The translations under genes were made by a program, and so were the position numbers. From positions 1,046,092 through 1,110,091 of the forward strand of contig OZ245897.1 in NCBI GenBank assembly GCA_965229675.1: 64,000 bases of DNA, given 5' to 3'. The stretch is from Alphaproteobacteria bacterium (GTDB lineage Bacteria; Pseudomonadota; Alphaproteobacteria; CBDDJK01). The notes under the pieces were generated by a model. The model made no database searches and had not been told where the DNA came from. It saw only the letters and a list, made by a program, of their open reading frames with translations. Below, in pieces: positions 1-64,000 of the stretch (its first letter is position 1; every line of letters starts with the position of its first letter).

Positions 1-1
1 A

Positions 2-235
2 TTGCTTAGCGATTTTGACGTTCAAGCTGTGAATTATGGCATAGAAGTCCATGAAGGCAATGTATATATATTGGGAATTGCCCAATCACCGCAAGAAATT
101 GACCGCTTGCTTGGACATATTCGCCAGATTGAACGTGTACGTTCCATTACGCCTCATATACAGCTAAAAACAGATAAGGCACGCTTTGATAATCTTTATG
201 CGCTTGAACAACGCCGAAAGCGGCAAGGGGAATAA
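2..235 (+). CDS. C-terminal fragment of a BON-domain (OsmY-like) protein; the 5' end lies outside the window
   Basis: The ORF runs in from the window edge. The tail ...GNVYILGIAQSPQEIDRLLGHIRQIERVRSI... fits the BON-domain pattern (G-V-L-G-V, S-e-e-a-v...GV--V). Confidence 0.35.
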   Translation: MLSDFDVQAVNYGIEVHEGNVYILGIAQSPQEIDRLLGHIRQIERVRSITPHIQLKTDKARFDNLYALEQRRKRQGE

Positions 236-243
236 GGCAAACG

Positions 244-1086
244 ATGCCTTCAACCTCCTCCCTCCTTCAAGCGGGTGATCCTGCGCCGTTCGAAACCTTA
301 TATGAGGATCAAATAAGGCAAGCTTTAACCGCTTCCAAGCCCTTATTATTATGTGATCATGCAGGGGCAGCCTTTCCAAAAGCCTTAAACCAATTAGGAT
401 TGCCTGCTGAAGCCCTTGAACGCCATATTACTTATGATATTGGTGCTGGTGGGGTCACCAAACATCTTGCAAATTATCGACAATTGCCAGCTATTTTAGG
501 AACATATTCAAGGCTAGTGGTTGATCTTAATCGTGCGCCTGATGATCCAACCTGCATGCGTGCCATTTATGATTATACACTGATCCCTAGGAATCGTGGC
601 TTAAGCATTGATGAAAAAGCAGAGCGTCAACATATGATTTTTGAACCTTATCACCAAAAAATCGCTACGACTCTTGAAGCAATGGTGACAGCAGATGACA
701 AGACAGATAACGCACCAATTATTTTATCTATTCACAGCTTTACACCGCAAATAAGAACGAAATCTAGTTTTGGAAAAGCCTCTCATTTAACAGACAGACC
801 ATGGCATATTGGAATTTTAAGTAACCATGATCGGCGATTGGCTGATCTTGCCTTAACATTTTTCAATGAGAATCACCCTGAACTTGTAATTGGTGATAAT
901 TTACCTTATTCAGGGCTGGATTTATATGATTACACCCTGTCCACGCATGTTTTTAATAAAGGCTTTCCTAACTTGCTAATTGAAATTCGTCAGGATTTAA
1001 TCAACACAGAAGCAGGACAGCAGCGTGTAGCATCATGGCTAATGCCGCTTATTGATCTTATTATGGAACAAGCCCCTTATGGATAA
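244..1086 (+). CDS. N-formylglutamate amidohydrolase family protein
   Basis: 280 aa. It carries the motifs LLLCDHAG...SRLVVDLNR...HSF typical of the FGase (PF05013) family. Confidence 0.6.
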   Translation: MPSTSSLLQAGDPAPFETLYEDQIRQALTASKPLLLCDHAGAAFPKALNQLGLPAEALERHITYDIGAGGVTKHLANYRQLPAILGTYSRLVVDLNRAPDDPTCMRAIYDYTLIPRNRGLSIDEKAERQHMIFEPYHQKIATTLEAMVTADDKTDNAPIILSIHSFTPQIRTKSSFGKASHLTDRPWHIGILSNHDRRLADLALTFFNENHPELVIGDNLPYSGLDLYDYTLSTHVFNKGFPNLLIEIRQDLINTEAGQQRVASWLMPLIDLIMEQAPYG

Positions 1087-1768
1087 CAGCCCATTTGCAT
1101 TTTATGATTTAATTGTGCTTGGTGTGCTTGGCTTTTGTGGGTTGCTAGCAGCATTTTGGGGCATTGTTGGTTTGCTTGGCACCGTGGGGGCTTGGATTGG
1201 TGCAGGATTACTGGCTTTAACCCTTTATCCGCAAACGCAAAAACTATCCCATCAATTTATAAGCCAAGGCTTAGTTGGCGATTTAGTTGCAGCCGCAGGT
1301 GGATTTGCGATCTTTTTAGCTCTTCTTATGTTAATTGGCACTTTAATTTCAAGACGGGTTCAAGCCAGCGTGTTAGGGCCAGCAAATCGTGCGCTTGGTT
1401 TTGCCGCAGGGATTGGGCTTAGTTATGGTTTTTTATCGATTGGGCTTGTGGTGGTGATGCTAAGCTTTGGTGAAGATATGTTTCCAAAACCGTGGAAAGA
1501 AAGCCGTAGCTATAGCTATCTTATAAGTTCTGGCTTTGTCTTAATTAGTCAGTTACCAGATGAAATGAAAACCAATGCATTGCTTGCGATTGAGCGTGAA
1601 CGCAAAACGGCAAGTGATGCCTATAATGCTTATCAGCTTTATAAGCGTTATGTGGCACCGCGTCCAAATAATGATCAAACCGAAGATTCCCCATCTTTTT
1701 ATGAGGATGAAGACCGTAATCTGCTTGAACAGTTGATTAATCGGGCTAATTCAGGCAATAATCCTTAA
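1079..1768 (+). CDS. cvpA: Colicin V production protein CvpA (membrane protein)
   Basis: The N-terminus FAFYDLIVLGVLGFCGLLAAFWG is hydrophobic with multiple TM segments. The gene sits immediately upstream of purF, the conserved cvpA-purF arrangement. I chose the start at the internal Met after the overlap with the upstream gene. Confidence 0.7.
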   Translation: MDNSPFAFYDLIVLGVLGFCGLLAAFWGIVGLLGTVGAWIGAGLLALTLYPQTQKLSHQFISQGLVGDLVAAAGGFAIFLALLMLIGTLISRRVQASVLGPANRALGFAAGIGLSYGFLSIGLVVVMLSFGEDMFPKPWKESRSYSYLISSGFVLISQLPDEMKTNALLAIERERKTASDAYNAYQLYKRYVAPRPNNDQTEDSPSFYEDEDRNLLEQLINRANSGNNP

Positions 1769-1803
1769 TAATTTATTTGTGGGCTAGGGTTAGGATTTAG
1801 TGC

Positions 1804-3297
1804 GTGAGTTTTGACGATAAATTTAAGGAAGAATGCGGTGTTTTCGGTATTTATAATGCCGAAAGTGCCGCGACTTATGTTGTGTTAGGGCTTCATGCCC
1901 TCCAACATCGGGGGCAGGAGGCAGTTGGTATTGTTTCTTATGATGGCAAACAATTTCATGCCCACCGTGCGATTGGTGAAGTTGATCGTACCTTTGGCGG
2001 GGATGGGGCGATTGTCAAGTCATTGTTGGGAAAATCAGCCATTGGTCATAACCGCTATGCAACCACAGGCGATTCGATGCTTCGTAATGTCCAACCTTTA
2101 TTTGCAGATTTGAGTGAAGGGGGGGTTTCCCTTGCTCATAATGGTAATTTAACCAATGCCTATGCGTTAAGAAAAAAACTGGTTCAAGAAGGACGAATTT
2201 TTCAAAGCACCAGCGATACCGAAGTTATTTTGCATTTATTGGCCGCTAATGAAGGTGAATCCGTCACGGATCGTTTAATGGGCGCACTGCGTGATGTAGA
2301 GGGGGCTTATTCATTAATCGCACTAACCCGCACAAAGATGATTGGTGTGCGTGATCCGTTTGGCTTTAGACCCCTTGTTATTGGACAGTTAAACGAGGCT
2401 TATATCCTAGCTTCTGAAACTTGTGCGCTTGATATTATGGGTGCCGAATTTGTTCGGGAAGTGGAACCGGGAGAAATGGTTGTTATCGATCCCGATGGAC
2501 TTAAATCCTTATCGCCATTCAGAATAGGAAAGCCCGATGAAAAGCAATATAAACAGCATTTTTGTATTTTTGAATTAATTTATTTTGCACGTCCTGATTC
2601 CGTTATGCAGGGGCAATCGGTTTACCATGTTCGTACCCGCATTGGTGAAGAATTAGCCGCCGAGCATCCAGTTGAAGCCGATGTGGTTGTCCCAATTCCT
2701 GATTCTGGTGTGCCAAGCGCGATTGGTTTTGCTGAAGCGGCTAATCTACCCTTTCAATATGGGATTATTCGTAACCATTATGTTGGACGAACGTTTATTG
2801 AACCTGGGGCAGAAATCCGTAATTTGGGGGTTAAATTAAAACATAATGCTAATCGCCATGTGGTTAATGGTAAGCGGGTTGTGCTGGTGGATGATTCAGT
2901 TGTGCGAGGAACAACATCAAGAAAAATTGTCGAAATGGTTCGCGCCGCAGGTGCCACAGAAGTCCATCTTAGGATTGCCAGCCCCCCCACTTCCCATAGC
3001 TGTTTTTTTGGTGTGGATACCCCAACCAGAGAAGAATTAATGGCCTACCAACATGATATTGATCAGATGGCTGAATTAATCGGGGTGAATAGTCTGGGGT
3101 TTATTTCGTTGGATGGGTTGTATCGTGCAGCGGGTAAGGCACAAGGAAGATCAGACCATAGCCACCAACGCGGCTTTTGTGATGCTTGCTTTAGCGGTGA
3201 TTATCCTATTCAGCTTCATGATCATCAACAAGAACAACGTGGCGAAAATCAACGCCAGCTTTCTCTACTTCTTGAGCAAGGGCATTATAGTCGATAA
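1804..3297 (+). CDS. purF: Amidophosphoribosyltransferase (glutamine-PRPP amidotransferase)
   Basis: A short propeptide is followed by the catalytic Cys in CGVFGIY. Ntn-amidotransferase and PRTase motifs are present (VLVDDSVVRGTTS), and the C-terminal Cys are consistent with an Fe-S type PurF. Confidence 0.9.
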   Translation: MSFDDKFKEECGVFGIYNAESAATYVVLGLHALQHRGQEAVGIVSYDGKQFHAHRAIGEVDRTFGGDGAIVKSLLGKSAIGHNRYATTGDSMLRNVQPLFADLSEGGVSLAHNGNLTNAYALRKKLVQEGRIFQSTSDTEVILHLLAANEGESVTDRLMGALRDVEGAYSLIALTRTKMIGVRDPFGFRPLVIGQLNEAYILASETCALDIMGAEFVREVEPGEMVVIDPDGLKSLSPFRIGKPDEKQYKQHFCIFELIYFARPDSVMQGQSVYHVRTRIGEELAAEHPVEADVVVPIPDSGVPSAIGFAEAANLPFQYGIIRNHYVGRTFIEPGAEIRNLGVKLKHNANRHVVNGKRVVLVDDSVVRGTTSRKIVEMVRAAGATEVHLRIASPPTSHSCFFGVDTPTREELMAYQHDIDQMAELIGVNSLGFISLDGLYRAAGKAQGRSDHSHQRGFCDACFSGDYPIQLHDHQQEQRGENQRQLSLLLEQGHYSR

Positions 3298-4016
3298 TGG
3301 TACCGTCTTCCATTTCTGATGATACATTTTTTAAAGATAGGTTAGCCTTAATTACAGGGGCTAGCAGGGGATTAGGCCGCGCACTTTCAATTGCATTAGC
3401 TGCTAAGGGAGCTAAATTAGTGCTGGTTGCAAAAACAACGGGCGGTTTGGAAGAAACGGATGATTTAATTCGTGCGGCGCAGGCAGAACATGGCTTGCCA
3501 GAGATCGGTGCAACATTAGTCCCCCTTGATCTTAGCGAAGGGGATCATATTGATGGCTTGGCGGCTAATCTTTATCAACGCTTTGAACGATTGGATATAT
3601 TAATCGCCAATGCTGCGATTTTAGGTAATCTTACGCCTTTATCCCATGTCGAACCAGACCGCTTTAACCAAGTCATTCAGATCAATTTAGCCGCAAATTA
3701 TCGCCTTATTCGGGCTATGGAACCATTATTGCGTCAAAGTAAAATCGGTGCGCGTGCCTTATTTATTGGCTGTGCGCAACAGGAAATTGATAAGGCTTAT
3801 TGGGGGGCTTATGCGGCAAGCAAGGCTGGGCTGCAAGCTATGGTTTCTTGTTGGGGGCAAGAGGTTGCGCATGCAAATATTAAAGCCCATTACCTGCCGT
3901 TAGGGGCAATGGCAACAAATATGCGTCTTAACGCCTTTCCTGGTCGTCCGATGGAATCATGGCCGTCACCAATGGACGAAGCCGTACCAAAATGCTTAGC
4001 ATGGCTTAGCCATTAA
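3297..4016 (+). CDS. Short-chain dehydrogenase/reductase (SDR) family oxidoreductase
   Basis: Glycine-rich NAD(P)-binding motif TGASRGLGRA near the N-terminus, and a YxxxK-like region YAASKAG. Confidence 0.7.
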   Translation: MVPSSISDDTFFKDRLALITGASRGLGRALSIALAAKGAKLVLVAKTTGGLEETDDLIRAAQAEHGLPEIGATLVPLDLSEGDHIDGLAANLYQRFERLDILIANAAILGNLTPLSHVEPDRFNQVIQINLAANYRLIRAMEPLLRQSKIGARALFIGCAQQEIDKAYWGAYAASKAGLQAMVSCWGQEVAHANIKAHYLPLGAMATNMRLNAFPGRPMESWPSPMDEAVPKCLAWLSH

Positions 4017-4023
4017 TACTGCT

Positions 4024-4641
4024 ATGGATTATGTAAAGCGCAATGTGCGGCTGGTTAGCCAAGATCAAATGGCAACAAATCTGCTTTTAGAATGTTTTGA
4101 AACCCCTGAACTTGCTACCATGTTTCATTTTAGCCATTTTGATTCTGAACCTTCATCAAAACAAGGTGAATTTATTGATTTATGGCTAAAAATAGACGGC
4201 CAAACAATAATGATTAGCGATCAATCTCCAGAAAATCCACAAGAACAAAACTTACATAATGCAAATCTACCCATCCGTTTATGTGACTTATTACAGGCAA
4301 TGGAAAAGACCTTAAAATTCGCAGAAGCCCCCTTTGATCAAAGCTTTTATATGGGTTCAACCCTATGCAATCCACGCACACGAACGCTAAGCTTTAAAGA
4401 AAAAACAGAAAAAACCACCGATAAAGAAATGTTAATTTTGCAACATTTATGGCGATTAAACGGTGATTTTGCAGAACGCCAAGATTTATTGCGGCGTATA
4501 TGGGGGTATGATGAAGCAATTGATACGCACACGCTGGAGACCCATATTTATCGAATACGCCAAAAATTAACGAATCTCAGCCAAGATCACCACCCGATTA
4601 TTGCTGGTACTGGTGGTTATGGGTTAAGTAGGCAGTCGTGA
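4024..4641 (+). CDS. OmpR/PhoB-type winged-helix transcriptional regulator with a degenerate (non-canonical) N-terminal receiver
   Basis: The C-terminal 90 aa match trans_reg_C (KEMLILQHLWRLNGDFAERQDLLRRIWGYDEAIDTHTLETHIYRIRQKL). The N-terminal ~120 aa lack the acidic pocket and phospho-acceptor Asp pattern. Confidence 0.55.
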   Translation: MDYVKRNVRLVSQDQMATNLLLECFETPELATMFHFSHFDSEPSSKQGEFIDLWLKIDGQTIMISDQSPENPQEQNLHNANLPIRLCDLLQAMEKTLKFAEAPFDQSFYMGSTLCNPRTRTLSFKEKTEKTTDKEMLILQHLWRLNGDFAERQDLLRRIWGYDEAIDTHTLETHIYRIRQKLTNLSQDHHPIIAGTGGYGLSRQS

Positions 4642-4645
4642 TTGA

Positions 4646-5146
4646 CTATTCTTCTTTCAATTTTTTTACCCGCTTCATGATCATATCACGGCGCAAACGG
4701 CTTAGATGATCAACAAAGGTGATCCCATCCAGATGATCAATTTCATGTTGGACGCAAACCGCAAGTAATCCATCTGTTTCAAGCGATTGTGCTTTTCCTA
4801 CTTCATCAAGATAATCAACGCGCACCTTATCAGGTCTTGTGATTGGGGCATATTCATTTGGAAAGGATAGGCAACCTTCATTGTAACTTTTTGTTTCTTC
4901 CGATGAAAAAACAATTTTTGGATTAACCATGCAGATTGGATTGGATTCACTATCTTCTTCAACCACGTCCATGACTAACATCCGTTTGGATAGGTTGACT
5001 TGCGGGGCGGCAAGCCCAATGCCCCCCGCTTTATACATTGCATCTAGCATTTGTTGAAGAAAATCTTGTTCCCATTGGGTGATTTCTTCGACTGGATCGG
5101 CTTTCTTTTTTAAAACAGGGTGGGGAGCAATAATAATTTCTAACAT
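4646..5146 (-). CDS. def: Peptide deformylase
   Basis: GIGLAAPQV, EGCLS and HEIDHLDG, the three PDF signature motifs, are present. 166 aa. Confidence 0.9.
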   Translation of the reverse strand: MLEIIIAPHPVLKKKADPVEEITQWEQDFLQQMLDAMYKAGGIGLAAPQVNLSKRMLVMDVVEEDSESNPICMVNPKIVFSSEETKSYNEGCLSFPNEYAPITRPDKVRVDYLDEVGKAQSLETDGLLAVCVQHEIDHLDGITFVDHLSRLRRDMIMKRVKKLKEE

Positions 5147-5152
5147 GGTATT

Positions 5153-6322
5153 TTAGGCTTCATTAAAAAAATCAATAATGAATTGATGATAGATTTGGGT
5201 TAGGGTTTCAAGCTCTTCAAGCGTGCTTTCTTCATTTATTTTATGAATAGAACGGCTGACCAGCCCATAATCAACCACAGGACAATAATCTTTAATAAAT
5301 CTGGAATCGGAAGTCCCGCCCGTTGTGCTAAAAATTGGTATATTTCCCGTGATTTTTTGACAGGCATTGGCAAGCGTTTCAGATAATTCCCCTTGCTCTG
5401 TTAAAAACGACTCGCCTGATAAATGACATTCCAGCAAGAATAAATCTTCTGATTCAACTTTACTAAGATGGGAACGAATCTGCTGTTCCAATGACGCACC
5501 TGTATGGAGGTTATTAAACCGAATATTGAAATAGGCGATAGCCTTATTGGGGACAATATTTCGCCCTTCATTGCCAACATCAATGGAGGAAATCGCAAGG
5601 GTGGAAGGTTCAAAAGCAGCATTACCTTGGTCAAGTTCCAAATTAATTAACGCCTGACAAAGGCGGGTAATGCGATGGGCGGCATTATCAGCCAAAGCTG
5701 GATAGCCCGTATGACCTTGCGTTCCAAATGCAGTGAGTTTTCCATGAAACGATCCACGACGGCCAATTTTAATCATCTCCCCACTATGGTTTGGATTGGT
5801 TGGCTCACCCGTAACGCAAGCATCCCAACGTTCCCCCCGTGCGGCTAGTTTTTGTAATAGCGGGTTCATCCCGTATTTAGCTGGTCCTTCTTCATCGCCT
5901 GTAATTAACAATGCAAGCTTACCAATATCATCAGACTGTTCTGTTTCATTCAGCCGTGCAATCGCTGCAATAAAAGCGGCAATCGCGCCTTTCATATCAG
6001 CCACGCCTCGCCCATAAAGCCTACCCTCATGTTCAACCGCTTCAAAAGGGTTATGCGTCCAGCCCTCTAAATCTCCAGCAGATACAACATCCGAATGCCC
6101 TGCAAAGCACAATATTTTATTTGCTTCGCTACTTTGACGATAGGCATACAGATTATCAACCATTGCCTCGCCTTCTCCAAAGGGGTGATGTTCAACTGTA
6201 AAGCCAAGCTGTTTTAGCCAATGTTCAATTTGCGCTAAGCCAATGCCTTGGTCAGGGGTAACGGTTGGAATTGCCACCAACGCTTTCGTTAGGGCAATTG
6301 GATCTGTTAAGGGTGCGTTCAT
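5153..6322 (-). CDS. dapE: M20-family amidohydrolase, probably succinyl-diaminopimelate desuccinylase
   Basis: 389 aa. M20 metal-binding motifs HSDVV and GDEEG are present, with the dimerisation domain. Assignment as DapE rather than ArgE rests on family resemblance only. Confidence 0.7.
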
Positions 6323-7932
6323 AAATCAGCAAAAAAATCATTACCCTTATCATCAACAATGATAAAGGCAGGAAAATTTTCAACTTCTATACGCCAGATC
6401 GCTTCCATTCCAAGTTCAGGATAATCAATACAAGTAACCTCTTTGATGCAATCTTGGGCTAATCTTGCCGCGGGGCCTCCTATCGAACCAAGGTAAAACC
6501 CACCATGGGTTTGGCAGGCTTTGGTTACCTGTTTTGAACGATTACCTTTTGCAAGCATAATCATTGATGCACCTTCAGCTTGGAATTGGTTAACAAAGGA
6601 ATCCATACGCCCTGCCGTTGTTGGGCCAAACGAACCCGAAGCATAGCCTTCTGGTTTTTTGGCAGGGCCTGCATAATAAATTGGGTGCTGTTTAAAATAA
6701 TCTGGTATGCCTTCACCATTTTCCAGCCGTTCACGTATTTTACGATGCGCTGAATCGCGTGCGACAATGATCGTTCCGCTAAGGCTTAAGCGGGTTTTGA
6801 CGGGATATTGCGTAAGCTGTTGTAGCACTTCTGCCATTGGCCGATTAAGATCAACGGATACCACTTGAGTAGAAAATTGTGATTCATCAATCACAGGCAT
6901 GAAACGCGCTGGATCTTCTTCCAACTGTTCAAGAAAAACTCCGTCTTTGGTAATTTTTCCCAAAGCCTGCCGATCAGCTGAACAAGATACGCCAAGCCCA
7001 ATCGGCAAGCTTGCGCCATGCCGTGGCAGGCGAATAACCCGCACATCGTGACAAAAATATTTACCGCCAAATTGTGCGCCAATTCCCATAGCTTGGGTTA
7101 ATTTAAGAACGGCCTGTTCCATCGCCTTATCACGAAAAGCCAAGCCTTGATCGCCGCCATGATCAGGTAAATCATCCAAATAGCGGCAGGATGCCAGCTT
7201 AACCGTTTTCATCACTAATTCGGCTGAGGTGCCACCAATGACAATTGCCAGATGATAAGGCGGGCAGGCGGCGGTGCCTAGGGTACGGATTTTCTCATCA
7301 AGAAACGCCATCATGCGTTGCTGTTCCAATAACGCAGGGGTTGCCTGATAAAGGAATGATTTATTCGCACTCCCTCCGCCTTTTGCAATGAATAGGAATT
7401 TATAAATATCTTCTTCAATCCCATCACCGCCAACGCTACCAATATCAATTTGGGCGGGTAGGTTCGTTTTTGTATTGACTTCTTGAAACATTGATAGCGG
7501 GCTAACTTGTGAATAACGCAAATTACACTCATTATAAGCAGCTTCAATTCCTGCGGCTAATGCGGTTTCATCAGATATGCCATCAGTTATAATGCGCCGC
7601 CCACGCTTTGCGTTGATAATGGCTGTTCCCGTATCTTGACACATGGGCAAAACACCGCCCGCCGCGATATTTGCATTTTTTAATAAATCATAAGCAACAA
7701 AACGATCATTATCGGAAGCTTCTTCATCCTCAAGAATAGCGCGTAACTGTTCAAGATGGCCACTTCTTAGATAAAAATTAATATCGATAAAGGCTTGACG
7801 TGCAAGCATTTCAAGGGCGGAAGCATCGATTTTAAGATAATTCATCCCATCCAATGTTTTGGATAAAATACCTTCTTGGCTTAGGCAACGATATTGCGGG
7901 GCATGATTCCCAGAATGCTGAAAAATAGACAT
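6319..7932 (-). CDS. fumA: Class I (Fe-S) fumarate hydratase
   Basis: 537 aa single-chain FumA/FumB type. Conserved Cys ([14 protein letters not shown]...) are present across the fused alpha and beta catalytic regions. Confidence 0.85.
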
Positions 7933-7941
7933 AATAATCCT

Positions 7942-8346
7942 TTAATATTCACGCATTTTTAAAAATTGAGGTGCACCATCATCAAGCGCGTAATAACCGC
8001 CCTTATCTGCGGTAAAAATATGGCGTGTAATCGGCGTTTCAACGGGTTGATCCAATAATCCAGCCATTAAGGTAAGCCTATCGCTGTTATCCGCCTTATA
8101 AAATAATTGGCTACCGCAAAATTTACAAAACGCACGCTGTGCAAAATCAGAAGAACGGTACCAAGTCACCCCCGTCTCTTTCGTAAAGTTTAAATTATCA
8201 ACATTCACGGTCGTTCCAACAAGAAAATGCCCCGTGGTTTTACGGCACATGGTACAGTGACAGGCATGCACCCCATCTAATTCTTGGTTGATTTCAAAAT
8301 GAACTTCCCCGCAAAGACAAGACCCTGTTTGTGCGTGATTTGACAT
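7942..8346 (-). CDS. GFA-family (glutathione-dependent formaldehyde-activating / CENP-V-like) zinc protein
   Basis: 134 aa with the Cys pattern CLCG...CHCTMCRK...C characteristic of the GFA domain. Confidence 0.7.
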   Translation of the reverse strand: MSNHAQTGSCLCGEVHFEINQELDGVHACHCTMCRKTTGHFLVGTTVNVDNLNFTKETGVTWYRSSDFAQRAFCKFCGSQLFYKADNSDRLTLMAGLLDQPVETPITRHIFTADKGGYYALDDGAPQFLKMREY

Positions 8347-8418
8347 TAGTATTCTCCTAAACCAATCAATCTATCTTAAGAGATACTTGATTTTTGTCAA
8401 TAGAGAAGAAAAAGGAAG

Positions 8419-8494
8419 TGGTGCCCAAGGGCGGGTTCGAACCACCGACACAGCGATTTTCAGTCGCTTGCTCTACCGACTGAGCTACTTGGGC
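8419..8494 (-). tRNA. tRNA-Phe (anticodon GAA)
   Basis: The reverse complement reads GCCCAAGTAGCTCAGTCGGTAGAGCAAGCGACTGAAAATCGCTGTGTCGGTGGTTCGAACCCGCCCTTGGGCACCA. It folds as a cloverleaf with GTTCGAA in the T-loop, anticodon-loop CTGAAAA, and an encoded CCA. Confidence 0.9.
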
Positions 8495-8564
8495 GCGATG
8501 CATTGTTTAAGAGATATTCAATGAGGATGCAAGACAAAAGATAAAAAACACAACGTTAGAACAT

Positions 8565-9740
8565 TTAATCTGTGTTGCGTAATAAAAATTCACGGCCTGT
8601 TTTAACCCTTGGTTGCCCATCATAATCAACAATATCGGCGGTGGCGTAGGTCTCACTCCATCTTGAAGGCAAGAACGAACCCGTGCCAATCACATCGATT
8701 GGGGCATTAGCAAGTGCCATAATTTTACATTTTTCAGGATTAAAACCAGAAGAACACACGATTTTTACTTGTGAAAGCCCAGCTTGGTCAAGGGATTCAC
8801 GCATATGCCATACGGCAGCAGCAGATACGCCCGCACCAATTAAATGCTGTAATTCGCTTTCATTACGAAACCCACGAATGGCGCGTGGTGCGTTACGATC
8901 AAGCACTTCATAGGAAGCGGCGGGGTCTAACCCCTCGCAAAAGCGACTGCCTTGTGTGTCCAGCCGTACTGATAATCTTTGTTCAGCCGCCAAGGTCTTA
9001 AACGCCGAACATACTTCCAACGCATCGGTAATTTCTTGACCAAAATAATCAACAAGAACAGTTAAAGGTTGATCAGGATGGGTTTTATGAAAAAGCTTAG
9101 CAGCCTCAAGCGTTGAACCCGCATAGCCAATCAGTGCGTGGGGCATGGTACCAAACCCTGCTTCATTGTCAAAATAATGGGCGGTGGCATCGGTTGCATT
9201 GCCGATAAATCCCTTAAGCGGTTCACCATGACGGTTTTGATATTCCGCTTTGGCATGGGCTGAACCAACAGAAGCGGCATAGGCCATGGCCTCCGCCATC
9301 TCAAGGCCAGAACAATGGCGGGCATCCATTGCCAAAAACCCCGTATTGGGTAAATCCAAACACATGCTACTGGCATTATAAGCAGCGACACAAGCAGGCC
9401 CTAATTTTTGTAACATCAAAGTTTCAAGATCAACCAGATGGTAAAAAGAACCCGTAATATAAACAAGCGGTTCACCTGCACCGACCCATTCGCCTTCCTG
9501 CTTCATTAAATCAATTTTAAGGGGAATGTTACGGTTTTTAGCGATTTGCTCCAACCAATCAATCATCAGGCGTGGCGCACAGATCACAGGGCGGCGCATG
9601 AAGCAAGCATAGGTAACTTGCTTATCCCCATGCTGCTTGATAATTTCTTTCGTTCGTTGAAAATAGCTATCTGTCCAGCGGCTTATTTCTTGATCATTCG
9701 CTGGCACATGCAATTTGTGCGAAGATAGGTTTGAAGTCAT
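8565..9740 (-). CDS. Nicotinate phosphoribosyltransferase-family protein
   Basis: 391 aa. NAPRTase-like core (GTMPHALIGYAG...LVDYFG). The exact substrate (nicotinate versus nicotinamide) cannot be read from the sequence. Confidence 0.55.
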   Translation of the reverse strand: MTSNLSSHKLHVPANDQEISRWTDSYFQRTKEIIKQHGDKQVTYACFMRRPVICAPRLMIDWLEQIAKNRNIPLKIDLMKQEGEWVGAGEPLVYITGSFYHLVDLETLMLQKLGPACVAAYNASSMCLDLPNTGFLAMDARHCSGLEMAEAMAYAASVGSAHAKAEYQNRHGEPLKGFIGNATDATAHYFDNEAGFGTMPHALIGYAGSTLEAAKLFHKTHPDQPLTVLVDYFGQEITDALEVCSAFKTLAAEQRLSVRLDTQGSRFCEGLDPAASYEVLDRNAPRAIRGFRNESELQHLIGAGVSAAAVWHMRESLDQAGLSQVKIVCSSGFNPEKCKIMALANAPIDVIGTGSFLPSRWSETYATADIVDYDGQPRVKTGREFLLRNTD

Positions 9741-11131
9741 CCACCCGAATTTAAAGATTCAGCCAATAAAAAGGCAAGTTCAATCGCCTGTTGACCATTT
9801 AAGCGTGGATCACACAAGGTTTCATAACCTGCGCCAAGCAAATCTTCATCGCTTACCTGATGCGCCCCACCAATACATTCTTGAACATCAAGGCCAGTCA
9901 ATTCAAAATGAACGCCACCTGGATGCGTGCCATGTTCACGATGAATCTGAATGAATTGACGTGTTTCTGATAAAATAGCATCAAATGGGCGGGTTTTACG
10001 ACCAGACTGGCTACTGATTGTATTTCCATGCATCGGATCACAAGACCAAACAACCGCCGCCCCCATGCCTTGCACTTGTTTAATTAAAGCAGGCAATCCA
10101 TTTGCAATTTTATCATGCCCCATACGAATGATCAGGGTAATTCGACCTGCACGGTTATTAGGATTCAAGGTTTCAAGCAGACGCGCTAAATCCTCTGGTT
10201 TAGTGGTTGGACCACATTTAATTCCAATTGGGTTCATAAGCCCACGCAAAAATTCAACATGTGCGCCATCTGGATCGCGTGTGCGCTCTCCAATCCATAA
10301 GAAATGGGCTGAACAGCCATAATAGCCGCCGCCGCCAATTTGATCTTGACGAACAAGCGGGGTTTCATATTCCAATAATAACGCTTCATGAGATGTATAA
10401 AAATCAACCTCGCTTAAAGGCAATGTGGTTTCGGGCGTTACCCCGCATGCTTTCATAAATTTAAGGGTTTGTTCAATCTGCCCTGCTAATGCTTCATAGC
10501 GTTGCCCTTGCGGACTATTTGCGACAAAATCAAGATTCCATTGATGAATATGATTGAGTGAGGCAAGACCGCCACGCGAAAATGCCCGCAATAAATTTAA
10601 AGTGGAAGCAGATTGATGGTAAGCCGCCAACATCCGATTAGGATCAGGCCGTCTTGCTTCTGCTTCAAATATATGATCATTGACGATATCGCCGCGAAAA
10701 CTAGGAAGGGAAATGCCATCTTTTTCTTCTGTATCGGAAGAACGCGGCTTGGCAAATTGCCCCGCCAAACGTCCAACTTTAACCACAGGCAAACCGCTTG
10801 CAAAGGTGAGTACAACCGCCATTTGTAATAATACTTTAAATGTATCACGAATGCTATTTGCCGAAAAAGCTTCAAAACTTTCTGCACAATCACCACCTTG
10901 TAATAGCAAGGCTTCCCCTCGACAAACGCTAGCAAGCGATTCGGTTAATTGATCTGCTTCTAAGGCGAAAATAAGTGGGGGTTGCTTTGCTAATTTATCA
11001 CTAACAGCTGCAAGTTTGGACGCATCTTCATAAACAGGCATTTGCAAGGCTTTATGTTGACGCCAGCTATCAGGTGTCCAGCCTTGTGCAAATTTAGGGG
11101 CAAGCCGTACCGATTGATTCATATTATTCAT
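9737..11131 (-). CDS. 3-deoxy-D-arabino-heptulosonate-7-phosphate synthase, class II
   Basis: 464 aa, the class II size. The class II signature KPRS is present in GQFAKPRSSD. It overlaps the accD stop, so the two are co-transcribed. Confidence 0.8.
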   Translation of the reverse strand: MNNMNQSVRLAPKFAQGWTPDSWRQHKALQMPVYEDASKLAAVSDKLAKQPPLIFALEADQLTESLASVCRGEALLLQGGDCAESFEAFSANSIRDTFKVLLQMAVVLTFASGLPVVKVGRLAGQFAKPRSSDTEEKDGISLPSFRGDIVNDHIFEAEARRPDPNRMLAAYHQSASTLNLLRAFSRGGLASLNHIHQWNLDFVANSPQGQRYEALAGQIEQTLKFMKACGVTPETTLPLSEVDFYTSHEALLLEYETPLVRQDQIGGGGYYGCSAHFLWIGERTRDPDGAHVEFLRGLMNPIGIKCGPTTKPEDLARLLETLNPNNRAGRITLIIRMGHDKIANGLPALIKQVQGMGAAVVWSCDPMHGNTISSQSGRKTRPFDAILSETRQFIQIHREHGTHPGGVHFELTGLDVQECIGGAHQVSDEDLLGAGYETLCDPRLNGQQAIELAFLLAESLNSGG

Positions 11132-11987
11132 TTTTCTCTGCCTTATTCATCAATAAATCAAGAAAATTACCAATCACTTGTTTTTGTTGTGGACGGGCAA
11201 CAACTTGATCAATCATGCCATGTTCATGCAAATATTCAGCCGTTTGAAACCCTTCAGGCAAAGTTTCGCGTACGGTTTGTTCAATAACCCGCCGCCCTGC
11301 AAAGCCAATTGTTGCACCCGGTTCAGCAAGATGCACGTCACCAACCATTGCAAAGCTTGCGCTAATCCCCCCCGTGGTTGGATCAGTTAATAGCACAATA
11401 TAAGGTAATTTAGCACGCCTAACCCGTTCAACTGCTATTAAAGTACGGGGCAGCTGCATAAGGGATAAAATCCCCTCTTGCATTCTAGCACCCCCTGAAG
11501 CTGGAATCGCAATAAACCCTGCTTTTTCCTTTACAGCCAATTCTGCGGCATGGACAAAGTTCTCCCCCACAGCCATACCCATTGACCCGCCTTGAAATTC
11601 AAAATCAAATAAAGCCAAAACCGCTTTTTTTGCATTTATTGTGCCTTTAACAATTAATAATGCATCGGGGCGTTTTGTTTTAGCCTGCGCTTCTTTCAAA
11701 CGATCACTATAGCGTTTACGATCTTTAAATTTTAAGGGGTCTTGTAGGACAGTTGGCGGGGTAATATATTGCCAACCCTCGTCAAACAAAAGGTCTATTC
11801 GTGCCTCAACAGGAAGTTTCAAATGATAACCACATTCAGAACAAATGTAATTTTGTGCAGTTAAATCGCGATGAAAAAGGGTGGCACCGCACCCGGGGCA
11901 TTTATGCCAAAGATTATCAGGAACTTCAGTCTTTTTACCAACCAAATCCTTAAGGCGTGGTTTAACAATATCTGTAATCCAATTCAT
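11124..11987 (-). CDS. accD: Acetyl-CoA carboxylase carboxyltransferase beta subunit
   Basis: N-terminal Zn-ribbon CPGCGATLF...CSECGYH and the carboxyltransferase domain. Classic position after trpA. Confidence 0.85.
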   Translation of the reverse strand: MNWITDIVKPRLKDLVGKKTEVPDNLWHKCPGCGATLFHRDLTAQNYICSECGYHLKLPVEARIDLLFDEGWQYITPPTVLQDPLKFKDRKRYSDRLKEAQAKTKRPDALLIVKGTINAKKAVLALFDFEFQGGSMGMAVGENFVHAAELAVKEKAGFIAIPASGGARMQEGILSLMQLPRTLIAVERVRRAKLPYIVLLTDPTTGGISASFAMVGDVHLAEPGATIGFAGRRVIEQTVRETLPEGFQTAEYLHEHGMIDQVVARPQQKQVIGNFLDLLMNKAEKNE

Positions 11988-11996
11988 TTTAAACGC

Positions 11997-12830
11997 TTAA
12001 GCCCCCGTTTTCGTTTCAATTCGTGCGTTTTTACTTGCCGCACTTAAGGATTGCATCTGTTCTATAACGGCAGGCACAACGGCCTTATTTTCTTCTATTG
12101 CCACAGAAACCGCTTCCACCAATGCAGAACCAACAACAACTGCATCGGCAAACCGTGCTACCGCTTCAACATGCTTGGGCGTTTTGATGCCAAAGCCAAC
12201 GACAACTGGCAAATTAGTATTTTGTTTAATTACATTTATGGCCTGATTTACAGGGTCTGTATTAATCTCTTTAGAGCCAGTAATCCCCGTCATCGAAACA
12301 TAATATAAAAAGCCACTGGCTGATTTTAGGATTTTATCCAAACGCTTTTGATCGCTGGTTGGGGTTAGCAAACGGATAAAATCAATATCCGCTTCACGTG
12401 CGGGATGATATAATTCTTGATCTTCTTCTGGTGGCAGATCGACAATGATCAGCCCATCGACACCAACCTCTTTACAACGTGTTAAAAAGGCCTCTGCGCC
12501 AAAGCGATAAATTGGATTATAATAGCCCATTAAAATAATCGGTGTGTCTTGATTATCTTCCCTAAATTCGGCAACCATATCCAAGGTTGCTTGCAAGGTT
12601 TGCCCTGCCTTCAAGGCGCGTAAGGAGGCGGCTTGAATCGTAGGGCCATCTGCCATAGGATCGGTAAATGGCATTCCCAGTTCAATCAAATCTGCCCCTG
12701 CTTCAGGCAAAGCTTTAAGCAAACGCAGGCTAGTATTATAATCTGGATCACCTGCGGTAATAAAGGGGATGAAGCCTGCTTGGTTTTGTGCTTTTAAGCG
12801 TGAAAAGACAGTTTGAATACGCGAAGTCAT
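11997..12830 (-). CDS. trpA: Tryptophan synthase alpha chain
   Basis: 277 aa TIM-barrel TrpA ([25 protein letters not shown]). The start overlaps the trpB stop. Confidence 0.85.
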
Positions 12831-14035
12831 AAGGACACTCCAAGCATTTCAGCAACTGTAAACACATCCTTATCACCACGCCCACACATATTCATCACCA
12901 CAATCTTATCCTTATCCATATTTGGAATAATTTTGCCAACATGCGCTAATGCATGAGAAGGTTCAAGTGCAGGTAATATCCCTTCTTGTTTTGCGCAGAG
13001 CTGAAATGCCTCCAATGCTTCATCATCGCGGGCGGCCACATATTCAACGCGCTTTAAATCATGCAACCATGCGTGTTCAGGGCCAATCCCTGGATAATCA
13101 AGCCCTGCTGAGATGGAGTGTGCCTCGATAATCTGACCGTCTTCATCTTGCAAAAGGCTGGTGCGATTGCCATGCAATACCCCAGGACTTCCTTTAAGGA
13201 GGGAGGCCGCATGTTCATCCGTATCCAAGCCTTTTCCCGCCGCTTCAACGCCAATCAAATGCACCGATTCATCATCCAAAAATGGATGAAATAATCCCAT
13301 TGCATTCGATCCCCCACCAATGCACGCAACCAAACAATCAGGTAAGCGTCCTTCCGCTTCCATAACCTGTTCTTTTGTTTCTTTACCGATCACCGATTGA
13401 AAATCCCGTACCATCATCGGATAAGGGTGCGGTCCTGCAACAGTGCCTATGATATAATAAGTATCCTCGACATTTGCGACCCATTCGCGCAAAGCTTCGT
13501 TCATTGCGTCTTTAAGCGTTGCTGAACCTGAATGGACTGGCACGACTTCTGCGCCCAATAGCTTCATACGAAAGACATTTGGCGATTGCCGTGCAACATC
13601 GCTTGCGCCCATAAATACCCTGCAAGGTACATCAAATAAAGCACAAACAGTTGCAACGGCTACCCCATGCTGCCCCGCCCCTGTTTCAGCAATAATTCGT
13701 CCTTTTCCCATGCGCCGCGCCAATAGGATTTGTCCAAGCACATTATTGATCTTGTGGCTACCTGTATGGTTAAGCTCATCCCGCTTGAAATAAAGTTTTG
13801 CGCCACCATAATAATGGGTAAGCCGTTCCGCAAAATAAAGCGGACTTGGCCGCCCTGAATAATGGCGATTATAATAAGCAACCTCCTTGGCAAAATCGGG
13901 ATCGTTACGCGCAGCTTTATAAGCGTCCTCAACTTCAAGGATTAACGGCATCAGCGTTTCGGCAACGAATCTGCCACCGAACATGCCAAATTTACCTGTT
14001 TCATCAGGCCCCATCTTATAGGAATTATGTAACAT
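12827..14035 (-). CDS. trpB: Tryptophan synthase beta chain
   Basis: PLP enzyme with HTGSHKINN (PLP-Lys) and GGGSNAMG motifs. 402 aa. Confidence 0.9.
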
Positions 14036-14059
14036 CTTGGCTTTTACTCCCGCCCTTAT

Positions 14060-14100
14060 TTTTTAAGAAAAAAGCACCGCATCTTATGATGCGGTGCCTT
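14060..14100 (-). terminator. Rho-independent terminator downstream of the substrate-binding-protein gene
   Basis: Perfect 10-bp stem GCACCGCATC/GATGCGGTGC (14074-14083 and 14088-14097) with a 4-nt loop, followed on the minus strand by a T-run. Confidence 0.55.
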
Positions 14101-14125
14101 ATTCTTAGGTAAAATAAAGATTAGC

Positions 14126-15361
14126 TTAGCGAAGGGTTTCAACCTTTGTTAAGGTGCCATCTTTAACAAGATTCACACTATAAACACCAGATACATCACC
14201 AACTGAGTCAAAATCAAGTGACCCGCTAGCCCCTTCATAATTAATATCTTTGCCTGCTTTTAATAAGGCAACTGCCTTATCCCATTCACCAGGGCGAACA
14301 ACTTCACCAGGCGCAGAGGCAACTTTACGCAATGCTTCGGATAATCCTTGACGGCTATCTGAACCATTTGCTTCAATCGCAAGAGCTGCCAAATACATTG
14401 CATCAAAACTGGAAGCAACATAAGGACCATCTGGCGTGACTTCCTTATCAGCAGCTTCAATCATTTGTGCAAAATTACGATAAGAATCATTATCTGTTTC
14501 CACCGTGTTGGTTGTCCACCAGCTATTGCCCGTCAGGTTCGCAGCACCAATTTCATCAACCATTGCTTGGGCGGCCATGCCATCTGCGCCAACATAGCGT
14601 ACAAATAATCCATTTTCCAATGATTGCCGCAGTAATACATTACCACCAGCATTGTAATAAGAGAAAATTACCAGCGTATCTGCACCGCTTCTTGCTAAGG
14701 TTGCAAGCTCAGAACGATAGGAATTTTTTTCAGGCTCATGTACCTGATCACCAGAAATCGTTCCGCCACCTTTGGTAAATTCTGTACGAAATACATTTGC
14801 AATCCCGACATTATAATCATCATTGGCAAAGGTTAGCGCAACATTATCCATCCCCATCCCTAGGATATAGCTTGCGATTGCAGCCCCTTGGAACGCATCA
14901 GAAGGCGCAGTACGATATAATAGATCATTATCATCCATTGAGGTAATGGCAGGGGATGATGCCGATGGTGAAACCATAACGGTTCCAGAAGTAATCGAAG
15001 CATTTTCAGCCGCCGCAATCGTAGCCCCTGAACAAACTGGACCAACGATCATGCTAACCAATTCAAGGCTAATTAGCTTTTCAACTGCGTCAACAGCAGG
15101 TTGTGGGGAGCATTGACTATCAACCAATGGCGCAACCAAATCTTGACCCAATACCCCACCTTTGGAATTAATATCATTAATTGCAATTTGTGCGGCTTCA
15201 ACCATGGGGGCAACCAGTGAAGGAATCGGTCCCGTGACCGCCATCGCAACACCAACTTTAACTTCCGCTTCAGCAGAGTTTGTCATAAACGACAATCCAG
15301 CAACCGCTGAAAGCCCGAAAGCAATTTTTGTCATTGAGGATTTTAATAATCCATATTTCAT
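14126..15361 (-). CDS. ABC transporter periplasmic substrate-binding protein, branched-chain amino acid (LivJ/LivK-like) family; orphan
   Basis: 411 aa with an N-terminal signal peptide (MKYGLLKSSMTKIAFGLSAVAGLSFMTNSAEA) and a type I periplasmic-binding fold pattern. No permease or ATPase genes are adjacent. Confidence 0.65.
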   Translation of the reverse strand: MKYGLLKSSMTKIAFGLSAVAGLSFMTNSAEAEVKVGVAMAVTGPIPSLVAPMVEAAQIAINDINSKGGVLGQDLVAPLVDSQCSPQPAVDAVEKLISLELVSMIVGPVCSGATIAAAENASITSGTVMVSPSASSPAITSMDDNDLLYRTAPSDAFQGAAIASYILGMGMDNVALTFANDDYNVGIANVFRTEFTKGGGTISGDQVHEPEKNSYRSELATLARSGADTLVIFSYYNAGGNVLLRQSLENGLFVRYVGADGMAAQAMVDEIGAANLTGNSWWTTNTVETDNDSYRNFAQMIEAADKEVTPDGPYVASSFDAMYLAALAIEANGSDSRQGLSEALRKVASAPGEVVRPGEWDKAVALLKAGKDINYEGASGSLDFDSVGDVSGVYSVNLVKDGTLTKVETLR

Positions 15362-15510
15362 TATAACCTCCTAAATGGTAAATGTAGAATAAATAATTTT
15401 CCGCAATTACATTACTAAGAGGAAACCAGTTTGACAACATTAAAATATCCCTTTGAAATAAGGGGGGGATAAATTAAATGATGATCTAACCATTTGATTA
15501 AGAGGGGTTC

Positions 15511-16869
15511 ATGCGAAGATTATTGATTATCATTGCCTTTATGCTGGCTAATATGCATACGGCGCAGGCAGGCATTTTTAATGCAAAGGTTAAAATCCTT
15601 GATAATGGATTAGAGGTAATTGTTGTTGAAAATCACCGTGCGCCTGTGGTTAGTCAGCATTTGTTTTATAAAGTAGGTGGAATGGATGATCCACCTGGAA
15701 AATCGGGGATAGCGCATCTGCTTGAACATATGATGTTTAAAGGGACGTCATTAATCCCAGAGGGTGAATTTTCAGCCACTGTTTCAAAATTGGGTGGGCA
15801 GGATAACGCCTTTACCTCCCCCGATGTTACGGCTTATTATCAGCAAATTCCTGCAAGACATATTGTACGTATGATGGAAATGGAAGCAGACCGCATGCGG
15901 AATCTTGCCTTTGACACGCCAAATTTTGCGCAATCTTTTTTAAGTGAGCGCGATGTTGTGATTGAAGAGCGCACCCAACGAACCGATAATAACCCGCTTG
16001 CGCGATTGCGTGAACAGGTAAGCCCTGCTTTTTATCAAAGCCACCCTTATCGCAATCCCATCATTGGTTGGTTGGAAGAATTAGAACGGCTAACCTTAGA
16101 AGACGCAAAAGCGTTTTATGATCATTACTATCACCCTAATAACGCTTTGCTAATCATTGTTGGTGATGTGAAATCAGAAGAAATTTTTAAATTAGCCGAA
16201 AAAATTTATGGGAAAATCCCGCGCAAGCCAACAATCATAAGACCTGAATATGCGCGTGCCATTCCAACCGTAACCGCCGAATTAACCATGGTAGATCCCT
16301 TGATTCAAGTGCCATCATGGCAGATGTTATTACCCGCCCCTACTTATGGTTGGACCGCGATTGAGGCGATACCCGACTTGATAGCGTTGGAGATTGGGAT
16401 TGAAGCGATTGCTAGCGGCAATTCCAGTCCACTTTATGTTCGGCTTGCAATTGAAGAGAAAAAAATGGTTTCTGTTGGCGGCTATAGTTTTTTGCAACGG
16501 CGTGGCCCTGGACAAATAGGGTTTTATTTCACTCCTGCTGATGGTGTATCCATGGACGAAGCAGAACAAGCGTTTCATACTGCGCTTGAAGAAAGTCTTG
16601 AAACTGCCCTTACACCCCAACGCATTCAAATCATAAAAAATCGTATGATTGACCGCACCGAATATATTACAGACTCTTTAACTGAACCAGCGCAATGGAT
16701 TGCCACTATGCGCTTGCTTGGTATTCCACTTGATCTGTTAGAACAATGGACAGATGGGATCGAAGCGATTGCTCCTGATCATGTAAAAACCGTGATAAAA
16801 CGCTATTTAAACCAATCTGGACGCATCATTTCCCGTGGTCTTCCAGAAGCACAAGCAACAACCAATTAA
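15511..16869 (+). CDS. M16-family zinc metallopeptidase (pitrilysin-like), catalytic subunit
   Basis: Signal peptide, then the inverted zinc motif HLLEHMMFKGT (HxxEH). 452 aa. Confidence 0.8.
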   Translation: MRRLLIIIAFMLANMHTAQAGIFNAKVKILDNGLEVIVVENHRAPVVSQHLFYKVGGMDDPPGKSGIAHLLEHMMFKGTSLIPEGEFSATVSKLGGQDNAFTSPDVTAYYQQIPARHIVRMMEMEADRMRNLAFDTPNFAQSFLSERDVVIEERTQRTDNNPLARLREQVSPAFYQSHPYRNPIIGWLEELERLTLEDAKAFYDHYYHPNNALLIIVGDVKSEEIFKLAEKIYGKIPRKPTIIRPEYARAIPTVTAELTMVDPLIQVPSWQMLLPAPTYGWTAIEAIPDLIALEIGIEAIASGNSSPLYVRLAIEEKKMVSVGGYSFLQRRGPGQIGFYFTPADGVSMDEAEQAFHTALEESLETALTPQRIQIIKNRMIDRTEYITDSLTEPAQWIATMRLLGIPLDLLEQWTDGIEAIAPDHVKTVIKRYLNQSGRIISRGLPEAQATTN

Positions 16870-16882
16870 TTTAGGAAACGAT

Positions 16883-18205
16883 ATGATCAGGATGATTATC
16901 CCGCTTAAAATAATCTTATTTATTTTTTGTGCTTTGATTCTTTTTCATACATCGCCTGTTCATGCTTGGCAGCAGATTGAGGAATTTATCAGTGCGTCTG
17001 GTTTGAAAGCATGGATGATCCGTGATCCCAATGTAAAAGTAACGGCGATCCATTTTATATTTGCTGGTTCTGGTAGTCGCCAAGATACGCAAGGGCATGA
17101 AGGTTTAGCCAATATGGTGAGTGGTTTGTTGGATGAGGGGGCAGGAGAACGCGATAGCCAAAATGTACGTGAATTGCTGGAAAATCATTCAATTTCAATG
17201 ACTTTTTCAGCAAGTCGCGATCATTTTTCTGGTAAATTGGTAAGCTTGGAACGGCATTTGGAATTAGGTGCCTCTCTTTTAAAGGATGCGTTGGACACCC
17301 CACGCTTTGACGCAGAGCCGATTGCACGGATTAAGGGGCAAATTTTAACCAGTATTCGTTATGACCAAACCAAGCCAAACAGTCTTGCCTATCAAAAATT
17401 GCATGAGGTTGTCTTTGATGATCATCCTTACGCGCGCCCTGTGGAAGGAACCGAGGCAAGCGTTCAGTCCATTAAAAAACAAGCTTTAACCCAATTTGTT
17501 AAACATAATCTGGTACGCTCCAGATTATTTATTGGCATTAGTGGCCCTATTTCTAAGGAAGCGGCCAGTCAATTAATTGATTCTATATTCGCACCTTTGC
17601 CAGAAGGCGAACCTGTTAAACCACAATTTTTTCCCCCTAATTTAGACAATATAAACCATCATGTTCAGCTTGAAGTGCCGCAAAGTTCGGTTTTATTTGC
17701 ATTGCCTGGGGTGCCTTATGATGATCCAGATTATTTTGATGCCATCGTTTTGAATTATCTGTTGGGGGGCGGTTCGTTTGAATCGTTAATGATGCAAGAA
17801 ATACGCAAAAAGCGCGGGCTTGCTTACAGCACCTATAGTTTTCCTTATCCTTTAATGGAGTCTGCGATTATGGTGGGTAGCCTTGCAACCCGTAATTCTA
17901 ATGTCGCAGAAGCCCAAACAATTACGGAAGCGATATTGAAACAATTACGCGAAGAACCTATATCTGAAAAGAAGCTAGTGGCGGCAAAATCCTATTTGAT
18001 TGATTCTTATGTATTGGATATGGTTTCTGCTGAGTCCATTGCATCAAGGCTTGCTAATTTGCAGCGACTTGGCTTCCCAGTTGATTATTTGGCAACGCGC
18101 CCACAGCGTTTTGATCGCGTAACACAAAATTCGCTTCTTCGTCTTGCCAATCGTTTATTTAAGCCTGATCAGCTAACTTGGATCACGGTAGGCAATAAAG
18201 AATAA
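16883..18205 (+). CDS. M16-family peptidase, probable non-catalytic partner subunit
   Basis: Same fold and length class as the upstream gene but without an HxxEH motif. A signal peptide is present. I prefer the ATG at 16883, which has an AGGAA RBS 7 nt upstream, over the GTG at 16835 that overlaps the upstream gene. Confidence 0.7.
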   Translation: MIRMIIPLKIILFIFCALILFHTSPVHAWQQIEEFISASGLKAWMIRDPNVKVTAIHFIFAGSGSRQDTQGHEGLANMVSGLLDEGAGERDSQNVRELLENHSISMTFSASRDHFSGKLVSLERHLELGASLLKDALDTPRFDAEPIARIKGQILTSIRYDQTKPNSLAYQKLHEVVFDDHPYARPVEGTEASVQSIKKQALTQFVKHNLVRSRLFIGISGPISKEAASQLIDSIFAPLPEGEPVKPQFFPPNLDNINHHVQLEVPQSSVLFALPGVPYDDPDYFDAIVLNYLLGGGSFESLMMQEIRKKRGLAYSTYSFPYPLMESAIMVGSLATRNSNVAEAQTITEAILKQLREEPISEKKLVAAKSYLIDSYVLDMVSAESIASRLANLQRLGFPVDYLATRPQRFDRVTQNSLLRLANRLFKPDQLTWITVGNKE

Positions 18206-18279
18206 TCACTTGCTTTTTGCCGTGAATTAAGATAATTGAAACGGCTTTTTAAATACCTTATTCTTCTAAACTTAATGAA

Positions 18280-20373
18280 ATGAATCGCATGAATAATTCT
18301 GCAAAAGACAGCAAAACAAATACAGCTGAGCAATCCTCCGCCAAGCAGGAAGCACCCAAACAAGGAACAACAAGTGAAACTGAAGAATCCAAACGTGATT
18401 TTTCTGGCTTGCGGGCGGCGTTTGATAAATTGCTGAAACGGGGCAAAGACCGTGGCTATATTACATTTGATGAATTAAACCAAAACTTGCCCGAAGATAA
18501 ACTTTCGTCTGAACAGATTGAAGATACGATCACCCGCTTGAACGAGATGGGAATTTCTGTGGTCGAAAATGAAGAAGAAGAGACATCGGAAAAGGATGAT
18601 GGTACCGAGGATGAACCAGATGCCGTTGGCTTAACTGGTGATCAAGAGGCCGATGAAGTTACCGAAACCAAGGATGTAGGGCGCACGGATGATCCTGTTC
18701 GGATGTATTTACGTGATATGGGGGCAGTTGAACTGCTAACCCGCGAAGGCGAAATCGCAATTGCCAAACGCATTGAATATGGTCGGGAAGATATGATTTG
18801 CGCCCTTTGTGAAAGTCCTCTTACGATGCGTAAAATTGCTGAGTGGCATGACCAGCTTGTTGAAGGTACCTTATTATTACGTGATGTGATTGATCTTGAT
18901 GCAACCATGAATGCAGGGCCTTCCTTTGAAGATGAAGAAGAGGGAGAAGAAACAGAAGAAGGAGCCGAAGAAACACTTGTGGCTAAGGCACAAGATGCAA
19001 AACGATCCGCATTGCAAGCGGGCGATTCCAATCCTGATTTAAAATCGGATCAAGAAGATGATACGTTTGATGAAGATTCTGAAGAATTGGATGAAGATGG
19101 TTTTAATAATATGTCAATGGCGGCGATGGAAAATGTCTTAAAAGTTTCGGTGCTTGAGATGTTTGAAAATATTGCTGACACTTATAAAAAATTACAAAAA
19201 TCGCAAGAAAAACGAATTGCTGCCTTGCAAGCTGGTAAAAAAGTTGCGCCTGCGACCGAGCGTAGTTACCAGCGCAATCGCGATAGTTTGGTGCAGCTGA
19301 TGCAAGAAGTTAAATTGAATGATGCGCGCATTGAACAGCTGGTAGGGGAACTTTACACCATCAATAAAGACCTGCTTGGGCTTGAAGGTAAATTGATGCG
19401 TATGGCACTCGATTGCAAAATCTCCCGCGAGGATTTTTTAAAACATTATTATAATCGTGAACTTGATCCTAATTGGTTGGAACAAGTCTCTGGTCTATCT
19501 AAGGCTTGGGGTAAGTTTGCAACCAATAATGCAACTAAGATTGAAAAAGTTCGCACAGAAATTGCCGATCTTTCCGATCAAACACGCATGCCAATTGCTG
19601 AATTTCGTCGTATTTCTCAAGCTGTCCAGCAAGGAGAGCGAGATGCAAATGAAGCCAAGAAAGAAATGATTGAGGCAAATTTACGCCTAGTCATATCCAT
19701 TGCTAAGAAATATACCAATCGCGGCTTGCAATTCCTAGATTTGATTCAAGAGGGTAATATTGGCTTGATGAAAGCGGTTGATAAATTTGAATATCGCCGT
19801 GGGTATAAATTTTCAACCTATGCAACTTGGTGGATTCGCCAAGCCATTACGCGTTCCATCGCTGATCAAGCGCGAACCATCCGCATTCCAGTGCATATGA
19901 TTGAAACAATCAATAAGCTTGTCCGCACCAGTCGCATTATGCTGAATGAGATTGGACGGGAAGCCACGCCAGAGGAGTTAGCAACCCGCTTGCATATGCC
20001 CGTTGATAAGGTGCGTAAAGTGATGAAAATTGCCAAAGAGCCAATTTCACTTGAAACCCCAGTTGGGGATGAAGAGGATTCGCATCTTGGTGATTTTATT
20101 GAAGATCGTAATGCCTTGTTGCCATCCGATTCAGCGGCGCAATCTAATTTGCGGGAAACAACAACGCGGATTTTAGCGTCCTTAACTGCGCGCGAAGAAC
20201 GTGTATTGCGGATGCGATTCGGAATTGGGATGCAGTCAGATCATACATTGGAAGAAGTTGGACAACAATTTTCAGTTACCCGTGAGCGGATTCGCCAAAT
20301 TGAGGCCAAAGCGTTACGCAAATTAAAACATCCAACACGTTCACGTAAATTACGTAGCTTTCTTGATCATTAA
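18280..20373 (+). CDS. rpoD: RNA polymerase primary sigma factor sigma-70
   Basis: Regions 1.2-4.2 are all present, including [19 protein letters not shown] and the 4.2 [31 protein letters not shown] long acidic non-conserved region is typical of alphaproteobacteria. Confidence 0.95.
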
Positions 20374-20376
20374 ATC

Positions 20377-20832
20377 ATGATAACCCGCATTGGGGCTGAG
20401 ATTGCAACATTAGGGGTTGGTAAAAGCCCGATCGCCCCAGGCACAATGGGAAGCCTGCTTGGGTTTGTTCTTGCATTCTTATTGATGCCAAATTTATCCT
20501 TAATCCTAAACTGGGGGATAATTATTGGTGCGGCACTGATTGGCTGGTGGGCTGCCGATTGCTATCAAACTTATCATAAAAAGATTGATGCGCCCGAAGT
20601 GGTGATTGATGAATTATCTGGGTTGTGGCTTTGCTATGGTTTAATTGAATTAACCCCGATAATGATGATCGCTGGACTTATTTTGTTTCGGTTTTTTGAT
20701 ATTATTAAGCCTTGGCCGATTGGCTGGATTGATAAGCGATTGAAAAATCCGTTTGGCACGATGTTGGATGATTGGTTAGCAGGGCTTGCTTCTGCTGGTA
20801 CGCTTTTGCTTATTGAATTTTTATGGCTTTAA
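20377..20832 (+). CDS. pgpA: Phosphatidylglycerophosphatase A
   Basis: 151-aa membrane protein with the PgpA N-terminal motif GVGKSPIAPGTMGSL. Confidence 0.7.
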   Translation: MITRIGAEIATLGVGKSPIAPGTMGSLLGFVLAFLLMPNLSLILNWGIIIGAALIGWWAADCYQTYHKKIDAPEVVIDELSGLWLCYGLIELTPIMMIAGLILFRFFDIIKPWPIGWIDKRLKNPFGTMLDDWLAGLASAGTLLLIEFLWL

Positions 20833-21590
20833 TCGTCGATAATCTTGTTGGAAGCTATCAAAGCGAAGATGGTTCGCTTAAACCCGCAATAGGCTCTTTA
20901 TCATTTACGCACCAAGCGGGTAGCTTTTTAACCATTGTTGGCCCTTCTGGTTGTGGAAAATCAACGCTTTTAAATCTAATTGGTGGCTTTATAAAAGCAG
21001 AATGCGGTAGCATCCATTTTAATAACAAACAGGTTATAGCCCCCTATTCTGGTTGTGGTATTGTTTTTCAACAGGGAGATTTATTTGATTGGCTTACCTT
21101 ACGCCAGAATATTGAATTTGGATTAAGAATGGGTGGCAAATCACGCGCTGAATATCGAAAATGTTCTGATGAATGGCTTGCTAAAATTGGGCTTCAACAT
21201 GCTGCCGATCAATTACCCCCAACCTTATCGGGGGGAATGGCGCAGCGTACTGCATTGGCACGGGCATTAGCAAATGATCCGGAAATTTTATTGCTGGACG
21301 AACCATTGGGGGCATTGGATGCTTTGACACGTGAATCCATGCAACAATTATTGCTTAGTTTATGGTTGGATAGCCGCAAAACAATGGTGATGGTCACCCA
21401 TAATATTGAGGAGGCTATTTTGCTTGGTCAAAGGGTATTAATCCTCTCCCCCTCTCCTGGTATTATCATTGGTGATCTTGAAATCCCATTTTCAGATGCA
21501 GAACGCGCTAATCCCACTATCCTTTATGCCAATCCTGATTTTATCGCCTTACGGCAGAAAATTTATGGTTTATTACATAGCAATTCATAA
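20823..21590 (+). CDS. ABC transporter ATP-binding protein (NitT/TauT-like family), orphan
   Basis: Walker A GPSGCGKST, signature LSGGMAQRTALARAL, Walker B LLLDEP. No adjacent permease. Confidence 0.8.
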   Translation: MALIVDNLVGSYQSEDGSLKPAIGSLSFTHQAGSFLTIVGPSGCGKSTLLNLIGGFIKAECGSIHFNNKQVIAPYSGCGIVFQQGDLFDWLTLRQNIEFGLRMGGKSRAEYRKCSDEWLAKIGLQHAADQLPPTLSGGMAQRTALARALANDPEILLLDEPLGALDALTRESMQQLLLSLWLDSRKTMVMVTHNIEEAILLGQRVLILSPSPGIIIGDLEIPFSDAERANPTILYANPDFIALRQKIYGLLHSNS

Positions 21591-21718
21591 AAAATCATTG
21601 CTAATTTACGATAAATGTTAAGAAATATTACATGAAAAAGATGGAAATTAAATAATTAGTCCGCTATAATCCTATTTGAATTTATTACAGGATTATTCGT
21701 TCGATTTAGGGGAAGCGT

Positions 21719-22024
21719 TTGATTAGAGTATTAATAAATATGATAATTGGTATAGGCCTAGTGTCTTTTGTTGCCAATGCAAATGCAGATGATTTGCTTT
21801 ATGGGGAATATCTTGCAGGCGAATGCACAAGTTGTCATAGTCCAAGTGCTGAAAACATCCCATCATTAGAAGGGATGGAGCCTGATTATTTTATTGAAGC
21901 CATGAAAGATTATGCTTCTGGTGAACGAGAGAATCAGGTAATGCAAAATGTGGCCTTATCGTTAGGAGAGGCAGAACTACGTGCGCTTGCTTTGTGGTTT
22001 AAAACGCAAGGAGAGCAAAATTAA
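21719..22024 (+). CDS. Small secreted cytochrome c-like protein (single CxxCH)
   Basis: Signal-peptide-like N-terminus, then GECTSCHS (CxxCH), with a downstream Met (NQVMQN) as a possible axial ligand. 101 aa. Confidence 0.45.
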   Translation: MIRVLINMIIGIGLVSFVANANADDLLYGEYLAGECTSCHSPSAENIPSLEGMEPDYFIEAMKDYASGERENQVMQNVALSLGEAELRALALWFKTQGEQN

Positions 22025-22073
22025 AATCAATAATTTTAAAGCTTTTTATTAAAAACCATCTTAGGAGAAAATA

Positions 22074-22583
22074 ATGCGGCCAATGATTGAAAATGCGTTG
22101 ATCGTTGCCTTATGGTTAGAAAATGAAAGTAAAAAAGACTGTTATCGTTTGCAACCCACGCATCTCCATCTTTTGCTTTATCAAGCACAAGTAATTTACA
22201 CCTTGGAAGCGCCAGGTTCCATGTTAATGCCCGCACAATTTGCTGCCTTTAAGGATGGCCCGCGTGAACCCACCCTTTATGCGATTATGAGTGAATTGCC
22301 TTATCTTGGTGATGCGCCACCTTTAACCGATGAGCCGCAAGCATTTTTAGATCGCTTTTGGTCAAAATTTGGGCATAAACAGGCTAAAACCCTATTAAAA
22401 GAAATTCATAATCATCCGCCATTTTCTAAAAGCCTTAAGCGCGGGGAAGGCTCAATCATTCCATTGGATACGATTATTGATTATAGCAAACAATATAAAC
22501 AGCGTAAGGATTTTATCAAAGTTGCCGATGGTCGCCATCTTATGCGATGGACACCACAACGCCATAAAGCGGCGCAACGATAA
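22074..22583 (+). CDS. Panacea-domain (DUF4065 / SocA-like antitoxin-type) protein
   Basis: The N-terminal half matches the DUF4065 pattern: ...HLHLLLYQAQVIYTLEAPGSMLMPAQFAAFKDGPREPTLY (K/H-L-x-K-L-L-Y-x-A-Q...W..GPV.P..Y). Confidence 0.55.
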   Translation: MRPMIENALIVALWLENESKKDCYRLQPTHLHLLLYQAQVIYTLEAPGSMLMPAQFAAFKDGPREPTLYAIMSELPYLGDAPPLTDEPQAFLDRFWSKFGHKQAKTLLKEIHNHPPFSKSLKRGEGSIIPLDTIIDYSKQYKQRKDFIKVADGRHLMRWTPQRHKAAQR

Positions 22584-22589
22584 AAATTT

Positions 22590-23780
22590 TCAGTCTTGAA
22601 CAGTTAATGTTTTTTGAAATAAGGCGAATATTGCCGCAATCAAAAGAATAATCCCACCTGCAATTAATCCAGTTGATAAATCCGCACTATAATCTGAAAG
22701 GTAACCTGCGCCGATTGGTCCTATCGTCTGGCCAATTGAAAAAGCGGTTGTATAAAGTGCAATTGCACCGCCCCATTGTGCCTTAGGTAGATTTTTCTTA
22801 CTAAATGCTGTTACTGCAGTTGGCGCAATAAGAAAAGATAGGCCAAATAAAATCGCCGAGACCATTACCCCAATCCATCCATAAAAAAATATGGGAAATA
22901 AGGTGCCAACTGCGGTTGCCAGCGAAGAAGCCGCCAAGGGAAACCCATTATTATAGCGTTGAAGCACATGCCGCCATAAGAAAGGGGCAATCATAACTGC
23001 CCCGCCGATTAATCCCCAGCATAGCACAACCATCGCCACAGGTGCGCCATTTTGTTGCAACCAAGCAATTACAAAAGTCATATAGATAATATAACCAATC
23101 GCGAAAATGAAATATCCCACTAAAGAGGGAAAAAGACGCCTTATTGGTAATCCAAATTGCGTAGATTGTGTTTGTTTTGCCGCAAAATAATTATAAAAAA
23201 ACAAACATAATAACGTTAAGCCTAGGCTGATTGAACCCAAAATAATCCATGCAGTTCCCCAAGCAGCATCACCAATAATTGCAAACATTGGGGGTAATAT
23301 CAGTGCGGTTGCTAGCATACCAGCCCCAACGCCACCAAAATAAATTGCAATGGCTAACGCATTTTTTAAAGCATGTTCTGACCAAAATGCCGCAGCAATC
23401 ACTGCCCCTGAAATAAATACAGCCGCACCGCCTATGCCAGATAATATTCGTGTTAAATTTAATAGGTAAAAATCATTGGTTAAACCTGAACCTAGTAATG
23501 AAAGCGAGGTTAATAGCATCCCAGCTAAAAATAATTTCACAGGTTGCACATGATAACTAAATAACAAAGCCAATACTGCGCCGATTAAATATCCAAGTGC
23601 GTTGGTTGTATTAATCCATCCTGCTAACGCATAAGTCCAGCCAAGCTCTGTTTTCATGGAAGGTAGGATCAAAGCATAGCCAAAGCGCGCAAAGCCATTA
23701 CCAACCGCAGGGCCAAGTGCCAGAATGATCAAAGGAATCCATGAACGCATTTTAAATTTTTTTAAGATAAACAGGAACAA
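22590..23780 (-). CDS. MFS-family transporter (probable efflux/export permease)
   Basis: 396 aa with about 12 predicted TM helices and glycine-rich loops typical of MFS. Transcribed divergently from the carrier-protein cluster together with the TetR gene. Confidence 0.7.
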   Translation of the reverse strand: MFLFILKKFKMRSWIPLIILALGPAVGNGFARFGYALILPSMKTELGWTYALAGWINTTNALGYLIGAVLALLFSYHVQPVKLFLAGMLLTSLSLLGSGLTNDFYLLNLTRILSGIGGAAVFISGAVIAAAFWSEHALKNALAIAIYFGGVGAGMLATALILPPMFAIIGDAAWGTAWIILGSISLGLTLLCLFFYNYFAAKQTQSTQFGLPIRRLFPSLVGYFIFAIGYIIYMTFVIAWLQQNGAPVAMVVLCWGLIGGAVMIAPFLWRHVLQRYNNGFPLAASSLATAVGTLFPIFFYGWIGVMVSAILFGLSFLIAPTAVTAFSKKNLPKAQWGGAIALYTTAFSIGQTIGPIGAGYLSDYSADLSTGLIAGGIILLIAAIFALFQKTLTVQD

Positions 23781-23795
23781 GAATATATTTGATTT

Positions 23796-24473
23796 TCAAG
23801 CATGATCAACAGTTTCAAAAGCGGTAGGTGCTTTAACAATCGAAAGCGCAGATTGAAGGGCATAATCAATTGGTTCAGGCGCTTGCTGAATATAAGATTC
23901 AATAATTGCGCCATCCCATAGCATAAGAATTTGTTGGGCTTTAACTTCGGCGTTTTTTGCGTTCATATATTGTAGAAGCGTTTGTTCAATTTCTCGTTTG
24001 ATCCATAATTTGTGATTACGGACAAGCTGATGCACTTCACTATCAGGATCGCTCACTTGAACGGCAGAATTCATAAACATACACCCCCTAAAATTATCTT
24101 CTTTTCTAAGGCAAAAAACAATATCAAATAAGGTTTCAATACCCAATACAGGATCATTTTTATCCTTAAAAGCTTCTTTGACCATTTCACGCCGCTTATT
24201 CAGATAACGTTCCAGCACCGCAATGGTTAAATCATGCTTATTTTTAAAAATATTATAAAGGGACATTCTGGATACATTTGCGGTTTCGATAATTTCTGTA
24301 ATTCCAACCGAAGGAATACCCTTTTGATACATTAATTTAGAGGCCGCATCAATTAACCGTTCCCTTGCCCCGCTTTGATGTTTGATAACCCTTTGATTTT
24401 TATCGTTAGGTGTATTTTGTTTAAGCGTATCTTTTTGATCAGCCTCATGCTTTTTCTTTTGTTTTTTCATCAT
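23796..24473 (-). CDS. TetR-family transcriptional regulator
   Basis: TetR_N HTH: RERLIDAASKLMYQKGIPSVGITEIIETANVSRMSLYNIFKNKHDL, with a Lys-rich N-terminal tail. Confidence 0.75.
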   Translation of the reverse strand: MMKKQKKKHEADQKDTLKQNTPNDKNQRVIKHQSGARERLIDAASKLMYQKGIPSVGITEIIETANVSRMSLYNIFKNKHDLTIAVLERYLNKRREMVKEAFKDKNDPVLGIETLFDIVFCLRKEDNFRGCMFMNSAVQVSDPDSEVHQLVRNHKLWIKREIEQTLLQYMNAKNAEVKAQQILMLWDGAIIESYIQQAPEPIDYALQSALSIVKAPTAFETVDHA

Positions 24474-24587
24474 TGCAGTTCCATAAAAATTACACCTAAT
24501 CCGTTTAAATAAAAAAAATATAGTTTTTTAGTAATTTGTTGTTTTTGGATGCTTGACTCCCATTAAGCAGACCGATATAAAATTAGG

Positions 24588-24603
24588 TAGACCGATCAGT
24601 CTA
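24588..24603. promoter_or_regulatory. Candidate TetR operator: imperfect palindrome TAGACCGATCAGTCTA, with an upstream direct half-site repeat AGACCGAT at 24569-24576
   Basis: A 16-bp inverted repeat with one mismatch lies in the 275-bp AT-rich divergent intergenic region between the TetR gene and the ACP-like gene. Confidence 0.3.
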
Positions 24604-24748
24604 ATTTTATTAATGACGCTAACTTTTGTCAAGTTAAGTTTTTATGTATTAAGCTGTTATTTAAATATTTTAACAATTTAATGTCTTAATTTGGCTAGTT
24701 GAAATTAAAAACGTTTAAAACTTTATTTATTGTGAAGAGAGCCCAACC

Positions 24749-25030
24749 ATGGACGATGCTATTAAAAAAATTCAATCCTATATTGAAGCAAAAAATCCAG
24801 AATATACTAATCTTTCTGTGAATACCGATATTATTGAAAATCGCTTGATCGACTCCCTCCAATTTGTCGAGTTTGTTCTATATATTGAAGAAGTTGCTGA
24901 AGTCACAATTGATATGGAACTTGCTGATATTGAAGATTTTCGTAGCCTTAATAACCTTACTGCTTTTATCGATCGCTTACGACAAGAAGAAAGCGCTACA
25001 GCCCCCACCCTAAGCGAGGTTGAAGCTTAA
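24749..25030 (+). CDS. Acyl/peptidyl carrier protein (PP-binding, ACP-like)
   Basis: 93 aa, acidic. RLIDSLQFVEFVLYIEE matches the ACP phosphopantetheine-attachment region (DSL, with Ser as the presumed 4'-PP site). Confidence 0.7.
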   Translation: MDDAIKKIQSYIEAKNPEYTNLSVNTDIIENRLIDSLQFVEFVLYIEEVAEVTIDMELADIEDFRSLNNLTAFIDRLRQEESATAPTLSEVEA

Positions 25031-25484
25031 AAAAATGCAATTTGCCGAGGATTATAAAAAGGGTGATATTTATTACTTGGGTAGTTATCAGCTTGAAGCA
25101 GAAGAAATGATTACATTTGCAACCCAATATGATCCACAACCTTACCATTTAAGCGAGGAAGAAGGTGCAAAATCTCCTTTTAATGGTCTGATTGCAAGCG
25201 GTTGGAATATTGCTGGTATATGGATGAAGCTTTATGTCACCCATATGCTGGACGGCGCGAAGGTTTTTGGCTCCCCAGGTGTGGACGAAGTTCGGTTTAA
25301 ACAACCTGTGCGCCCAGGTCAAATCCTAGAAGGTAAGGTTGAGATTTTAGACCGTTTGCCTTCTTTTTCAGATAAAAGCATTATGATCATCCGTAAATAT
25401 GGAACGTTGAGCGTTGCGGGCGATGACCGTCCTGTTTTCAGCCTTATTCTTAATAGTCGCTTTGCAAAAAGGACATATTACTGA
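25020..25484 (+). CDS. MaoC-like hot-dog fold protein (dehydratase/hydratase or thioesterase-like)
   Basis: 154 aa. It has the MaoC signature region FNGLIASGWNIAG...PVRPGQILEG. Confidence 0.65.
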   Translation: MKLKKMQFAEDYKKGDIYYLGSYQLEAEEMITFATQYDPQPYHLSEEEGAKSPFNGLIASGWNIAGIWMKLYVTHMLDGAKVFGSPGVDEVRFKQPVRPGQILEGKVEILDRLPSFSDKSIMIIRKYGTLSVAGDDRPVFSLILNSRFAKRTYY

Positions 25485-26350
25485 TGAAGGCTGTTTCTTA
25501 TACGGCACAATGGACTGCAGCAATCAGGGCGCGTGAAAGCACACTTGCCGAAGGGCGTTTGTTCAATGATCAGCTGGCAGAAGAGCTTGCACAACCAGAT
25601 GGTTTTCGCTTACTTGAAAAATATAAAGGTGGAGGTGTACAAGAATTTGTGATCATTCGTACCCGCTATTTCGATGACGCGATTCAGGCAGCATTAGATC
25701 ATGATCAATTTCGTCAGATTGTTTTTATTGCAGCTGGCATGGATACCAGAGCTTTTCGTCTAAACTGGCCAGATGGTGCAGTGCTTTATGAGATTGATCA
25801 TGAAGGTTTACTTGAAGAAAAGCAAAAACGCCTGTCAAAATTGGGGGCATCGCCAAACGTAAAACGGATTGAGGTCGCAGCCGATTTTTCACAGCCATGG
25901 ATTAATTCTCTTATCAATGCAGGCTTCTTACGTGATCAAAAAACTTTATGGGTTGCTGAAGGTTTATTATTTTTTCTTGAACAAAAGGAAGTTATCGACC
26001 TGCTTGAAGTAACGGGTGGGGCTTCTGCGCCTCATAGTCGATTGTTAACGGATATGAATAATAATATTTTGTTGCAAAGCCCGATGAGTCGATTTTTCAT
26101 GGAAACACTTAAAAGAGATGGGACACCATGGCGATTTGGTACCAATGCCCCCAGTGAATTTTTAGGCAGCCATCATTGGCAGGTGATTGAGCTTAAAGAG
26201 CCAGGGCAAACCAAGGCAGGGCTTACGCGATGGCCCTATGAAACCCACGATAGTGCAATAAAAAATGTGCCAAGAAGCTGGCTTATTCAAGCGCAGATTG
26301 ATCACAACCGAACATTATTTAATAATGAAAGAGAGGGTATATGCGCATAG
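25484..26350 (+). CDS. SAM-dependent methyltransferase of the LCM/TcmP (putative O-/carboxyl-methyltransferase) family
   Basis: TRYFDD...FIAAGMDTRAFRL...YEIDHEG...WVAEGLLFFL match the PF04072 Leu-carboxyl methyltransferase-like family. Confidence 0.7.
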   Translation: MKAVSYTAQWTAAIRARESTLAEGRLFNDQLAEELAQPDGFRLLEKYKGGGVQEFVIIRTRYFDDAIQAALDHDQFRQIVFIAAGMDTRAFRLNWPDGAVLYEIDHEGLLEEKQKRLSKLGASPNVKRIEVAADFSQPWINSLINAGFLRDQKTLWVAEGLLFFLEQKEVIDLLEVTGGASAPHSRLLTDMNNNILLQSPMSRFFMETLKRDGTPWRFGTNAPSEFLGSHHWQVIELKEPGQTKAGLTRWPYETHDSAIKNVPRSWLIQAQIDHNRTLFNNEREGICA

Positions 26351-27201
26351 TCGGAGGGTGGCTTGATGTTCAGCATCGCCTTGAAAAAACGCTTGATACT
26401 TTGTTTGAGCTACCCACGCATCAACATATTCACTTTGATTCCATTTTATCGATTGAGGAATTAGATAAGATTGATTATGCGCGTAACTTCCCGCATCTGA
26501 CTTGCCTTGGTTGCGCCTTGGCAGATAAAACCCATCAAGGGCTTTCGGATAATGAACTTAGCTTGAAATCCGCCGCCAGAATAGGAAATACAAGATTTGC
26601 GCTTTTACCAGCGACTTGTTTTAAAGTCTATCTTTCACTTGAAGGATTGGAGCTTAACCATAGCCATCATCTTGGCTGTAGTGCTTCATGTTTTCGCAAT
26701 GAAGACAAGGCGTTGGATGACTATCGTGGTCTTAATTTTACGATGAAAGAGTTTGTTTGCGTTGGTAATCAGATGGATGCAAAACGCCATATTGAACAAG
26801 GCATAGCACGCGTTAGTTTGTTATTTTAACGGCTTGGTATTCCGTTTAATATTGAAAATGCCATGGATCCTTTCTTTGATAATAAAGCTTCTCAGGCGAT
26901 TCTTTCAAAGCTTTCCCCAACAAAACGGGAATTCATATTTGATGGCCATGCCGTGGCTTCAGCGAACTTTCACCGCAATTTCTTTGGTGAAAAATTATCA
27001 ATTACCCTTAATGGTGAAGCAGTTAATACAAGCTGCGTTGCTTTTGGTATTGAACGATGGCTAGCAATGCTCCGCCAGATTTTTGTCAAACCAGAAAATG
27101 CGCTTTATGCCTTGAACGAATGTATGGTTGATTACCATATTGAAACCGTTCTTGGCACCTCTTCACGACAAGAAAAAGTTACAGAAGGAATAACAAAATG
27201 A
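26341..27201 (+). pseudogene. Class II aminoacyl-tRNA-synthetase (SerRS)-like amino acid:[carrier protein] ligase, interrupted by a single in-frame TAA at 26827-26829
   Basis: Both halves are in the same frame. The upstream half has SerRS motif 2 (SCFRNEDKALDDYRGLNFTMKEFVCVG, compare [26 protein letters not shown]). The downstream half has motif 3 (ITLNGEAVNTSCVAFGIERWLAML, compare TLNGSGLAVGRTLVA). There is no N-terminal tRNA-binding arm, and the total is about 285 aa. Confidence 0.6.
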
Positions 27202-28067
27202 TTGAAGCTAAACGGATGGATCGCCTGATTTCTCTTTCACATTCACATAAGGAATCATGTGATATTTACACACAGTTTGATTGGCCAGAAGCCCTTGCAG
27301 TTGATCGTTTGTGGTGCGATGAAGACCTGCTAACAACATATGACACAGAAATTCATGCACAATTAACCGATGAACAAAAATATCATTTAAGCAAGTGGGA
27401 GGCGATTAATTTTTGTAGCCTTAATGTTCATGGGATTAAAACGGTTTTGGAATTTGTTAGCCGCATTATCTATAGCCGCCGCTATGAACCCATTTCAGAA
27501 TATTTGCATTTATTTTTGTCCGAAGAAAATGATCATATGTGGTTTTTTGCAAAATTCTGTTTGATGTATGGTGGTAAGCTTTATCCTGCTTTCGCCTTTC
27601 CTGTTGGCAAGCCAAATAATCCTGTTGAAAATGACCTATATATGTTCGCAAGCACATTGATTTTTGAGGAGTTTGTCGATTTTTATAATCATCGTGTTGG
27701 CAAAAATAAGGAGGTTCACCCTGTTATTCAAGCGATTAATCATCACCACCACATTGATGAATCGCGTCATGTGTCTTTTGGCAGAGAGATTGTTAAAAGC
27801 CTATTTGATGAGCTATGTGAACAAAATGAAGACCCAGAACAACGGGAACGCATTAGCAAAACCGTTAAAGGGTTAATTGATCATTTTACGGGGCTAATGT
27901 ATAATGCCCGTGCTTATAAAGATGCAGATATTGCGCTTGGTTTAGGGTTTAAAACAGCGGCCGCCCTTCGTAATCACCTTCGTAATGATCAGCAACGCAT
28001 TCCCCATCATCATCGCTGGTTTAATCGTACTGAACGTTATTTTGAACGGATTGGACTATTTTCATAA
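27198..28067 (+). CDS. AurF-like diiron (ferritin-like) oxygenase / N-oxygenase family protein
   Basis: 289 aa with spaced carboxylate/His motifs EENDH, IFEEF...NH and IDESRH (E/DExxH), as in PF11583 p-aminobenzoate N-oxygenase AurF/CmlI. His-rich segments HHHH are also present. Confidence 0.55.
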   Translation: MIEAKRMDRLISLSHSHKESCDIYTQFDWPEALAVDRLWCDEDLLTTYDTEIHAQLTDEQKYHLSKWEAINFCSLNVHGIKTVLEFVSRIIYSRRYEPISEYLHLFLSEENDHMWFFAKFCLMYGGKLYPAFAFPVGKPNNPVENDLYMFASTLIFEEFVDFYNHRVGKNKEVHPVIQAINHHHHIDESRHVSFGREIVKSLFDELCEQNEDPEQRERISKTVKGLIDHFTGLMYNARAYKDADIALGLGFKTAAALRNHLRNDQQRIPHHHRWFNRTERYFERIGLFS

Positions 28068-28120
28068 AATAAGTTAGATTATGTGTGCGAAAGTTTTTCT
28101 GCACAAGGCATTAACGATTT

Positions 28121-28555
28121 ATGAAAATTACGATTGATAAAGTTTCGTCATCAGAAGCGTTTCAAAAATGTATGGATATCCGTATTGCCGTTTTTGTTGA
28201 AGAACAAAAGGTACCTATGGAAGAAGAAGTAGATGGAAAAGATAGTGCTTGCGATCATTATTTATTAAGCACTGATGATTCTCCCATTGGTACAGCACGG
28301 ATATTTTTAACAGGCAATATTGCTAAAATTGGACGGGTTGCGATAGTAAAAGATTATCGGGGAAAAGGATTGGGGCGTGCCTTAATGCAACATATGATTA
28401 CTGATATTCGCACAAACCATGAAATAGAAAAAATAAAATTAAGTTCGCAGACCTATGCCATCCCGTTTTATGAAGCGTTAGGATTTATGGTTTGCAGCGA
28501 TGAATATATGGACGCTAAAATTCCCCATAAGGATATGGAATTTATCATATGTTAA
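28121..28555 (+). CDS. GNAT-family N-acyltransferase
   Basis: 144 aa. The acetyl-CoA binding motif VAIVKDYRGKGLGRALM (Q/RxxGxG/A) is present. Confidence 0.7.
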   Translation: MKITIDKVSSSEAFQKCMDIRIAVFVEEQKVPMEEEVDGKDSACDHYLLSTDDSPIGTARIFLTGNIAKIGRVAIVKDYRGKGLGRALMQHMITDIRTNHEIEKIKLSSQTYAIPFYEALGFMVCSDEYMDAKIPHKDMEFIIC

Positions 28556-28558
28556 GCC

Positions 28559-29065
28559 TTAGAGGTAAGGATTTTCGATATTTTGCGCCTTTAATAAGCT
28601 TATTTCGATTGCTTCCATGCGTTCCGCCATTTCTGATGTTTGATGATCTTCGCCCATTAAGTGAAGCATTCCATGGATTAATAGGTGAATAAAATGATGA
28701 ATAGGTTGCTTTTGTTGCGCTTCGGCTTCTTCCATAATTCGGTCAAGGGAAAGAAATATATCCCCCAAACAAGCTAATTGATCGGGGGGAAGCATAAAAT
28801 CAGTTGGGGTGGGGAAGGATAACACATTGGTTGGTTTGTCTTTGTCCCGCCATTCATTATTTAGCGTTTGTAACAATTCATCATCTGCCAAGGTTAAATT
28901 GATCGAAAATTCAAGATGATCTGATAAAATTTGTGAATCTATTTTATGAAACCGATAATAAGTTTCAAACGCTTTGCCAAGAACAGGAACAGCTTGATTT
29001 TGCCAAGATTGCGGCCATTCGCCAGCTGCAATTTCTAGTTCAACGGTGAGTATTGGAATCGTCAT
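28559..29065 (-). CDS. ybeY: Endoribonuclease YbeY (rRNA maturation factor)
   Basis: Zinc motif HLLIHGMLHLMGEDH (HxxxHxxxxxH). I placed the start at the internal Met to limit the overlap with phoH. Confidence 0.8.
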   Translation of the reverse strand: MTIPILTVELEIAAGEWPQSWQNQAVPVLGKAFETYYRFHKIDSQILSDHLEFSINLTLADDELLQTLNNEWRDKDKPTNVLSFPTPTDFMLPPDQLACLGDIFLSLDRIMEEAEAQQKQPIHHFIHLLIHGMLHLMGEDHQTSEMAERMEAIEISLLKAQNIENPYL

Positions 29066-29963
29066 AGCGTGCAATAATTTTGCTGATGAGTGCATGGCGC
29101 ATTACATCTTGTCCATCGAAGGAACAGATTGCAATTTCCTCCATCCCCTCCAAGCGATTAAGCGCATCTTTAAGCCCTGATAATTGTCCATGCGGCAAAT
29201 CAGTTTGGGTAAGATCACCATTAATGACCATTTGCGAACCAGTCCCTATGCGCGTTAATACCATCTTCATTTGCATTGGGGTTGTGTTTTGCGCCTCGTC
29301 AACAATGATGAATGCATCTTTTAAATTACGCCCACGCATATAGGCAAGTGGCGCAATTTCAATTTCTGCGGCTTCTAATTTATGAGCAAGCATTTCCTCA
29401 TTAACCATATCGCCCAACGCATCATAAATTGGGCGCAGATAAGGATCGACCTTTTCTTTTAAGGCACCAGGTAGAAAGCCAAGTCGCTCCCCTGCCTCAA
29501 CTGCTGGGCGTGTTAAAATAATGCGTTTAACCTTATGGGTAAGCAAGGCCTCGATTGCTGCTGCTGCCGCTAGCCAAGTTTTTCCGCATCCAGCAGGGCC
29601 AACGCCAAACACCATTTCCATTGTCTGCAAGGCGGTCACATAGCGCAACTGATTTTCTGTTCTTGGACTTATTTTTAATTTAGGTGTGGATAGGATAGGC
29701 GGTGTAGGCGCTGATAAATGGCGTTCAGCAAGATAATCCTTAATTAAATCGGTGGTAATATCCTCCCCCGCTTCAGCATGCTGATAAAGCCGCATTAACA
29801 GATGATGGGCGATTTCTTTAGCAGGCTCGTTCCCTTGAATATCCAGTTGGTTACCGCGATTGCGAAGGATAACCCCAAGAGCCTGCTCAATTTGCGTTAA
29901 ATGTGTGTCTTGGGTTCCGTAAACCGTGGCAGCCAGCTGATTGCTGTCAAACTCAACCCGCAT
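29040..29963 (-). CDS. PhoH-like ATPase (YbeZ)
   Basis: Walker A GPAGCGKTWLA and the PhoH family core. Conserved miaB-phoH-ybeY linkage. Confidence 0.85.
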   Translation of the reverse strand: MRVEFDSNQLAATVYGTQDTHLTQIEQALGVILRNRGNQLDIQGNEPAKEIAHHLLMRLYQHAEAGEDITTDLIKDYLAERHLSAPTPPILSTPKLKISPRTENQLRYVTALQTMEMVFGVGPAGCGKTWLAAAAAIEALLTHKVKRIILTRPAVEAGERLGFLPGALKEKVDPYLRPIYDALGDMVNEEMLAHKLEAAEIEIAPLAYMRGRNLKDAFIIVDEAQNTTPMQMKMVLTRIGTGSQMVINGDLTQTDLPHGQLSGLKDALNRLEGMEEIAICSFDGQDVMRHALISKIIARYDDSNTHR

Positions 29964-31399
29964 TAGCGAATATTTAGGGGGGTTGCGAATAAAGAATGCC
30001 CTTGTAAGCGGTCAATCTTGCATTCTATTTGCGTTCCAAGCCAAGAGTCAGGGGCATCAATATGAACAGGCTGTAAATAGGCCGAACGCCCAACCAGCTG
30101 CCCGTCGTAACGCCCTTTTTTCTCAAGTAAAATTGAGCATGTTTTTCCAATCATGGATTGGTTAAATTGCCGCTGTTGCTCAGCAAGTAATGCTTGTAAT
30201 TCGGCAAGTCTTGTTTGTTTAATAGGTTCTTCAAGCTGCGGACGTTCTGCGGCAGGTGTCCCAGGACGCGGTGAATATTTAAAGGAGAAAGACGCTGCAT
30301 AACCAACCTTACGAATTAAATTCAGGCTTGCTTGATGATCTTCATCACGTTCTTCGGGATAGCCGACAATAAAATCTGATGTAAATGCAGTTTCAGGCTG
30401 TGCGTCACGAAATTGATCGATTAACCGCAAATAATCATCTGCTGTATGCTTACGATTCATTGCCTTCAGAATTTGATCTGAACCAGATTGCACTGGCAAA
30501 TGAATAAGCGGCATTAATGCTTCAAGTTCAGCATGTGCGTTAATTAAAGATGGCGTTACATCACGGGGATGGCTGGTTGTATAGCGTAAGCGTTTTAGCC
30601 CATCAAGGCCACATAACGCATAAAGCAATCGACCAAAATCCCAATTTTTTTGTGTATCTAAGCTACTAGCTTTTGGCGGCAAGCCGTGCCAACCATTAAC
30701 ATTTTGTCCAAGCAATGTAATTTCTTGCACACCACCTGCAATTAACTGCTGCGCTTCTTGTAAGATCGCATCTGCGGGCCTAGAATATTCTGCGCCGCGT
30801 GTATAAGGAACCACACAAAAGCTACAAAATTTATCGCACCCTTCTTGGATTGATAAAAACGCCGTAACCGCCGATACGCTGGTTGGGCGTTGTTGCGGCA
30901 AATGATCAAATTTATCATATTCAGGAAAATCAGTTGCCAATAAATGAATGGGACGCATTGCTTCAGCTTGGGCATCTGCTTCTGCCAATAAGCGCGGTAA
31001 TTCTTGATAATTTTGTGGCCCAAAGACGAAATCCACTTCGGGTTGGCGGGCAAAAATCTCATCGCCTTCTGCTTGGGCAACACAACCTGCTACGGCAAGT
31101 CGTAATCTTGGATTATAACGTTTTAGGGGGATTAATCGTCCCAATTCAGAATAAAGCTTTTCAGACGCTTTTTCACGAATATGGCATGTATTTAAAATGA
31201 TTAGATCGGCTTGATTGGCTTCTGAGGTTGCGGCATAGCCCAATTCACTTAAAATATCTTGCATGCGTTCTGAATCATAAACATTCATCTGGCATCCCCA
31301 GCTTTTTATCAGCACGCGATAAGGTGCTTTTAAAGGGGAATCAATGGCTTGAAAATTTTCTGAATTTTCAATCGGTAAAGCGTTTACTCTATTCGACAT
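29963..31399 (-). CDS. miaB: tRNA-2-methylthio-N6-dimethylallyladenosine synthase (radical SAM methylthiotransferase)
   Basis: An N-terminal MTTase domain with Cys, the radical-SAM motif CDKFCSFC, and a C-terminal TRAM domain. 478 aa. Confidence 0.85.
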   Translation of the reverse strand: MSNRVNALPIENSENFQAIDSPLKAPYRVLIKSWGCQMNVYDSERMQDILSELGYAATSEANQADLIILNTCHIREKASEKLYSELGRLIPLKRYNPRLRLAVAGCVAQAEGDEIFARQPEVDFVFGPQNYQELPRLLAEADAQAEAMRPIHLLATDFPEYDKFDHLPQQRPTSVSAVTAFLSIQEGCDKFCSFCVVPYTRGAEYSRPADAILQEAQQLIAGGVQEITLLGQNVNGWHGLPPKASSLDTQKNWDFGRLLYALCGLDGLKRLRYTTSHPRDVTPSLINAHAELEALMPLIHLPVQSGSDQILKAMNRKHTADDYLRLIDQFRDAQPETAFTSDFIVGYPEERDEDHQASLNLIRKVGYAASFSFKYSPRPGTPAAERPQLEEPIKQTRLAELQALLAEQQRQFNQSMIGKTCSILLEKKGRYDGQLVGRSAYLQPVHIDAPDSWLGTQIECKIDRLQGHSLFATPLNIR

Positions 31400-31493
31400 T
31401 ACTGATAAAAGTTATTGTTGAGGTCATTTGTTTTTTAAAATCGTTACAAGGTTTCTAAAGATAAAACAACCCTATTTAAATGGAAAAAGGGTC

Positions 31494-32954
31494 ATGTCGG
31501 GTCATCATTTTGCTTCCACCATTATTCGTGAATATGATATTCGCGGTATCGTTGGTAAAAATTTAGGCGTACAAGATGCGCTTGCCATTGGGCGAACGCT
31601 GGGGGAATTTTTTTCGGTTGAAACATCCCATATCGCAGTCGTTGGTCGTGATGGGCGTAATACTTCACCCGAACTTGCAGAATCGCTGATTTATGGCTTA
31701 AAGCTATCTGGTATGATTGTGATGGACATTGGCCTTGTTGCAACGCCCATGCTTTATTTCGCCAATAAGGTCTTGGAAAGTGATGTTGCGATTATGGTGA
31801 CTGGCTCTCATAACGCTGCAGAATATAATGGCTTTAAGATCATGATTAATGGCAAGCCATTTTATGGGCAGCAACTTAAACACTTAGCTGAACACGCAAA
31901 ACAAGGAAATTGGCGAACACAAAATAAAAATGGCCACGCAATTAAAACAGATATGGAGGAAGCTTATATCAATCGTATTTTGCGTGATATGAAGCAGTTA
32001 GCTAAGTCAGGAACAAATAATAATTATGGAAGAAGGGCGTCCGTAAAGCCGCTTAAAGTAGGGTGGGATCCAGGAAATGGTGCCTTTGGCCCAACAATAA
32101 AAAAATTAATCCCTCAATTATCAGGACAGCATAGTTTAATCAATGAAACGATTGATGGAACCTTTCCTGAGCACCATCCTGATCCTACGGTTGCTGAAAA
32201 TCTACAGCAGTTAATAAAATTAGTTAAAGACAACCAGCTAGATATTGGCATTGCCTTTGATGGAGATGGGGATCGTATTGGCCTTGTTGATTCAAAAGGT
32301 CGAATCTTATGGGGTGATCAAATTTTAATGTTGTTGGCTGAAGCAATTTTGCCAAATTGTCCTCCTGAAAGCCCTGTTATTTTTGATGTGAAGGCCAGTG
32401 ATATTTTGGTTGATCAAATAAGCCGTTTAGGTGGTAAGCCTGTTATGGCACCAACAGGCCATTCAATTATTAAAAGTAAAATGGCTGAATTGAACGCACC
32501 GCTTGCTGGGGAGATGAGCGGGCATATTTTCATTGCCCATCATTATTATGGCTATGATGATGCGCTTTATGTTGCTTTACGCATCTTGGATTATTTGATG
32601 GAGACAGGGAGTAAGCTATCCGATTTTGTGGATCGGTTACCTGCAAGCTATAATACGCCAGAGATTAGAATTGATGTCGCAGAAACAGAAAAATTTAAAC
32701 TGATAGAAAAAGTTGGAAAGGCACTTGATCACTATAATCAAAATCAAATAAATAAGCAGGATGGGCTTAGGGTTCGTGTTGATCACGGTTGGTGGTTAAT
32801 CCGTGCGTCCAATACACAGCCATGTCTTGTAGTGCGGTGTGAGGGAAAAACCAAGGAAGATTTAATTAAATTATGTAAAGAGGTTCAAGGGTTGTTATCA
32901 GCTGAAGGAGTTGAAACCTCATCATTAAATCAAATCATTGAACAAAAATTATAA
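31494..32954 (+). CDS. Phosphomannomutase/phosphoglucomutase (alpha-D-phosphohexomutase family)
   Basis: The active-site Ser loop TGSHNAAEYNGFK, the metal-binding FDGDGDR and the sugar-binding GEMSGH are all present. Confidence 0.75.
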   Translation: MSGHHFASTIIREYDIRGIVGKNLGVQDALAIGRTLGEFFSVETSHIAVVGRDGRNTSPELAESLIYGLKLSGMIVMDIGLVATPMLYFANKVLESDVAIMVTGSHNAAEYNGFKIMINGKPFYGQQLKHLAEHAKQGNWRTQNKNGHAIKTDMEEAYINRILRDMKQLAKSGTNNNYGRRASVKPLKVGWDPGNGAFGPTIKKLIPQLSGQHSLINETIDGTFPEHHPDPTVAENLQQLIKLVKDNQLDIGIAFDGDGDRIGLVDSKGRILWGDQILMLLAEAILPNCPPESPVIFDVKASDILVDQISRLGGKPVMAPTGHSIIKSKMAELNAPLAGEMSGHIFIAHHYYGYDDALYVALRILDYLMETGSKLSDFVDRLPASYNTPEIRIDVAETEKFKLIEKVGKALDHYNQNQINKQDGLRVRVDHGWWLIRASNTQPCLVVRCEGKTKEDLIKLCKEVQGLLSAEGVETSSLNQIIEQKL

Positions 32955-32973
32955 AAAATTAAAAGGAATAAAA

Positions 32974-34614
32974 ATGACTAATCATGAACGGGAAGTAATG
33001 GAATTTGATGTCTTAATTGTTGGTGGGGGGCCAGCTGGTTTGGCAGCTTCCATTCGCCTTAAACAATTAGAACAAGAACAAGGAAAAGAGCTTAGCGTTT
33101 GCGTTTTGGAAAAAGGTCCTGAAATTGGTGCGCATACGTTATCTGGTGCGGTTATGGAGCCACGTGCTTTAAACGAGTTACTTCCTGATTGGGAAACCAT
33201 GAATGCTCCCATTGATACCCCTGCGACTAAGGATTATTTCTTATTTCTAACGGAAAAGCGTTCTTTTCGTCTGCCAACACCGCCGCAAATGCACAATGCT
33301 GGTAATTATATTGTGCGACTTGGTAATGTTGTGAAATGGCTTGGTGAACAAGCAGAAGCAATGGGCGTAGAGGTCTATCCTGGGTTTGCGGCAAGTGAGG
33401 TGCTGTATAATGATGCTGGGCAAGTCATTGGTGTTGCTACGGGTGATATGGGGCTTGATAAAGATGGCAATCCTGGGCCAAATCATGAACCAGGGGTGGA
33501 GCTTCATGCGAAACAAACCATGTTTGCTGAAGGGTGTCGCGGTCATCTTGGAAAACAGCTTATGGAAAAATTTAATTTGCGCGAAGGCGTTCAACCGCAA
33601 GTTTATGCGCTTGGTATGAAAGAATTATGGGAGGTGGATGAAAATCTATCTGATCCAGGTGCAATCACCCATACGGTTGGCTGGCCAATGAAATCCGATA
33701 CGTTTGGTGGTTCGTTTTTATATCATTTAAAAGGTGGCTTGGTATCGGTTGGTTATGTTGTGGGTTTAGATTATAAAAACCCGCATCTTTATCCTTATAT
33801 GGAGTTTCAACGCTTTAAGCATCATCCAACCATCGCCCGCCAGTTTGAGGGTGGACGACGCATTGCCTATGGCGCACGTGCTTTGAATGAGGGGGGGTAT
33901 CAATCCATTCCCAAATTAGTATTTCCAGGGGGAATGTTGATTGGTTGTGACGCTGGATTTTTAAATACACCAAAAATTAAAGGCTCCCATACCGCGATGA
34001 AATCGGGGATGGTTGCTGCTGAAGCGGTCTATGAAGCATTAACGCAGTCCGTGCCACCGGCCGTTATTGAAACTTATCCCGAACGGTTAAAGCAAAGCTG
34101 GTTATGGCAAGAACTTTATCAGGCGCGTAATATTCATCCTTCTTTCAAATGGGGACTATATGGCGCAATGGCCTATAGTGCGGTGGATAGCTATGTATTG
34201 CGTGGGCGCGCGCCATGGACATTATCGCATCCAGGGGCAGATCATGACCATCTTGAAACAAAAGACAAAGCACCGAAAATTGATTATCCTAAACCAGATA
34301 ATATGTTAAGCTTTGATCGATTAACCAATCTTTCTTTTTCAGGTACGAATCACGAAGGGGATCAGCCCTGTCATCTTGTTTTAACTGATAAAAAACGCCC
34401 CGTTGATCATAATTTATCCTTGTTCGATATGCCAGAGCAACGTTATTGCCCTGCGGGTGTTTATGAACTTGTTGAGGAAGATGGTGTGCCTGAATTACAA
34501 ATCAATGCCCAGAATTGTCTTCATTGCAAAACATGCGATATTAAAGACCCAACACAGAATATTAATTGGCAAACCCCGCAAGGTGGCGAAGGGCCAAGCT
34601 ATAGCGGCATGTAG
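32974..34614 (+). CDS. Electron-transfer flavoprotein:ubiquinone oxidoreductase
   Basis: An FAD-binding N-terminus FDVLIVGGGPAGLAA and a C-terminal 4Fe-4S ferredoxin-like segment CLHCKTCDIKDP. About 545 aa. Confidence 0.8.
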   Translation: MTNHEREVMEFDVLIVGGGPAGLAASIRLKQLEQEQGKELSVCVLEKGPEIGAHTLSGAVMEPRALNELLPDWETMNAPIDTPATKDYFLFLTEKRSFRLPTPPQMHNAGNYIVRLGNVVKWLGEQAEAMGVEVYPGFAASEVLYNDAGQVIGVATGDMGLDKDGNPGPNHEPGVELHAKQTMFAEGCRGHLGKQLMEKFNLREGVQPQVYALGMKELWEVDENLSDPGAITHTVGWPMKSDTFGGSFLYHLKGGLVSVGYVVGLDYKNPHLYPYMEFQRFKHHPTIARQFEGGRRIAYGARALNEGGYQSIPKLVFPGGMLIGCDAGFLNTPKIKGSHTAMKSGMVAAEAVYEALTQSVPPAVIETYPERLKQSWLWQELYQARNIHPSFKWGLYGAMAYSAVDSYVLRGRAPWTLSHPGADHDHLETKDKAPKIDYPKPDNMLSFDRLTNLSFSGTNHEGDQPCHLVLTDKKRPVDHNLSLFDMPEQRYCPAGVYELVEEDGVPELQINAQNCLHCKTCDIKDPTQNINWQTPQGGEGPSYSGM

Positions 34615-34647
34615 CTTTTTGAAGGTATTATCAATAGAAAAATAGAT

Positions 34648-36021
34648 TTAGTTAAAATATCCAATTGCAACGCTGAATAGCTTTTCAATCTTTTTTATAT
34701 TTTTGGCAAGGGCAAGTAAGATCACTAAATCTTGTGGTTCAATAACCGTATCGGGGCGGGGAATAACCAGCGTGTTATCACGAATGATCCCACCAATGAT
34801 AGTTTGCGGAGGAATCACCAATTCTTTGATAGAAGTTCCAATCAAGCTGGAGCTTTCAACCGCTTCAATCGCAAGTAATTCTGCTTCGCCATCGAACAGG
34901 CTATGAACCGCATGAATCCTTCCACGGCGAATAAATTGAAGAATGGAGGAGGCCGTAACCTCCCTCGGGTTAATAATCACATCAACCCCTAATCTTGATA
35001 CAAGCGGTGCAAATTCGGTCTTATTGATAAGGCTAATCGTCCGCTTAATTCCAAGATGCTTACATAGAAGGGAAGAGAGGATATTAACCTCATCACCATC
35101 GGTGACCGAAATTGCGACATCGCTGTGATCTAACCCTGCTTCTTCCAAAATATCTGTTTTCAAACCATCGCCATGGATAACATTTAAATCAGGAAGCTGT
35201 TCAGCAACTTGATGCGCACGTATTTCAGAAGCTTCAATCAATTTAAGATGATAGCCTTGTGCCGAAGTTTGCATCATTTTAGCAAGGTTAAACCCAATAT
35301 TTCCGCCCCCAATGATAATGCCGCGTCTGGTTATTTCAGTTTCAATACCAAATGCATTCATTGCGCGTGTGATATGCGTCTCGTCCGTTAGGAAATAAAC
35401 ATTATCCCCCTCTAACATCTGATCATGAGAAGAGGGAATGATTAACTCGCCCGATCGGTTGATTGCTAACACATTGATCGAAAGATCAGGAAATAAAGAG
35501 GTAAGTTGGCGCAAAGGCGTATTGATCAAAGGGCATGATGCATCACAACGCACACCAATTACCCTCGCTGGTGGAATCTCGATTGAATTAAATGCCCCTG
35601 AAATACGAATGCGGCGAAAAATTGCCTCAGCAACGGCTAATTCAGGTAAAATCACATGGTCAATGGGAAGCTGTTGCGGATGAAATAAATCACCATATTC
35701 TGGCAATAAATAATGTTGTTGGCGAATACGGGCGATTTTGGTGGTGATCCCAAACAGGCTATGCGCAACCTGACAGGCAATCATATTGACTTCATCCACT
35801 TTGGTAACCGCAATCATCATGTCGGCATCATCAGCACCAGCAAGCTTTAAAATTTCAGGCGATGACCCCTCCCCCACCACGGCCTTAACATCCAAACTAT
35901 CATTAATTTGGGCAATTAAAGTTTCTGACTGATCAATCACACAGATATCATGGCCATCTTCCGATAAATATCGCGCCAGATTAATCCCGACCTGACCAGC
36001 TCCACAAATAATAACGCGCAT
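34648..36021 (-). CDS. trkA: Trk potassium uptake system NAD-binding protein TrkA
   Basis: Two Rossmann (RCK_N) motifs, IICGAGQVG and IIIGGGNIG, each followed by an RCK_C domain. About 458 aa from the MRVII start. Confidence 0.75.
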   Translation of the reverse strand: MRVIICGAGQVGINLARYLSEDGHDICVIDQSETLIAQINDSLDVKAVVGEGSSPEILKLAGADDADMMIAVTKVDEVNMIACQVAHSLFGITTKIARIRQQHYLLPEYGDLFHPQQLPIDHVILPELAVAEAIFRRIRISGAFNSIEIPPARVIGVRCDASCPLINTPLRQLTSLFPDLSINVLAINRSGELIIPSSHDQMLEGDNVYFLTDETHITRAMNAFGIETEITRRGIIIGGGNIGFNLAKMMQTSAQGYHLKLIEASEIRAHQVAEQLPDLNVIHGDGLKTDILEEAGLDHSDVAISVTDGDEVNILSSLLCKHLGIKRTISLINKTEFAPLVSRLGVDVIINPREVTASSILQFIRRGRIHAVHSLFDGEAELLAIEAVESSSLIGTSIKELVIPPQTIIGGIIRDNTLVIPRPDTVIEPQDLVILLALAKNIKKIEKLFSVAIGYFN

Positions 36022-36104
36022 TGGTTTACCCCAATCACAGATAAACAAGTTATAGTCATTCAAATAGTAAGATTTTTTAGTATAGTCCTACTTAATCGAC
36101 AAGC

Positions 36105-37109
36105 TTAATTTATCATTAGTGATAGACCAATTGGACAATGATCGGACAATCTTGATAAAATATTAGGGTCAAGATCAGTAAAATATTCTTTAAAAGACCC
36201 CAGTTCTACCAAGGCGGCAGCTGGTTCATTCATGACAAAATGATCGATGAAATAAGCATATTTGCTATCATGGCACAGCGATTTCATAAAACGATTAGGG
36301 CGCACCAACCCAGCAAGATAGCCTTTGGCCTCATGATCAAACAGGCTAGGCCACATCCAATTGGTAGGTGTTTTTTCTAGTGAATGGGATAAATCAGGGG
36401 CGGGTTCAATATCAAAGCGTCGATTAAAATCTCCAACGATTACAAATGGTTTACCCTTATGAATGCGTTGATGCATCCATTGTTTTAACCCTTTTATTTG
36501 TGCCTTTAATGTAGCGCAATTTTTGTTATTGGCACGCGATAATGGTATTTGGTGGCAATTTGATTTTAAATGCACGCCCAACAGATCAACTTCAAATTGA
36601 TTAAGGCTTAATGATAAAGATAACCCGCCACGCAAATAACCATTAATATTTAAACTTGGCAAAGGCTTAATTTGGCTGATTGGTACCAACCAAGCTTTGC
36701 GTAAAATTGCCTGTTTCATATTACGACCATCCGCAGAAATATGAATATCATATTGATTTGCAAAAATTCTTTTTAAAGCTTCAACAGAGCTAACTTCTTG
36801 AATAAATAGTAAATCTCCTTCCAATTTAGCCGCATAGTCTGCAAGCAGGTTTAAATCTTCATTTGTCCGCCTGCCAGCAGTAACCGTACCATCCTCATTT
36901 TGTTTTGGTGTAGAGAGATGTTGCAAATTCCAACTAATAATCTTTAAAACAGGCGGTATCTTATTGATTTTATTATGATTATCAAAAGGATCATCTGAAT
37001 TTGGATAGGGTGTAGCGAATCCATCCCATCTAATCGCCAAGCCTACCCCCAGCAAGATCAAAATGAATATTCCAATAAAAATAATGAATTTTCTATTATC
37101 AAACACCAT
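36105..37109 (-). CDS. Endonuclease/exonuclease/phosphatase (EEP)-family protein with an N-terminal membrane anchor
   Basis: N-terminal TM FIIFIGIFILILLGVGLAI. The EEP-like features are SWNLQHL near the N-terminus and SDHCP near the C-terminus. Confidence 0.55.
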   Translation of the reverse strand: MVFDNRKFIIFIGIFILILLGVGLAIRWDGFATPYPNSDDPFDNHNKINKIPPVLKIISWNLQHLSTPKQNEDGTVTAGRRTNEDLNLLADYAAKLEGDLLFIQEVSSVEALKRIFANQYDIHISADGRNMKQAILRKAWLVPISQIKPLPSLNINGYLRGGLSLSLSLNQFEVDLLGVHLKSNCHQIPLSRANNKNCATLKAQIKGLKQWMHQRIHKGKPFVIVGDFNRRFDIEPAPDLSHSLEKTPTNWMWPSLFDHEAKGYLAGLVRPNRFMKSLCHDSKYAYFIDHFVMNEPAAALVELGSFKEYFTDLDPNILSRLSDHCPIGLSLMIN

Positions 37110-37335
37110 AATATTTGTTTTGTTCTATAAAAATATTGACATTAACTTTTAAAATAGAACATAACATGGGTATTGTCGTGAATCAATGAAAAAATATCTT
37201 TAAATTAAAAAATTTATTAAAAACAACTTTTAATTGTTAAATTATTGTTATTTTAATAATTGACGGTTACGGTTAAACACGATAATTAACACATCTTGTC
37301 ATATTGGCTAATCAAGCCAAATATAAGTTGATTGA

Positions 37336-37409
37336 GCGGGTGTAGCTTAGTGGTAAAGCCCCAGCCTTCCAAGCTGGTTAGGAGGGTTCGATTCCCTTCA
37401 CCCGCTCCA
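37336..37409 (+). tRNA. tRNA-Gly (anticodon TCC)
   Basis: GCGGGTGTAGCTTAGTGGTAAAGCCCCAGCCTTCCAAGCTGGTTAGGAGGGTTCGATTCCCTTCACCCGCTCCA. The anticodon loop is CTTCCAA, the T-loop is GTTCGATTC, and CCA is encoded. Confidence 0.9.
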
Positions 37410-37529
37410 GTTTTTAATAATGATCCGCAACCATCAAAGAAAATCGGTGTGGACTTGTTTCATTAAACCCCTTAGTATGCGCTTGTTTTAAATATATTTT
37501 AAGCAACTGCATTTTTGTAAATTATCACT

Positions 37530-38228
37530 ATGATCACATTATATCATCATCCGATGTTGCCAGAATGTAGGCGTATTCGCCTAAACCTTGGGGAACGTGC
37601 GATTGCATTCACCTTAAAGGAGCATAAGTTCTGGGAACGTGATGAGTTTTTGCTTGCCATGAACCCAGCAGGGAATTTACCTGTTATGATTGATGATTCA
37701 GGACATAAAATTTGCGGCGCACGACCAATTGAAGAATATCTTGACGAGGCTATGACTGATTTAGGTGATGAAAAAGCTCTTCGGCATCCTGTTGGTTTTA
37801 GCGGGATAGATCCAGTTGAGCGCGCAGAAATTCGTCGATTAATTGACTGGTTTGATCATAAATTTTTTAATGAGGTTGTAGCATTAATCGTTGGCGAAAA
37901 AATTTTCAAACGCCTTGCGCGTGCAGGTGAACCTGAACCAAGTCAGTTGCGTATTGGCGGACAAAATTTACGCATTCACCTTGCTTATTTAACTTTTTTA
38001 TTGGAACGCCGTGAATGGTTGGCGGGCAACCACATGACGGTAGCTGATTTAGCAGCCTCAGCAGGGCTTTCGGTCTTGGATTATTTACATGAATTGAATT
38101 GGAATGATTATCCGATTATAAAATCATGGTATATGAATATTAAGCATCGCCCAAGTTTTCGGCCACTTTTGCAAGATCGTATCATTGGCATTCCACCGCA
38201 TCAAGATTACCTTAATTTGGATTTTTAA
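37530..38228 (+). CDS. Glutathione S-transferase-family protein
   Basis: 232 aa with a thioredoxin-like N-terminus (ITLYHHP...) and a helical C-terminal domain. This is a family-level call only. Confidence 0.5.
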   Translation: MITLYHHPMLPECRRIRLNLGERAIAFTLKEHKFWERDEFLLAMNPAGNLPVMIDDSGHKICGARPIEEYLDEAMTDLGDEKALRHPVGFSGIDPVERAEIRRLIDWFDHKFFNEVVALIVGEKIFKRLARAGEPEPSQLRIGGQNLRIHLAYLTFLLERREWLAGNHMTVADLAASAGLSVLDYLHELNWNDYPIIKSWYMNIKHRPSFRPLLQDRIIGIPPHQDYLNLDF

Positions 38229-38248
38229 AAAAAATAGATTCGACAAAG

Positions 38249-39133
38249 ATGATAAAGAAAGTTGATAATTTCCCACTTGGTGTCGTATTTATCGTGATAA
38301 CAATGATTTGCTTCACGATCCTTGATTCCATTGCAAAATATCTGATCATTCATGGCATTCCTGCTTATCAAGTCGCGTTTACCCGCTATGCTGTTCATAC
38401 AATCCTTGCAACTGCTGTGCTTTATCCAATTATGAAAGGCAAGTTGTTTGAAAATCAATCAGGCCCGCTTGTTTATATACGTGGTATTTTATTAGCCGCG
38501 ATGACAGGGCTTAACTTTTGGGCATTACAATATATTTCAATTGCAACAACAGCTGCAATCTTAACCATGATCCCTATTACAATCTGTTTATTATCCATTA
38601 TAGTTTTAAAAGAAAAAGTTGGAATACATCGTTGGCTTTCGATTTTAATGGGTTTTGTTGGCGTAATCATCATCATTCGTCCCTTTGGGGTTAGTTTTCA
38701 TTGGGCGATGCTTTTGATGCTTGGAATGGTCTTATGTGCAGGATTATTTACCATTATTACCCGCAAAATAGCTGGCGTTGACTCACCTTATAGCCTACAA
38801 TTTTATAGCGGCATTTTTGGTATTTTATTCCTTTTGCCTTTTCAATTCCAAGGTTGGGTTCTTCCATTTGATTGGTTTTTGCTATTTCTTCTGTTTGCAA
38901 CTGGTTTAATGGGATGGTTAGGGCATCAATTTTTGATTCTTGCCCATCATTATGCCGAAGCTTCCAGCCTTGCACCCGTTGGCTATATTCAATTTTTATT
39001 TATGGGGCTTTCAAGCTGGTTGATTTTCAATGATGTACCTGATTTACCTGTTTTTATTGGTGGGGGAATTGTGTTGATCAGCGGCTTATATATCCTTCAC
39101 CGCGAGCGTAAAGCTAGAACATTTTCGTTTTAA
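38249..39133 (+). CDS. DMT-superfamily (EamA-like) transporter
   Basis: 294 aa with 10 predicted TM segments and two EamA-like halves. Confidence 0.65.
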   Translation: MIKKVDNFPLGVVFIVITMICFTILDSIAKYLIIHGIPAYQVAFTRYAVHTILATAVLYPIMKGKLFENQSGPLVYIRGILLAAMTGLNFWALQYISIATTAAILTMIPITICLLSIIVLKEKVGIHRWLSILMGFVGVIIIIRPFGVSFHWAMLLMLGMVLCAGLFTIITRKIAGVDSPYSLQFYSGIFGILFLLPFQFQGWVLPFDWFLLFLLFATGLMGWLGHQFLILAHHYAEASSLAPVGYIQFLFMGLSSWLIFNDVPDLPVFIGGGIVLISGLYILHRERKARTFSF

Positions 39134-39160
39134 GATACAATTTGTTATGCTTGCGTAAGT

Positions 39161-39967
39161 TTATTTTTTATAATGAAAGTGATCTCTTAATCCTTCAGCG
39201 ACTAAATTAACTGCGATAATGAAGGAAAAAATCACGCCGCCTGAAAATAGCATTAAATGCGGAGCAGTATAAAGATAGGTTTGTGAATTAGCAAGCAATC
39301 GGCCAAGGCTGGGTTCAGGCGGTGCTAATCCGAACCCTAAATAGCTTAGGCCGCTTTCTATTAATAAAGCAATGCCACATTGTATTGCGCCTTGAATGAT
39401 TAAGATGGGTTTAATATTGGGTAGAATATGCAAAAAAATAATTCCTGCCTGAGACCGACCTCCCATCAATGCAGCACGCACATAATCTTTATGAAGGATA
39501 TCGCGAGCCGCTACCCTTGTCATGCGCATAAAGACAGGAAGATTAAATAAAGCAATTGCAATCATCACATTAAATCCATCCGCCCCACGAATGGCTGTTA
39601 ATAAAATTGCCGTCAATAAAGCTGGAAAGGCAAAAATAAGATCACTGGTAGAACCGATCATACGATCAAGCCAGATTTGTTGAGTGGGCTGGCTATGAAG
39701 CGCACTGATTAATCCCAATATAATTCCAGCGATGCTACCAATTAAAACTGCGGGGAGGCTGATGCTAAGGCTGTTAAAGCTACCAACCATAATCATACTT
39801 AACAAATCACGGCCATAAGCATCTGTGCCTAGCCAATATTTGCCAAATGGAGGGGATAAACGATCTTGAATATGCATCATATCGGCGGCATAAGGTGTCC
39901 AGAATAGGGATAGTAAAGCTAAGCTGGTAAGCACAAAGAGGATTATGGCACCTAAACTTAGTTTCAT
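39161..39967 (-). CDS. ABC transporter permease, DppC/OppC-type
   Basis: N-terminus YWLGTDAYGRDLLS and the binding-protein-dependent transport (EAA) loop. 268 aa. Confidence 0.8.
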   Translation of the reverse strand: MKLSLGAIILFVLTSLALLSLFWTPYAADMMHIQDRLSPPFGKYWLGTDAYGRDLLSMIMVGSFNSLSISLPAVLIGSIAGIILGLISALHSQPTQQIWLDRMIGSTSDLIFAFPALLTAILLTAIRGADGFNVMIAIALFNLPVFMRMTRVAARDILHKDYVRAALMGGRSQAGIIFLHILPNIKPILIIQGAIQCGIALLIESGLSYLGFGLAPPEPSLGRLLANSQTYLYTAPHLMLFSGGVIFSFIIAVNLVAEGLRDHFHYKK

Positions 39968-40914
39968 TATCCTAACCTTGGGTCAAGCATAGAAGCCAAC
40001 CTATTTAATCCAAAATTAACCAGCATGATGGTGATAACCATCAATAAAACAACCGCACGAACCGTGATTAAATCGCGTTGTAACACCGCTTGGAATAATA
40101 AGCGTCCTAGCCCTGGTAAAGAAAATAAGGTTTCAACAAGAATGGTTCCCGATAATAAAAACGAAAATTGTAAGCCAACCAAGGTTGCCATGATGATTAA
40201 CGCATTGGGAAAAGCGTGCCGCCAAAGACAAACACGCCACGAACATCCCTTGGCACGTGCGGTTCTTAGAAAATCTTGATTTAAAACATCAATCATTGTG
40301 CTTCTGGTAATGCGCGCTAGTATAGCTATTTGTGGAACGGCCAGTGCGAATGCAGGTAAGGTTAAACGATACATCCCATCTGCCATTGATGAAATAATAG
40401 ATTGATCTTTACTAAACCAGCTTTGAAAGCCACCCGCAGGAAACCAGCCCAGAGTCACACTAAACAAAAAAATAAGCAACAACCCTAACCAGAAATTTGG
40501 AATTGCAATACCAATTCTTGTAAATAAGGCAATGAGTTTATCCAGCCTTTGATGATAATGAAACGCTGAATAAATTCCAAGCGGAATGGCTAACAATAGA
40601 GTTAAGCCCATACAATAAAAAATTAATGGTAGGGATAGAAATAACCGTTCAAGGATTAAATCGGATACGGGGACATTATAGGTAAAACTTAGCCCAAAAT
40701 CGCCTTGAACCATTCCCCATAACCACAGCCCATAACGCACCCATAAAGGTTGATCAAGGTTAAGTTCCGTCCTTAATGCTTGTAGGGTATCTTCGCGCGC
40801 TTCCAGCCCTAACATTAGGCTTGCGGGGTCTCCAGGTAGGCCTTCTATAATCAAAAAAACAATAAGGCTTGCAAACAGACTACCGAAAATTAGTCTAAGG
40901 AATATAGGAAACAC
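39967..40914 (-). CDS. ABC transporter permease, DppB/OppB-type
   Basis: EGLPGDP near the N-terminus, the FLRTARAKG EAA-loop, and 6 TM helices. 315 aa. The stop/start overlaps the DppC-like gene. Confidence 0.8.
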   Translation of the reverse strand: MFPIFLRLIFGSLFASLIVFLIIEGLPGDPASLMLGLEAREDTLQALRTELNLDQPLWVRYGLWLWGMVQGDFGLSFTYNVPVSDLILERLFLSLPLIFYCMGLTLLLAIPLGIYSAFHYHQRLDKLIALFTRIGIAIPNFWLGLLLIFLFSVTLGWFPAGGFQSWFSKDQSIISSMADGMYRLTLPAFALAVPQIAILARITRSTMIDVLNQDFLRTARAKGCSWRVCLWRHAFPNALIIMATLVGLQFSFLLSGTILVETLFSLPGLGRLLFQAVLQRDLITVRAVVLLMVITIMLVNFGLNRLASMLDPRLG

Positions 40915-40920
40915 AGCCGT

Positions 40921-43900
40921 TTAAAGTACACGTTCACGATAGGTTTTCATAAAATCTTCAAAGGAAGAACGTGCGGTAAGCTTTTGGACATAATCTTCAA
41001 TCTCAGCCTTTTGTTGCAAATCACGTGGCGCAAAATCTCTGCTGGTTAGATAATCGAAAACATCAGCTATTTCTGTACGACTCATCGAAGGGCCATAGAC
41101 TTCTCTTAGATAATCAAGCCCACGCCGATCATTATCTAATTTAAGTGCAACCGCCCAATCCACAACATATTGCGCCCGCTCTTCAGGTAGCGATTGCCGC
41201 GCCCGTTGTGGTGGTTTTCCAGCTAAGCGTTGAAGATTTTTTGCAACTTCTCCCCATTGTCGATTCTTCCAGTAAATATCACGGCGGAGTAAATTCGCTT
41301 CATCGCTAATATCTCCTGCTAATAACTTTAATGCTTCTTCAGGACGATTAAGTTCAAACTGTGCTTGTGCGCGCAATCTACGCCGATCATCATAAAGCGC
41401 ACCTTGAGAGGTAATATCTTCGGTTTTATCCAAAGCTTCCAATGTTTTATCGGGCTTACTTTCAAGCAACCGAACAAGTGCTAATTTTGTGCCTGTTTCA
41501 ATGCGCTCTTCCCCTTCAAGGCGATGGTCAATTTGATAATCCAACAATGTGGCGGCATGATCCAACAAATCGACCTGAATAAGTCGTTGTGACAGGTAAT
41601 TGATCATCTGATCCCCTTCTTCATCAGGCGGTGTTAGCTCCCGATAAGCATCAAAAAATGCAAGGGCTTGAGCGGCAGGCATTTCATTTGCTTTACGGTT
41701 CAAAAATAAATCCCGAAAGGTCGATTGCATACGATTACCAATAACTTCAACCATCGGATTATCTGGAAAATAGCTTAACGCTGTCTTATAAACATCAAAT
41801 CCTTCAAAATATAGGCCATTATTAATGTACAGCTTTCCTAATTGATCAAGCACGGCCAATTCAAATTCATTACCGCGCCATTGATAGCGTAACTGTTCAA
41901 GAATTTCTAAGGCTTCTTGGTTAGAGATTGTCTCTTGCCTTAAATTTAACCCCACATAAGCAAATGCAGCACGTGCTGCATTTTTACGATCATTGCCTGC
42001 CATTAATTCCTGCCAATATTGATTGGCAAGGGCATAATCAGAACGTGACGCAACCATTCGCCCTTTATTATATTGTAAATCGCCAAGCACGCCACGTGGC
42101 AATAGGTCTTTTTCACGATCCAATTGGTCGATGATTGCCGTTGCCATTCGAACATCGCGATTTTCCATGGCAGCTTCAATCGCCATGATCCCCAATTTTC
42201 CTTTTAAGGGTTGTGGATAATTTCGTAACTGATTGACTGCAAGGCGAAAATATTCCAATGCCCTTGCGCTATTGCCACGTTCGGCAAGTAACGCAGCATT
42301 CCATAAAATTCCTTCGCGATATTGTCCAACTTCACGGTCACCTAAATCTTGTTCAGCTTCATCAAGCCGTCCTGCCATGAAATTTGCAACACCACGCAAG
42401 GCGCGTACAGGTACAGATTCAATCAATTTTGGGTGATCTCGTTCTATTAAATCTAAAACCCCTAAGGCTTCTTGTCCCAAATCATGTGCTACATAAAACC
42501 GTGCCAAATAAAGCCGTGCGCGGGCAATATCTGCTTTAGACATTTCTGTTATATTGTTTAATAAGCGTTGCTTGTTTGTATAAAAATCTTCCGCAGGCCC
42601 AAGCGCCCATTCTTTGAAATCAAACAGATTTGCAGTTTTAAAACTGATATTAGATTCAGTGGCATTTTCAGGTGAAACGCCAGATAGCTGTAAACCGTTG
42701 GGGGCAGAAATGCGAAAGCCATCTTCGGCCTTTGTGAAAACCATACGATCCGTTAAAGTTTCAATGGCCAAACCTTGCGCAGAAGGTAAAAGATTAAATT
42801 CAGGATAGCGTCGTAGCCCATTAACGCCAAGCCCTGCTTCGCGGAATGTAATAATATTAAGTTCATCGCCTGTAACTGGATCAATAACAGAAATATGCTC
42901 TCCTGGTTCTTGGCTAGCTAAAAACATATGGCTACCAAGGTCTGCATTAACGCTAATATCAATCGGCAATTGGCTTGCGGGCATAATGGGCCCAAGGCGT
43001 AAATCAACCTGCCATAGGCCGCCCTCTCTTTTTAATGATGGGTTGATCCTTGTATCGGGAACATGCAAACGAAAAAGGGTTTTTTGTTCAATCGGCATTT
43101 GTTCAATATCGATAATCACATCTTGATTAATACCGCCTAAGGGTTCCATATCCATGGGTGTTGAATCGTCAAATACCAGCCATATATATTCACCGCGACG
43201 AAAAACGGCACCGCCCACTGTTGTTGGCCAATCAAAGCGCATATTCACCAAGGTAGGGCCAATAACATTTTCTGGTTTATCTGTTTCGCTTTCTTCGTTT
43301 GACAGGAGATTAGCGTCTTTCCCTTCGGCAGCAACTAAAATTTCGCGTGCTTGATCTTTGGTCATGAATTTTGTGTCTAATGTCCCAGCTAAAACAGCGC
43401 GTGCCGCTTCAATTTCAGTTTGACTATATTGCCGTGTTCCTCTTTTTGTTTTTCTTGCCAAGGAAATTTCGGGGGGCAGTAAACGAATAATAATTCGTGC
43501 GCTTTGTGATTTTGTTTCTATTTCATGATGGCGTGTCATATTGAATAGAATAGAGGTTTTAGAACTCTCCGATGTGATAACAGGCGCACGTAACCAATCA
43601 GGCAATTTTTGTTTAAGTTCTTCACGGTCAATTTCTGCACCAGCTGAGAAGGATAAATCTAAATTACCTTGACGATTAACCGCATCAAAACTGACTCGTA
43701 CTGGCCAATCAAAGATAAGATCGGTTACCCCATCTTGATCTTGATCAACCATAACATCAACTTGATAGAATACATTTCCTTCTTGATCACGCTTCGTGCG
43801 TTTTAAACGATCAAGCGGCGATATAACGGGGGCTGCTTGTTCGGCAATCGGTATTCTGGAAGGTTCAATACGGTTGCTTTGTGCTTGTTGATTGTTTTCT

Positions 43901-44457
43901 ACTGGTTCAAATCCAGGGGATGAAGGCCGCAACGAATTTGTTTGTTCAATAAATTCTTCTTCTAATTCAAAAGATTGTGGTTCAGAATTTACGGATTGAA
44001 ACCCGTCATCCTCTTCATTTACATTCTCTGATGTTGTCCCCCCGCCATCTGTTGCCAAATTAGAATTAGACGCTTCATCAGCCGCATATAATTCCAAGAT
44101 GACGCGATTGGAACGATTGAATGCCAATATTTCTACATTACGCTTAAGAATAATGACAACATTTTTACCATCTTCTGTGATCCGTCCCCCTGAAATATAG
44201 CTTGGTGCTAATCGACCAATCGGGGCAATATTAGCAATTAACGGTTCAGAAAATTTAACCGTTATTTTTTGCCCACTTAATTGCGCTTCATAATTTACTT
44301 GTTTTGGCCAATCAAACGAAACTTGTGCTTTTGCAGGCTGTTCCCACGCACGAACAAGTACGGGCGTTTGCGCATTCGCAACCGAGGAAAATAATAAAAT
44401 AAATAATAGCCCTGCTAGAAAAGCTACAAACCGTATGTTATGTTGATTAATCATCAT
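40921..44457 (-). CDS. Large (1178 aa) secreted protein with an acidic low-complexity region and a C-terminal TPR-like helical repeat region; function unknown
   Basis: Signal peptide FVAFLAGLLFILLFSSVANA. An E/D/S/N-rich linker follows. The C-terminal ~500 aa are rich in helical repeat-like segments (ARLYLARFYVAHDLGQEALGVL...). Confidence 0.45.
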   Translation of the reverse strand: MMINQHNIRFVAFLAGLLFILLFSSVANAQTPVLVRAWEQPAKAQVSFDWPKQVNYEAQLSGQKITVKFSEPLIANIAPIGRLAPSYISGGRITEDGKNVVIILKRNVEILAFNRSNRVILELYAADEASNSNLATDGGGTTSENVNEEDDGFQSVNSEPQSFELEEEFIEQTNSLRPSSPGFEPVENNQQAQSNRIEPSRIPIAEQAAPVISPLDRLKRTKRDQEGNVFYQVDVMVDQDQDGVTDLIFDWPVRVSFDAVNRQGNLDLSFSAGAEIDREELKQKLPDWLRAPVITSESSKTSILFNMTRHHEIETKSQSARIIIRLLPPEISLARKTKRGTRQYSQTEIEAARAVLAGTLDTKFMTKDQAREILVAAEGKDANLLSNEESETDKPENVIGPTLVNMRFDWPTTVGGAVFRRGEYIWLVFDDSTPMDMEPLGGINQDVIIDIEQMPIEQKTLFRLHVPDTRINPSLKREGGLWQVDLRLGPIMPASQLPIDISVNADLGSHMFLASQEPGEHISVIDPVTGDELNIITFREAGLGVNGLRRYPEFNLLPSAQGLAIETLTDRMVFTKAEDGFRISAPNGLQLSGVSPENATESNISFKTANLFDFKEWALGPAEDFYTNKQRLLNNITEMSKADIARARLYLARFYVAHDLGQEALGVLDLIERDHPKLIESVPVRALRGVANFMAGRLDEAEQDLGDREVGQYREGILWNAALLAERGNSARALEYFRLAVNQLRNYPQPLKGKLGIMAIEAAMENRDVRMATAIIDQLDREKDLLPRGVLGDLQYNKGRMVASRSDYALANQYWQELMAGNDRKNAARAAFAYVGLNLRQETISNQEALEILEQLRYQWRGNEFELAVLDQLGKLYINNGLYFEGFDVYKTALSYFPDNPMVEVIGNRMQSTFRDLFLNRKANEMPAAQALAFFDAYRELTPPDEEGDQMINYLSQRLIQVDLLDHAATLLDYQIDHRLEGEERIETGTKLALVRLLESKPDKTLEALDKTEDITSQGALYDDRRRLRAQAQFELNRPEEALKLLAGDISDEANLLRRDIYWKNRQWGEVAKNLQRLAGKPPQRARQSLPEERAQYVVDWAVALKLDNDRRGLDYLREVYGPSMSRTEIADVFDYLTSRDFAPRDLQQKAEIEDYVQKLTARSSFEDFMKTYRERVL

Positions 44458-44466
44458 TGCCCTAAC

Positions 44467-45333
44467 TTATTGACCACGCAAAATTTGACCGATTAAAATC
44501 GTTACCTGATTCCCATCAGGTTCGGTATTTTCTTTAGCCACTGTTGTTTCAGACATTTGTTCCTTAGATGGAGACGAAATATCACCCGCAACGATGATTG
44601 GTAACCCTAAATATCCACCTGCAATGAATAAGCGCGCCATTTTACGCCCGCGTGCTAAGGACATACGAAGGGATTCTTGAATAAGTTCACTGCGTTCGAC
44701 CTCATTATTTGGTAAATTATCTAATCCTTCAAGGGCGACTTTGATTTCAATTTGATTAGGCAATTCATTCAAAGTTAAAGCAAGTGTCCTTAACATTTCT
44801 TGCGTTTGTTCGGGAGCTTTTAAATTAACAGTTTTTTGAGTAAATTGCACATCAGAACTTAAATATAGCATAAGGCGATTCTGATTTTGGCCAAATTTAA
44901 CTTGAGAGAGAAGCTCCAACCCTTCAAATGTTTTCGGCAATGTTTTCGCCATATAATCTAAATTTTGTCCATAGCCGATGCGAAAGCTATCTATTCCAAG
45001 GGCGGCGGTTCGCTGTTCCACCCTTTGCGGGCTAAAACTACTATTGAAGGTTTGAACCAGCTCATCCCATTTTCCTTCCTTGATTGAAGACATTGAAAAC
45101 ATCATCACAAAAAAGGTTAGCATTAACGCAGTTAAATCACTAAAACTGATTAACCACATCCGCCTTGCAACAAAGCTTCTTTGCTGCGTTTTTTTGATTA
45201 AATGCGTTGTATGATGGCTTTCTTCATACTCTTCAAACGGTTGCGCTTGATCTGGAAGTCCAAATGGATTGCCTGCTTCTGCCTTTGGGGCATTCAAGAT
45301 ATTTTCTGTTGAGGAATTATTATTGGACGACAT
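44467..45333 (-). CDS. MotB/OmpA-like membrane-anchored protein (degenerate peptidoglycan-binding C-terminus)
   Basis: A single TM WLISFSDLTALMLTFFVMMF resembles the MotB plug/TM region (W..YADLMT.L..FF). The C-terminal LSLARGRKMARLFIAGG resembles the tail of an OmpA_C domain. Confidence 0.45.
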   Translation of the reverse strand: MSSNNNSSTENILNAPKAEAGNPFGLPDQAQPFEEYEESHHTTHLIKKTQQRSFVARRMWLISFSDLTALMLTFFVMMFSMSSIKEGKWDELVQTFNSSFSPQRVEQRTAALGIDSFRIGYGQNLDYMAKTLPKTFEGLELLSQVKFGQNQNRLMLYLSSDVQFTQKTVNLKAPEQTQEMLRTLALTLNELPNQIEIKVALEGLDNLPNNEVERSELIQESLRMSLARGRKMARLFIAGGYLGLPIIVAGDISSPSKEQMSETTVAKENTEPDGNQVTILIGQILRGQ

Positions 45334-45338
45334 CGTGA

Positions 45339-46283
45339 TTATCCTATTGTGCGCAACGTAAATTGAACAGAATTAAACGCCTGTACTGATTCTTGTGGTG
45401 CGGCCTGCGGTGTTTCTGATTCTGGAGTGTCAGTAGCAGGTTGTGGCACATCTTCATTATCCGTTGACGGATCAGTTTCTTCAGAAGGTTCTGGTAGGAA
45501 TTCTAAGCGAAAATAAAATCTGGTTCCTTCTGGTAGCGTGGGTTCACTTTCACGAATATTAAAACTTAACCTTTCAGGGTTAAACCCTGCTTCTTCAAAA
45601 ACAGAGGTCAGGGTGATAATACGCTCGATTGCAATTCTGGACGCTTCAGGCATTTGTCCTATGCCTTCTGGAATTGATAATTTTAAATCACCTGGCAATA
45701 ACTCCCAAGCACGTTTATTTTCAAGGATAGAATCGGTTGTCTCTTGTGTGGTTTCAACCTCTTCAGATTTCTCAGTTAAATAATCATCAACAAAAAAGAT
45801 AACATCCAAATAAAAAAGCTGGTTTCCAGGAAAATTTTCCATCACTTCAACGGTTGAAGCTAATAATTTTTCACGATCATCATGAAGGATAGCCTGCCCC
45901 CTAACAAATAGTGCGTCATAAGGCACATCCAGCATCATATGTTCTCCACGCGAAAAGATAGATATATCAGCTAATGGAATAAGCGTAGCCCATAATTTAT
46001 GGCTGGTTGAAATAATGCTGGAAGCATCAGGAAATGGACCAAAATTTGATAAGGCAAGATCATCTTCATCTGGTGCAACCACAACCACTTTATCTTCTGC
46101 AACAAAATGCCCTGTCACTTCCTCAAGCCGTGCCGCATCGATATCCGATAAGGCATTAAGTAGAATAAAAAAGGCCAATAATAATAAGAATAAAGATAAA
46201 AATAGCAAAATCTGCCCACCAACGCCAGCATCTGGTGCTTGGCGAAGCCATCGACTTTTTTTTATGATATAAGTCCCTTCCAT
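45339..46283 (-). CDS. Hypothetical bitopic membrane protein with a Pro/Glu/Thr-rich C-terminal tail
   Basis: A single TM ILLFLSLFLLLLAFFILLNAL and a C-terminal low-complexity segment PEPSEETDPSTDNEDVPQPATDTPESETPQAAPQ. Confidence 0.4.
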   Translation of the reverse strand: MEGTYIIKKSRWLRQAPDAGVGGQILLFLSLFLLLLAFFILLNALSDIDAARLEEVTGHFVAEDKVVVVAPDEDDLALSNFGPFPDASSIISTSHKLWATLIPLADISIFSRGEHMMLDVPYDALFVRGQAILHDDREKLLASTVEVMENFPGNQLFYLDVIFFVDDYLTEKSEEVETTQETTDSILENKRAWELLPGDLKLSIPEGIGQMPEASRIAIERIITLTSVFEEAGFNPERLSFNIRESEPTLPEGTRFYFRLEFLPEPSEETDPSTDNEDVPQPATDTPESETPQAAPQESVQAFNSVQFTLRTIG

Positions 46284-46429
46284 ACCCTAAAAATCTCTTT
46301 TGAAAAGCTAACTTTTGCACAAGGATCTACTATTAACATTGCCTGATTTGCCTTATGATTGCAAGTCTATTGAAAACAGTCAAAAAACTAGATAAAACCA
46401 CCATAATCAAAAGAAATTATAGGATATTG

Positions 46430-48274
46430 ATGAGAACAAAAGATCGAAAACGCTTTTCAATGCTTAGCCGCCGTTCCGCCTTGCTATTAGGAGGGCAAGC
46501 GGCACTTGTTGGGATTATGGGGGCGCGTCTGTTTCAATTGCAAGTGGTTGAGCATGACCGTTACCAAGATCAAGCAACGAAGAATAGTTTGAGCTATCGT
46601 ATGCTTACGCCAACACGGGGGCTTATTCGTGACCGCTATAATAGGATTTTGGTTGATAATACCAAACGTTTTACCCTTAAAATTACCCCTGACCAAACAA
46701 AAGACCGCGATCTGCGGGAGGTATTGGAACAAGTCGCACAAATTATTCCGCTGAATAAGAAATCAATTGATCAATTGATTGCTAGGCGTGCAAAGCAGTT
46801 TGGATTTGTGCCTTTGATTATTCGTGAACATTTAAGTTGGAAAGAATTAGCAAAAATTAGCGTTGAAATTCATAAACTTCCTGGCATCGAAATTGTTGAT
46901 GGGTCAAGGCGCACTTACCCGCATCATTTTTATACAGCACCTGTAACAGGTTATGTTGGGCGTGTTAGCCCTGAAGAAATGAAAGCGGATCAACCCTTAC
47001 TTAACATGCCTGATTTTAGGATTGGCAAACAAGCGATTGAACATGTTTATGACAATAAGTTGCGTGGCACTGAAGGGTATCAAAAACAGCTTGTTAATGC
47101 GCATGGACGGCGAATTGCAATTAAAGAAACGGATTCTCCTAAACAAGGGCAGGATTTAAAACTCACCTTGGATATTGACCTGCAAAAATATGCTTATGAT
47201 GCCTTGATAAAACACCAAGCAGGTGCTGCTGTGTTGTTGGAGGTTGATAGCGGTGCGGTACGCGTACTCGCCTCCTGCCCATCTTACAATCCTAATCAAT
47301 TTGTGGATGGCATTGCGCCAAGCCTTTGGAAGGCTTATTTGAACGATCCTTATTATCCGCTGGTAAATAAAGCCGTTACGGGGCTTTACGCACCAGGCTC
47401 AACCTTTAAACTGATAACCTTATTGGCCGCTTTGAAAACTGGCATTTCCCCTAATTTTAATGTCCCATGCTTTGGGGATATTGAATATGGTGGTCATCAA
47501 TTTCATTGTTGGAAAGAACGCGGTCATGGACAGATGAACGCAATAAGTGCAATGAGGGAGTCTTGTGATGTATGGTTTTATGAAGTTGCCAAAAAAGTTG
47601 GAATCCAAGCCATCGCAGATATGGCACGTGATTTAGGGTTAGGTGCGCTAACAGGTATTGATCTTGAAGGGGAACGGGCAGGGCTTATCCCTGACCCTGA
47701 TTGGAAACGAAAAGCGCGAAATGCTTCTTGGTATGGCGGGGAAACCTTGATCAACGCCATTGGTCAAGGTTTTGTCCTTGCAACCCCCCTTCAGCTTGCA
47801 ACCATGATGGCAAGATTGGCGAAAGGTGGAAGGAATGTTACGCCTTATCTTAATGAGGCTTTGAAAGCTAAGCGTTTATCACAACAAGCGGCGGATTCTA
47901 CGCCCCTTATTCCAAGCGCACATTTAACCACCCTTAATCTTGCGTTAAGTGAAGTGGTCAATCATTCGCGTGGTACTGCCTATCAAAGCCTTTATGATAA
48001 ACAAGCACCAATGATTATGGGAAAAACAGGCACAAGTCAGGTTCGTCGCATTACCATGAAAGAGCGTGAAGAAGGTGTATTGAAGAATGAAAATATAGCA
48101 TGGCGGTTGCGTGATCATGCGTTGTTTGTTGGTTTAGCACCCGTGAAACAACCGCGTTATGCCGTTGCAGTTGTCGTTGAGCATGGAAAAAGTGGGTCTT
48201 CCACCGCAGCACCAATTGCTGGGATGCTTTTAAGAAACGCACTTGAAAAAGATCAAGCGCATCAAAATGTATAG
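46430..48274 (+). CDS. mrdA: Penicillin-binding protein 2 (peptidoglycan D,D-transpeptidase)
   Basis: N-terminal TM, then the transpeptidase motifs STFK (APGSTFKLIT), SxN and KTG (GKTGTSQV). The start may lie at 46355, 46430 or 46460. Confidence 0.85.
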   Translation: MRTKDRKRFSMLSRRSALLLGGQAALVGIMGARLFQLQVVEHDRYQDQATKNSLSYRMLTPTRGLIRDRYNRILVDNTKRFTLKITPDQTKDRDLREVLEQVAQIIPLNKKSIDQLIARRAKQFGFVPLIIREHLSWKELAKISVEIHKLPGIEIVDGSRRTYPHHFYTAPVTGYVGRVSPEEMKADQPLLNMPDFRIGKQAIEHVYDNKLRGTEGYQKQLVNAHGRRIAIKETDSPKQGQDLKLTLDIDLQKYAYDALIKHQAGAAVLLEVDSGAVRVLASCPSYNPNQFVDGIAPSLWKAYLNDPYYPLVNKAVTGLYAPGSTFKLITLLAALKTGISPNFNVPCFGDIEYGGHQFHCWKERGHGQMNAISAMRESCDVWFYEVAKKVGIQAIADMARDLGLGALTGIDLEGERAGLIPDPDWKRKARNASWYGGETLINAIGQGFVLATPLQLATMMARLAKGGRNVTPYLNEALKAKRLSQQAADSTPLIPSAHLTTLNLALSEVVNHSRGTAYQSLYDKQAPMIMGKTGTSQVRRITMKEREEGVLKNENIAWRLRDHALFVGLAPVKQPRYAVAVVVEHGKSGSSTAAPIAGMLLRNALEKDQAHQNV

Positions 48275-48285
48275 ACAATAAAATT

Positions 48286-49434
48286 ATGATTAAATCCGAA
48301 GAAATTTTATTGCCGCCTTTGTTTCAAGGCAGCTTTTTAACAAAATTAATAAGGCTTAATCCTGTAATCCTATTGCTGCTAATAATATGGGCTGGTGTAG
48401 GGATTATCATGCTTTTTTCAGCCGCAGGTGGTTCATTTGACCCTTGGGCAAAACGCCAAACAATCTATCTTGTGATTGGTTTTTGTATGATGTTATTTCT
48501 TGCCTTAACCAATCCTGATTTTTGGCTCTATTGGGCTTATGGCATTTATGGGCTTGCTTTACTATTATTAGGTGCTGTTGAATTGGTTGGAACAACGGGA
48601 ATGGGAGCTAAGCGGTGGCTTGATTTAGGAATCCTCCGCATCCAACCTTCAGAACTTATGAAACCTGCTTTAATCCTTGCACTTGCGGGGTATTTTCACA
48701 AACTTTCGCTTGAGGATACCCATAAACTTCGCCATTTATTAATTCCGATAGTTTTGATTGTGATCCCCGTTATGATGGTAATCCGCCAACCCGATCTTGG
48801 AACGGCAATTGTCTTAATGCTGGGCGGGGTGATGGTGTTATTCTTAGCTGGCGTAAAGCTATGGAAATTTTATGTAATGGCAGTGGGGGTGCTTTTGTCG
48901 CTTCCAATCGCATGGAATTTTATTTTACATGATTATCAAAAACGGCGTATTTTAATCTTTCTTGAGCCAGAACAAGACCCGCTGGGCGCGGGCTATCATA
49001 TTACCCAATCAAAGATTGCTTTGGGTTCTGGAGGGGTTACTGGGCGGGGTTATATGGAAGGCACCCAAAGTCAATATAATTTTTTACCTGAAAAACATAC
49101 AGATTTTATTTTCACGATGTTAGGGGAAGAATTTGGCCTGCGTGGAACCTTTGGGCTTTTATTCATATTTTGTTTGCTTGTTGGTACGGGGACATGGTTA
49201 GCATTACGCGCGCAAAGTCAATTTAATCGGCTTTTAGCCTTTGGATTAATCAATAATTTTGCGCTTTATGTGATGATTAATATTGCAATGGTTACTGGCA
49301 TGGCACCCGTTGTTGGCTTACCGCTTCCAATGATTTCTTATGGCGGTTCTGCGATTATCAGCGTGTTATTAGGGTTTGGGTTGATCTTAATGGTTGGCAT
49401 CAATCGTGACCATCTAACCGATTTACGATCTTAG
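48286..49434 (+). CDS. rodA: SEDS-family peptidoglycan glycosyltransferase RodA
   Basis: About 10 TM helices, and the conserved SEDS segments (PSELMKPALILALA..., GYMEGTQSQYNFLPEKHTDFIF). It lies immediately downstream of mrdA. Confidence 0.85.
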   Translation: MIKSEEILLPPLFQGSFLTKLIRLNPVILLLLIIWAGVGIIMLFSAAGGSFDPWAKRQTIYLVIGFCMMLFLALTNPDFWLYWAYGIYGLALLLLGAVELVGTTGMGAKRWLDLGILRIQPSELMKPALILALAGYFHKLSLEDTHKLRHLLIPIVLIVIPVMMVIRQPDLGTAIVLMLGGVMVLFLAGVKLWKFYVMAVGVLLSLPIAWNFILHDYQKRRILIFLEPEQDPLGAGYHITQSKIALGSGGVTGRGYMEGTQSQYNFLPEKHTDFIFTMLGEEFGLRGTFGLLFIFCLLVGTGTWLALRAQSQFNRLLAFGLINNFALYVMINIAMVTGMAPVVGLPLPMISYGGSAIISVLLGFGLILMVGINRDHLTDLRS

Positions 49435-49536
49435 ATTAAGCTTTAAAAAATAATGGATTTGACATTATTTAGGTTTGGTTTTAACTTAAAGCCATGCAAT
49501 AAAGCTAATTAAATTTAGTTATTATGGAGGTTGGGA

Positions 49537-50547
49537 GTGGCAACAAAAAAAGCAGACAACAAAGCAAATAAGCAGTTGAAATCAAATTCGAATCCTCAAG
49601 AATTATTGGAGGATTATCGTGCGATGTTGCTAATCCGCCGCTTTGAAGAAAAAGCGGGGCAACTTTACGGCATGGGGTTAATTGGCGGCTTTTGCCATCT
49701 TTATATTGGGCAAGAGGCGGTGGTGACTGGAATGCAAGCCTACACAGAAGAAGGGGATACGGTGGTCACCAGCTATCGTGATCATGGGCATATGTTGGCT
49801 TGTGGCATGGATGCAAATGGCGTGATGGCGGAGCTTTTAGGACGATCAGATGGCTATTCTGCGGGTAAAGGCGGCTCCATGCATATGTTTTCGCGTGAAA
49901 AAGGTTTTTTTGGTGGTCATGGAATTGTTGGGGCGCAGGTTCCGCTTGGCGCAGGCACAGGCTTTGCACTGAAATATCAGGGATTAGATCGGGTGGCAGT
50001 GACCTATCTTGGTGATGGTGCAATTAACCAAGGACAGGTATATGAAACCTTTAATATGGCCGCCTTATGGAAATTACCCGTGATTTTTGTTATTGAGAAT
50101 AATCAATATGGCATGGGAACTTCGGTCACGCGTTCTTCGGCTAGTGGGACGAATTTACATGACCGTGGTATTGCCTATGGCATTCCCGGTAAAGAAGTTG
50201 ATGGTATGGATGTTGAAAAAGTACGGGAAGCTGCAAAAGTAGCCTTTGAACATTGCCGCGCTGGTAAAGGACCAATTATATTGGAGATGAAAACCTATCG
50301 CTATCGCGGGCATTCGATGTCTGATCCTGCAAAATATCGTCCCAAAGAGGAAGTTGATTATATGAAACAAACTTCTGATCCAATTGAACGGGTTAAAGCA
50401 AAAATTTTGGAAAATGGTTATGCCGATGAAGCCGCCTTAAAGGACATTGATCGCGAAGTTAAAAAAATCGTTTCTGAGTCGGCTGATTTTGCCCAAGCAA
50501 GTCCAGAACCTGATCTTTCTGAACTTTATACAGATGTGATCGTGTAA
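49537..50547 (+). CDS. pdhA: Pyruvate dehydrogenase E1 component alpha subunit
   Basis: ThDP-binding motif [23 protein letters not shown]. The GTG at 49537 sits 6 nt after a GGAGG RBS (the tabulated ORF begins at TTG 49531). Confidence 0.85.
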
Positions 50548-50563
50548 GGGAGGGGGGGAAGAT

Positions 50564-51976
50564 ATGACAATCAAACTTTTAATGCCAGCCTTATCGCCAA
50601 CTATGACGGAAGGAACGCTTGCAAATTGGCTTGTGAAAGAAGGCGATTCCATCGAATCAGGACAGGTCATTGCTGAAATTGAAACCGATAAAGCGACCAT
50701 GGAAATTGAAACGGTCGATGAAGGAATCATTGGAAAAATCCTTATTGAAGCTGGAACAGAAAATGTTGCAGTGAATGAAGTGATTGCTTTGTTGCTGGAG
50801 GAAGGGGAGGATGCAACCGCCCTTGATAGCACCCTTGACACCGTGATGGTGCAATCTCCACAGCAATCTTCACAACAGGCAGAACCCAATAAAGAAGAAA
50901 ACACGCCAACACAGATTGCACCAACACAGATTGCAACAGAACCAAAAGCGGTTGAAGCTGAAACGCTTATTGAACCAGAATGGGACGGAGCTGTCACGAG
51001 CTTAACAGTGCGCGAAGCCCTACGCGATGCAATGGCAGAAGAAATGCGGCAAGATGAAGCCGTCTTTGTAATGGGGGAAGAGGTTGCAGAATATCAAGGT
51101 GCTTATAAAGTAACCCAAGGATTATTGGATGAATTTGGCGATAAGCGGGTGATTGATACCCCGATTACTGAACATGGATTCGCAGGTATTGGGGTTGGTG
51201 CTGCTTTTATGGGGTTAAAGCCAATCGTTGAATTTATGACCTTTAATTTCGCGATGCAAGCGATTGATCATATCATTAATTCTGCGGCAAAAACTTTATA
51301 TATGAGTGGTGGGCAGTTGGGTACGCCGATTGTTTTTCGTGGCCCTAATGGTGCGGCTTCACGTGTGGCGGCACAGCATTCACAATGCTATGCAAGCTGG
51401 TATGCGCATTGCCCTGGGCTTAAAGTTGTTTCGCCTTATTCAGCTGCTGATGCTAAAGGCCTACTTAAATCGGCAATTCGCGACCCTAATCCCGTGATTT
51501 TTCTTGAAAATGAATTATTATATGGACAAAGTTTTGATGTGCCTGATAGCGAAGATTGGACGGTTCCAATCGGCAAAGCAAAAATTGTTAGATCAGGAAG
51601 TGATGTTACAATCACCGCCTTTTCGATTATGGTGGGGCATGCGCTGGAAGCCGCCGAACAGTTAGCAGAACAAGGAGTATCTGCGGAGGTCATAGATTTA
51701 CGCACCTTGCGTCCATTGGATGAACAAACTATCATTGCATCGGTTAAAAAAACCAATCGCCTTGTTAGCTGTGAAGAAGGTTGGCCTTTTGCGGGTATTG
51801 GTTCAGAATTAGCAGCCTTGATGATGGAACAATGTTTTGATCATTTGGATGCGCCTGTGATCCGCGTGACTGGTAAGGATGTGCCTTTGCCCTATGCTGC
51901 TAATTTAGAAAAGCTAGCCCTGCCAAAGGCGGAAGATATTGTTAAAGCCGCTTTTCAGGTCTGTTACAAGGATTAG
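50564..51976 (+). CDS. pdhB: Pyruvate dehydrogenase E1 component beta subunit with an N-terminal lipoyl domain
   Basis: N-terminal lipoyl domain ([10 protein letters not shown]), then a Pro/Gln-rich linker, then the transketolase-like E1-beta core. This alphaproteobacterial PdhB architecture gives 470 aa. Confidence 0.9.
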
Positions 51977-51991
51977 GAGGAGAGCAAGAAT

Positions 51992-53266
51992 ATGGCGCAG
52001 ATGATTTTGATGCCAGCCTTATCCCCGACTATGACCGAGGGGACATTGGCAAACTGGCTAGTTAAAGAGGGCGATCCTGTTGAATCAGGGCAAGTGATTG
52101 CCGAGATTGAAACCGATAAAGCAACCATGGAAGTTGAAGCGGTTGATGAAGGTGTGATTGCCAAAATCTTAATCGAAGCTGGTGCAGAAAATGTCGCTGT
52201 CAATAGCCCAATTGCGGTATTGGCAGAAGAAGGCGAGTCTGCTGAACAAGCAATTAATCAAGTTGGTGGTCAACAACAAACGCCACCACCACCATCGGCA
52301 GCAACGCCAACTCCTGTTCAACAATCTGCACCAGCTCCACAACAGACGCAGTTAAATTCGCCCGCCACAATCAATTCATCTTCAAGGGTTTTCGCAAGTC
52401 CGCTTGCAAAACGGCTTGCGGCTGAACAGGGGCTTGCGCTTGATAAAATTACAGGCACAGGGCCACATGGTCGTATTATCAAACGCGATATTGAACTCGC
52501 TATAGTTTCTGGTGGTGCCAAGCAAACGTCACAAACAACACAGGAAACAATCACAGTTGAGGCAGAAAGCACGTTAAAACCAATGAATAATATGCGTAAG
52601 ACAATTGCGCGGCGATTGGTTGAAGCGAAGCAAACCGTGCCACATTTTTACCTTTCGCGTGATGTATGTTTGGACGATTTATTAAAAGCGCGCCAACAAT
52701 TAAACGCCAAAGCTGAAATGAGTGATGATGGCAAACCTGCTTATAAGTTATCGGTAAATGATTTGATTATCAAGGCCTGTGCGCAAGCCCTGATCAAGGT
52801 TCCTGAAACAAATGCAACCTATGAAGATAATGCGGTGCGTTATTATCATCGTGCAGATATTTCAATTGCAGTTGCAACCGATGGCGGCTTAATCACGCCT
52901 GTGATCAGGGGCGCAGATGGTTTAGGGCTGATTGCAATTTCCAATCAGATGAAGGAACTTGCATCACGCGCACGAGCTGGAAAATTAATGCCAGAAGAAT
53001 ATCAAGGCGGTGCTTTCACGATCTCCAATCTTGGCATGTACGGCATTGAACAGTTTCAGGCAATTATTAACCCGCCGCAGGCTTCCATTCTTGCGGTTGG
53101 TGCGGGCATTCAAAAGCCCGTTGTCGTCAATGGCGAAATGGTGATAAGAACCATGATGACCTTAACCCTTTCGGTCGATCATCGCGTTGTTGATGGTGCG
53201 CTGGGTGCGCAATATCTTGAAGCACTCAGCGGCTTTATTGAACAACCCATTACCCTATTAGCTTAA
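51992..53266 (+). CDS. pdhC: Pyruvate dehydrogenase E2 (dihydrolipoamide acetyltransferase)
   Basis: Lipoyl domain, E3-binding domain ([33 protein letters not shown]) and a catalytic domain with DHRVVDG. Confidence 0.9.
52008..52221. repeat. Paralogous lipoyl-domain coding repeat; near-identical copy of 50577-50790
   Basis: About 215 nt with roughly 80% nucleotide identity by eye. Both encode [23 protein letters not shown]...[12 protein letters not shown]... Confidence 0.7.
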
Positions 53267-53283
53267 TTTTAAAGGAAAAATAA

Positions 53284-53568
53284 ATGAATTTTGTTGCAAT
53301 CCTTCATGATAAATCCGAAGAAGGCACGATTGAAAAAAGGTTATCTGTGCGCGATGTGCATTTGGAAGGAATGGCGGCCTTAAGACAATCAGGAAATCTT
53401 TTGAAAGGTGGGCCAATCTTAAATGATGATGGGGCAATGGTTGGGTCTTTTCTTTTGACTGAATTTGATACGCAAGAACAGCTTGAGGCCATTATCAAGC
53501 AAGATATCTATTATCGTGAGGATGTTTGGGATCATTACGAGATTTACCCCGTTAAATTACCTGTTTAA
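53284..53568 (+). CDS. YciI-like protein
   Basis: 94 aa. The pattern FVAILHDK...HLEGMAALRQSGNLLKGGPILNDDGAMVGSFLL is typical of the YCII-related domain. Confidence 0.55.
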   Translation: MNFVAILHDKSEEGTIEKRLSVRDVHLEGMAALRQSGNLLKGGPILNDDGAMVGSFLLTEFDTQEQLEAIIKQDIYYREDVWDHYEIYPVKLPV

Positions 53569-53636
53569 TTTATTTCGATTCACCTATAGACATTTTTGAA
53601 ATACTTCCTATCTCTATCATCGGAGAATGAAAACTA

Positions 53637-54275
53637 ATGAGTCAAAAAAAGAAAAAATCACCTAAAAAAGAAACCGCAGAGAATTTTGATTATGCTTTGC
53701 CACAAGACGACATTATTCACACAGAATCTTTTGATTTAAAGGGAGAGGACACACAAATAAGCGAAGAAGAAGCGCAAGCCATTGATCCAAATACACAAAT
53801 TGTTGAACTCCAAACAGAAATTGATTCATTAAATCAGCAGCTTGAAGAACAAAAAGATCGTATGTTACGCCTTGCTGCAGAAGCTGAAAATATTAAACGC
53901 CGTGCCGATAAGGAAAAAGCGGATAGCCAGAAATATGCAATTTCTAACTTTGCAAAGGATATGGTGGAGGTTGCTGATAACCTCACCCGCGCATTAAGTG
54001 CTATTCCTGAAGGCGAGCTTGCAAGTGATAACCCTTTAAAATCCGTGATTGAAGGGGTTGAAATGACCAACAATCAATTACAAGAATGTTTTGCACGGGT
54101 TGAAATTAAAAAAGTTTCAGGGGTTGGTAGTAAATTTTCCTATGATGAACATCAAGCCGTTTCGCATGTCGAACATGCCGATCATGAATCAGGCACGATC
54201 ATTGAAGTCTTTCAAGAAGGTTATAAAATTCACGACCGCCTACTCCGCCCCGCCATGGTTGTTGTTGCAAAATAA
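53637..54275 (+). CDS. grpE: Nucleotide exchange factor GrpE
   Basis: A coiled-coil N-terminus, then the GrpE core (LRLAAEAENIKRRADKE...) and a C-terminal beta domain. 212 aa. Confidence 0.85.
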   Translation: MSQKKKKSPKKETAENFDYALPQDDIIHTESFDLKGEDTQISEEEAQAIDPNTQIVELQTEIDSLNQQLEEQKDRMLRLAAEAENIKRRADKEKADSQKYAISNFAKDMVEVADNLTRALSAIPEGELASDNPLKSVIEGVEMTNNQLQECFARVEIKKVSGVGSKFSYDEHQAVSHVEHADHESGTIIEVFQEGYKIHDRLLRPAMVVVAK

Positions 54276-54399
54276 ACCAGTTGCCTCATAATCAAATTAG
54301 TATTTGTTTAATATCTTATAAAATCCATTTTAAAAAACTGTGCTTGGTGGTATAGAACCTATGATCAGTTTAAGTTAATAAAATAAATATGGATTTTTT

Positions 54400-57015
54400 A
54401 TGGGCAAGCATGTTGTCATTGTTGAATCTCCTTCCAAGGCGAAAACGATTAATAAATATCTGGGTGCAGAATATGAGGTGATTGCATCTTTCGGACATGT
54501 GCGTGATCTTCCTTCCAAGGATGGTTCGGTTTTGCCAGATCAAGATTTTTCCATGAAATGGGAGGTTGATGGGCGTGGAAAAAAGCAGCTTGATTTAATC
54601 GCGAAGGCTTGCAAAACCGCCGATGAGCTTTATCTTGCAACTGACCCTGATCGGGAAGGGGAGGCGATTTCGTGGCATATTTATGATGAGCTTTCCCAGC
54701 GTAAGCTAACCAATGATCTGCCAGTTCATCGCGTGGTTTTTCATGAAATTACCAAAGGTGCGGTCAAACGTGCTTTTACCCAACCGCGTGTGCTTGATCA
54801 GGCATTGATTGATGCCTATCTTGCAAGGCGCGCCCTTGATTATCTGGTTGGATTTAATTTATCGCCAATTTTATGGCGGAAGCTTCCTGGCGCACGTTCA
54901 GCAGGGCGGGTACAATCGGTTGCCTTGCGCCTAATCTGCGAACGCGAATCGGAAATTGAAGCATTTAAATCACAAGAATATTGGACGGTATTAGCCGATC
55001 TTACCAATCAAGAAGGAACGCCTTATCAAGCAAGCCTAACCTATCTTAATGGTAAAAAGCTGGATAAATTTTCGCTTAAAACGGAAGCCATGGCAATGGA
55101 GGCGATGGAACAAGTTAAGGTCGCTGAGCTATTGATCAAGCAGGTAGAGAAAAAAGAAACATCGCGCAATCCAGCACCGCCATTTACGACTTCGACTTTA
55201 CAGCAAGAAGCCAGTCGAAAATGTTATTTTTCAGCATCGCGTACTATGCAATTAGCACAAAAACTCTATGAAGGGTTCGAAATTGGTGGGGAAACAGTTG
55301 GGTTGATTACTTATATGCGTACTGATAGCGTGCAGATGAGCAATGATGCAATAGCGGAAGCACGCACCTATATTCACTCCATCTATGGGGATGCTTATTT
55401 GCCCGAACAAGCGCGCCGATATAAAAGCAAGGCACGCAACGCACAAGAAGCGCATGAGGCAATCCGTCCCGTCGATTTATCAAAAACACCTGATAGCCTT
55501 AGCAGAATCCTTGATAGCGATTTGTTAAAACTCTACACTTTGATTTTTCAGCGTACTTTGGCAAGCCAGATGGCTTCCGCAAAATTCGATCAGGTAATTG
55601 CAATTCTTGAAGGTGGCTCGGTTGGGTTACGTGCAAGCGGACAAAGTCTTAAATTTGATGGGTTTTTAAAACTTTATCAGGAAGATCAGGATGAAAAAGA
55701 AGATAAAGATGATGAAGACGGCGCAAAAGCAATCTTGCCACCATTGAAAGAAGGGGAACCTGCAACCCTTAAAAAAGCAACGCCAAATCAGCATTTTACA
55801 CAGCCTCCCCCCCGCTTTAGTGAAGCCTCTTTGGTTAAAAAACTTGAAGAACTTGGGATTGGTCGTCCTTCAACTTACGCCTCAATCCTAAAATTATTAC
55901 AAGATCGTGATTATGTTACGCTGGATAAGCGGCGATTTATTCCTGAAGAGCGCGGGCGGCTTGTCACCGCCTTTTTAACTGGCTTTTTTGGCGATTATGT
56001 TGATTATGAATTTACAGCACAGATGGAAACGGATTTAGATCGCGTATCTAATGGTGAATTAGAATGGCGGCAGTTAATGTTTTCTTTCTGGCAAGCGTTT
56101 ATCGAGCGGGTTAATCATTCCACCACACTGAATTTTGAACAGGTGCGCGAAGTATTGGATGATGCGCTAGGTGCGCTTTATTTTCCAAAAGATGAAGCAG
56201 GCAGTGATAAAATCGCCAGAACTTGCCCTGCTTGTAAAGATGGGCGTTTATCATTAAATTATGGAAAATATGGTATTTATATTACCTGCTCAAACTATCC
56301 TGATTGTATTTATAAGCGTTCCAAGCCCGTTAATCTGGGTGAAGATGGCGATACAGATCATTTAACCGAATATCCAATTCATCTTGGGGAAGATCCAATT
56401 ACGGCGGCTGCAATCTCTTTACGTGAAGGGCCTTATGGCTTATATATCCAGCGTGAAATTATTTCAGAGCAAAAAACCAAGAAATCTACAAAAGACAAGC
56501 CGCAACGGGCTAGCCTGCCAAAATTCCTTAATCCGCATCAAATTAATTTGGAAATTGCCTTGCAGTTGCTAGCTTTGCCGCGCGATATTGGTGCGCACCC
56601 TGATACAGGGGAAATGATTCAAGTTGGGTTGGGTCGCTATGGGCCTTATTTAAAGCATCAGGGGAAGTTTACCTCCCTTCCTGATCCTGAAGAATTATTA
56701 TCAATCGGCCTTAATCGTGCGGTGATTGTGCTGGCTGAGGGCGGTGGCAAGGGAGCTGGAAGGGGAGGGGCTAAACAAGCAACCCCTGCCATTCAAATTG
56801 GTGAACACCCGCTTGGTGGCATGATCGGGCGCGGAAGTGGACGATTTGGCCCTTATGTTAAATGGGGTAAATTATATGCCAGCATTCCAAAATCAATTGA
56901 TCCTGAAGCGATTTCTCTTGATGAAGCGGTCGAACTTGTGAATGCAAAAGCTGAACGTTCAGCAGGTTCATCAAAGAAGAAACCTCCTGCAAAGAAGCGA
57001 AAACGCGCATCGTAA
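54400..57015 (+). CDS. topA: DNA topoisomerase I (type IA)
   Basis: Toprim N-terminus VIVESPSKAKTI, the active-site Tyr region YITYMRTDS, a C-terminal Zn-ribbon CPACKDG...C..C and a Lys-rich tail. 871 aa. Confidence 0.9.
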   Translation: MGKHVVIVESPSKAKTINKYLGAEYEVIASFGHVRDLPSKDGSVLPDQDFSMKWEVDGRGKKQLDLIAKACKTADELYLATDPDREGEAISWHIYDELSQRKLTNDLPVHRVVFHEITKGAVKRAFTQPRVLDQALIDAYLARRALDYLVGFNLSPILWRKLPGARSAGRVQSVALRLICERESEIEAFKSQEYWTVLADLTNQEGTPYQASLTYLNGKKLDKFSLKTEAMAMEAMEQVKVAELLIKQVEKKETSRNPAPPFTTSTLQQEASRKCYFSASRTMQLAQKLYEGFEIGGETVGLITYMRTDSVQMSNDAIAEARTYIHSIYGDAYLPEQARRYKSKARNAQEAHEAIRPVDLSKTPDSLSRILDSDLLKLYTLIFQRTLASQMASAKFDQVIAILEGGSVGLRASGQSLKFDGFLKLYQEDQDEKEDKDDEDGAKAILPPLKEGEPATLKKATPNQHFTQPPPRFSEASLVKKLEELGIGRPSTYASILKLLQDRDYVTLDKRRFIPEERGRLVTAFLTGFFGDYVDYEFTAQMETDLDRVSNGELEWRQLMFSFWQAFIERVNHSTTLNFEQVREVLDDALGALYFPKDEAGSDKIARTCPACKDGRLSLNYGKYGIYITCSNYPDCIYKRSKPVNLGEDGDTDHLTEYPIHLGEDPITAAAISLREGPYGLYIQREIISEQKTKKSTKDKPQRASLPKFLNPHQINLEIALQLLALPRDIGAHPDTGEMIQVGLGRYGPYLKHQGKFTSLPDPEELLSIGLNRAVIVLAEGGGKGAGRGGAKQATPAIQIGEHPLGGMIGRGSGRFGPYVKWGKLYASIPKSIDPEAISLDEAVELVNAKAERSAGSSKKKPPAKKRKRAS

Positions 57016-57029
57016 TTTAAGGAAGACCA

Positions 57030-58004
57030 TTGGCAGATACGTCATTTACCCCTCCTCATCCAAACTGGCGATTTCGTCATGAAGATTTATTGGCGATTGA
57101 GGGGTTGGATAGCCATGATCTAACCCCAATACTGGATATTGCACAATATTATGCTGATTTACCCAAAAATTGCTCCGACACCTCAACGCTTTTAAAAGGT
57201 TTTGAAGTCGTTAATCTATTTTTTGAAAATTCAACACGTACCCGAACTAGTTTTGAAACAGCGGCGATTCGTCTTGGGGCGAATGTGATTAATATTGTTG
57301 CGCAAGCCTCCTCCATCAAAAAGGGGGAAACTTTGATTGATACCGCCGTTACACTGAATGCTATGTCGCCCGATCTATTGGTGGTACGTCATCAAGAGGC
57401 AGGAGCCGTTACCCTGCTTGCACAAAAAATTTCTGCCGCCGTTATCAATGCGGGGGATGGTGCGCATGAACATCCAACACAAGCCTTGCTTGATGCGTTG
57501 ACGATCCGCCAGCATTGCGGCAAGCTTCATGGGTTACGGGTGGCGATTTGTGGCGATATTGCGCATAGCCGTGTGTGTCGTTCCAATTTGCATTTATTAT
57601 CGGCAATGGGGGCAGAAGTGCGTCTAATCGCACCGCCAACCCTTATGCCACCAGCCATTTCTGATTTGGGGGCTAATTGCTTTACTGATATGAAAAAAGG
57701 GCTGGAGGGGTGTGATATTGTCATGATGCTACGCCTGCAACAAGAGCGGATGCAGGGAAGCTATGTTCCCTCCATTCGTGAATATTTTGAATTTTACGGT
57801 TTGGATCATGATAAATTGCAGGCCGCAAAACCGCATGCTTTGATTATGCATCCAGGACCAATGAATCGCGGTGTAGAGATTGATACCGATCTTGCTGATC
57901 ATAGCGAACGTTCGCTAATCAACCAACAAGTAAAAATGGGGGTGGCGGTTCGTATGGCTTTACTTGATATCTTAACGCGGCCACAACGTATGCAAGCTGC
58001 TTAA
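57030..58004 (+). CDS. pyrB: Aspartate carbamoyltransferase catalytic subunit
   Basis: Carbamoyl-phosphate binding motif STRTR and the aspartate-binding HPGP... region. 324 aa. Confidence 0.9.
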
Positions 58005-58022
58005 TATGAATAAGGATTACTG

Positions 58023-59318
58023 ATGCGCACCATCCTGTTTAATGCCAAAATTTTACATGCTGATCATGAAGAACCACAGCAAGGTGGTTTGTTGATTGAT
58101 GGAAACCGAATTATTGAAATTAGCCCTAAACTGGCTGATAGGGCGGCTGCCCCCTCCGCCCGCAAGGCGATTGATTGCAAAGGGCATACTATTATTCCAG
58201 GCTTGATTGATGGGCGCGTTCATTGCCGTGAACCTGGTGAAGAACATAAAGAAACCATTGCAACGGCAGCGGCAGCAGCCTTAAAATCAGGGATCACAAC
58301 CCTTATTCAACGCCCTGACACCCGCCCGCCCATTGATAATGTCGCGATGATTGAACGAATTAAGACTTTAGGCGAAGCACATGGTACGCGTTTCCATCCG
58401 ATTGGTGCAATTAGTAAAGCCCTTAATGGGCAGGATTTATGCGAAATTGGTCTTATGAAACAAGCAGGTGCGCTTGCTTTTGGCGATGGGGAAAGCCCAA
58501 TAAAATTAGCAAAATTATTACGCCGCGCCCTTGCCTATGGTAAAGCCCATGATGCGCTGATCCTTGATTTACCGCAAACGGCTGATTTGGTTGAAGGCGG
58601 GGTGATGAATGCAGGGGTAACTGCCACGCGGATGGGGCTTTCTGGTATTCCAGCGATTGCTGAAGTCATCCAAGTTGAACGCAATCTGCGCATTCTTGAA
58701 TCAGTTGCAGGCGCAAAGCTACATTTATCGCTTATTACAACAAAAGCAGCGATTAAAGCAATCAGGCAGGCAAAACAACAAGGGCTGGATGTTACCTGCG
58801 ATACTGCACCGCCTTATTTTATGATGAATGAGATGGATATTGGTACCTATCGTACTTTTGCCAAAATTTTTCCGCCTTTGCGTGATGAAACTGATCGTAA
58901 GGCGGTGCGTGAGGGGTTGTGTGATGGCACAATTGATATGGTGGTCAGCGATCATAACCCACAAGACCAAGAATCGAAACGCATTCCTTTTGGGCAGGCC
59001 GAATTTGGTTCAGTTGGGCTGGAAACCCTGCTTCCTGCCTTGCTATCCTTTTATCATTCAGGCGAAATGTCCTTAAAACAAGCAGTCAATCTAGCAACCC
59101 AAGCCCCCGCCAAACGCTATGGTCTTCAATCAGGGAATTTGCAAAAAGGCACTTATGCCGACCTAACCTTAATTAACCCCGATTATAGTTGGAAAGTAAA
59201 GGATAAAGATTTGATTAGTAAATCGAAAAACACAGTTTTTGAAGGCGTCACGGTTCAAGGCAAGGTTTTATTCACAATGATTGATGGCAATATTTTATAC
59301 CAATCTCATGATTTTTGA
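58023..59318 (+). CDS. Dihydroorotase-like amidohydrolase (PyrC or non-catalytic PyrC' partner of ATCase)
   Basis: 431 aa with a class I DHOase fold. The canonical N-terminal HxH metal motif is altered to RVHC (DGRVHCREPG), while DHNP is retained. Confidence 0.65.
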   Translation: MRTILFNAKILHADHEEPQQGGLLIDGNRIIEISPKLADRAAAPSARKAIDCKGHTIIPGLIDGRVHCREPGEEHKETIATAAAAALKSGITTLIQRPDTRPPIDNVAMIERIKTLGEAHGTRFHPIGAISKALNGQDLCEIGLMKQAGALAFGDGESPIKLAKLLRRALAYGKAHDALILDLPQTADLVEGGVMNAGVTATRMGLSGIPAIAEVIQVERNLRILESVAGAKLHLSLITTKAAIKAIRQAKQQGLDVTCDTAPPYFMMNEMDIGTYRTFAKIFPPLRDETDRKAVREGLCDGTIDMVVSDHNPQDQESKRIPFGQAEFGSVGLETLLPALLSFYHSGEMSLKQAVNLATQAPAKRYGLQSGNLQKGTYADLTLINPDYSWKVKDKDLISKSKNTVFEGVTVQGKVLFTMIDGNILYQSHDF

Positions 59319-59456
59319 TATAGTAAATTAGTGTTTTGAATAACTTGTTTTGCTATTTTAAGATGAGAAAATAGAGCCGTTACAATAATTAAAATGCAAT
59401 ATCCAACCAGAAAATAAATATTGTCAATCATTCTAATCAAGTTTAGATAAGCCCGC

Positions 59457-60833
59457 ATGTATTATAAAAATAAAATTATTATTCAACTTTTTTCTATTTT
59501 ACTGGGTATAGTGACGGCTTCATTTATACTATTCCCTGAAAGACTGTCTTTTATAACAATCAGCTTTAATGGGTTTTTACTAGCAATTATATTTTCAATT
59601 CATTTGGTCTTCCATGGAGGAAGAAGAACGAGTTTTGGAATTTTTCATCGGCTAAATCATATTTTTAAAATACGTTTAGCATTGTTTCCGTTAATATGTT
59701 TTTTTGCTCCTTATTTGTTTGTTGTTTTGGGTGTACATGTCTTTTTATTAGACAATCTTGAACAAATACATCAGTATTTTATTCAAAAATTTCCTTTCGT
59801 TAGAAATTTAATTTCAGGAGGGGTTATTGCTTACTTATGCGGTTATTATCTTCGGTTCACGAAAACCTTAAATATTTTCCTGTGTATTGTTTGTGTAACG
59901 ATATTTATTATATCAATCGTTGATTTAACTCACTTGTTTTTAATTGAGCCTACATGGCTTGTTACCTATATCAATGATTTTAAACTAGCTTATACTTGGG
60001 CAAGCTATGCTCAGCCCATAATTTATGGAATCGCATTAATAATAGCAGGAATAGGATTGCTCTATTTTTATTATATGATTATAAATACCAATTATAATTT
60101 TAAACGTTTAAAGAAAAGTTTATTGTTAATCGTTATTTTTATGTTCCTGATTATATCAATAAATTCTATAATCTTGGGATCAAGGTCAATATGGTTAGGG
60201 TTTATTATCGCTATTTTTACGTTTTTCTTAGTGAATAAAAAATATGGCCATGCAGTATTTGTATCTCTTTTTTATGGAATTTTATTTTTAATTGTAACGA
60301 ATTTTTTCGACTTAAGCTTAGCAAATATATATAGCGATTCACAATTACTAAAAATGCATAATAATAACCCGCTTTCTGATTCAGGTATAGAAAAATTTTT
60401 TACAGATTTGTTAAACGAGCGGTTTATATTTATAATGAGTGGGTTGAATATGTGGCTAAACAACCCTTTTTTTGGAGTTGGCATTGAAAATTTTTCAATT
60501 TATTCAAGGGATTATACGCCTAATGCTATGTTAGATAAATTAGTAATTGACGAATTATATTGGCAACCACACAATATGTTCGTTAAATTATTGGCTGAAA
60601 GTGGTATCATAGGATTTGGTGGATTTATTTTAATGTTAGGATGGATTATTATCCAATCTTTCAAACAATATTGTTTCGGCAATCAAAAGCAACGCGCACG
60701 AATAGCCGTTGGAATCGCAACTCTTTTGCCCTTATTTTCAATAGCCATGTTACATGATGTTCATGACGAAAGAATATGGTGGTGTGCTCTTGGATTATTG
60801 CTGGCTTCAACAAACGGTTCATACAAAACATGA
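59457..60833 (+). CDS. O-antigen ligase / Wzy-like polymerase family membrane protein
   Basis: More than 10 TM helices and a Wzy_C-like periplasmic loop (YWQPHNMFVKLLAESGIIGFGGFIL). Very AT-rich codon usage. Confidence 0.5.
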   Translation: MYYKNKIIIQLFSILLGIVTASFILFPERLSFITISFNGFLLAIIFSIHLVFHGGRRTSFGIFHRLNHIFKIRLALFPLICFFAPYLFVVLGVHVFLLDNLEQIHQYFIQKFPFVRNLISGGVIAYLCGYYLRFTKTLNIFLCIVCVTIFIISIVDLTHLFLIEPTWLVTYINDFKLAYTWASYAQPIIYGIALIIAGIGLLYFYYMIINTNYNFKRLKKSLLLIVIFMFLIISINSIILGSRSIWLGFIIAIFTFFLVNKKYGHAVFVSLFYGILFLIVTNFFDLSLANIYSDSQLLKMHNNNPLSDSGIEKFFTDLLNERFIFIMSGLNMWLNNPFFGVGIENFSIYSRDYTPNAMLDKLVIDELYWQPHNMFVKLLAESGIIGFGGFILMLGWIIIQSFKQYCFGNQKQRARIAVGIATLLPLFSIAMLHDVHDERIWWCALGLLLASTNGSYKT

Positions 60834-61996
60834 AATGTTTAATCGTTACGGGAATATTTCCGCCTGATATTGGAGGACCTGCGCGTTATGTACCAGAAAT
60901 CGCTACCTTTCTTACTAATAAAGGAGTAAATTGTAATGTTGTTACGCTAAGCGATACGACAATGCGAAATGACTGCGATAAATGGATTTTTCCTATATAT
61001 AAAATTCAACGTAAACAGAATATCCTACTCCGCATGCTAGTTAGTATGGTAAAAATATATCAATTATCTCGGTCAAGTGATGTTGTTTTTTCAAATGGTT
61101 TATATTGGGAATGTGCGATTGCAACCTTTCTTGCAAGAGAACCGTTAATTATCAAAATTGTTGGTGATGAGGTTTGGGAAAGGATGTCCAATCGTGGTTG
61201 GACAGATAGCGAAATGATAAAATTTCAAGAAAAAAAAGGCTTGAGGATTAGTTTTTTAAGGATGATGCGTGATGTTGCTCTTTGGCGTGCTACTAGTATC
61301 ATTGTGCCAAGCCAGTTTACCAAAAAAATGGTGCTTGGATGGGGAGTGAGGCCAGAAAAAATTCACGTCATATATAATGCGGTTGAACAAAAATTGGTAG
61401 GCAGGCTTCCGTTTTCTTTGCATAATAAATTAAATACACATAAACGACATGCTAAAAAATTTGCTGTGATGGCATCGCGCCTTATTCCATTAAAACGCAT
61501 TGATGCCGTGATCCATAATTTAAAATTATTTCCTGATTTAGGGTTAATCATCATCGGGGATGGATCAGAGAAAAAATATTTAGAAGCTTTAGTAAGCCAA
61601 TTAAAATTAAAGCAACGTGTGATTTTCACAGGATCACTTACTTCAGCACAAGTTTTTGCAACATTTAATTTCGCTGATTTTTTCGTCTTAAATTCTTCAA
61701 CAGAAAATTTCCCGCATGTAGTTTTGGAAGCAATGGCTGTAAATCTTCCTATTCTTGCGACAAAAGTGGGGGGAGTTAGTGAAATTATCACTCACGGTAA
61801 AAATGGTTTTTTAATTGATCCCAAGAAACCAAAAGAACTTGAAGAAGGAATGCGGCTTTTTTCAAATCAACCAAAATTCGCAAACGCTTTAGCTGAAGAA
61901 GGCAAAAAAACGGTTATACAATATAATTGGGAAGATATTGGCAAAGCCGTTTTGTCCTTGTTGATGGCCGCTAATTTAAAGGGAGAGTCACCTTAA
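60830..61996 (+). CDS. Glycosyltransferase family 4 (GT-B, retaining)
   Basis: C-terminal GT1 motif EAMAVNLPILATKVGGVSEII. The start ATG overlaps the upstream stop (ATGA). Confidence 0.7.
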   Translation: MKCLIVTGIFPPDIGGPARYVPEIATFLTNKGVNCNVVTLSDTTMRNDCDKWIFPIYKIQRKQNILLRMLVSMVKIYQLSRSSDVVFSNGLYWECAIATFLAREPLIIKIVGDEVWERMSNRGWTDSEMIKFQEKKGLRISFLRMMRDVALWRATSIIVPSQFTKKMVLGWGVRPEKIHVIYNAVEQKLVGRLPFSLHNKLNTHKRHAKKFAVMASRLIPLKRIDAVIHNLKLFPDLGLIIIGDGSEKKYLEALVSQLKLKQRVIFTGSLTSAQVFATFNFADFFVLNSSTENFPHVVLEAMAVNLPILATKVGGVSEIITHGKNGFLIDPKKPKELEEGMRLFSNQPKFANALAEEGKKTVIQYNWEDIGKAVLSLLMAANLKGESP

Positions 61997-62000
61997 TATT

Positions 62001-63185
62001 ATGAATATTGAAAAAATGAATGTTCTTATGATCGGGATTGGAGCACAAATCCTTTCTGCACACGGAGGCGGAGGAGCTCAAGATCGCCATAAAGATTATG
62101 CCAAGAAAGCTGGAAATCTTACCATGGTTGTAAGTTCTTTTCGTACACAAAAGTTAAAACCCCAACGTTTATCTGATGAATTGATGGTTTATCCATCCAA
62201 TTCATTAAACAAGCTGTTATTCTTATGGGACGCATGGCGGCTATGTATTTCGATTTGCAGGCAACAAAAAGTTGATTTGATTGTTACACAAGATCCTTTT
62301 GCAACAGGGCTTGTTGGTTGGTTCGTGAAAAAGCAATTTAAAATTCCATTATTAATCGGAAACCATAGTGCATTTATAGGTAATAAATTTTGGTTACGAG
62401 AAAGACCCGTGCAAAATCGTATTTTCCATTCAATCGCAACATTTTTATTACCACGCGCTGATGGGGTTCGTATTGTTAATCCCAAACAACGGGATATTTA
62501 TCACAAGCTTGGTGTTCCTGACGAAAAAATCTGGTTTCAGCCGACACCCGTGCCAATTGGCCATTTTATGGCCTCAAACCATTATAAAGCTCAAGAAAAT
62601 TTGCGAAAACAGTTGAAAATAAATAATAAACGCATTTTATTATGGGTGGGTGATCCTTCACAAAAATTCAAGGATTTACCAACATTGCTGAAAGTTATTG
62701 AATGTACGCGTTTGATATATCCAGATGTTCTTTTGATATTAGTTGGTGATTTTTCTAAAAGCATATTCATACGGGAAAGAGCAGCTAAACTTGAACAATC
62801 AGGAAATATTGTTTTTGCTGGTGCGGTTGAACATAATCAGCTTCCTGCATATTATTATCTTTGTGAATTATATATTCATACATCAACTTATGAGGGATTA
62901 GCAAAAGTTATGGTAGAAGCCTCAGCCTGCGCGAAACCGATTGTTTCAACCAATTTTGATGGTGTTGATGGCATCGTGGTTGATGGACGGAATGGATTGC
63001 TCTCTCCGATTGGCGATCACAAGCAAATGGCAAAGAACCTTGTTGCATTATTATCCGATCAAGAGCATGCTAAAGAAATGGGTAAAGTGGGACAAGAATT
63101 TGTTAAAGCTAATTTTCAACGCGATGACATGGTTGACTCGGTAGTGAATATCTGGAAGAAGGCACTCGAAGGAGTGAAAAAATAA
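62001..63185 (+). CDS. Glycosyltransferase family 4
   Basis: EASACAKPIVSTNFDGVDGIVVDGRNG matches the GT4 E-x7-E region. Confidence 0.7.
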   Translation: MNIEKMNVLMIGIGAQILSAHGGGGAQDRHKDYAKKAGNLTMVVSSFRTQKLKPQRLSDELMVYPSNSLNKLLFLWDAWRLCISICRQQKVDLIVTQDPFATGLVGWFVKKQFKIPLLIGNHSAFIGNKFWLRERPVQNRIFHSIATFLLPRADGVRIVNPKQRDIYHKLGVPDEKIWFQPTPVPIGHFMASNHYKAQENLRKQLKINNKRILLWVGDPSQKFKDLPTLLKVIECTRLIYPDVLLILVGDFSKSIFIRERAAKLEQSGNIVFAGAVEHNQLPAYYYLCELYIHTSTYEGLAKVMVEASACAKPIVSTNFDGVDGIVVDGRNGLLSPIGDHKQMAKNLVALLSDQEHAKEMGKVGQEFVKANFQRDDMVDSVVNIWKKALEGVKK

Positions 63186-63189
63186 TCGC

Positions 63190-64000
63190 ATGAACTTGAT
63201 TTGGGTTAACCAAAAAACAGATATTGATGATTCAGGATTGGGCGTAACCATTGATTGGATTAACGCCTTTGCTAATAATGTTAATAAAATCTATGTGATT
63301 ACCCATGACGCTGGACGCCTTCCAGATATTCCAAATGTAGAAATTGTTAGTATTGGGAAAGAAAAAGGCTATTCAAAGGTAAGAAAAGCTTGGGAACTTT
63401 ATCGTCATTGCTGGCGCATTATTCAAAACAATAAAATTGACGGATGCTTTGTTCACATGGTACCCATATTTGGGGTGATGTTATCTCCTCTGTTACGCTT
63501 AAAAGGAATTCCAATTTTACAATGGTACACCCATGGGTATACGTCTTGGGCTGCTCGCCTTAGTTATTATCTTGCCAATCAAATTTTAACCGCCTCCCAT
63601 GAAAGCTTATCAATAACAGGTTCTAAAATACTTGCTATTGGTCACGGAATTGATACTGATCATTTTAGTCCGGCTAGCGTAGAAAAAAAGGACGGACAAC
63701 CAGTAAAAAGGATAAGAAAAATTATTACGGTGGGAAGAATTTCTCCAGTGAAAAGGCTAGAAGTTTTAATTTCAGCTGTAAAGGAATTGCGACAACAAGA
63801 GATTGCGTGCGAATTATCTATTATCGGAGAGCCAAGAGGAAGTGAAGGGGAGAGTTTTCTTGCCGCTTTAAAACAGCAAGTGAGGCAAAATAAGTTAGAA
63901 CAATTTGTACATTTTATTGGTACGGTTCCCCGCTATGAATTGCCAAATTGGTACCAAAATGCAGATTTGTTTGTTAATTTATCGAATTTAGGCGGTATGG
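63190..64000 (+). CDS. Glycosyltransferase family 4 (3' end outside the window)
   Basis: The ORF runs to the window edge. Its GT-B N-terminal domain is similar to the two upstream GTs (IGHGIDTDHF...). Confidence 0.6.
   Translation, partial: MNLIWVNQKTDIDDSGLGVTIDWINAFANNVNKIYVITHDAGRLPDIPNVEIVSIGKEKGYSKVRKAWELYRHCWRIIQNNKIDGCFVHMVPIFGVMLSPLLRLKGIPILQWYTHGYTSWAARLSYYLANQILTASHESLSITGSKILAIGHGIDTDHFSPASVEKKDGQPVKRIRKIITVGRISPVKRLEVLISAVKELRQQEIACELSIIGEPRGSEGESFLAALKQQVRQNKLEQFVHFIGTVPRYELPNWYQNADLFVNLSNLGGM

Follow-up and report, generated by a model that had tools for sequence, protein, structure and literature searches.

The closest described counterparts of the locus reported here are large periplasmic proteins that serve the flagellar stator. 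In Caulobacter crescentus, FssB (CC_2058 / CCNA_02137) is a secreted TPR protein with a Sec signal, and its deletion leaves a flagellum that is assembled, filament included, but does not rotate (PMC7885107). FssB carries an N-terminal AMIN-like domain (PMC10954123), and its gene lies directly 3' of that of the MotE/FlgY homolog CC_2059 (PMC13023049). In the Fla2 system of Cereibacter sphaeroides, the periplasmic protein MotK (RSWS8N_12065) carries an AMIN domain at its N-terminus together with TPRs. It interacts with both MotB2 and MotE, is required for rotation and not for assembly, and depends on MotA2/MotB2 for its polar localization (PMC10954123; PMC13023049); CC_2058 has been put forward as the Caulobacter equivalent of MotK (PMC10954123). 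In PflA of Campylobacter jejuni and Helicobacter pylori, an unstructured linker joins a beta-sandwich at the N-terminus to a long superhelix of 16 TPRs (PMC12222027); PflA forms spokes that connect the E-ring (FlgY, homologous to MotE) with the stator ring. The Caulobacter pair CC_2059/CC_2058 has been equated with FlgY/PflA (PMC13023049; bioRxiv 2025.02.19.638559). Additionally, MotC of Sinorhizobium meliloti has been grouped with MotK and PflA; this TPR protein of the periplasm acts on MotB, and MotE stabilizes it (PMC13023049). According to its authors, MotK has no BLAST similarity even to CC_2058 (PMC10954123); thus, common ancestry across these scaffold proteins rests on structure and context.

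In the window, that is, the whole 64-kb stretch of DNA analyzed, five minus-strand open reading frames at 39161-46283 include a gene of this architecture. They follow one another in transcription order with spacings of 5, 9 and 6 nt and then a 1-nt overlap. The features of the locus are as follows:

46284..46354, no strand: g1/mrdA intergenic region, 71 bp, divergent
45339..46283, minus strand: g1, 314 aa, bitopic inner-membrane protein, full-length MotB paralog with a Pro/Glu-rich C-terminal tail
44467..45333, minus strand: g2, 288 aa, MotB-family protein: N-terminus in the cytoplasm, then a TM helix with Asp66, the plug helix and a periplasmic domain of OmpA-like type
40921..44457, minus strand: g3, 1178 aa, predicted Sec-exported periplasmic protein with the PflA / MotK / FssB (CC_2058) scaffold architecture
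44371..44457, minus strand: g3 residues 1-29, predicted Sec-type signal peptide as read from the sequence, MMINQHNIRFVAFLAGLLFILLFSSVANA, followed by QTP
44083..44367, minus strand: g3 residues 31-125, first AMIN-like beta-sandwich, eight strands, pLDDT 92-95
43777..44079, minus strand: g3 residues 127-227, disordered acidic linker, pLDDT 29-48
43477..43770, minus strand: g3 residues 230-327, second AMIN-like beta-sandwich, pLDDT 87-95
42688..43260, minus strand: g3 residues 400-590, beta-rich domain(s) with which the core conserved across the family begins, invariant D526 and G562
40924..42618, minus strand: g3 residues 614-1178, TPR-type alpha-solenoid of ~36 helices, invariant W860, R861, E866, P943 and R1025
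39967..40914, minus strand: DppB/NikB/GsiC-type ABC permease, 315 aa, GTG start 6 nt past the g3 stop, no local partner genes
39161..39967, minus strand: DppC/NikC-type ABC permease, 268 aa, start overlapping the dppB stop by 1 nt

The initial annotation had described five tightly linked genes for a bitopic protein with a Pro/Glu-rich tail, a MotB-like protein whose OmpA end is degenerate, a very large signal-peptide protein with an acidic linker and C-terminal TPRs, and two DppB/DppC-type permeases followed by neither substrate-binding protein nor ATPase genes. This description proved accurate, down to the coordinates. The next gene after the permeases, of EamA type (38249-39133), is on the opposite strand, and neither a family 5 substrate-binding protein nor a DppD/F-type ATPase is encoded within the 64-kb window. 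Flagellar genes, motA and motE were likewise not found there. The divergent neighbors upstream of g1 are mrdA (46355-48274) and rodA (48286-49434). The intergenic region between g1 and mrdA is presumably the site of the module promoter; a sigma-70 pattern scan of it gave sites not above those in shuffled sequence, pattern searches turned up neither a clear CtrA box nor a clear sigma-54 or sigma-28 motif, and nothing in common with L003, L007 or L008 (loci described below), and it matched no Rfam family. The five-gene order also occurs in a strain ~97% identical (L091) and in one metagenome-assembled genome (MAG; L004 = L008) whose large protein is 54% identical to g3. Purifying selection acts on each of the five genes, with dN/dS values of 0.08 (g1), 0.09 (g2), 0.045 (g3), 0.14 (dppB) and 0.09 (dppC). 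Given this recurrence and the low values, the cluster is not a chance juxtaposition of reading frames. We consider it likely that it comprises two co-oriented units, probably co-transcribed: a displaced flagellar stator-scaffold triplet and a permease pair that is not linked to it mechanistically. This assignment draws on the families and folds of the proteins, on synteny, on conserved residues and on the purifying selection.

The architecture of g3 is read from an AF2 model with a mean pLDDT of 82.8. Its hydrophobic N-terminal signal, a helix at residues 6-26 in the model, ends in ANA before Q, and the 101-residue linker holds 21 Asp/Glu against 8 Lys/Arg. Among 40 aligned members of the g3 family, Pfam detected the AMIN-like family PF24837 in 20 and AMIN PF11741 in 6; furthermore, positions 164-347 of the family profile matched PilQ over its AMIN region (4av2_A residues 33-200, E 2.8e-5; 9sh1_A, E 7.9e-5). 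The family counts 3838 cluster representatives at E<=1e-3, and its conserved core spans residues ~400-1178. Window g3 retains 89 of the 107 highly conserved family positions, which is at the low end of the family range. When the model was compared with 350,542 PDB chains by Foldseek, the strong fold matches were all TPR superhelices, and the top one was 9hmf_K, which comes from the periplasmic scaffold of the C. jejuni flagellum (E 2.4e-9; 859 aligned columns at ~10% sequence identity, with TM-scores of just 0.18 and 0.25). With 773 residues, this chain fits PflA residues 16-788 and, judged by its length, would be the spoke protein PflA.

These features place g3 beside the proteins described above, with differences from each. 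Like FssB, it has a Sec signal, an AMIN-like N-terminal region and TPRs, but it lies outside a flagellar cluster and has dppBC behind it. Its domain logic equals that of MotK, and it also adjoins a MotB-family gene; however, MotK is shorter (the motK PCR product measures 2,163 bp with 100 bp of flank at either end, versus 3,537 bp for g3), and g3 contains two AMIN-like domains, with a long acidic linker and an additional beta domain. PflA shares the order of beta-sandwich, linker and superhelix, but its beta-sandwich binds PflB, while the AMIN-like domains of g3 suggest peptidoglycan binding, and a PflB-like rim protein was not found beside g3. MotC has no AMIN domain according to a review (PMC13023049). 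We infer the link of g3 to CC_2058, MotK and PflA from gene position, architecture and the one fold match of low TM-score.

The two genes that precede g3 both belong to the MotB family. The g2 protein matches MotB_plug (4.8e-14) and resembles a MotB stator B subunit in its single TM helix with Asp66, its plug helix and its OmpA-like C-terminal domain, spanning the full MotB/MotD/MotS models. The channel Asp is kept in all 72 g2 orthologs that cover the region. Nevertheless, the NCBIfam MotD/MotB/MotS matches to g2 are all far under the curated cut-offs, and its orthologs, at 57-116 bits against cut-offs of 250-312, do not reach them either. Across 91 loci, a motA gene was never found at a distance of 10 kb or less. 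Orthologs of g2 match Pfam OmpA, but the window copy gave no OmpA match, and its peptidoglycan-binding motif is degenerate, with LDNLPNNEV...ESLRMSLARG in place of GHTDP...SNWELSLARA. Degenerate g2 motifs were seen, too, in Kiloniellaceae-type loci that are still within flagellar operons. The g1 protein, whose 64-residue C-terminal tail has 9 Pro and 13 Asp/Glu, matches MotB_plug at 3.4e-5. By hhalign, the g1 and g2 families align with a probability of 98.4% (E 9.8e-15) over 190 columns, including the OmpA-like part, so that at the profile level the two are homologous over their full length. In contrast to MotB, g1 lacks the Asp: this position is Ser, Ala or Gly in 64/64 members of its family, with Ser30 in the window copy.

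The genomic context of the triplet is overwhelmingly flagellar. The usual operon order is fliL-fliM-DUF6468-motE-(cheY/cheZ)-g1-g2-g3, with g3 at the end; motE was identified by MgtE_N and FlbB-collar matches. A same-strand fliM lies upstream of the g3 module in 59/61 GTDB species loci and 16/17 metagenome loci with enough upstream flank, and g3 homologs close the fliL-fliM-DUF6468-motE operon in Kordiimonas, Roseibium and other genomes. A RefSeq-annotated Erythrobacter plasmid (L090) has an equal layout within a named flagellar cluster. In this plasmid and in Roseibium (L002), motE is directly followed by g3, without g1 and g2, which is the adjacency seen for CC_2059 and CC_2058. The module stands outside the fliLM-motE operon only in a small clade formed by the window, L091, L004/L008 and a further pair of loci with a relocated triplet (L003/L007). 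In position and architecture, g1-g3 correspond to the stator scaffolds of the PflA/MotK/FssB class already described for flagella.

Such displacement could also mean that the triplet is a flagellar relic, reused after loss of the flagellum and independent of dppBC, for example, to anchor or energize another envelope machine through a partner of the MotA/ExbB/TolQ type. Motility loss is frequent in reduced, host-associated lineages. The restriction of the displaced module to this clade, the 64 kb devoid of flagellar genes and the genome itself (small, with a 2.47-Mb contig and ~42% GC; far from every named genus, with TopA reaching no more than 60% identity to named taxa, and one relative stemming from a eukaryote data set) are compatible with this reading, as is the g2 peptidoglycan-binding motif, lost in the window and lost or weakened in exactly those lineages with the triplet outside the flagellar operon. 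However, g1-g3 are under strong purifying selection (dN/dS 0.045-0.09), and the retention of the MotB Asp, the plug and most family-conserved g3 positions argues for the ancestral interactions. Moreover, the Kiloniellaceae-type loci have degenerate g2 motifs inside flagellar operons, and mot genes commonly lie apart from the main flagellar clusters in alphaproteobacteria, motA and motB of Caulobacter being separate loci (PMC7885107). On balance, we regard a reused relic as unlikely and favor a stator-scaffold triplet that has moved.

The permease pair has a different affiliation. Both proteins are full-length BPD_transp_1 permeases of the Dpp/Opp/Nik type (DppB, 7.9e-38, with BPD_transp_1_N; DppC, 5.1e-20, with NCBIfam matches also present), 52-56% identical to permeases of canonical operons, and the nearest DppB homologs (56% identity) belong to SBP_bac_5-B-C-D-F operons. 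Since DppB falls under all NCBIfam equivalog cut-offs, its substrate cannot be named. The pair differs from DppBCDF, Opp and Nik systems of the PepT family in having neither a binding-protein nor an ATPase gene at the locus, and in that window DppB retains just 118 of the 146 positions conserved in its 119 nearest canonical homologs, outside their conservation range. The two orphan DppB proteins, of the window and of L004/L008, both fall outside this range and are sisters on long branches.

The initial annotation had taken all five genes as one new envelope system, an undescribed transporter in which the MotB-like modules and the giant TPR protein cooperate with DppBC. In a system of this kind, the MotB-like modules would be driven by protons or anchored to peptidoglycan, and the TPR protein might replace the missing binding protein, or peptide or muropeptide transport might be tied to the cell wall. 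Several observations fit such a coupling. The g3-dppB junctions are tight (a 6-nt gap in the window and a 17-nt overlap in L004/L008), the five-gene order is held at 54% (g3) and 46% (DppB) identity in addition to the 97%-identical strain, and g3 occupies the slot of the binding-protein gene in canonical operons. The orphan DppB pair has 16 losses in common where canonical homologs are conserved, one of them in the EAA ATPase-coupling loop, yet dppB is under purifying selection, and the g2 motif has decayed in these lineages. On the contrary, dppBC follow g3 in none of the 59 GTDB loci in flagellar operons, in 1/72 GTDB loci overall and in 0/30 metagenome loci with enough downstream flank, and the single exception, L008, is one of the two GTDB loci without fliM. 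In L003/L007, a holA-like gene and not dppBC comes after the triplet. The g3 protein is unlike SBP_bac_5 in sequence and fold and keeps the family-invariant residues. The coupling loops of DppB and DppC are recognizably intact, so that nothing beyond ordinary ATPase partners from other loci is needed. The adjacency to mrdA-rodA, which had hinted at a cell wall role, occurs only in the window and the near-identical strain, and that suggestion is not supported. The gene order, spacing and domain calls of the initial annotation stood, along with g3 not being a binding protein; the functional coupling to the permeases was not supported, and one five-gene system appears very unlikely. What remains of the idea is a g3-dppBC junction conserved in one diverged genome and two unusually diverged orphan DppB proteins.

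The reverse proposal, that g3 is a family 5 substrate-binding protein with an N-terminal extension in an ordinary split dpp operon, has only its position directly upstream of dppB, the usual place of dppA, in its favor and is extremely improbable, as SBP_bac_5 gave no match in g3 at E<=0.1 or in 40 family members at E<=0.01, the confident model consists of beta-sandwiches and a TPR solenoid in place of a bilobed periplasmic binding fold, the PDB fold matches are TPR scaffolds, and the homologs are full-length proteins in flagellar operons without permeases. A cryptic binding protein in the C-terminus of g3, for which the initial annotation had asked to look, is therefore ruled out, and the scenario that it had set against its own reading does not occur.

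Under the favored two-unit reading, unit A (g1, g2 and g3; 40921-46283) would represent the stator-scaffold genes from the distal end of the alphaproteobacterial fliL-fliM-DUF6468-motE operon, moved to a housekeeping region in this lineage. After export to the periplasm, g3 may hold peptidoglycan through its AMIN-like beta-sandwiches, and its TPR superhelix may build spokes that radiate around the MS-ring/E-ring (MotE/FlgY), contact the stator units and position or activate them. The model for such spokes is PflA in Campylobacter and Helicobacter, with MotK and FssB as the counterparts genetically required for rotation. The g2 protein, with plug and Asp66, would be inserted in a MotA pentamer whose gene lies at another locus, and g1, without the Asp, could be an accessory or non-conducting partner. 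Unit B (dppB and dppC; 39161-40914) would derive from an ordinary PepT-family (Dpp/Opp/Nik) ABC importer and work with partners supplied in trans, with no mechanistic tie to unit A. Some room for a changed function is left by the g2 motif loss and low-end g3 conservation in the lineages with a displaced triplet, the conserved g3-dppB junction and the common DppB losses. As g1-g3 would be a displaced piece of a flagellar operon, behind which dppBC are most likely just neighbors, the locus would not be a new kind of transporter, and this organism would be expected to build a flagellum whose stator scaffold is encoded away from the operon that usually holds it.

The cluster is best explained as a composite in which a flagellar stator-scaffold module stands beside neighbouring dppBC permease genes. 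Its five open reading frames (ORFs) were called on the minus strand at exactly the positions and in the order described in the initial annotation. Along the series g1-g2-g3-dppB-dppC, where g1, g2 and g3 are the first three genes in transcription order (the triplet), they are spaced by gaps of 5, 9 and 6 nt and then a 1-nt overlap:

45339-46283, minus strand: g1, 314 aa
44467-45333, minus strand: g2, 288 aa
40921-44457, minus strand: g3, 1178 aa
39967-40914, minus strand: dppB, 315 aa
39161-39967, minus strand: dppC, 268 aa

Upstream of the module lie mrdA and rodA, in divergent orientation, and downstream of dppC an EamA-type gene and fzlA, in convergent orientation. The remainder of the 64-kb window consists of housekeeping genes (trp, accD, dapE, fumA, rpoD, pdh, topA, pyrB and glycosyltransferases), and no flagellar gene was found in it. 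The presence of FzlA and of a PDH E1-beta with a lipoyl domain identifies the host as an alphaproteobacterium. A 334-aa ORF between trkA and fzlA (36105-37109, minus strand) had no NCBIfam match at E<=1e-5 or at E<=1e-8. The proximity of mrdA-rodA had been taken as a hint of a cell-wall function, and this hint did not hold, as the adjacency is not conserved beyond the window and L091, a strain ~97% identical to it. A conserved mrdA-rodA linkage was rejected on the absence of mrdA, rodA, fzlA, EamA, trkA and pdhA homologs from the other loci.

The largest protein, g3, shows only faint TPRs in Pfam. An exhaustive HMMER search nevertheless placed it in a large family, with 3838 cluster representatives at E<=1e-3, of which 1938 remain at E<=1e-30, most of whose members are 1000-1300 aa long, with a conserved core at residues ~400-1178. 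Read from the sequence, its N-terminus (MMINQHNIRFVAFLAGLLFILLFSSVANA|QTP) resembles a classical signal peptide, and g3 looks like a protein exported by Sec to the periplasm. An AlphaFold2 model built on 40 homologs (mean pLDDT 82.8) predicts the following architecture:

N-terminal: signal-peptide helix
Residues 31-125: beta-sandwich 1, AMIN-like
Residues 127-227: disordered acidic linker
Residues 230-327: beta-sandwich 2, AMIN-like, followed by a few helices
Residues 400-590: beta-rich domain
Residues 614-1178: TPR alpha-solenoid of ~36 helices

In Pfam, the AMIN-like PF24837 matched 20 of the 40 aligned members and AMIN matched six (6/40), while the family profile matched the AMIN region of PilQ structures (E 2.8e-5). 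The modelled g3 combines an N-terminal AMIN-like sandwich, a flexible linker and a long TPR superhelix. When the model was compared by Foldseek with 350,542 PDB chains, the top match was a chain of 773 residues, 9hmf_K, from the flagellar periplasmic scaffold of Campylobacter jejuni, with E 2.4e-9 and 859 columns aligned; the other strong matches were all generic TPR superhelices. From the chain length, we infer that 9hmf_K is PflA, for which the paper on this entry reports 16 TPRs and an N-terminal beta-sandwich connected by an unstructured linker, with the signal peptide not modelled (PMC12222027). A PDB sequence search with the g3 family profile did not match PflA. The possibility that g3 is a cryptic family-5 substrate-binding protein (SBP), raised as the scenario against the original proposal, was ruled out by domain scans, the AlphaFold2 model and the PDB fold matches. 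g3 keeps 7/7 family-invariant residues and 89 of the 107 positions conserved at 85% or more among 128 other members (median 101 and minimum 84 in those members); it is somewhat diverged, yet inside the family range.

The genomic context of the family points to the flagellum. The g3 homolog ends an operon beginning fliL-fliM-DUF6468 in Kordiimonas aquimaris, Roseibium hamelinense and one ENA assembly, and in all three flgF-flgG-flgA-flgH diverges from that operon. From a scan of one genome per GTDB species, 80 loci were kept (Marivibrio, Aestuariispira, Pacificispira, Hwanghaeella, Magnetovibrio, Pelagibius, Kiloniellaceae, Stellaceae, Kordiimonas and Sphingomonadales MAGs, among others). In the tblastn synteny table, 61 loci have 6.5 kb or more of upstream sequence, and in 59 of them fliM and a motE homolog precede the g3 homolog in the same orientation. 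The two exceptions were L007, which with L003 represents relatives carrying the triplet outside the flagellar operon and without dppBC, and L008, a MAG (also seen as L004) with the same five-gene order as the window. In a scan of JGI metagenomes, the flagellar context was found at 16/17 loci with enough upstream sequence. On a RefSeq-annotated Erythrobacter aureus plasmid, the g3 homolog, annotated as "hypothetical protein", follows fliL, fliM and a "DUF6468 domain-containing protein" within a named flagellar cluster.

Between the DUF6468 gene and g1 lies a gene whose product matches MgtE_N and the spirochaete collar protein FlbB and is therefore MotE/FlgY. From this identity and the synteny, the canonical operon is fliL-fliM-DUF6468-motE-(cheY-like or cheZ-like)-g1-g2-g3. 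Between motE and g1, Kordiimonas encodes a CheZ-like protein (L001, 7932-8582), and two Rhodospirillales-type loci encode a single-domain CheY-like receiver (L013, 7718-8104; L006, 7933-8322). Among loci with a flank of 1 kb or more, 69 of 74 have g2 upstream of g3, and g1 is there in 59/71; the Roseibium and Erythrobacter plasmid operons have neither. The triplet recurs widely in flagellar operons, and the five-gene set that includes dppBC is rare. Adjacency to a flagellar cluster or to motE is absent for the window copy (over 64 kb), L003/L007, L004/L008 and L091. Regulatory searches were negative: a sigma-70 and terminator scan gave no excess over shuffled sequence, a hand search for CtrA, sigma-54 and sigma-28 motifs 5' of g1 (window, L003, L007 and L008) found nothing common, and zero Rfam families matched the region 5' of g1.

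Both g1 and g2 belong with MotB. In Pfam, g2 matches MotB_plug at 4.8e-14, with the plug helix present, and g1 matches it weakly at 3.4e-5, slightly under the gathering score. The single N-terminal transmembrane helix of g2 carries the proton-binding Asp66 within SFSDLTALMLTFF, and this Asp is kept in 72/72 orthologs covering the region; the corresponding position of g1 is Ser30, and it is Ser, Ala or Gly in 64/64 members. Profile-profile comparison joined the two proteins at 98.4% probability (E 9.8e-15) over 190 columns that include the OmpA-like part, so that g1 is, on sequence grounds, a full-length paralog of g2. Orthologs of g2 are matched by Pfam OmpA, and their full-length sequences can be aligned with the MotB, MotD and MotS models. 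The best curated-model score was 57.6 bits for the window g2, 58.8 bits for L003 and 76-116 bits in the other 5/6 orthologs scanned, none of which reaches the curated MotB/MotD/MotS cut-offs of 250-312 bits. Full-length alignment at scores so far under these cut-offs marks the g2 orthologs as a distinct MotB subfamily.

The degenerate OmpA-type end originally noticed in g2 is borne out, and the peptidoglycan-binding motif is gone in the window copy. Where orthologs keep the OmpA motif "GHTDP...NWELSLARA", the window g2 reads "LDNLPNNEV...ESLRMSLARG" (residues ~195-235), and its OmpA domain was not matched at E<=0.1. L008 lacks the motif as well, L003/L007 have it in weakened form, and it is degenerate in some Kiloniellaceae/Pelagibius-type loci that are still within flagellar operons; in all, degeneration or loss was recorded for the window, L008, L003/L007, L056, L059, L067, L071, L076 and L083. 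The L008 g2 has a Gly/Ala/Val-rich insert at the motif position. A single-sequence AlphaFold2 model of g2 was unusable (pLDDT 35.6). No MotA-like ORF was found in the window or within 10 kb at any of 91 loci, using an approximate E. coli MotA sequence as query.

Most fliLM operons of the Rhodospirillales, Kordiimonas and related kind encode two MotB paralogs between motE and the PflA-like gene, only one of which has the Asp; the pair was seen upstream of the g3 homolog in L001, L003 and L005-L086, and in the window at 44467-46283. Such pairs are apparently widespread in alphaproteobacterial fliLM operons and undescribed, as no description was found in the literature searched.

Characterized systems suggest what the module may do. 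In Caulobacter, fssB (CC_2058) encodes a TPR protein with a Sec signal, and its deletion leaves the filament in place and paralyses the motor, from which the authors concluded that the stators depend on it for proper activity (PMC7885107). In the Fla2 system of Cereibacter sphaeroides, both MotK, a periplasmic AMIN+TPR protein, and MotE are required for rotation and bind MotB2, and the localization of MotK depends on MotA2/MotB2; CC_2058 has been proposed as a distant MotK counterpart because of its AMIN-like N-terminus and gene position (PMC10954123). Furthermore, FlgY, MotE, FlbB and CC_2059 have been equated as the E-ring, and PflA, MotC, MotK, FlcB and CC_2058 as the TPR spokes running from the E-ring to the stators (PMC13023049; bioRxiv 10.1101/2025.02.19.638559). 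We liken g3 to the PflA/MotK/FssB class by the gene position of its family, its architecture and its top fold match; on these predicted features, g3 fits the class. By analogy with the literature on PflA, MotK and FssB, from which this mechanism is drawn, g3 would act as a periplasmic, AMIN-anchored TPR spoke that touches MotE and a stator subunit of the MotB type; rotation would depend on it, and assembly would not.

The two remaining genes most likely belong to a different system. DppB and DppC are ordinary BPD_transp_1 permeases of the Dpp/Opp/Nik family (Pfam, 7.9e-38 and 5.1e-20), both under every NCBIfam equivalog threshold, and their EAA coupling loops are visible (QDFLRTARAKGCS... and KDYVRAALMGGRS...). 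Among the matches listed, the nearest DppB homologs (52-56% identity) are in canonical operons, where SBP_bac_5 stands directly upstream and B and C are accompanied by a pair of ATPases or a single fused one. ORF scans of the 64-kb window revealed neither a family-5 SBP that could be cognate to DppBC nor a DppD/F-type ATPase with oligo_HPY, and L004/L008 and L091 are likewise without such ATPases. The sole ABC ATPase seen in the window (20823-21590, 255 aa) matches ABC_tran and has no oligo_HPY.

dppBC follows g3 in three places only: the window, L091 and the MAG L004 = L008, which shares with the window 54% identity in g3, 46% in DppB and 45% in DppC and has a 17-nt g3-dppB overlap. The permease genes are absent after g3 in 71/72 GTDB loci and 30/30 metagenome loci with adequate downstream flank. 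In the next closest relatives, L003/L007, a holA-like gene, and not dppBC, comes after the relocated triplet. The only other locus with dppB/dppC-like matches is L014 (17758-19669), where they lie ~5 kb 3' of g3; given this distance, the opposite strand and the lower scores, they are probably an ordinary dpp operon that lies there by coincidence. A neighbour-joining tree of DppB made the window and L008 proteins sisters, both on long branches, and gave no support to separate acquisitions of dppBC; long-branch attraction is possible.

Of 146 conserved DppB positions, 118 are kept in the window and 101 in L008, against a minimum of 129 in 119 canonical homologs. Sixteen of the losses are common to both proteins, among them L224, which lies in the ATPase-coupling EAA loop, and P241. 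These diverged, partner-less DppB proteins (window 39967-40914; L004 13350-14324) are under purifying selection despite the losses. In L091, an IS630-type transposase HTH fragment lies just 3' of dppC (15305-15703), after which polyprenyl synthase, ilvC and metK replace the EamA-fzlA genes of the window. The transposase fragment and the unrelated genes mark the site right after dppC as the breakpoint of a rearrangement, and the lack of dppDF may stem from it.

Comparison of the window with L091 gave dN/dS values of 0.08 for g1, 0.09 for g2, 0.045 for g3, 0.14 for dppB and 0.09 for dppC, and of 0.015-0.17 for the housekeeping neighbours. These low values, together with the residue conservation of g3, indicate that all five genes are maintained. 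Because g1-g3 are under purifying selection, we assume that the organism has a flagellum, motA and motE. dS is 0.06-0.16 over the five genes (39161-46283), and two- to threefold higher (0.28-0.34) for mrdA, rodA, pdhA and pdhB (46355-51976); the low dS over the module hints at a recent recombination or sweep.

Outside its strain cluster, TopA (54400-57015) is no more than 65% identical to any other sequence, and no more than 60% to those of named genera (Aestuariispira, Marivibrio and Pelagibius), a distance that indicates a poorly sampled lineage. One of its closest matches belongs to a set of eukaryote proteins (eukprot g943.t1). Considering the TopA distance, the 2.47-Mb contig and the GC content of the window (~42%), the lineage is possibly host- or protist-associated. 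L003 (44% identity in g3) and L091 both come from the ENA metagenome assembly ERZ25074195, so their lineages co-occur.

We propose that g1-g2-g3 was displaced from the fliLM-motE operon in an ancestor shared by the members of a small clade (window/L091, L008 and L003/L007) and that in one branch of this clade the module would have landed directly before a dppBC remnant of an ordinary peptide- or nickel-type importer. A second reading is that g1-g3, detached from the flagellar regulon in this small and poorly sampled clade, act with the diverged DppBC as one envelope machine, possibly a peptidoglycan-anchored and perhaps PMF-driven scaffold that replaces the binding protein for peptide or muropeptide uptake. 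The conservation of the g3-dppB junction at considerable divergence, the unusual divergence of both orphan DppB proteins and the loss of the g2 peptidoglycan-binding motif in the same lineages agree with such coupling; however, the triplet occurs without dppBC in nearly all loci, mostly in flagellar operons, and we regard functional coupling as very improbable. Consequently, the initial annotation's proposal of a new transporter architecture is mostly accounted for by known flagellar biology, which covers three of the five genes, and the window cluster is an oddly placed PflA/MotK/FssB and MotB-like module beside orphan permeases.

The adjacency of dppBC would be important only if this improbable coupling were real, in which case flagellar stator-scaffold parts would have been co-opted for transport. 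The assignment of g1-g3 places them among recently recognized and thinly characterized motor accessories, MotE/FlgY with PflA/MotK/FssB, and has value for annotation, since the RefSeq members seen are named "hypothetical protein" or "tetratricopeptide repeat protein". The main by-product is the Asp/non-Asp MotB paralog pair in alphaproteobacterial fliLM operons. For motor biology, these results raise the questions of whether g2 serves as the working subunit of the stator, whether B-subunit dimers mix g1 with g2 or stators contain non-conducting B-subunits, and why operons with an AMIN-bearing scaffold show decay of the peptidoglycan-binding motif.
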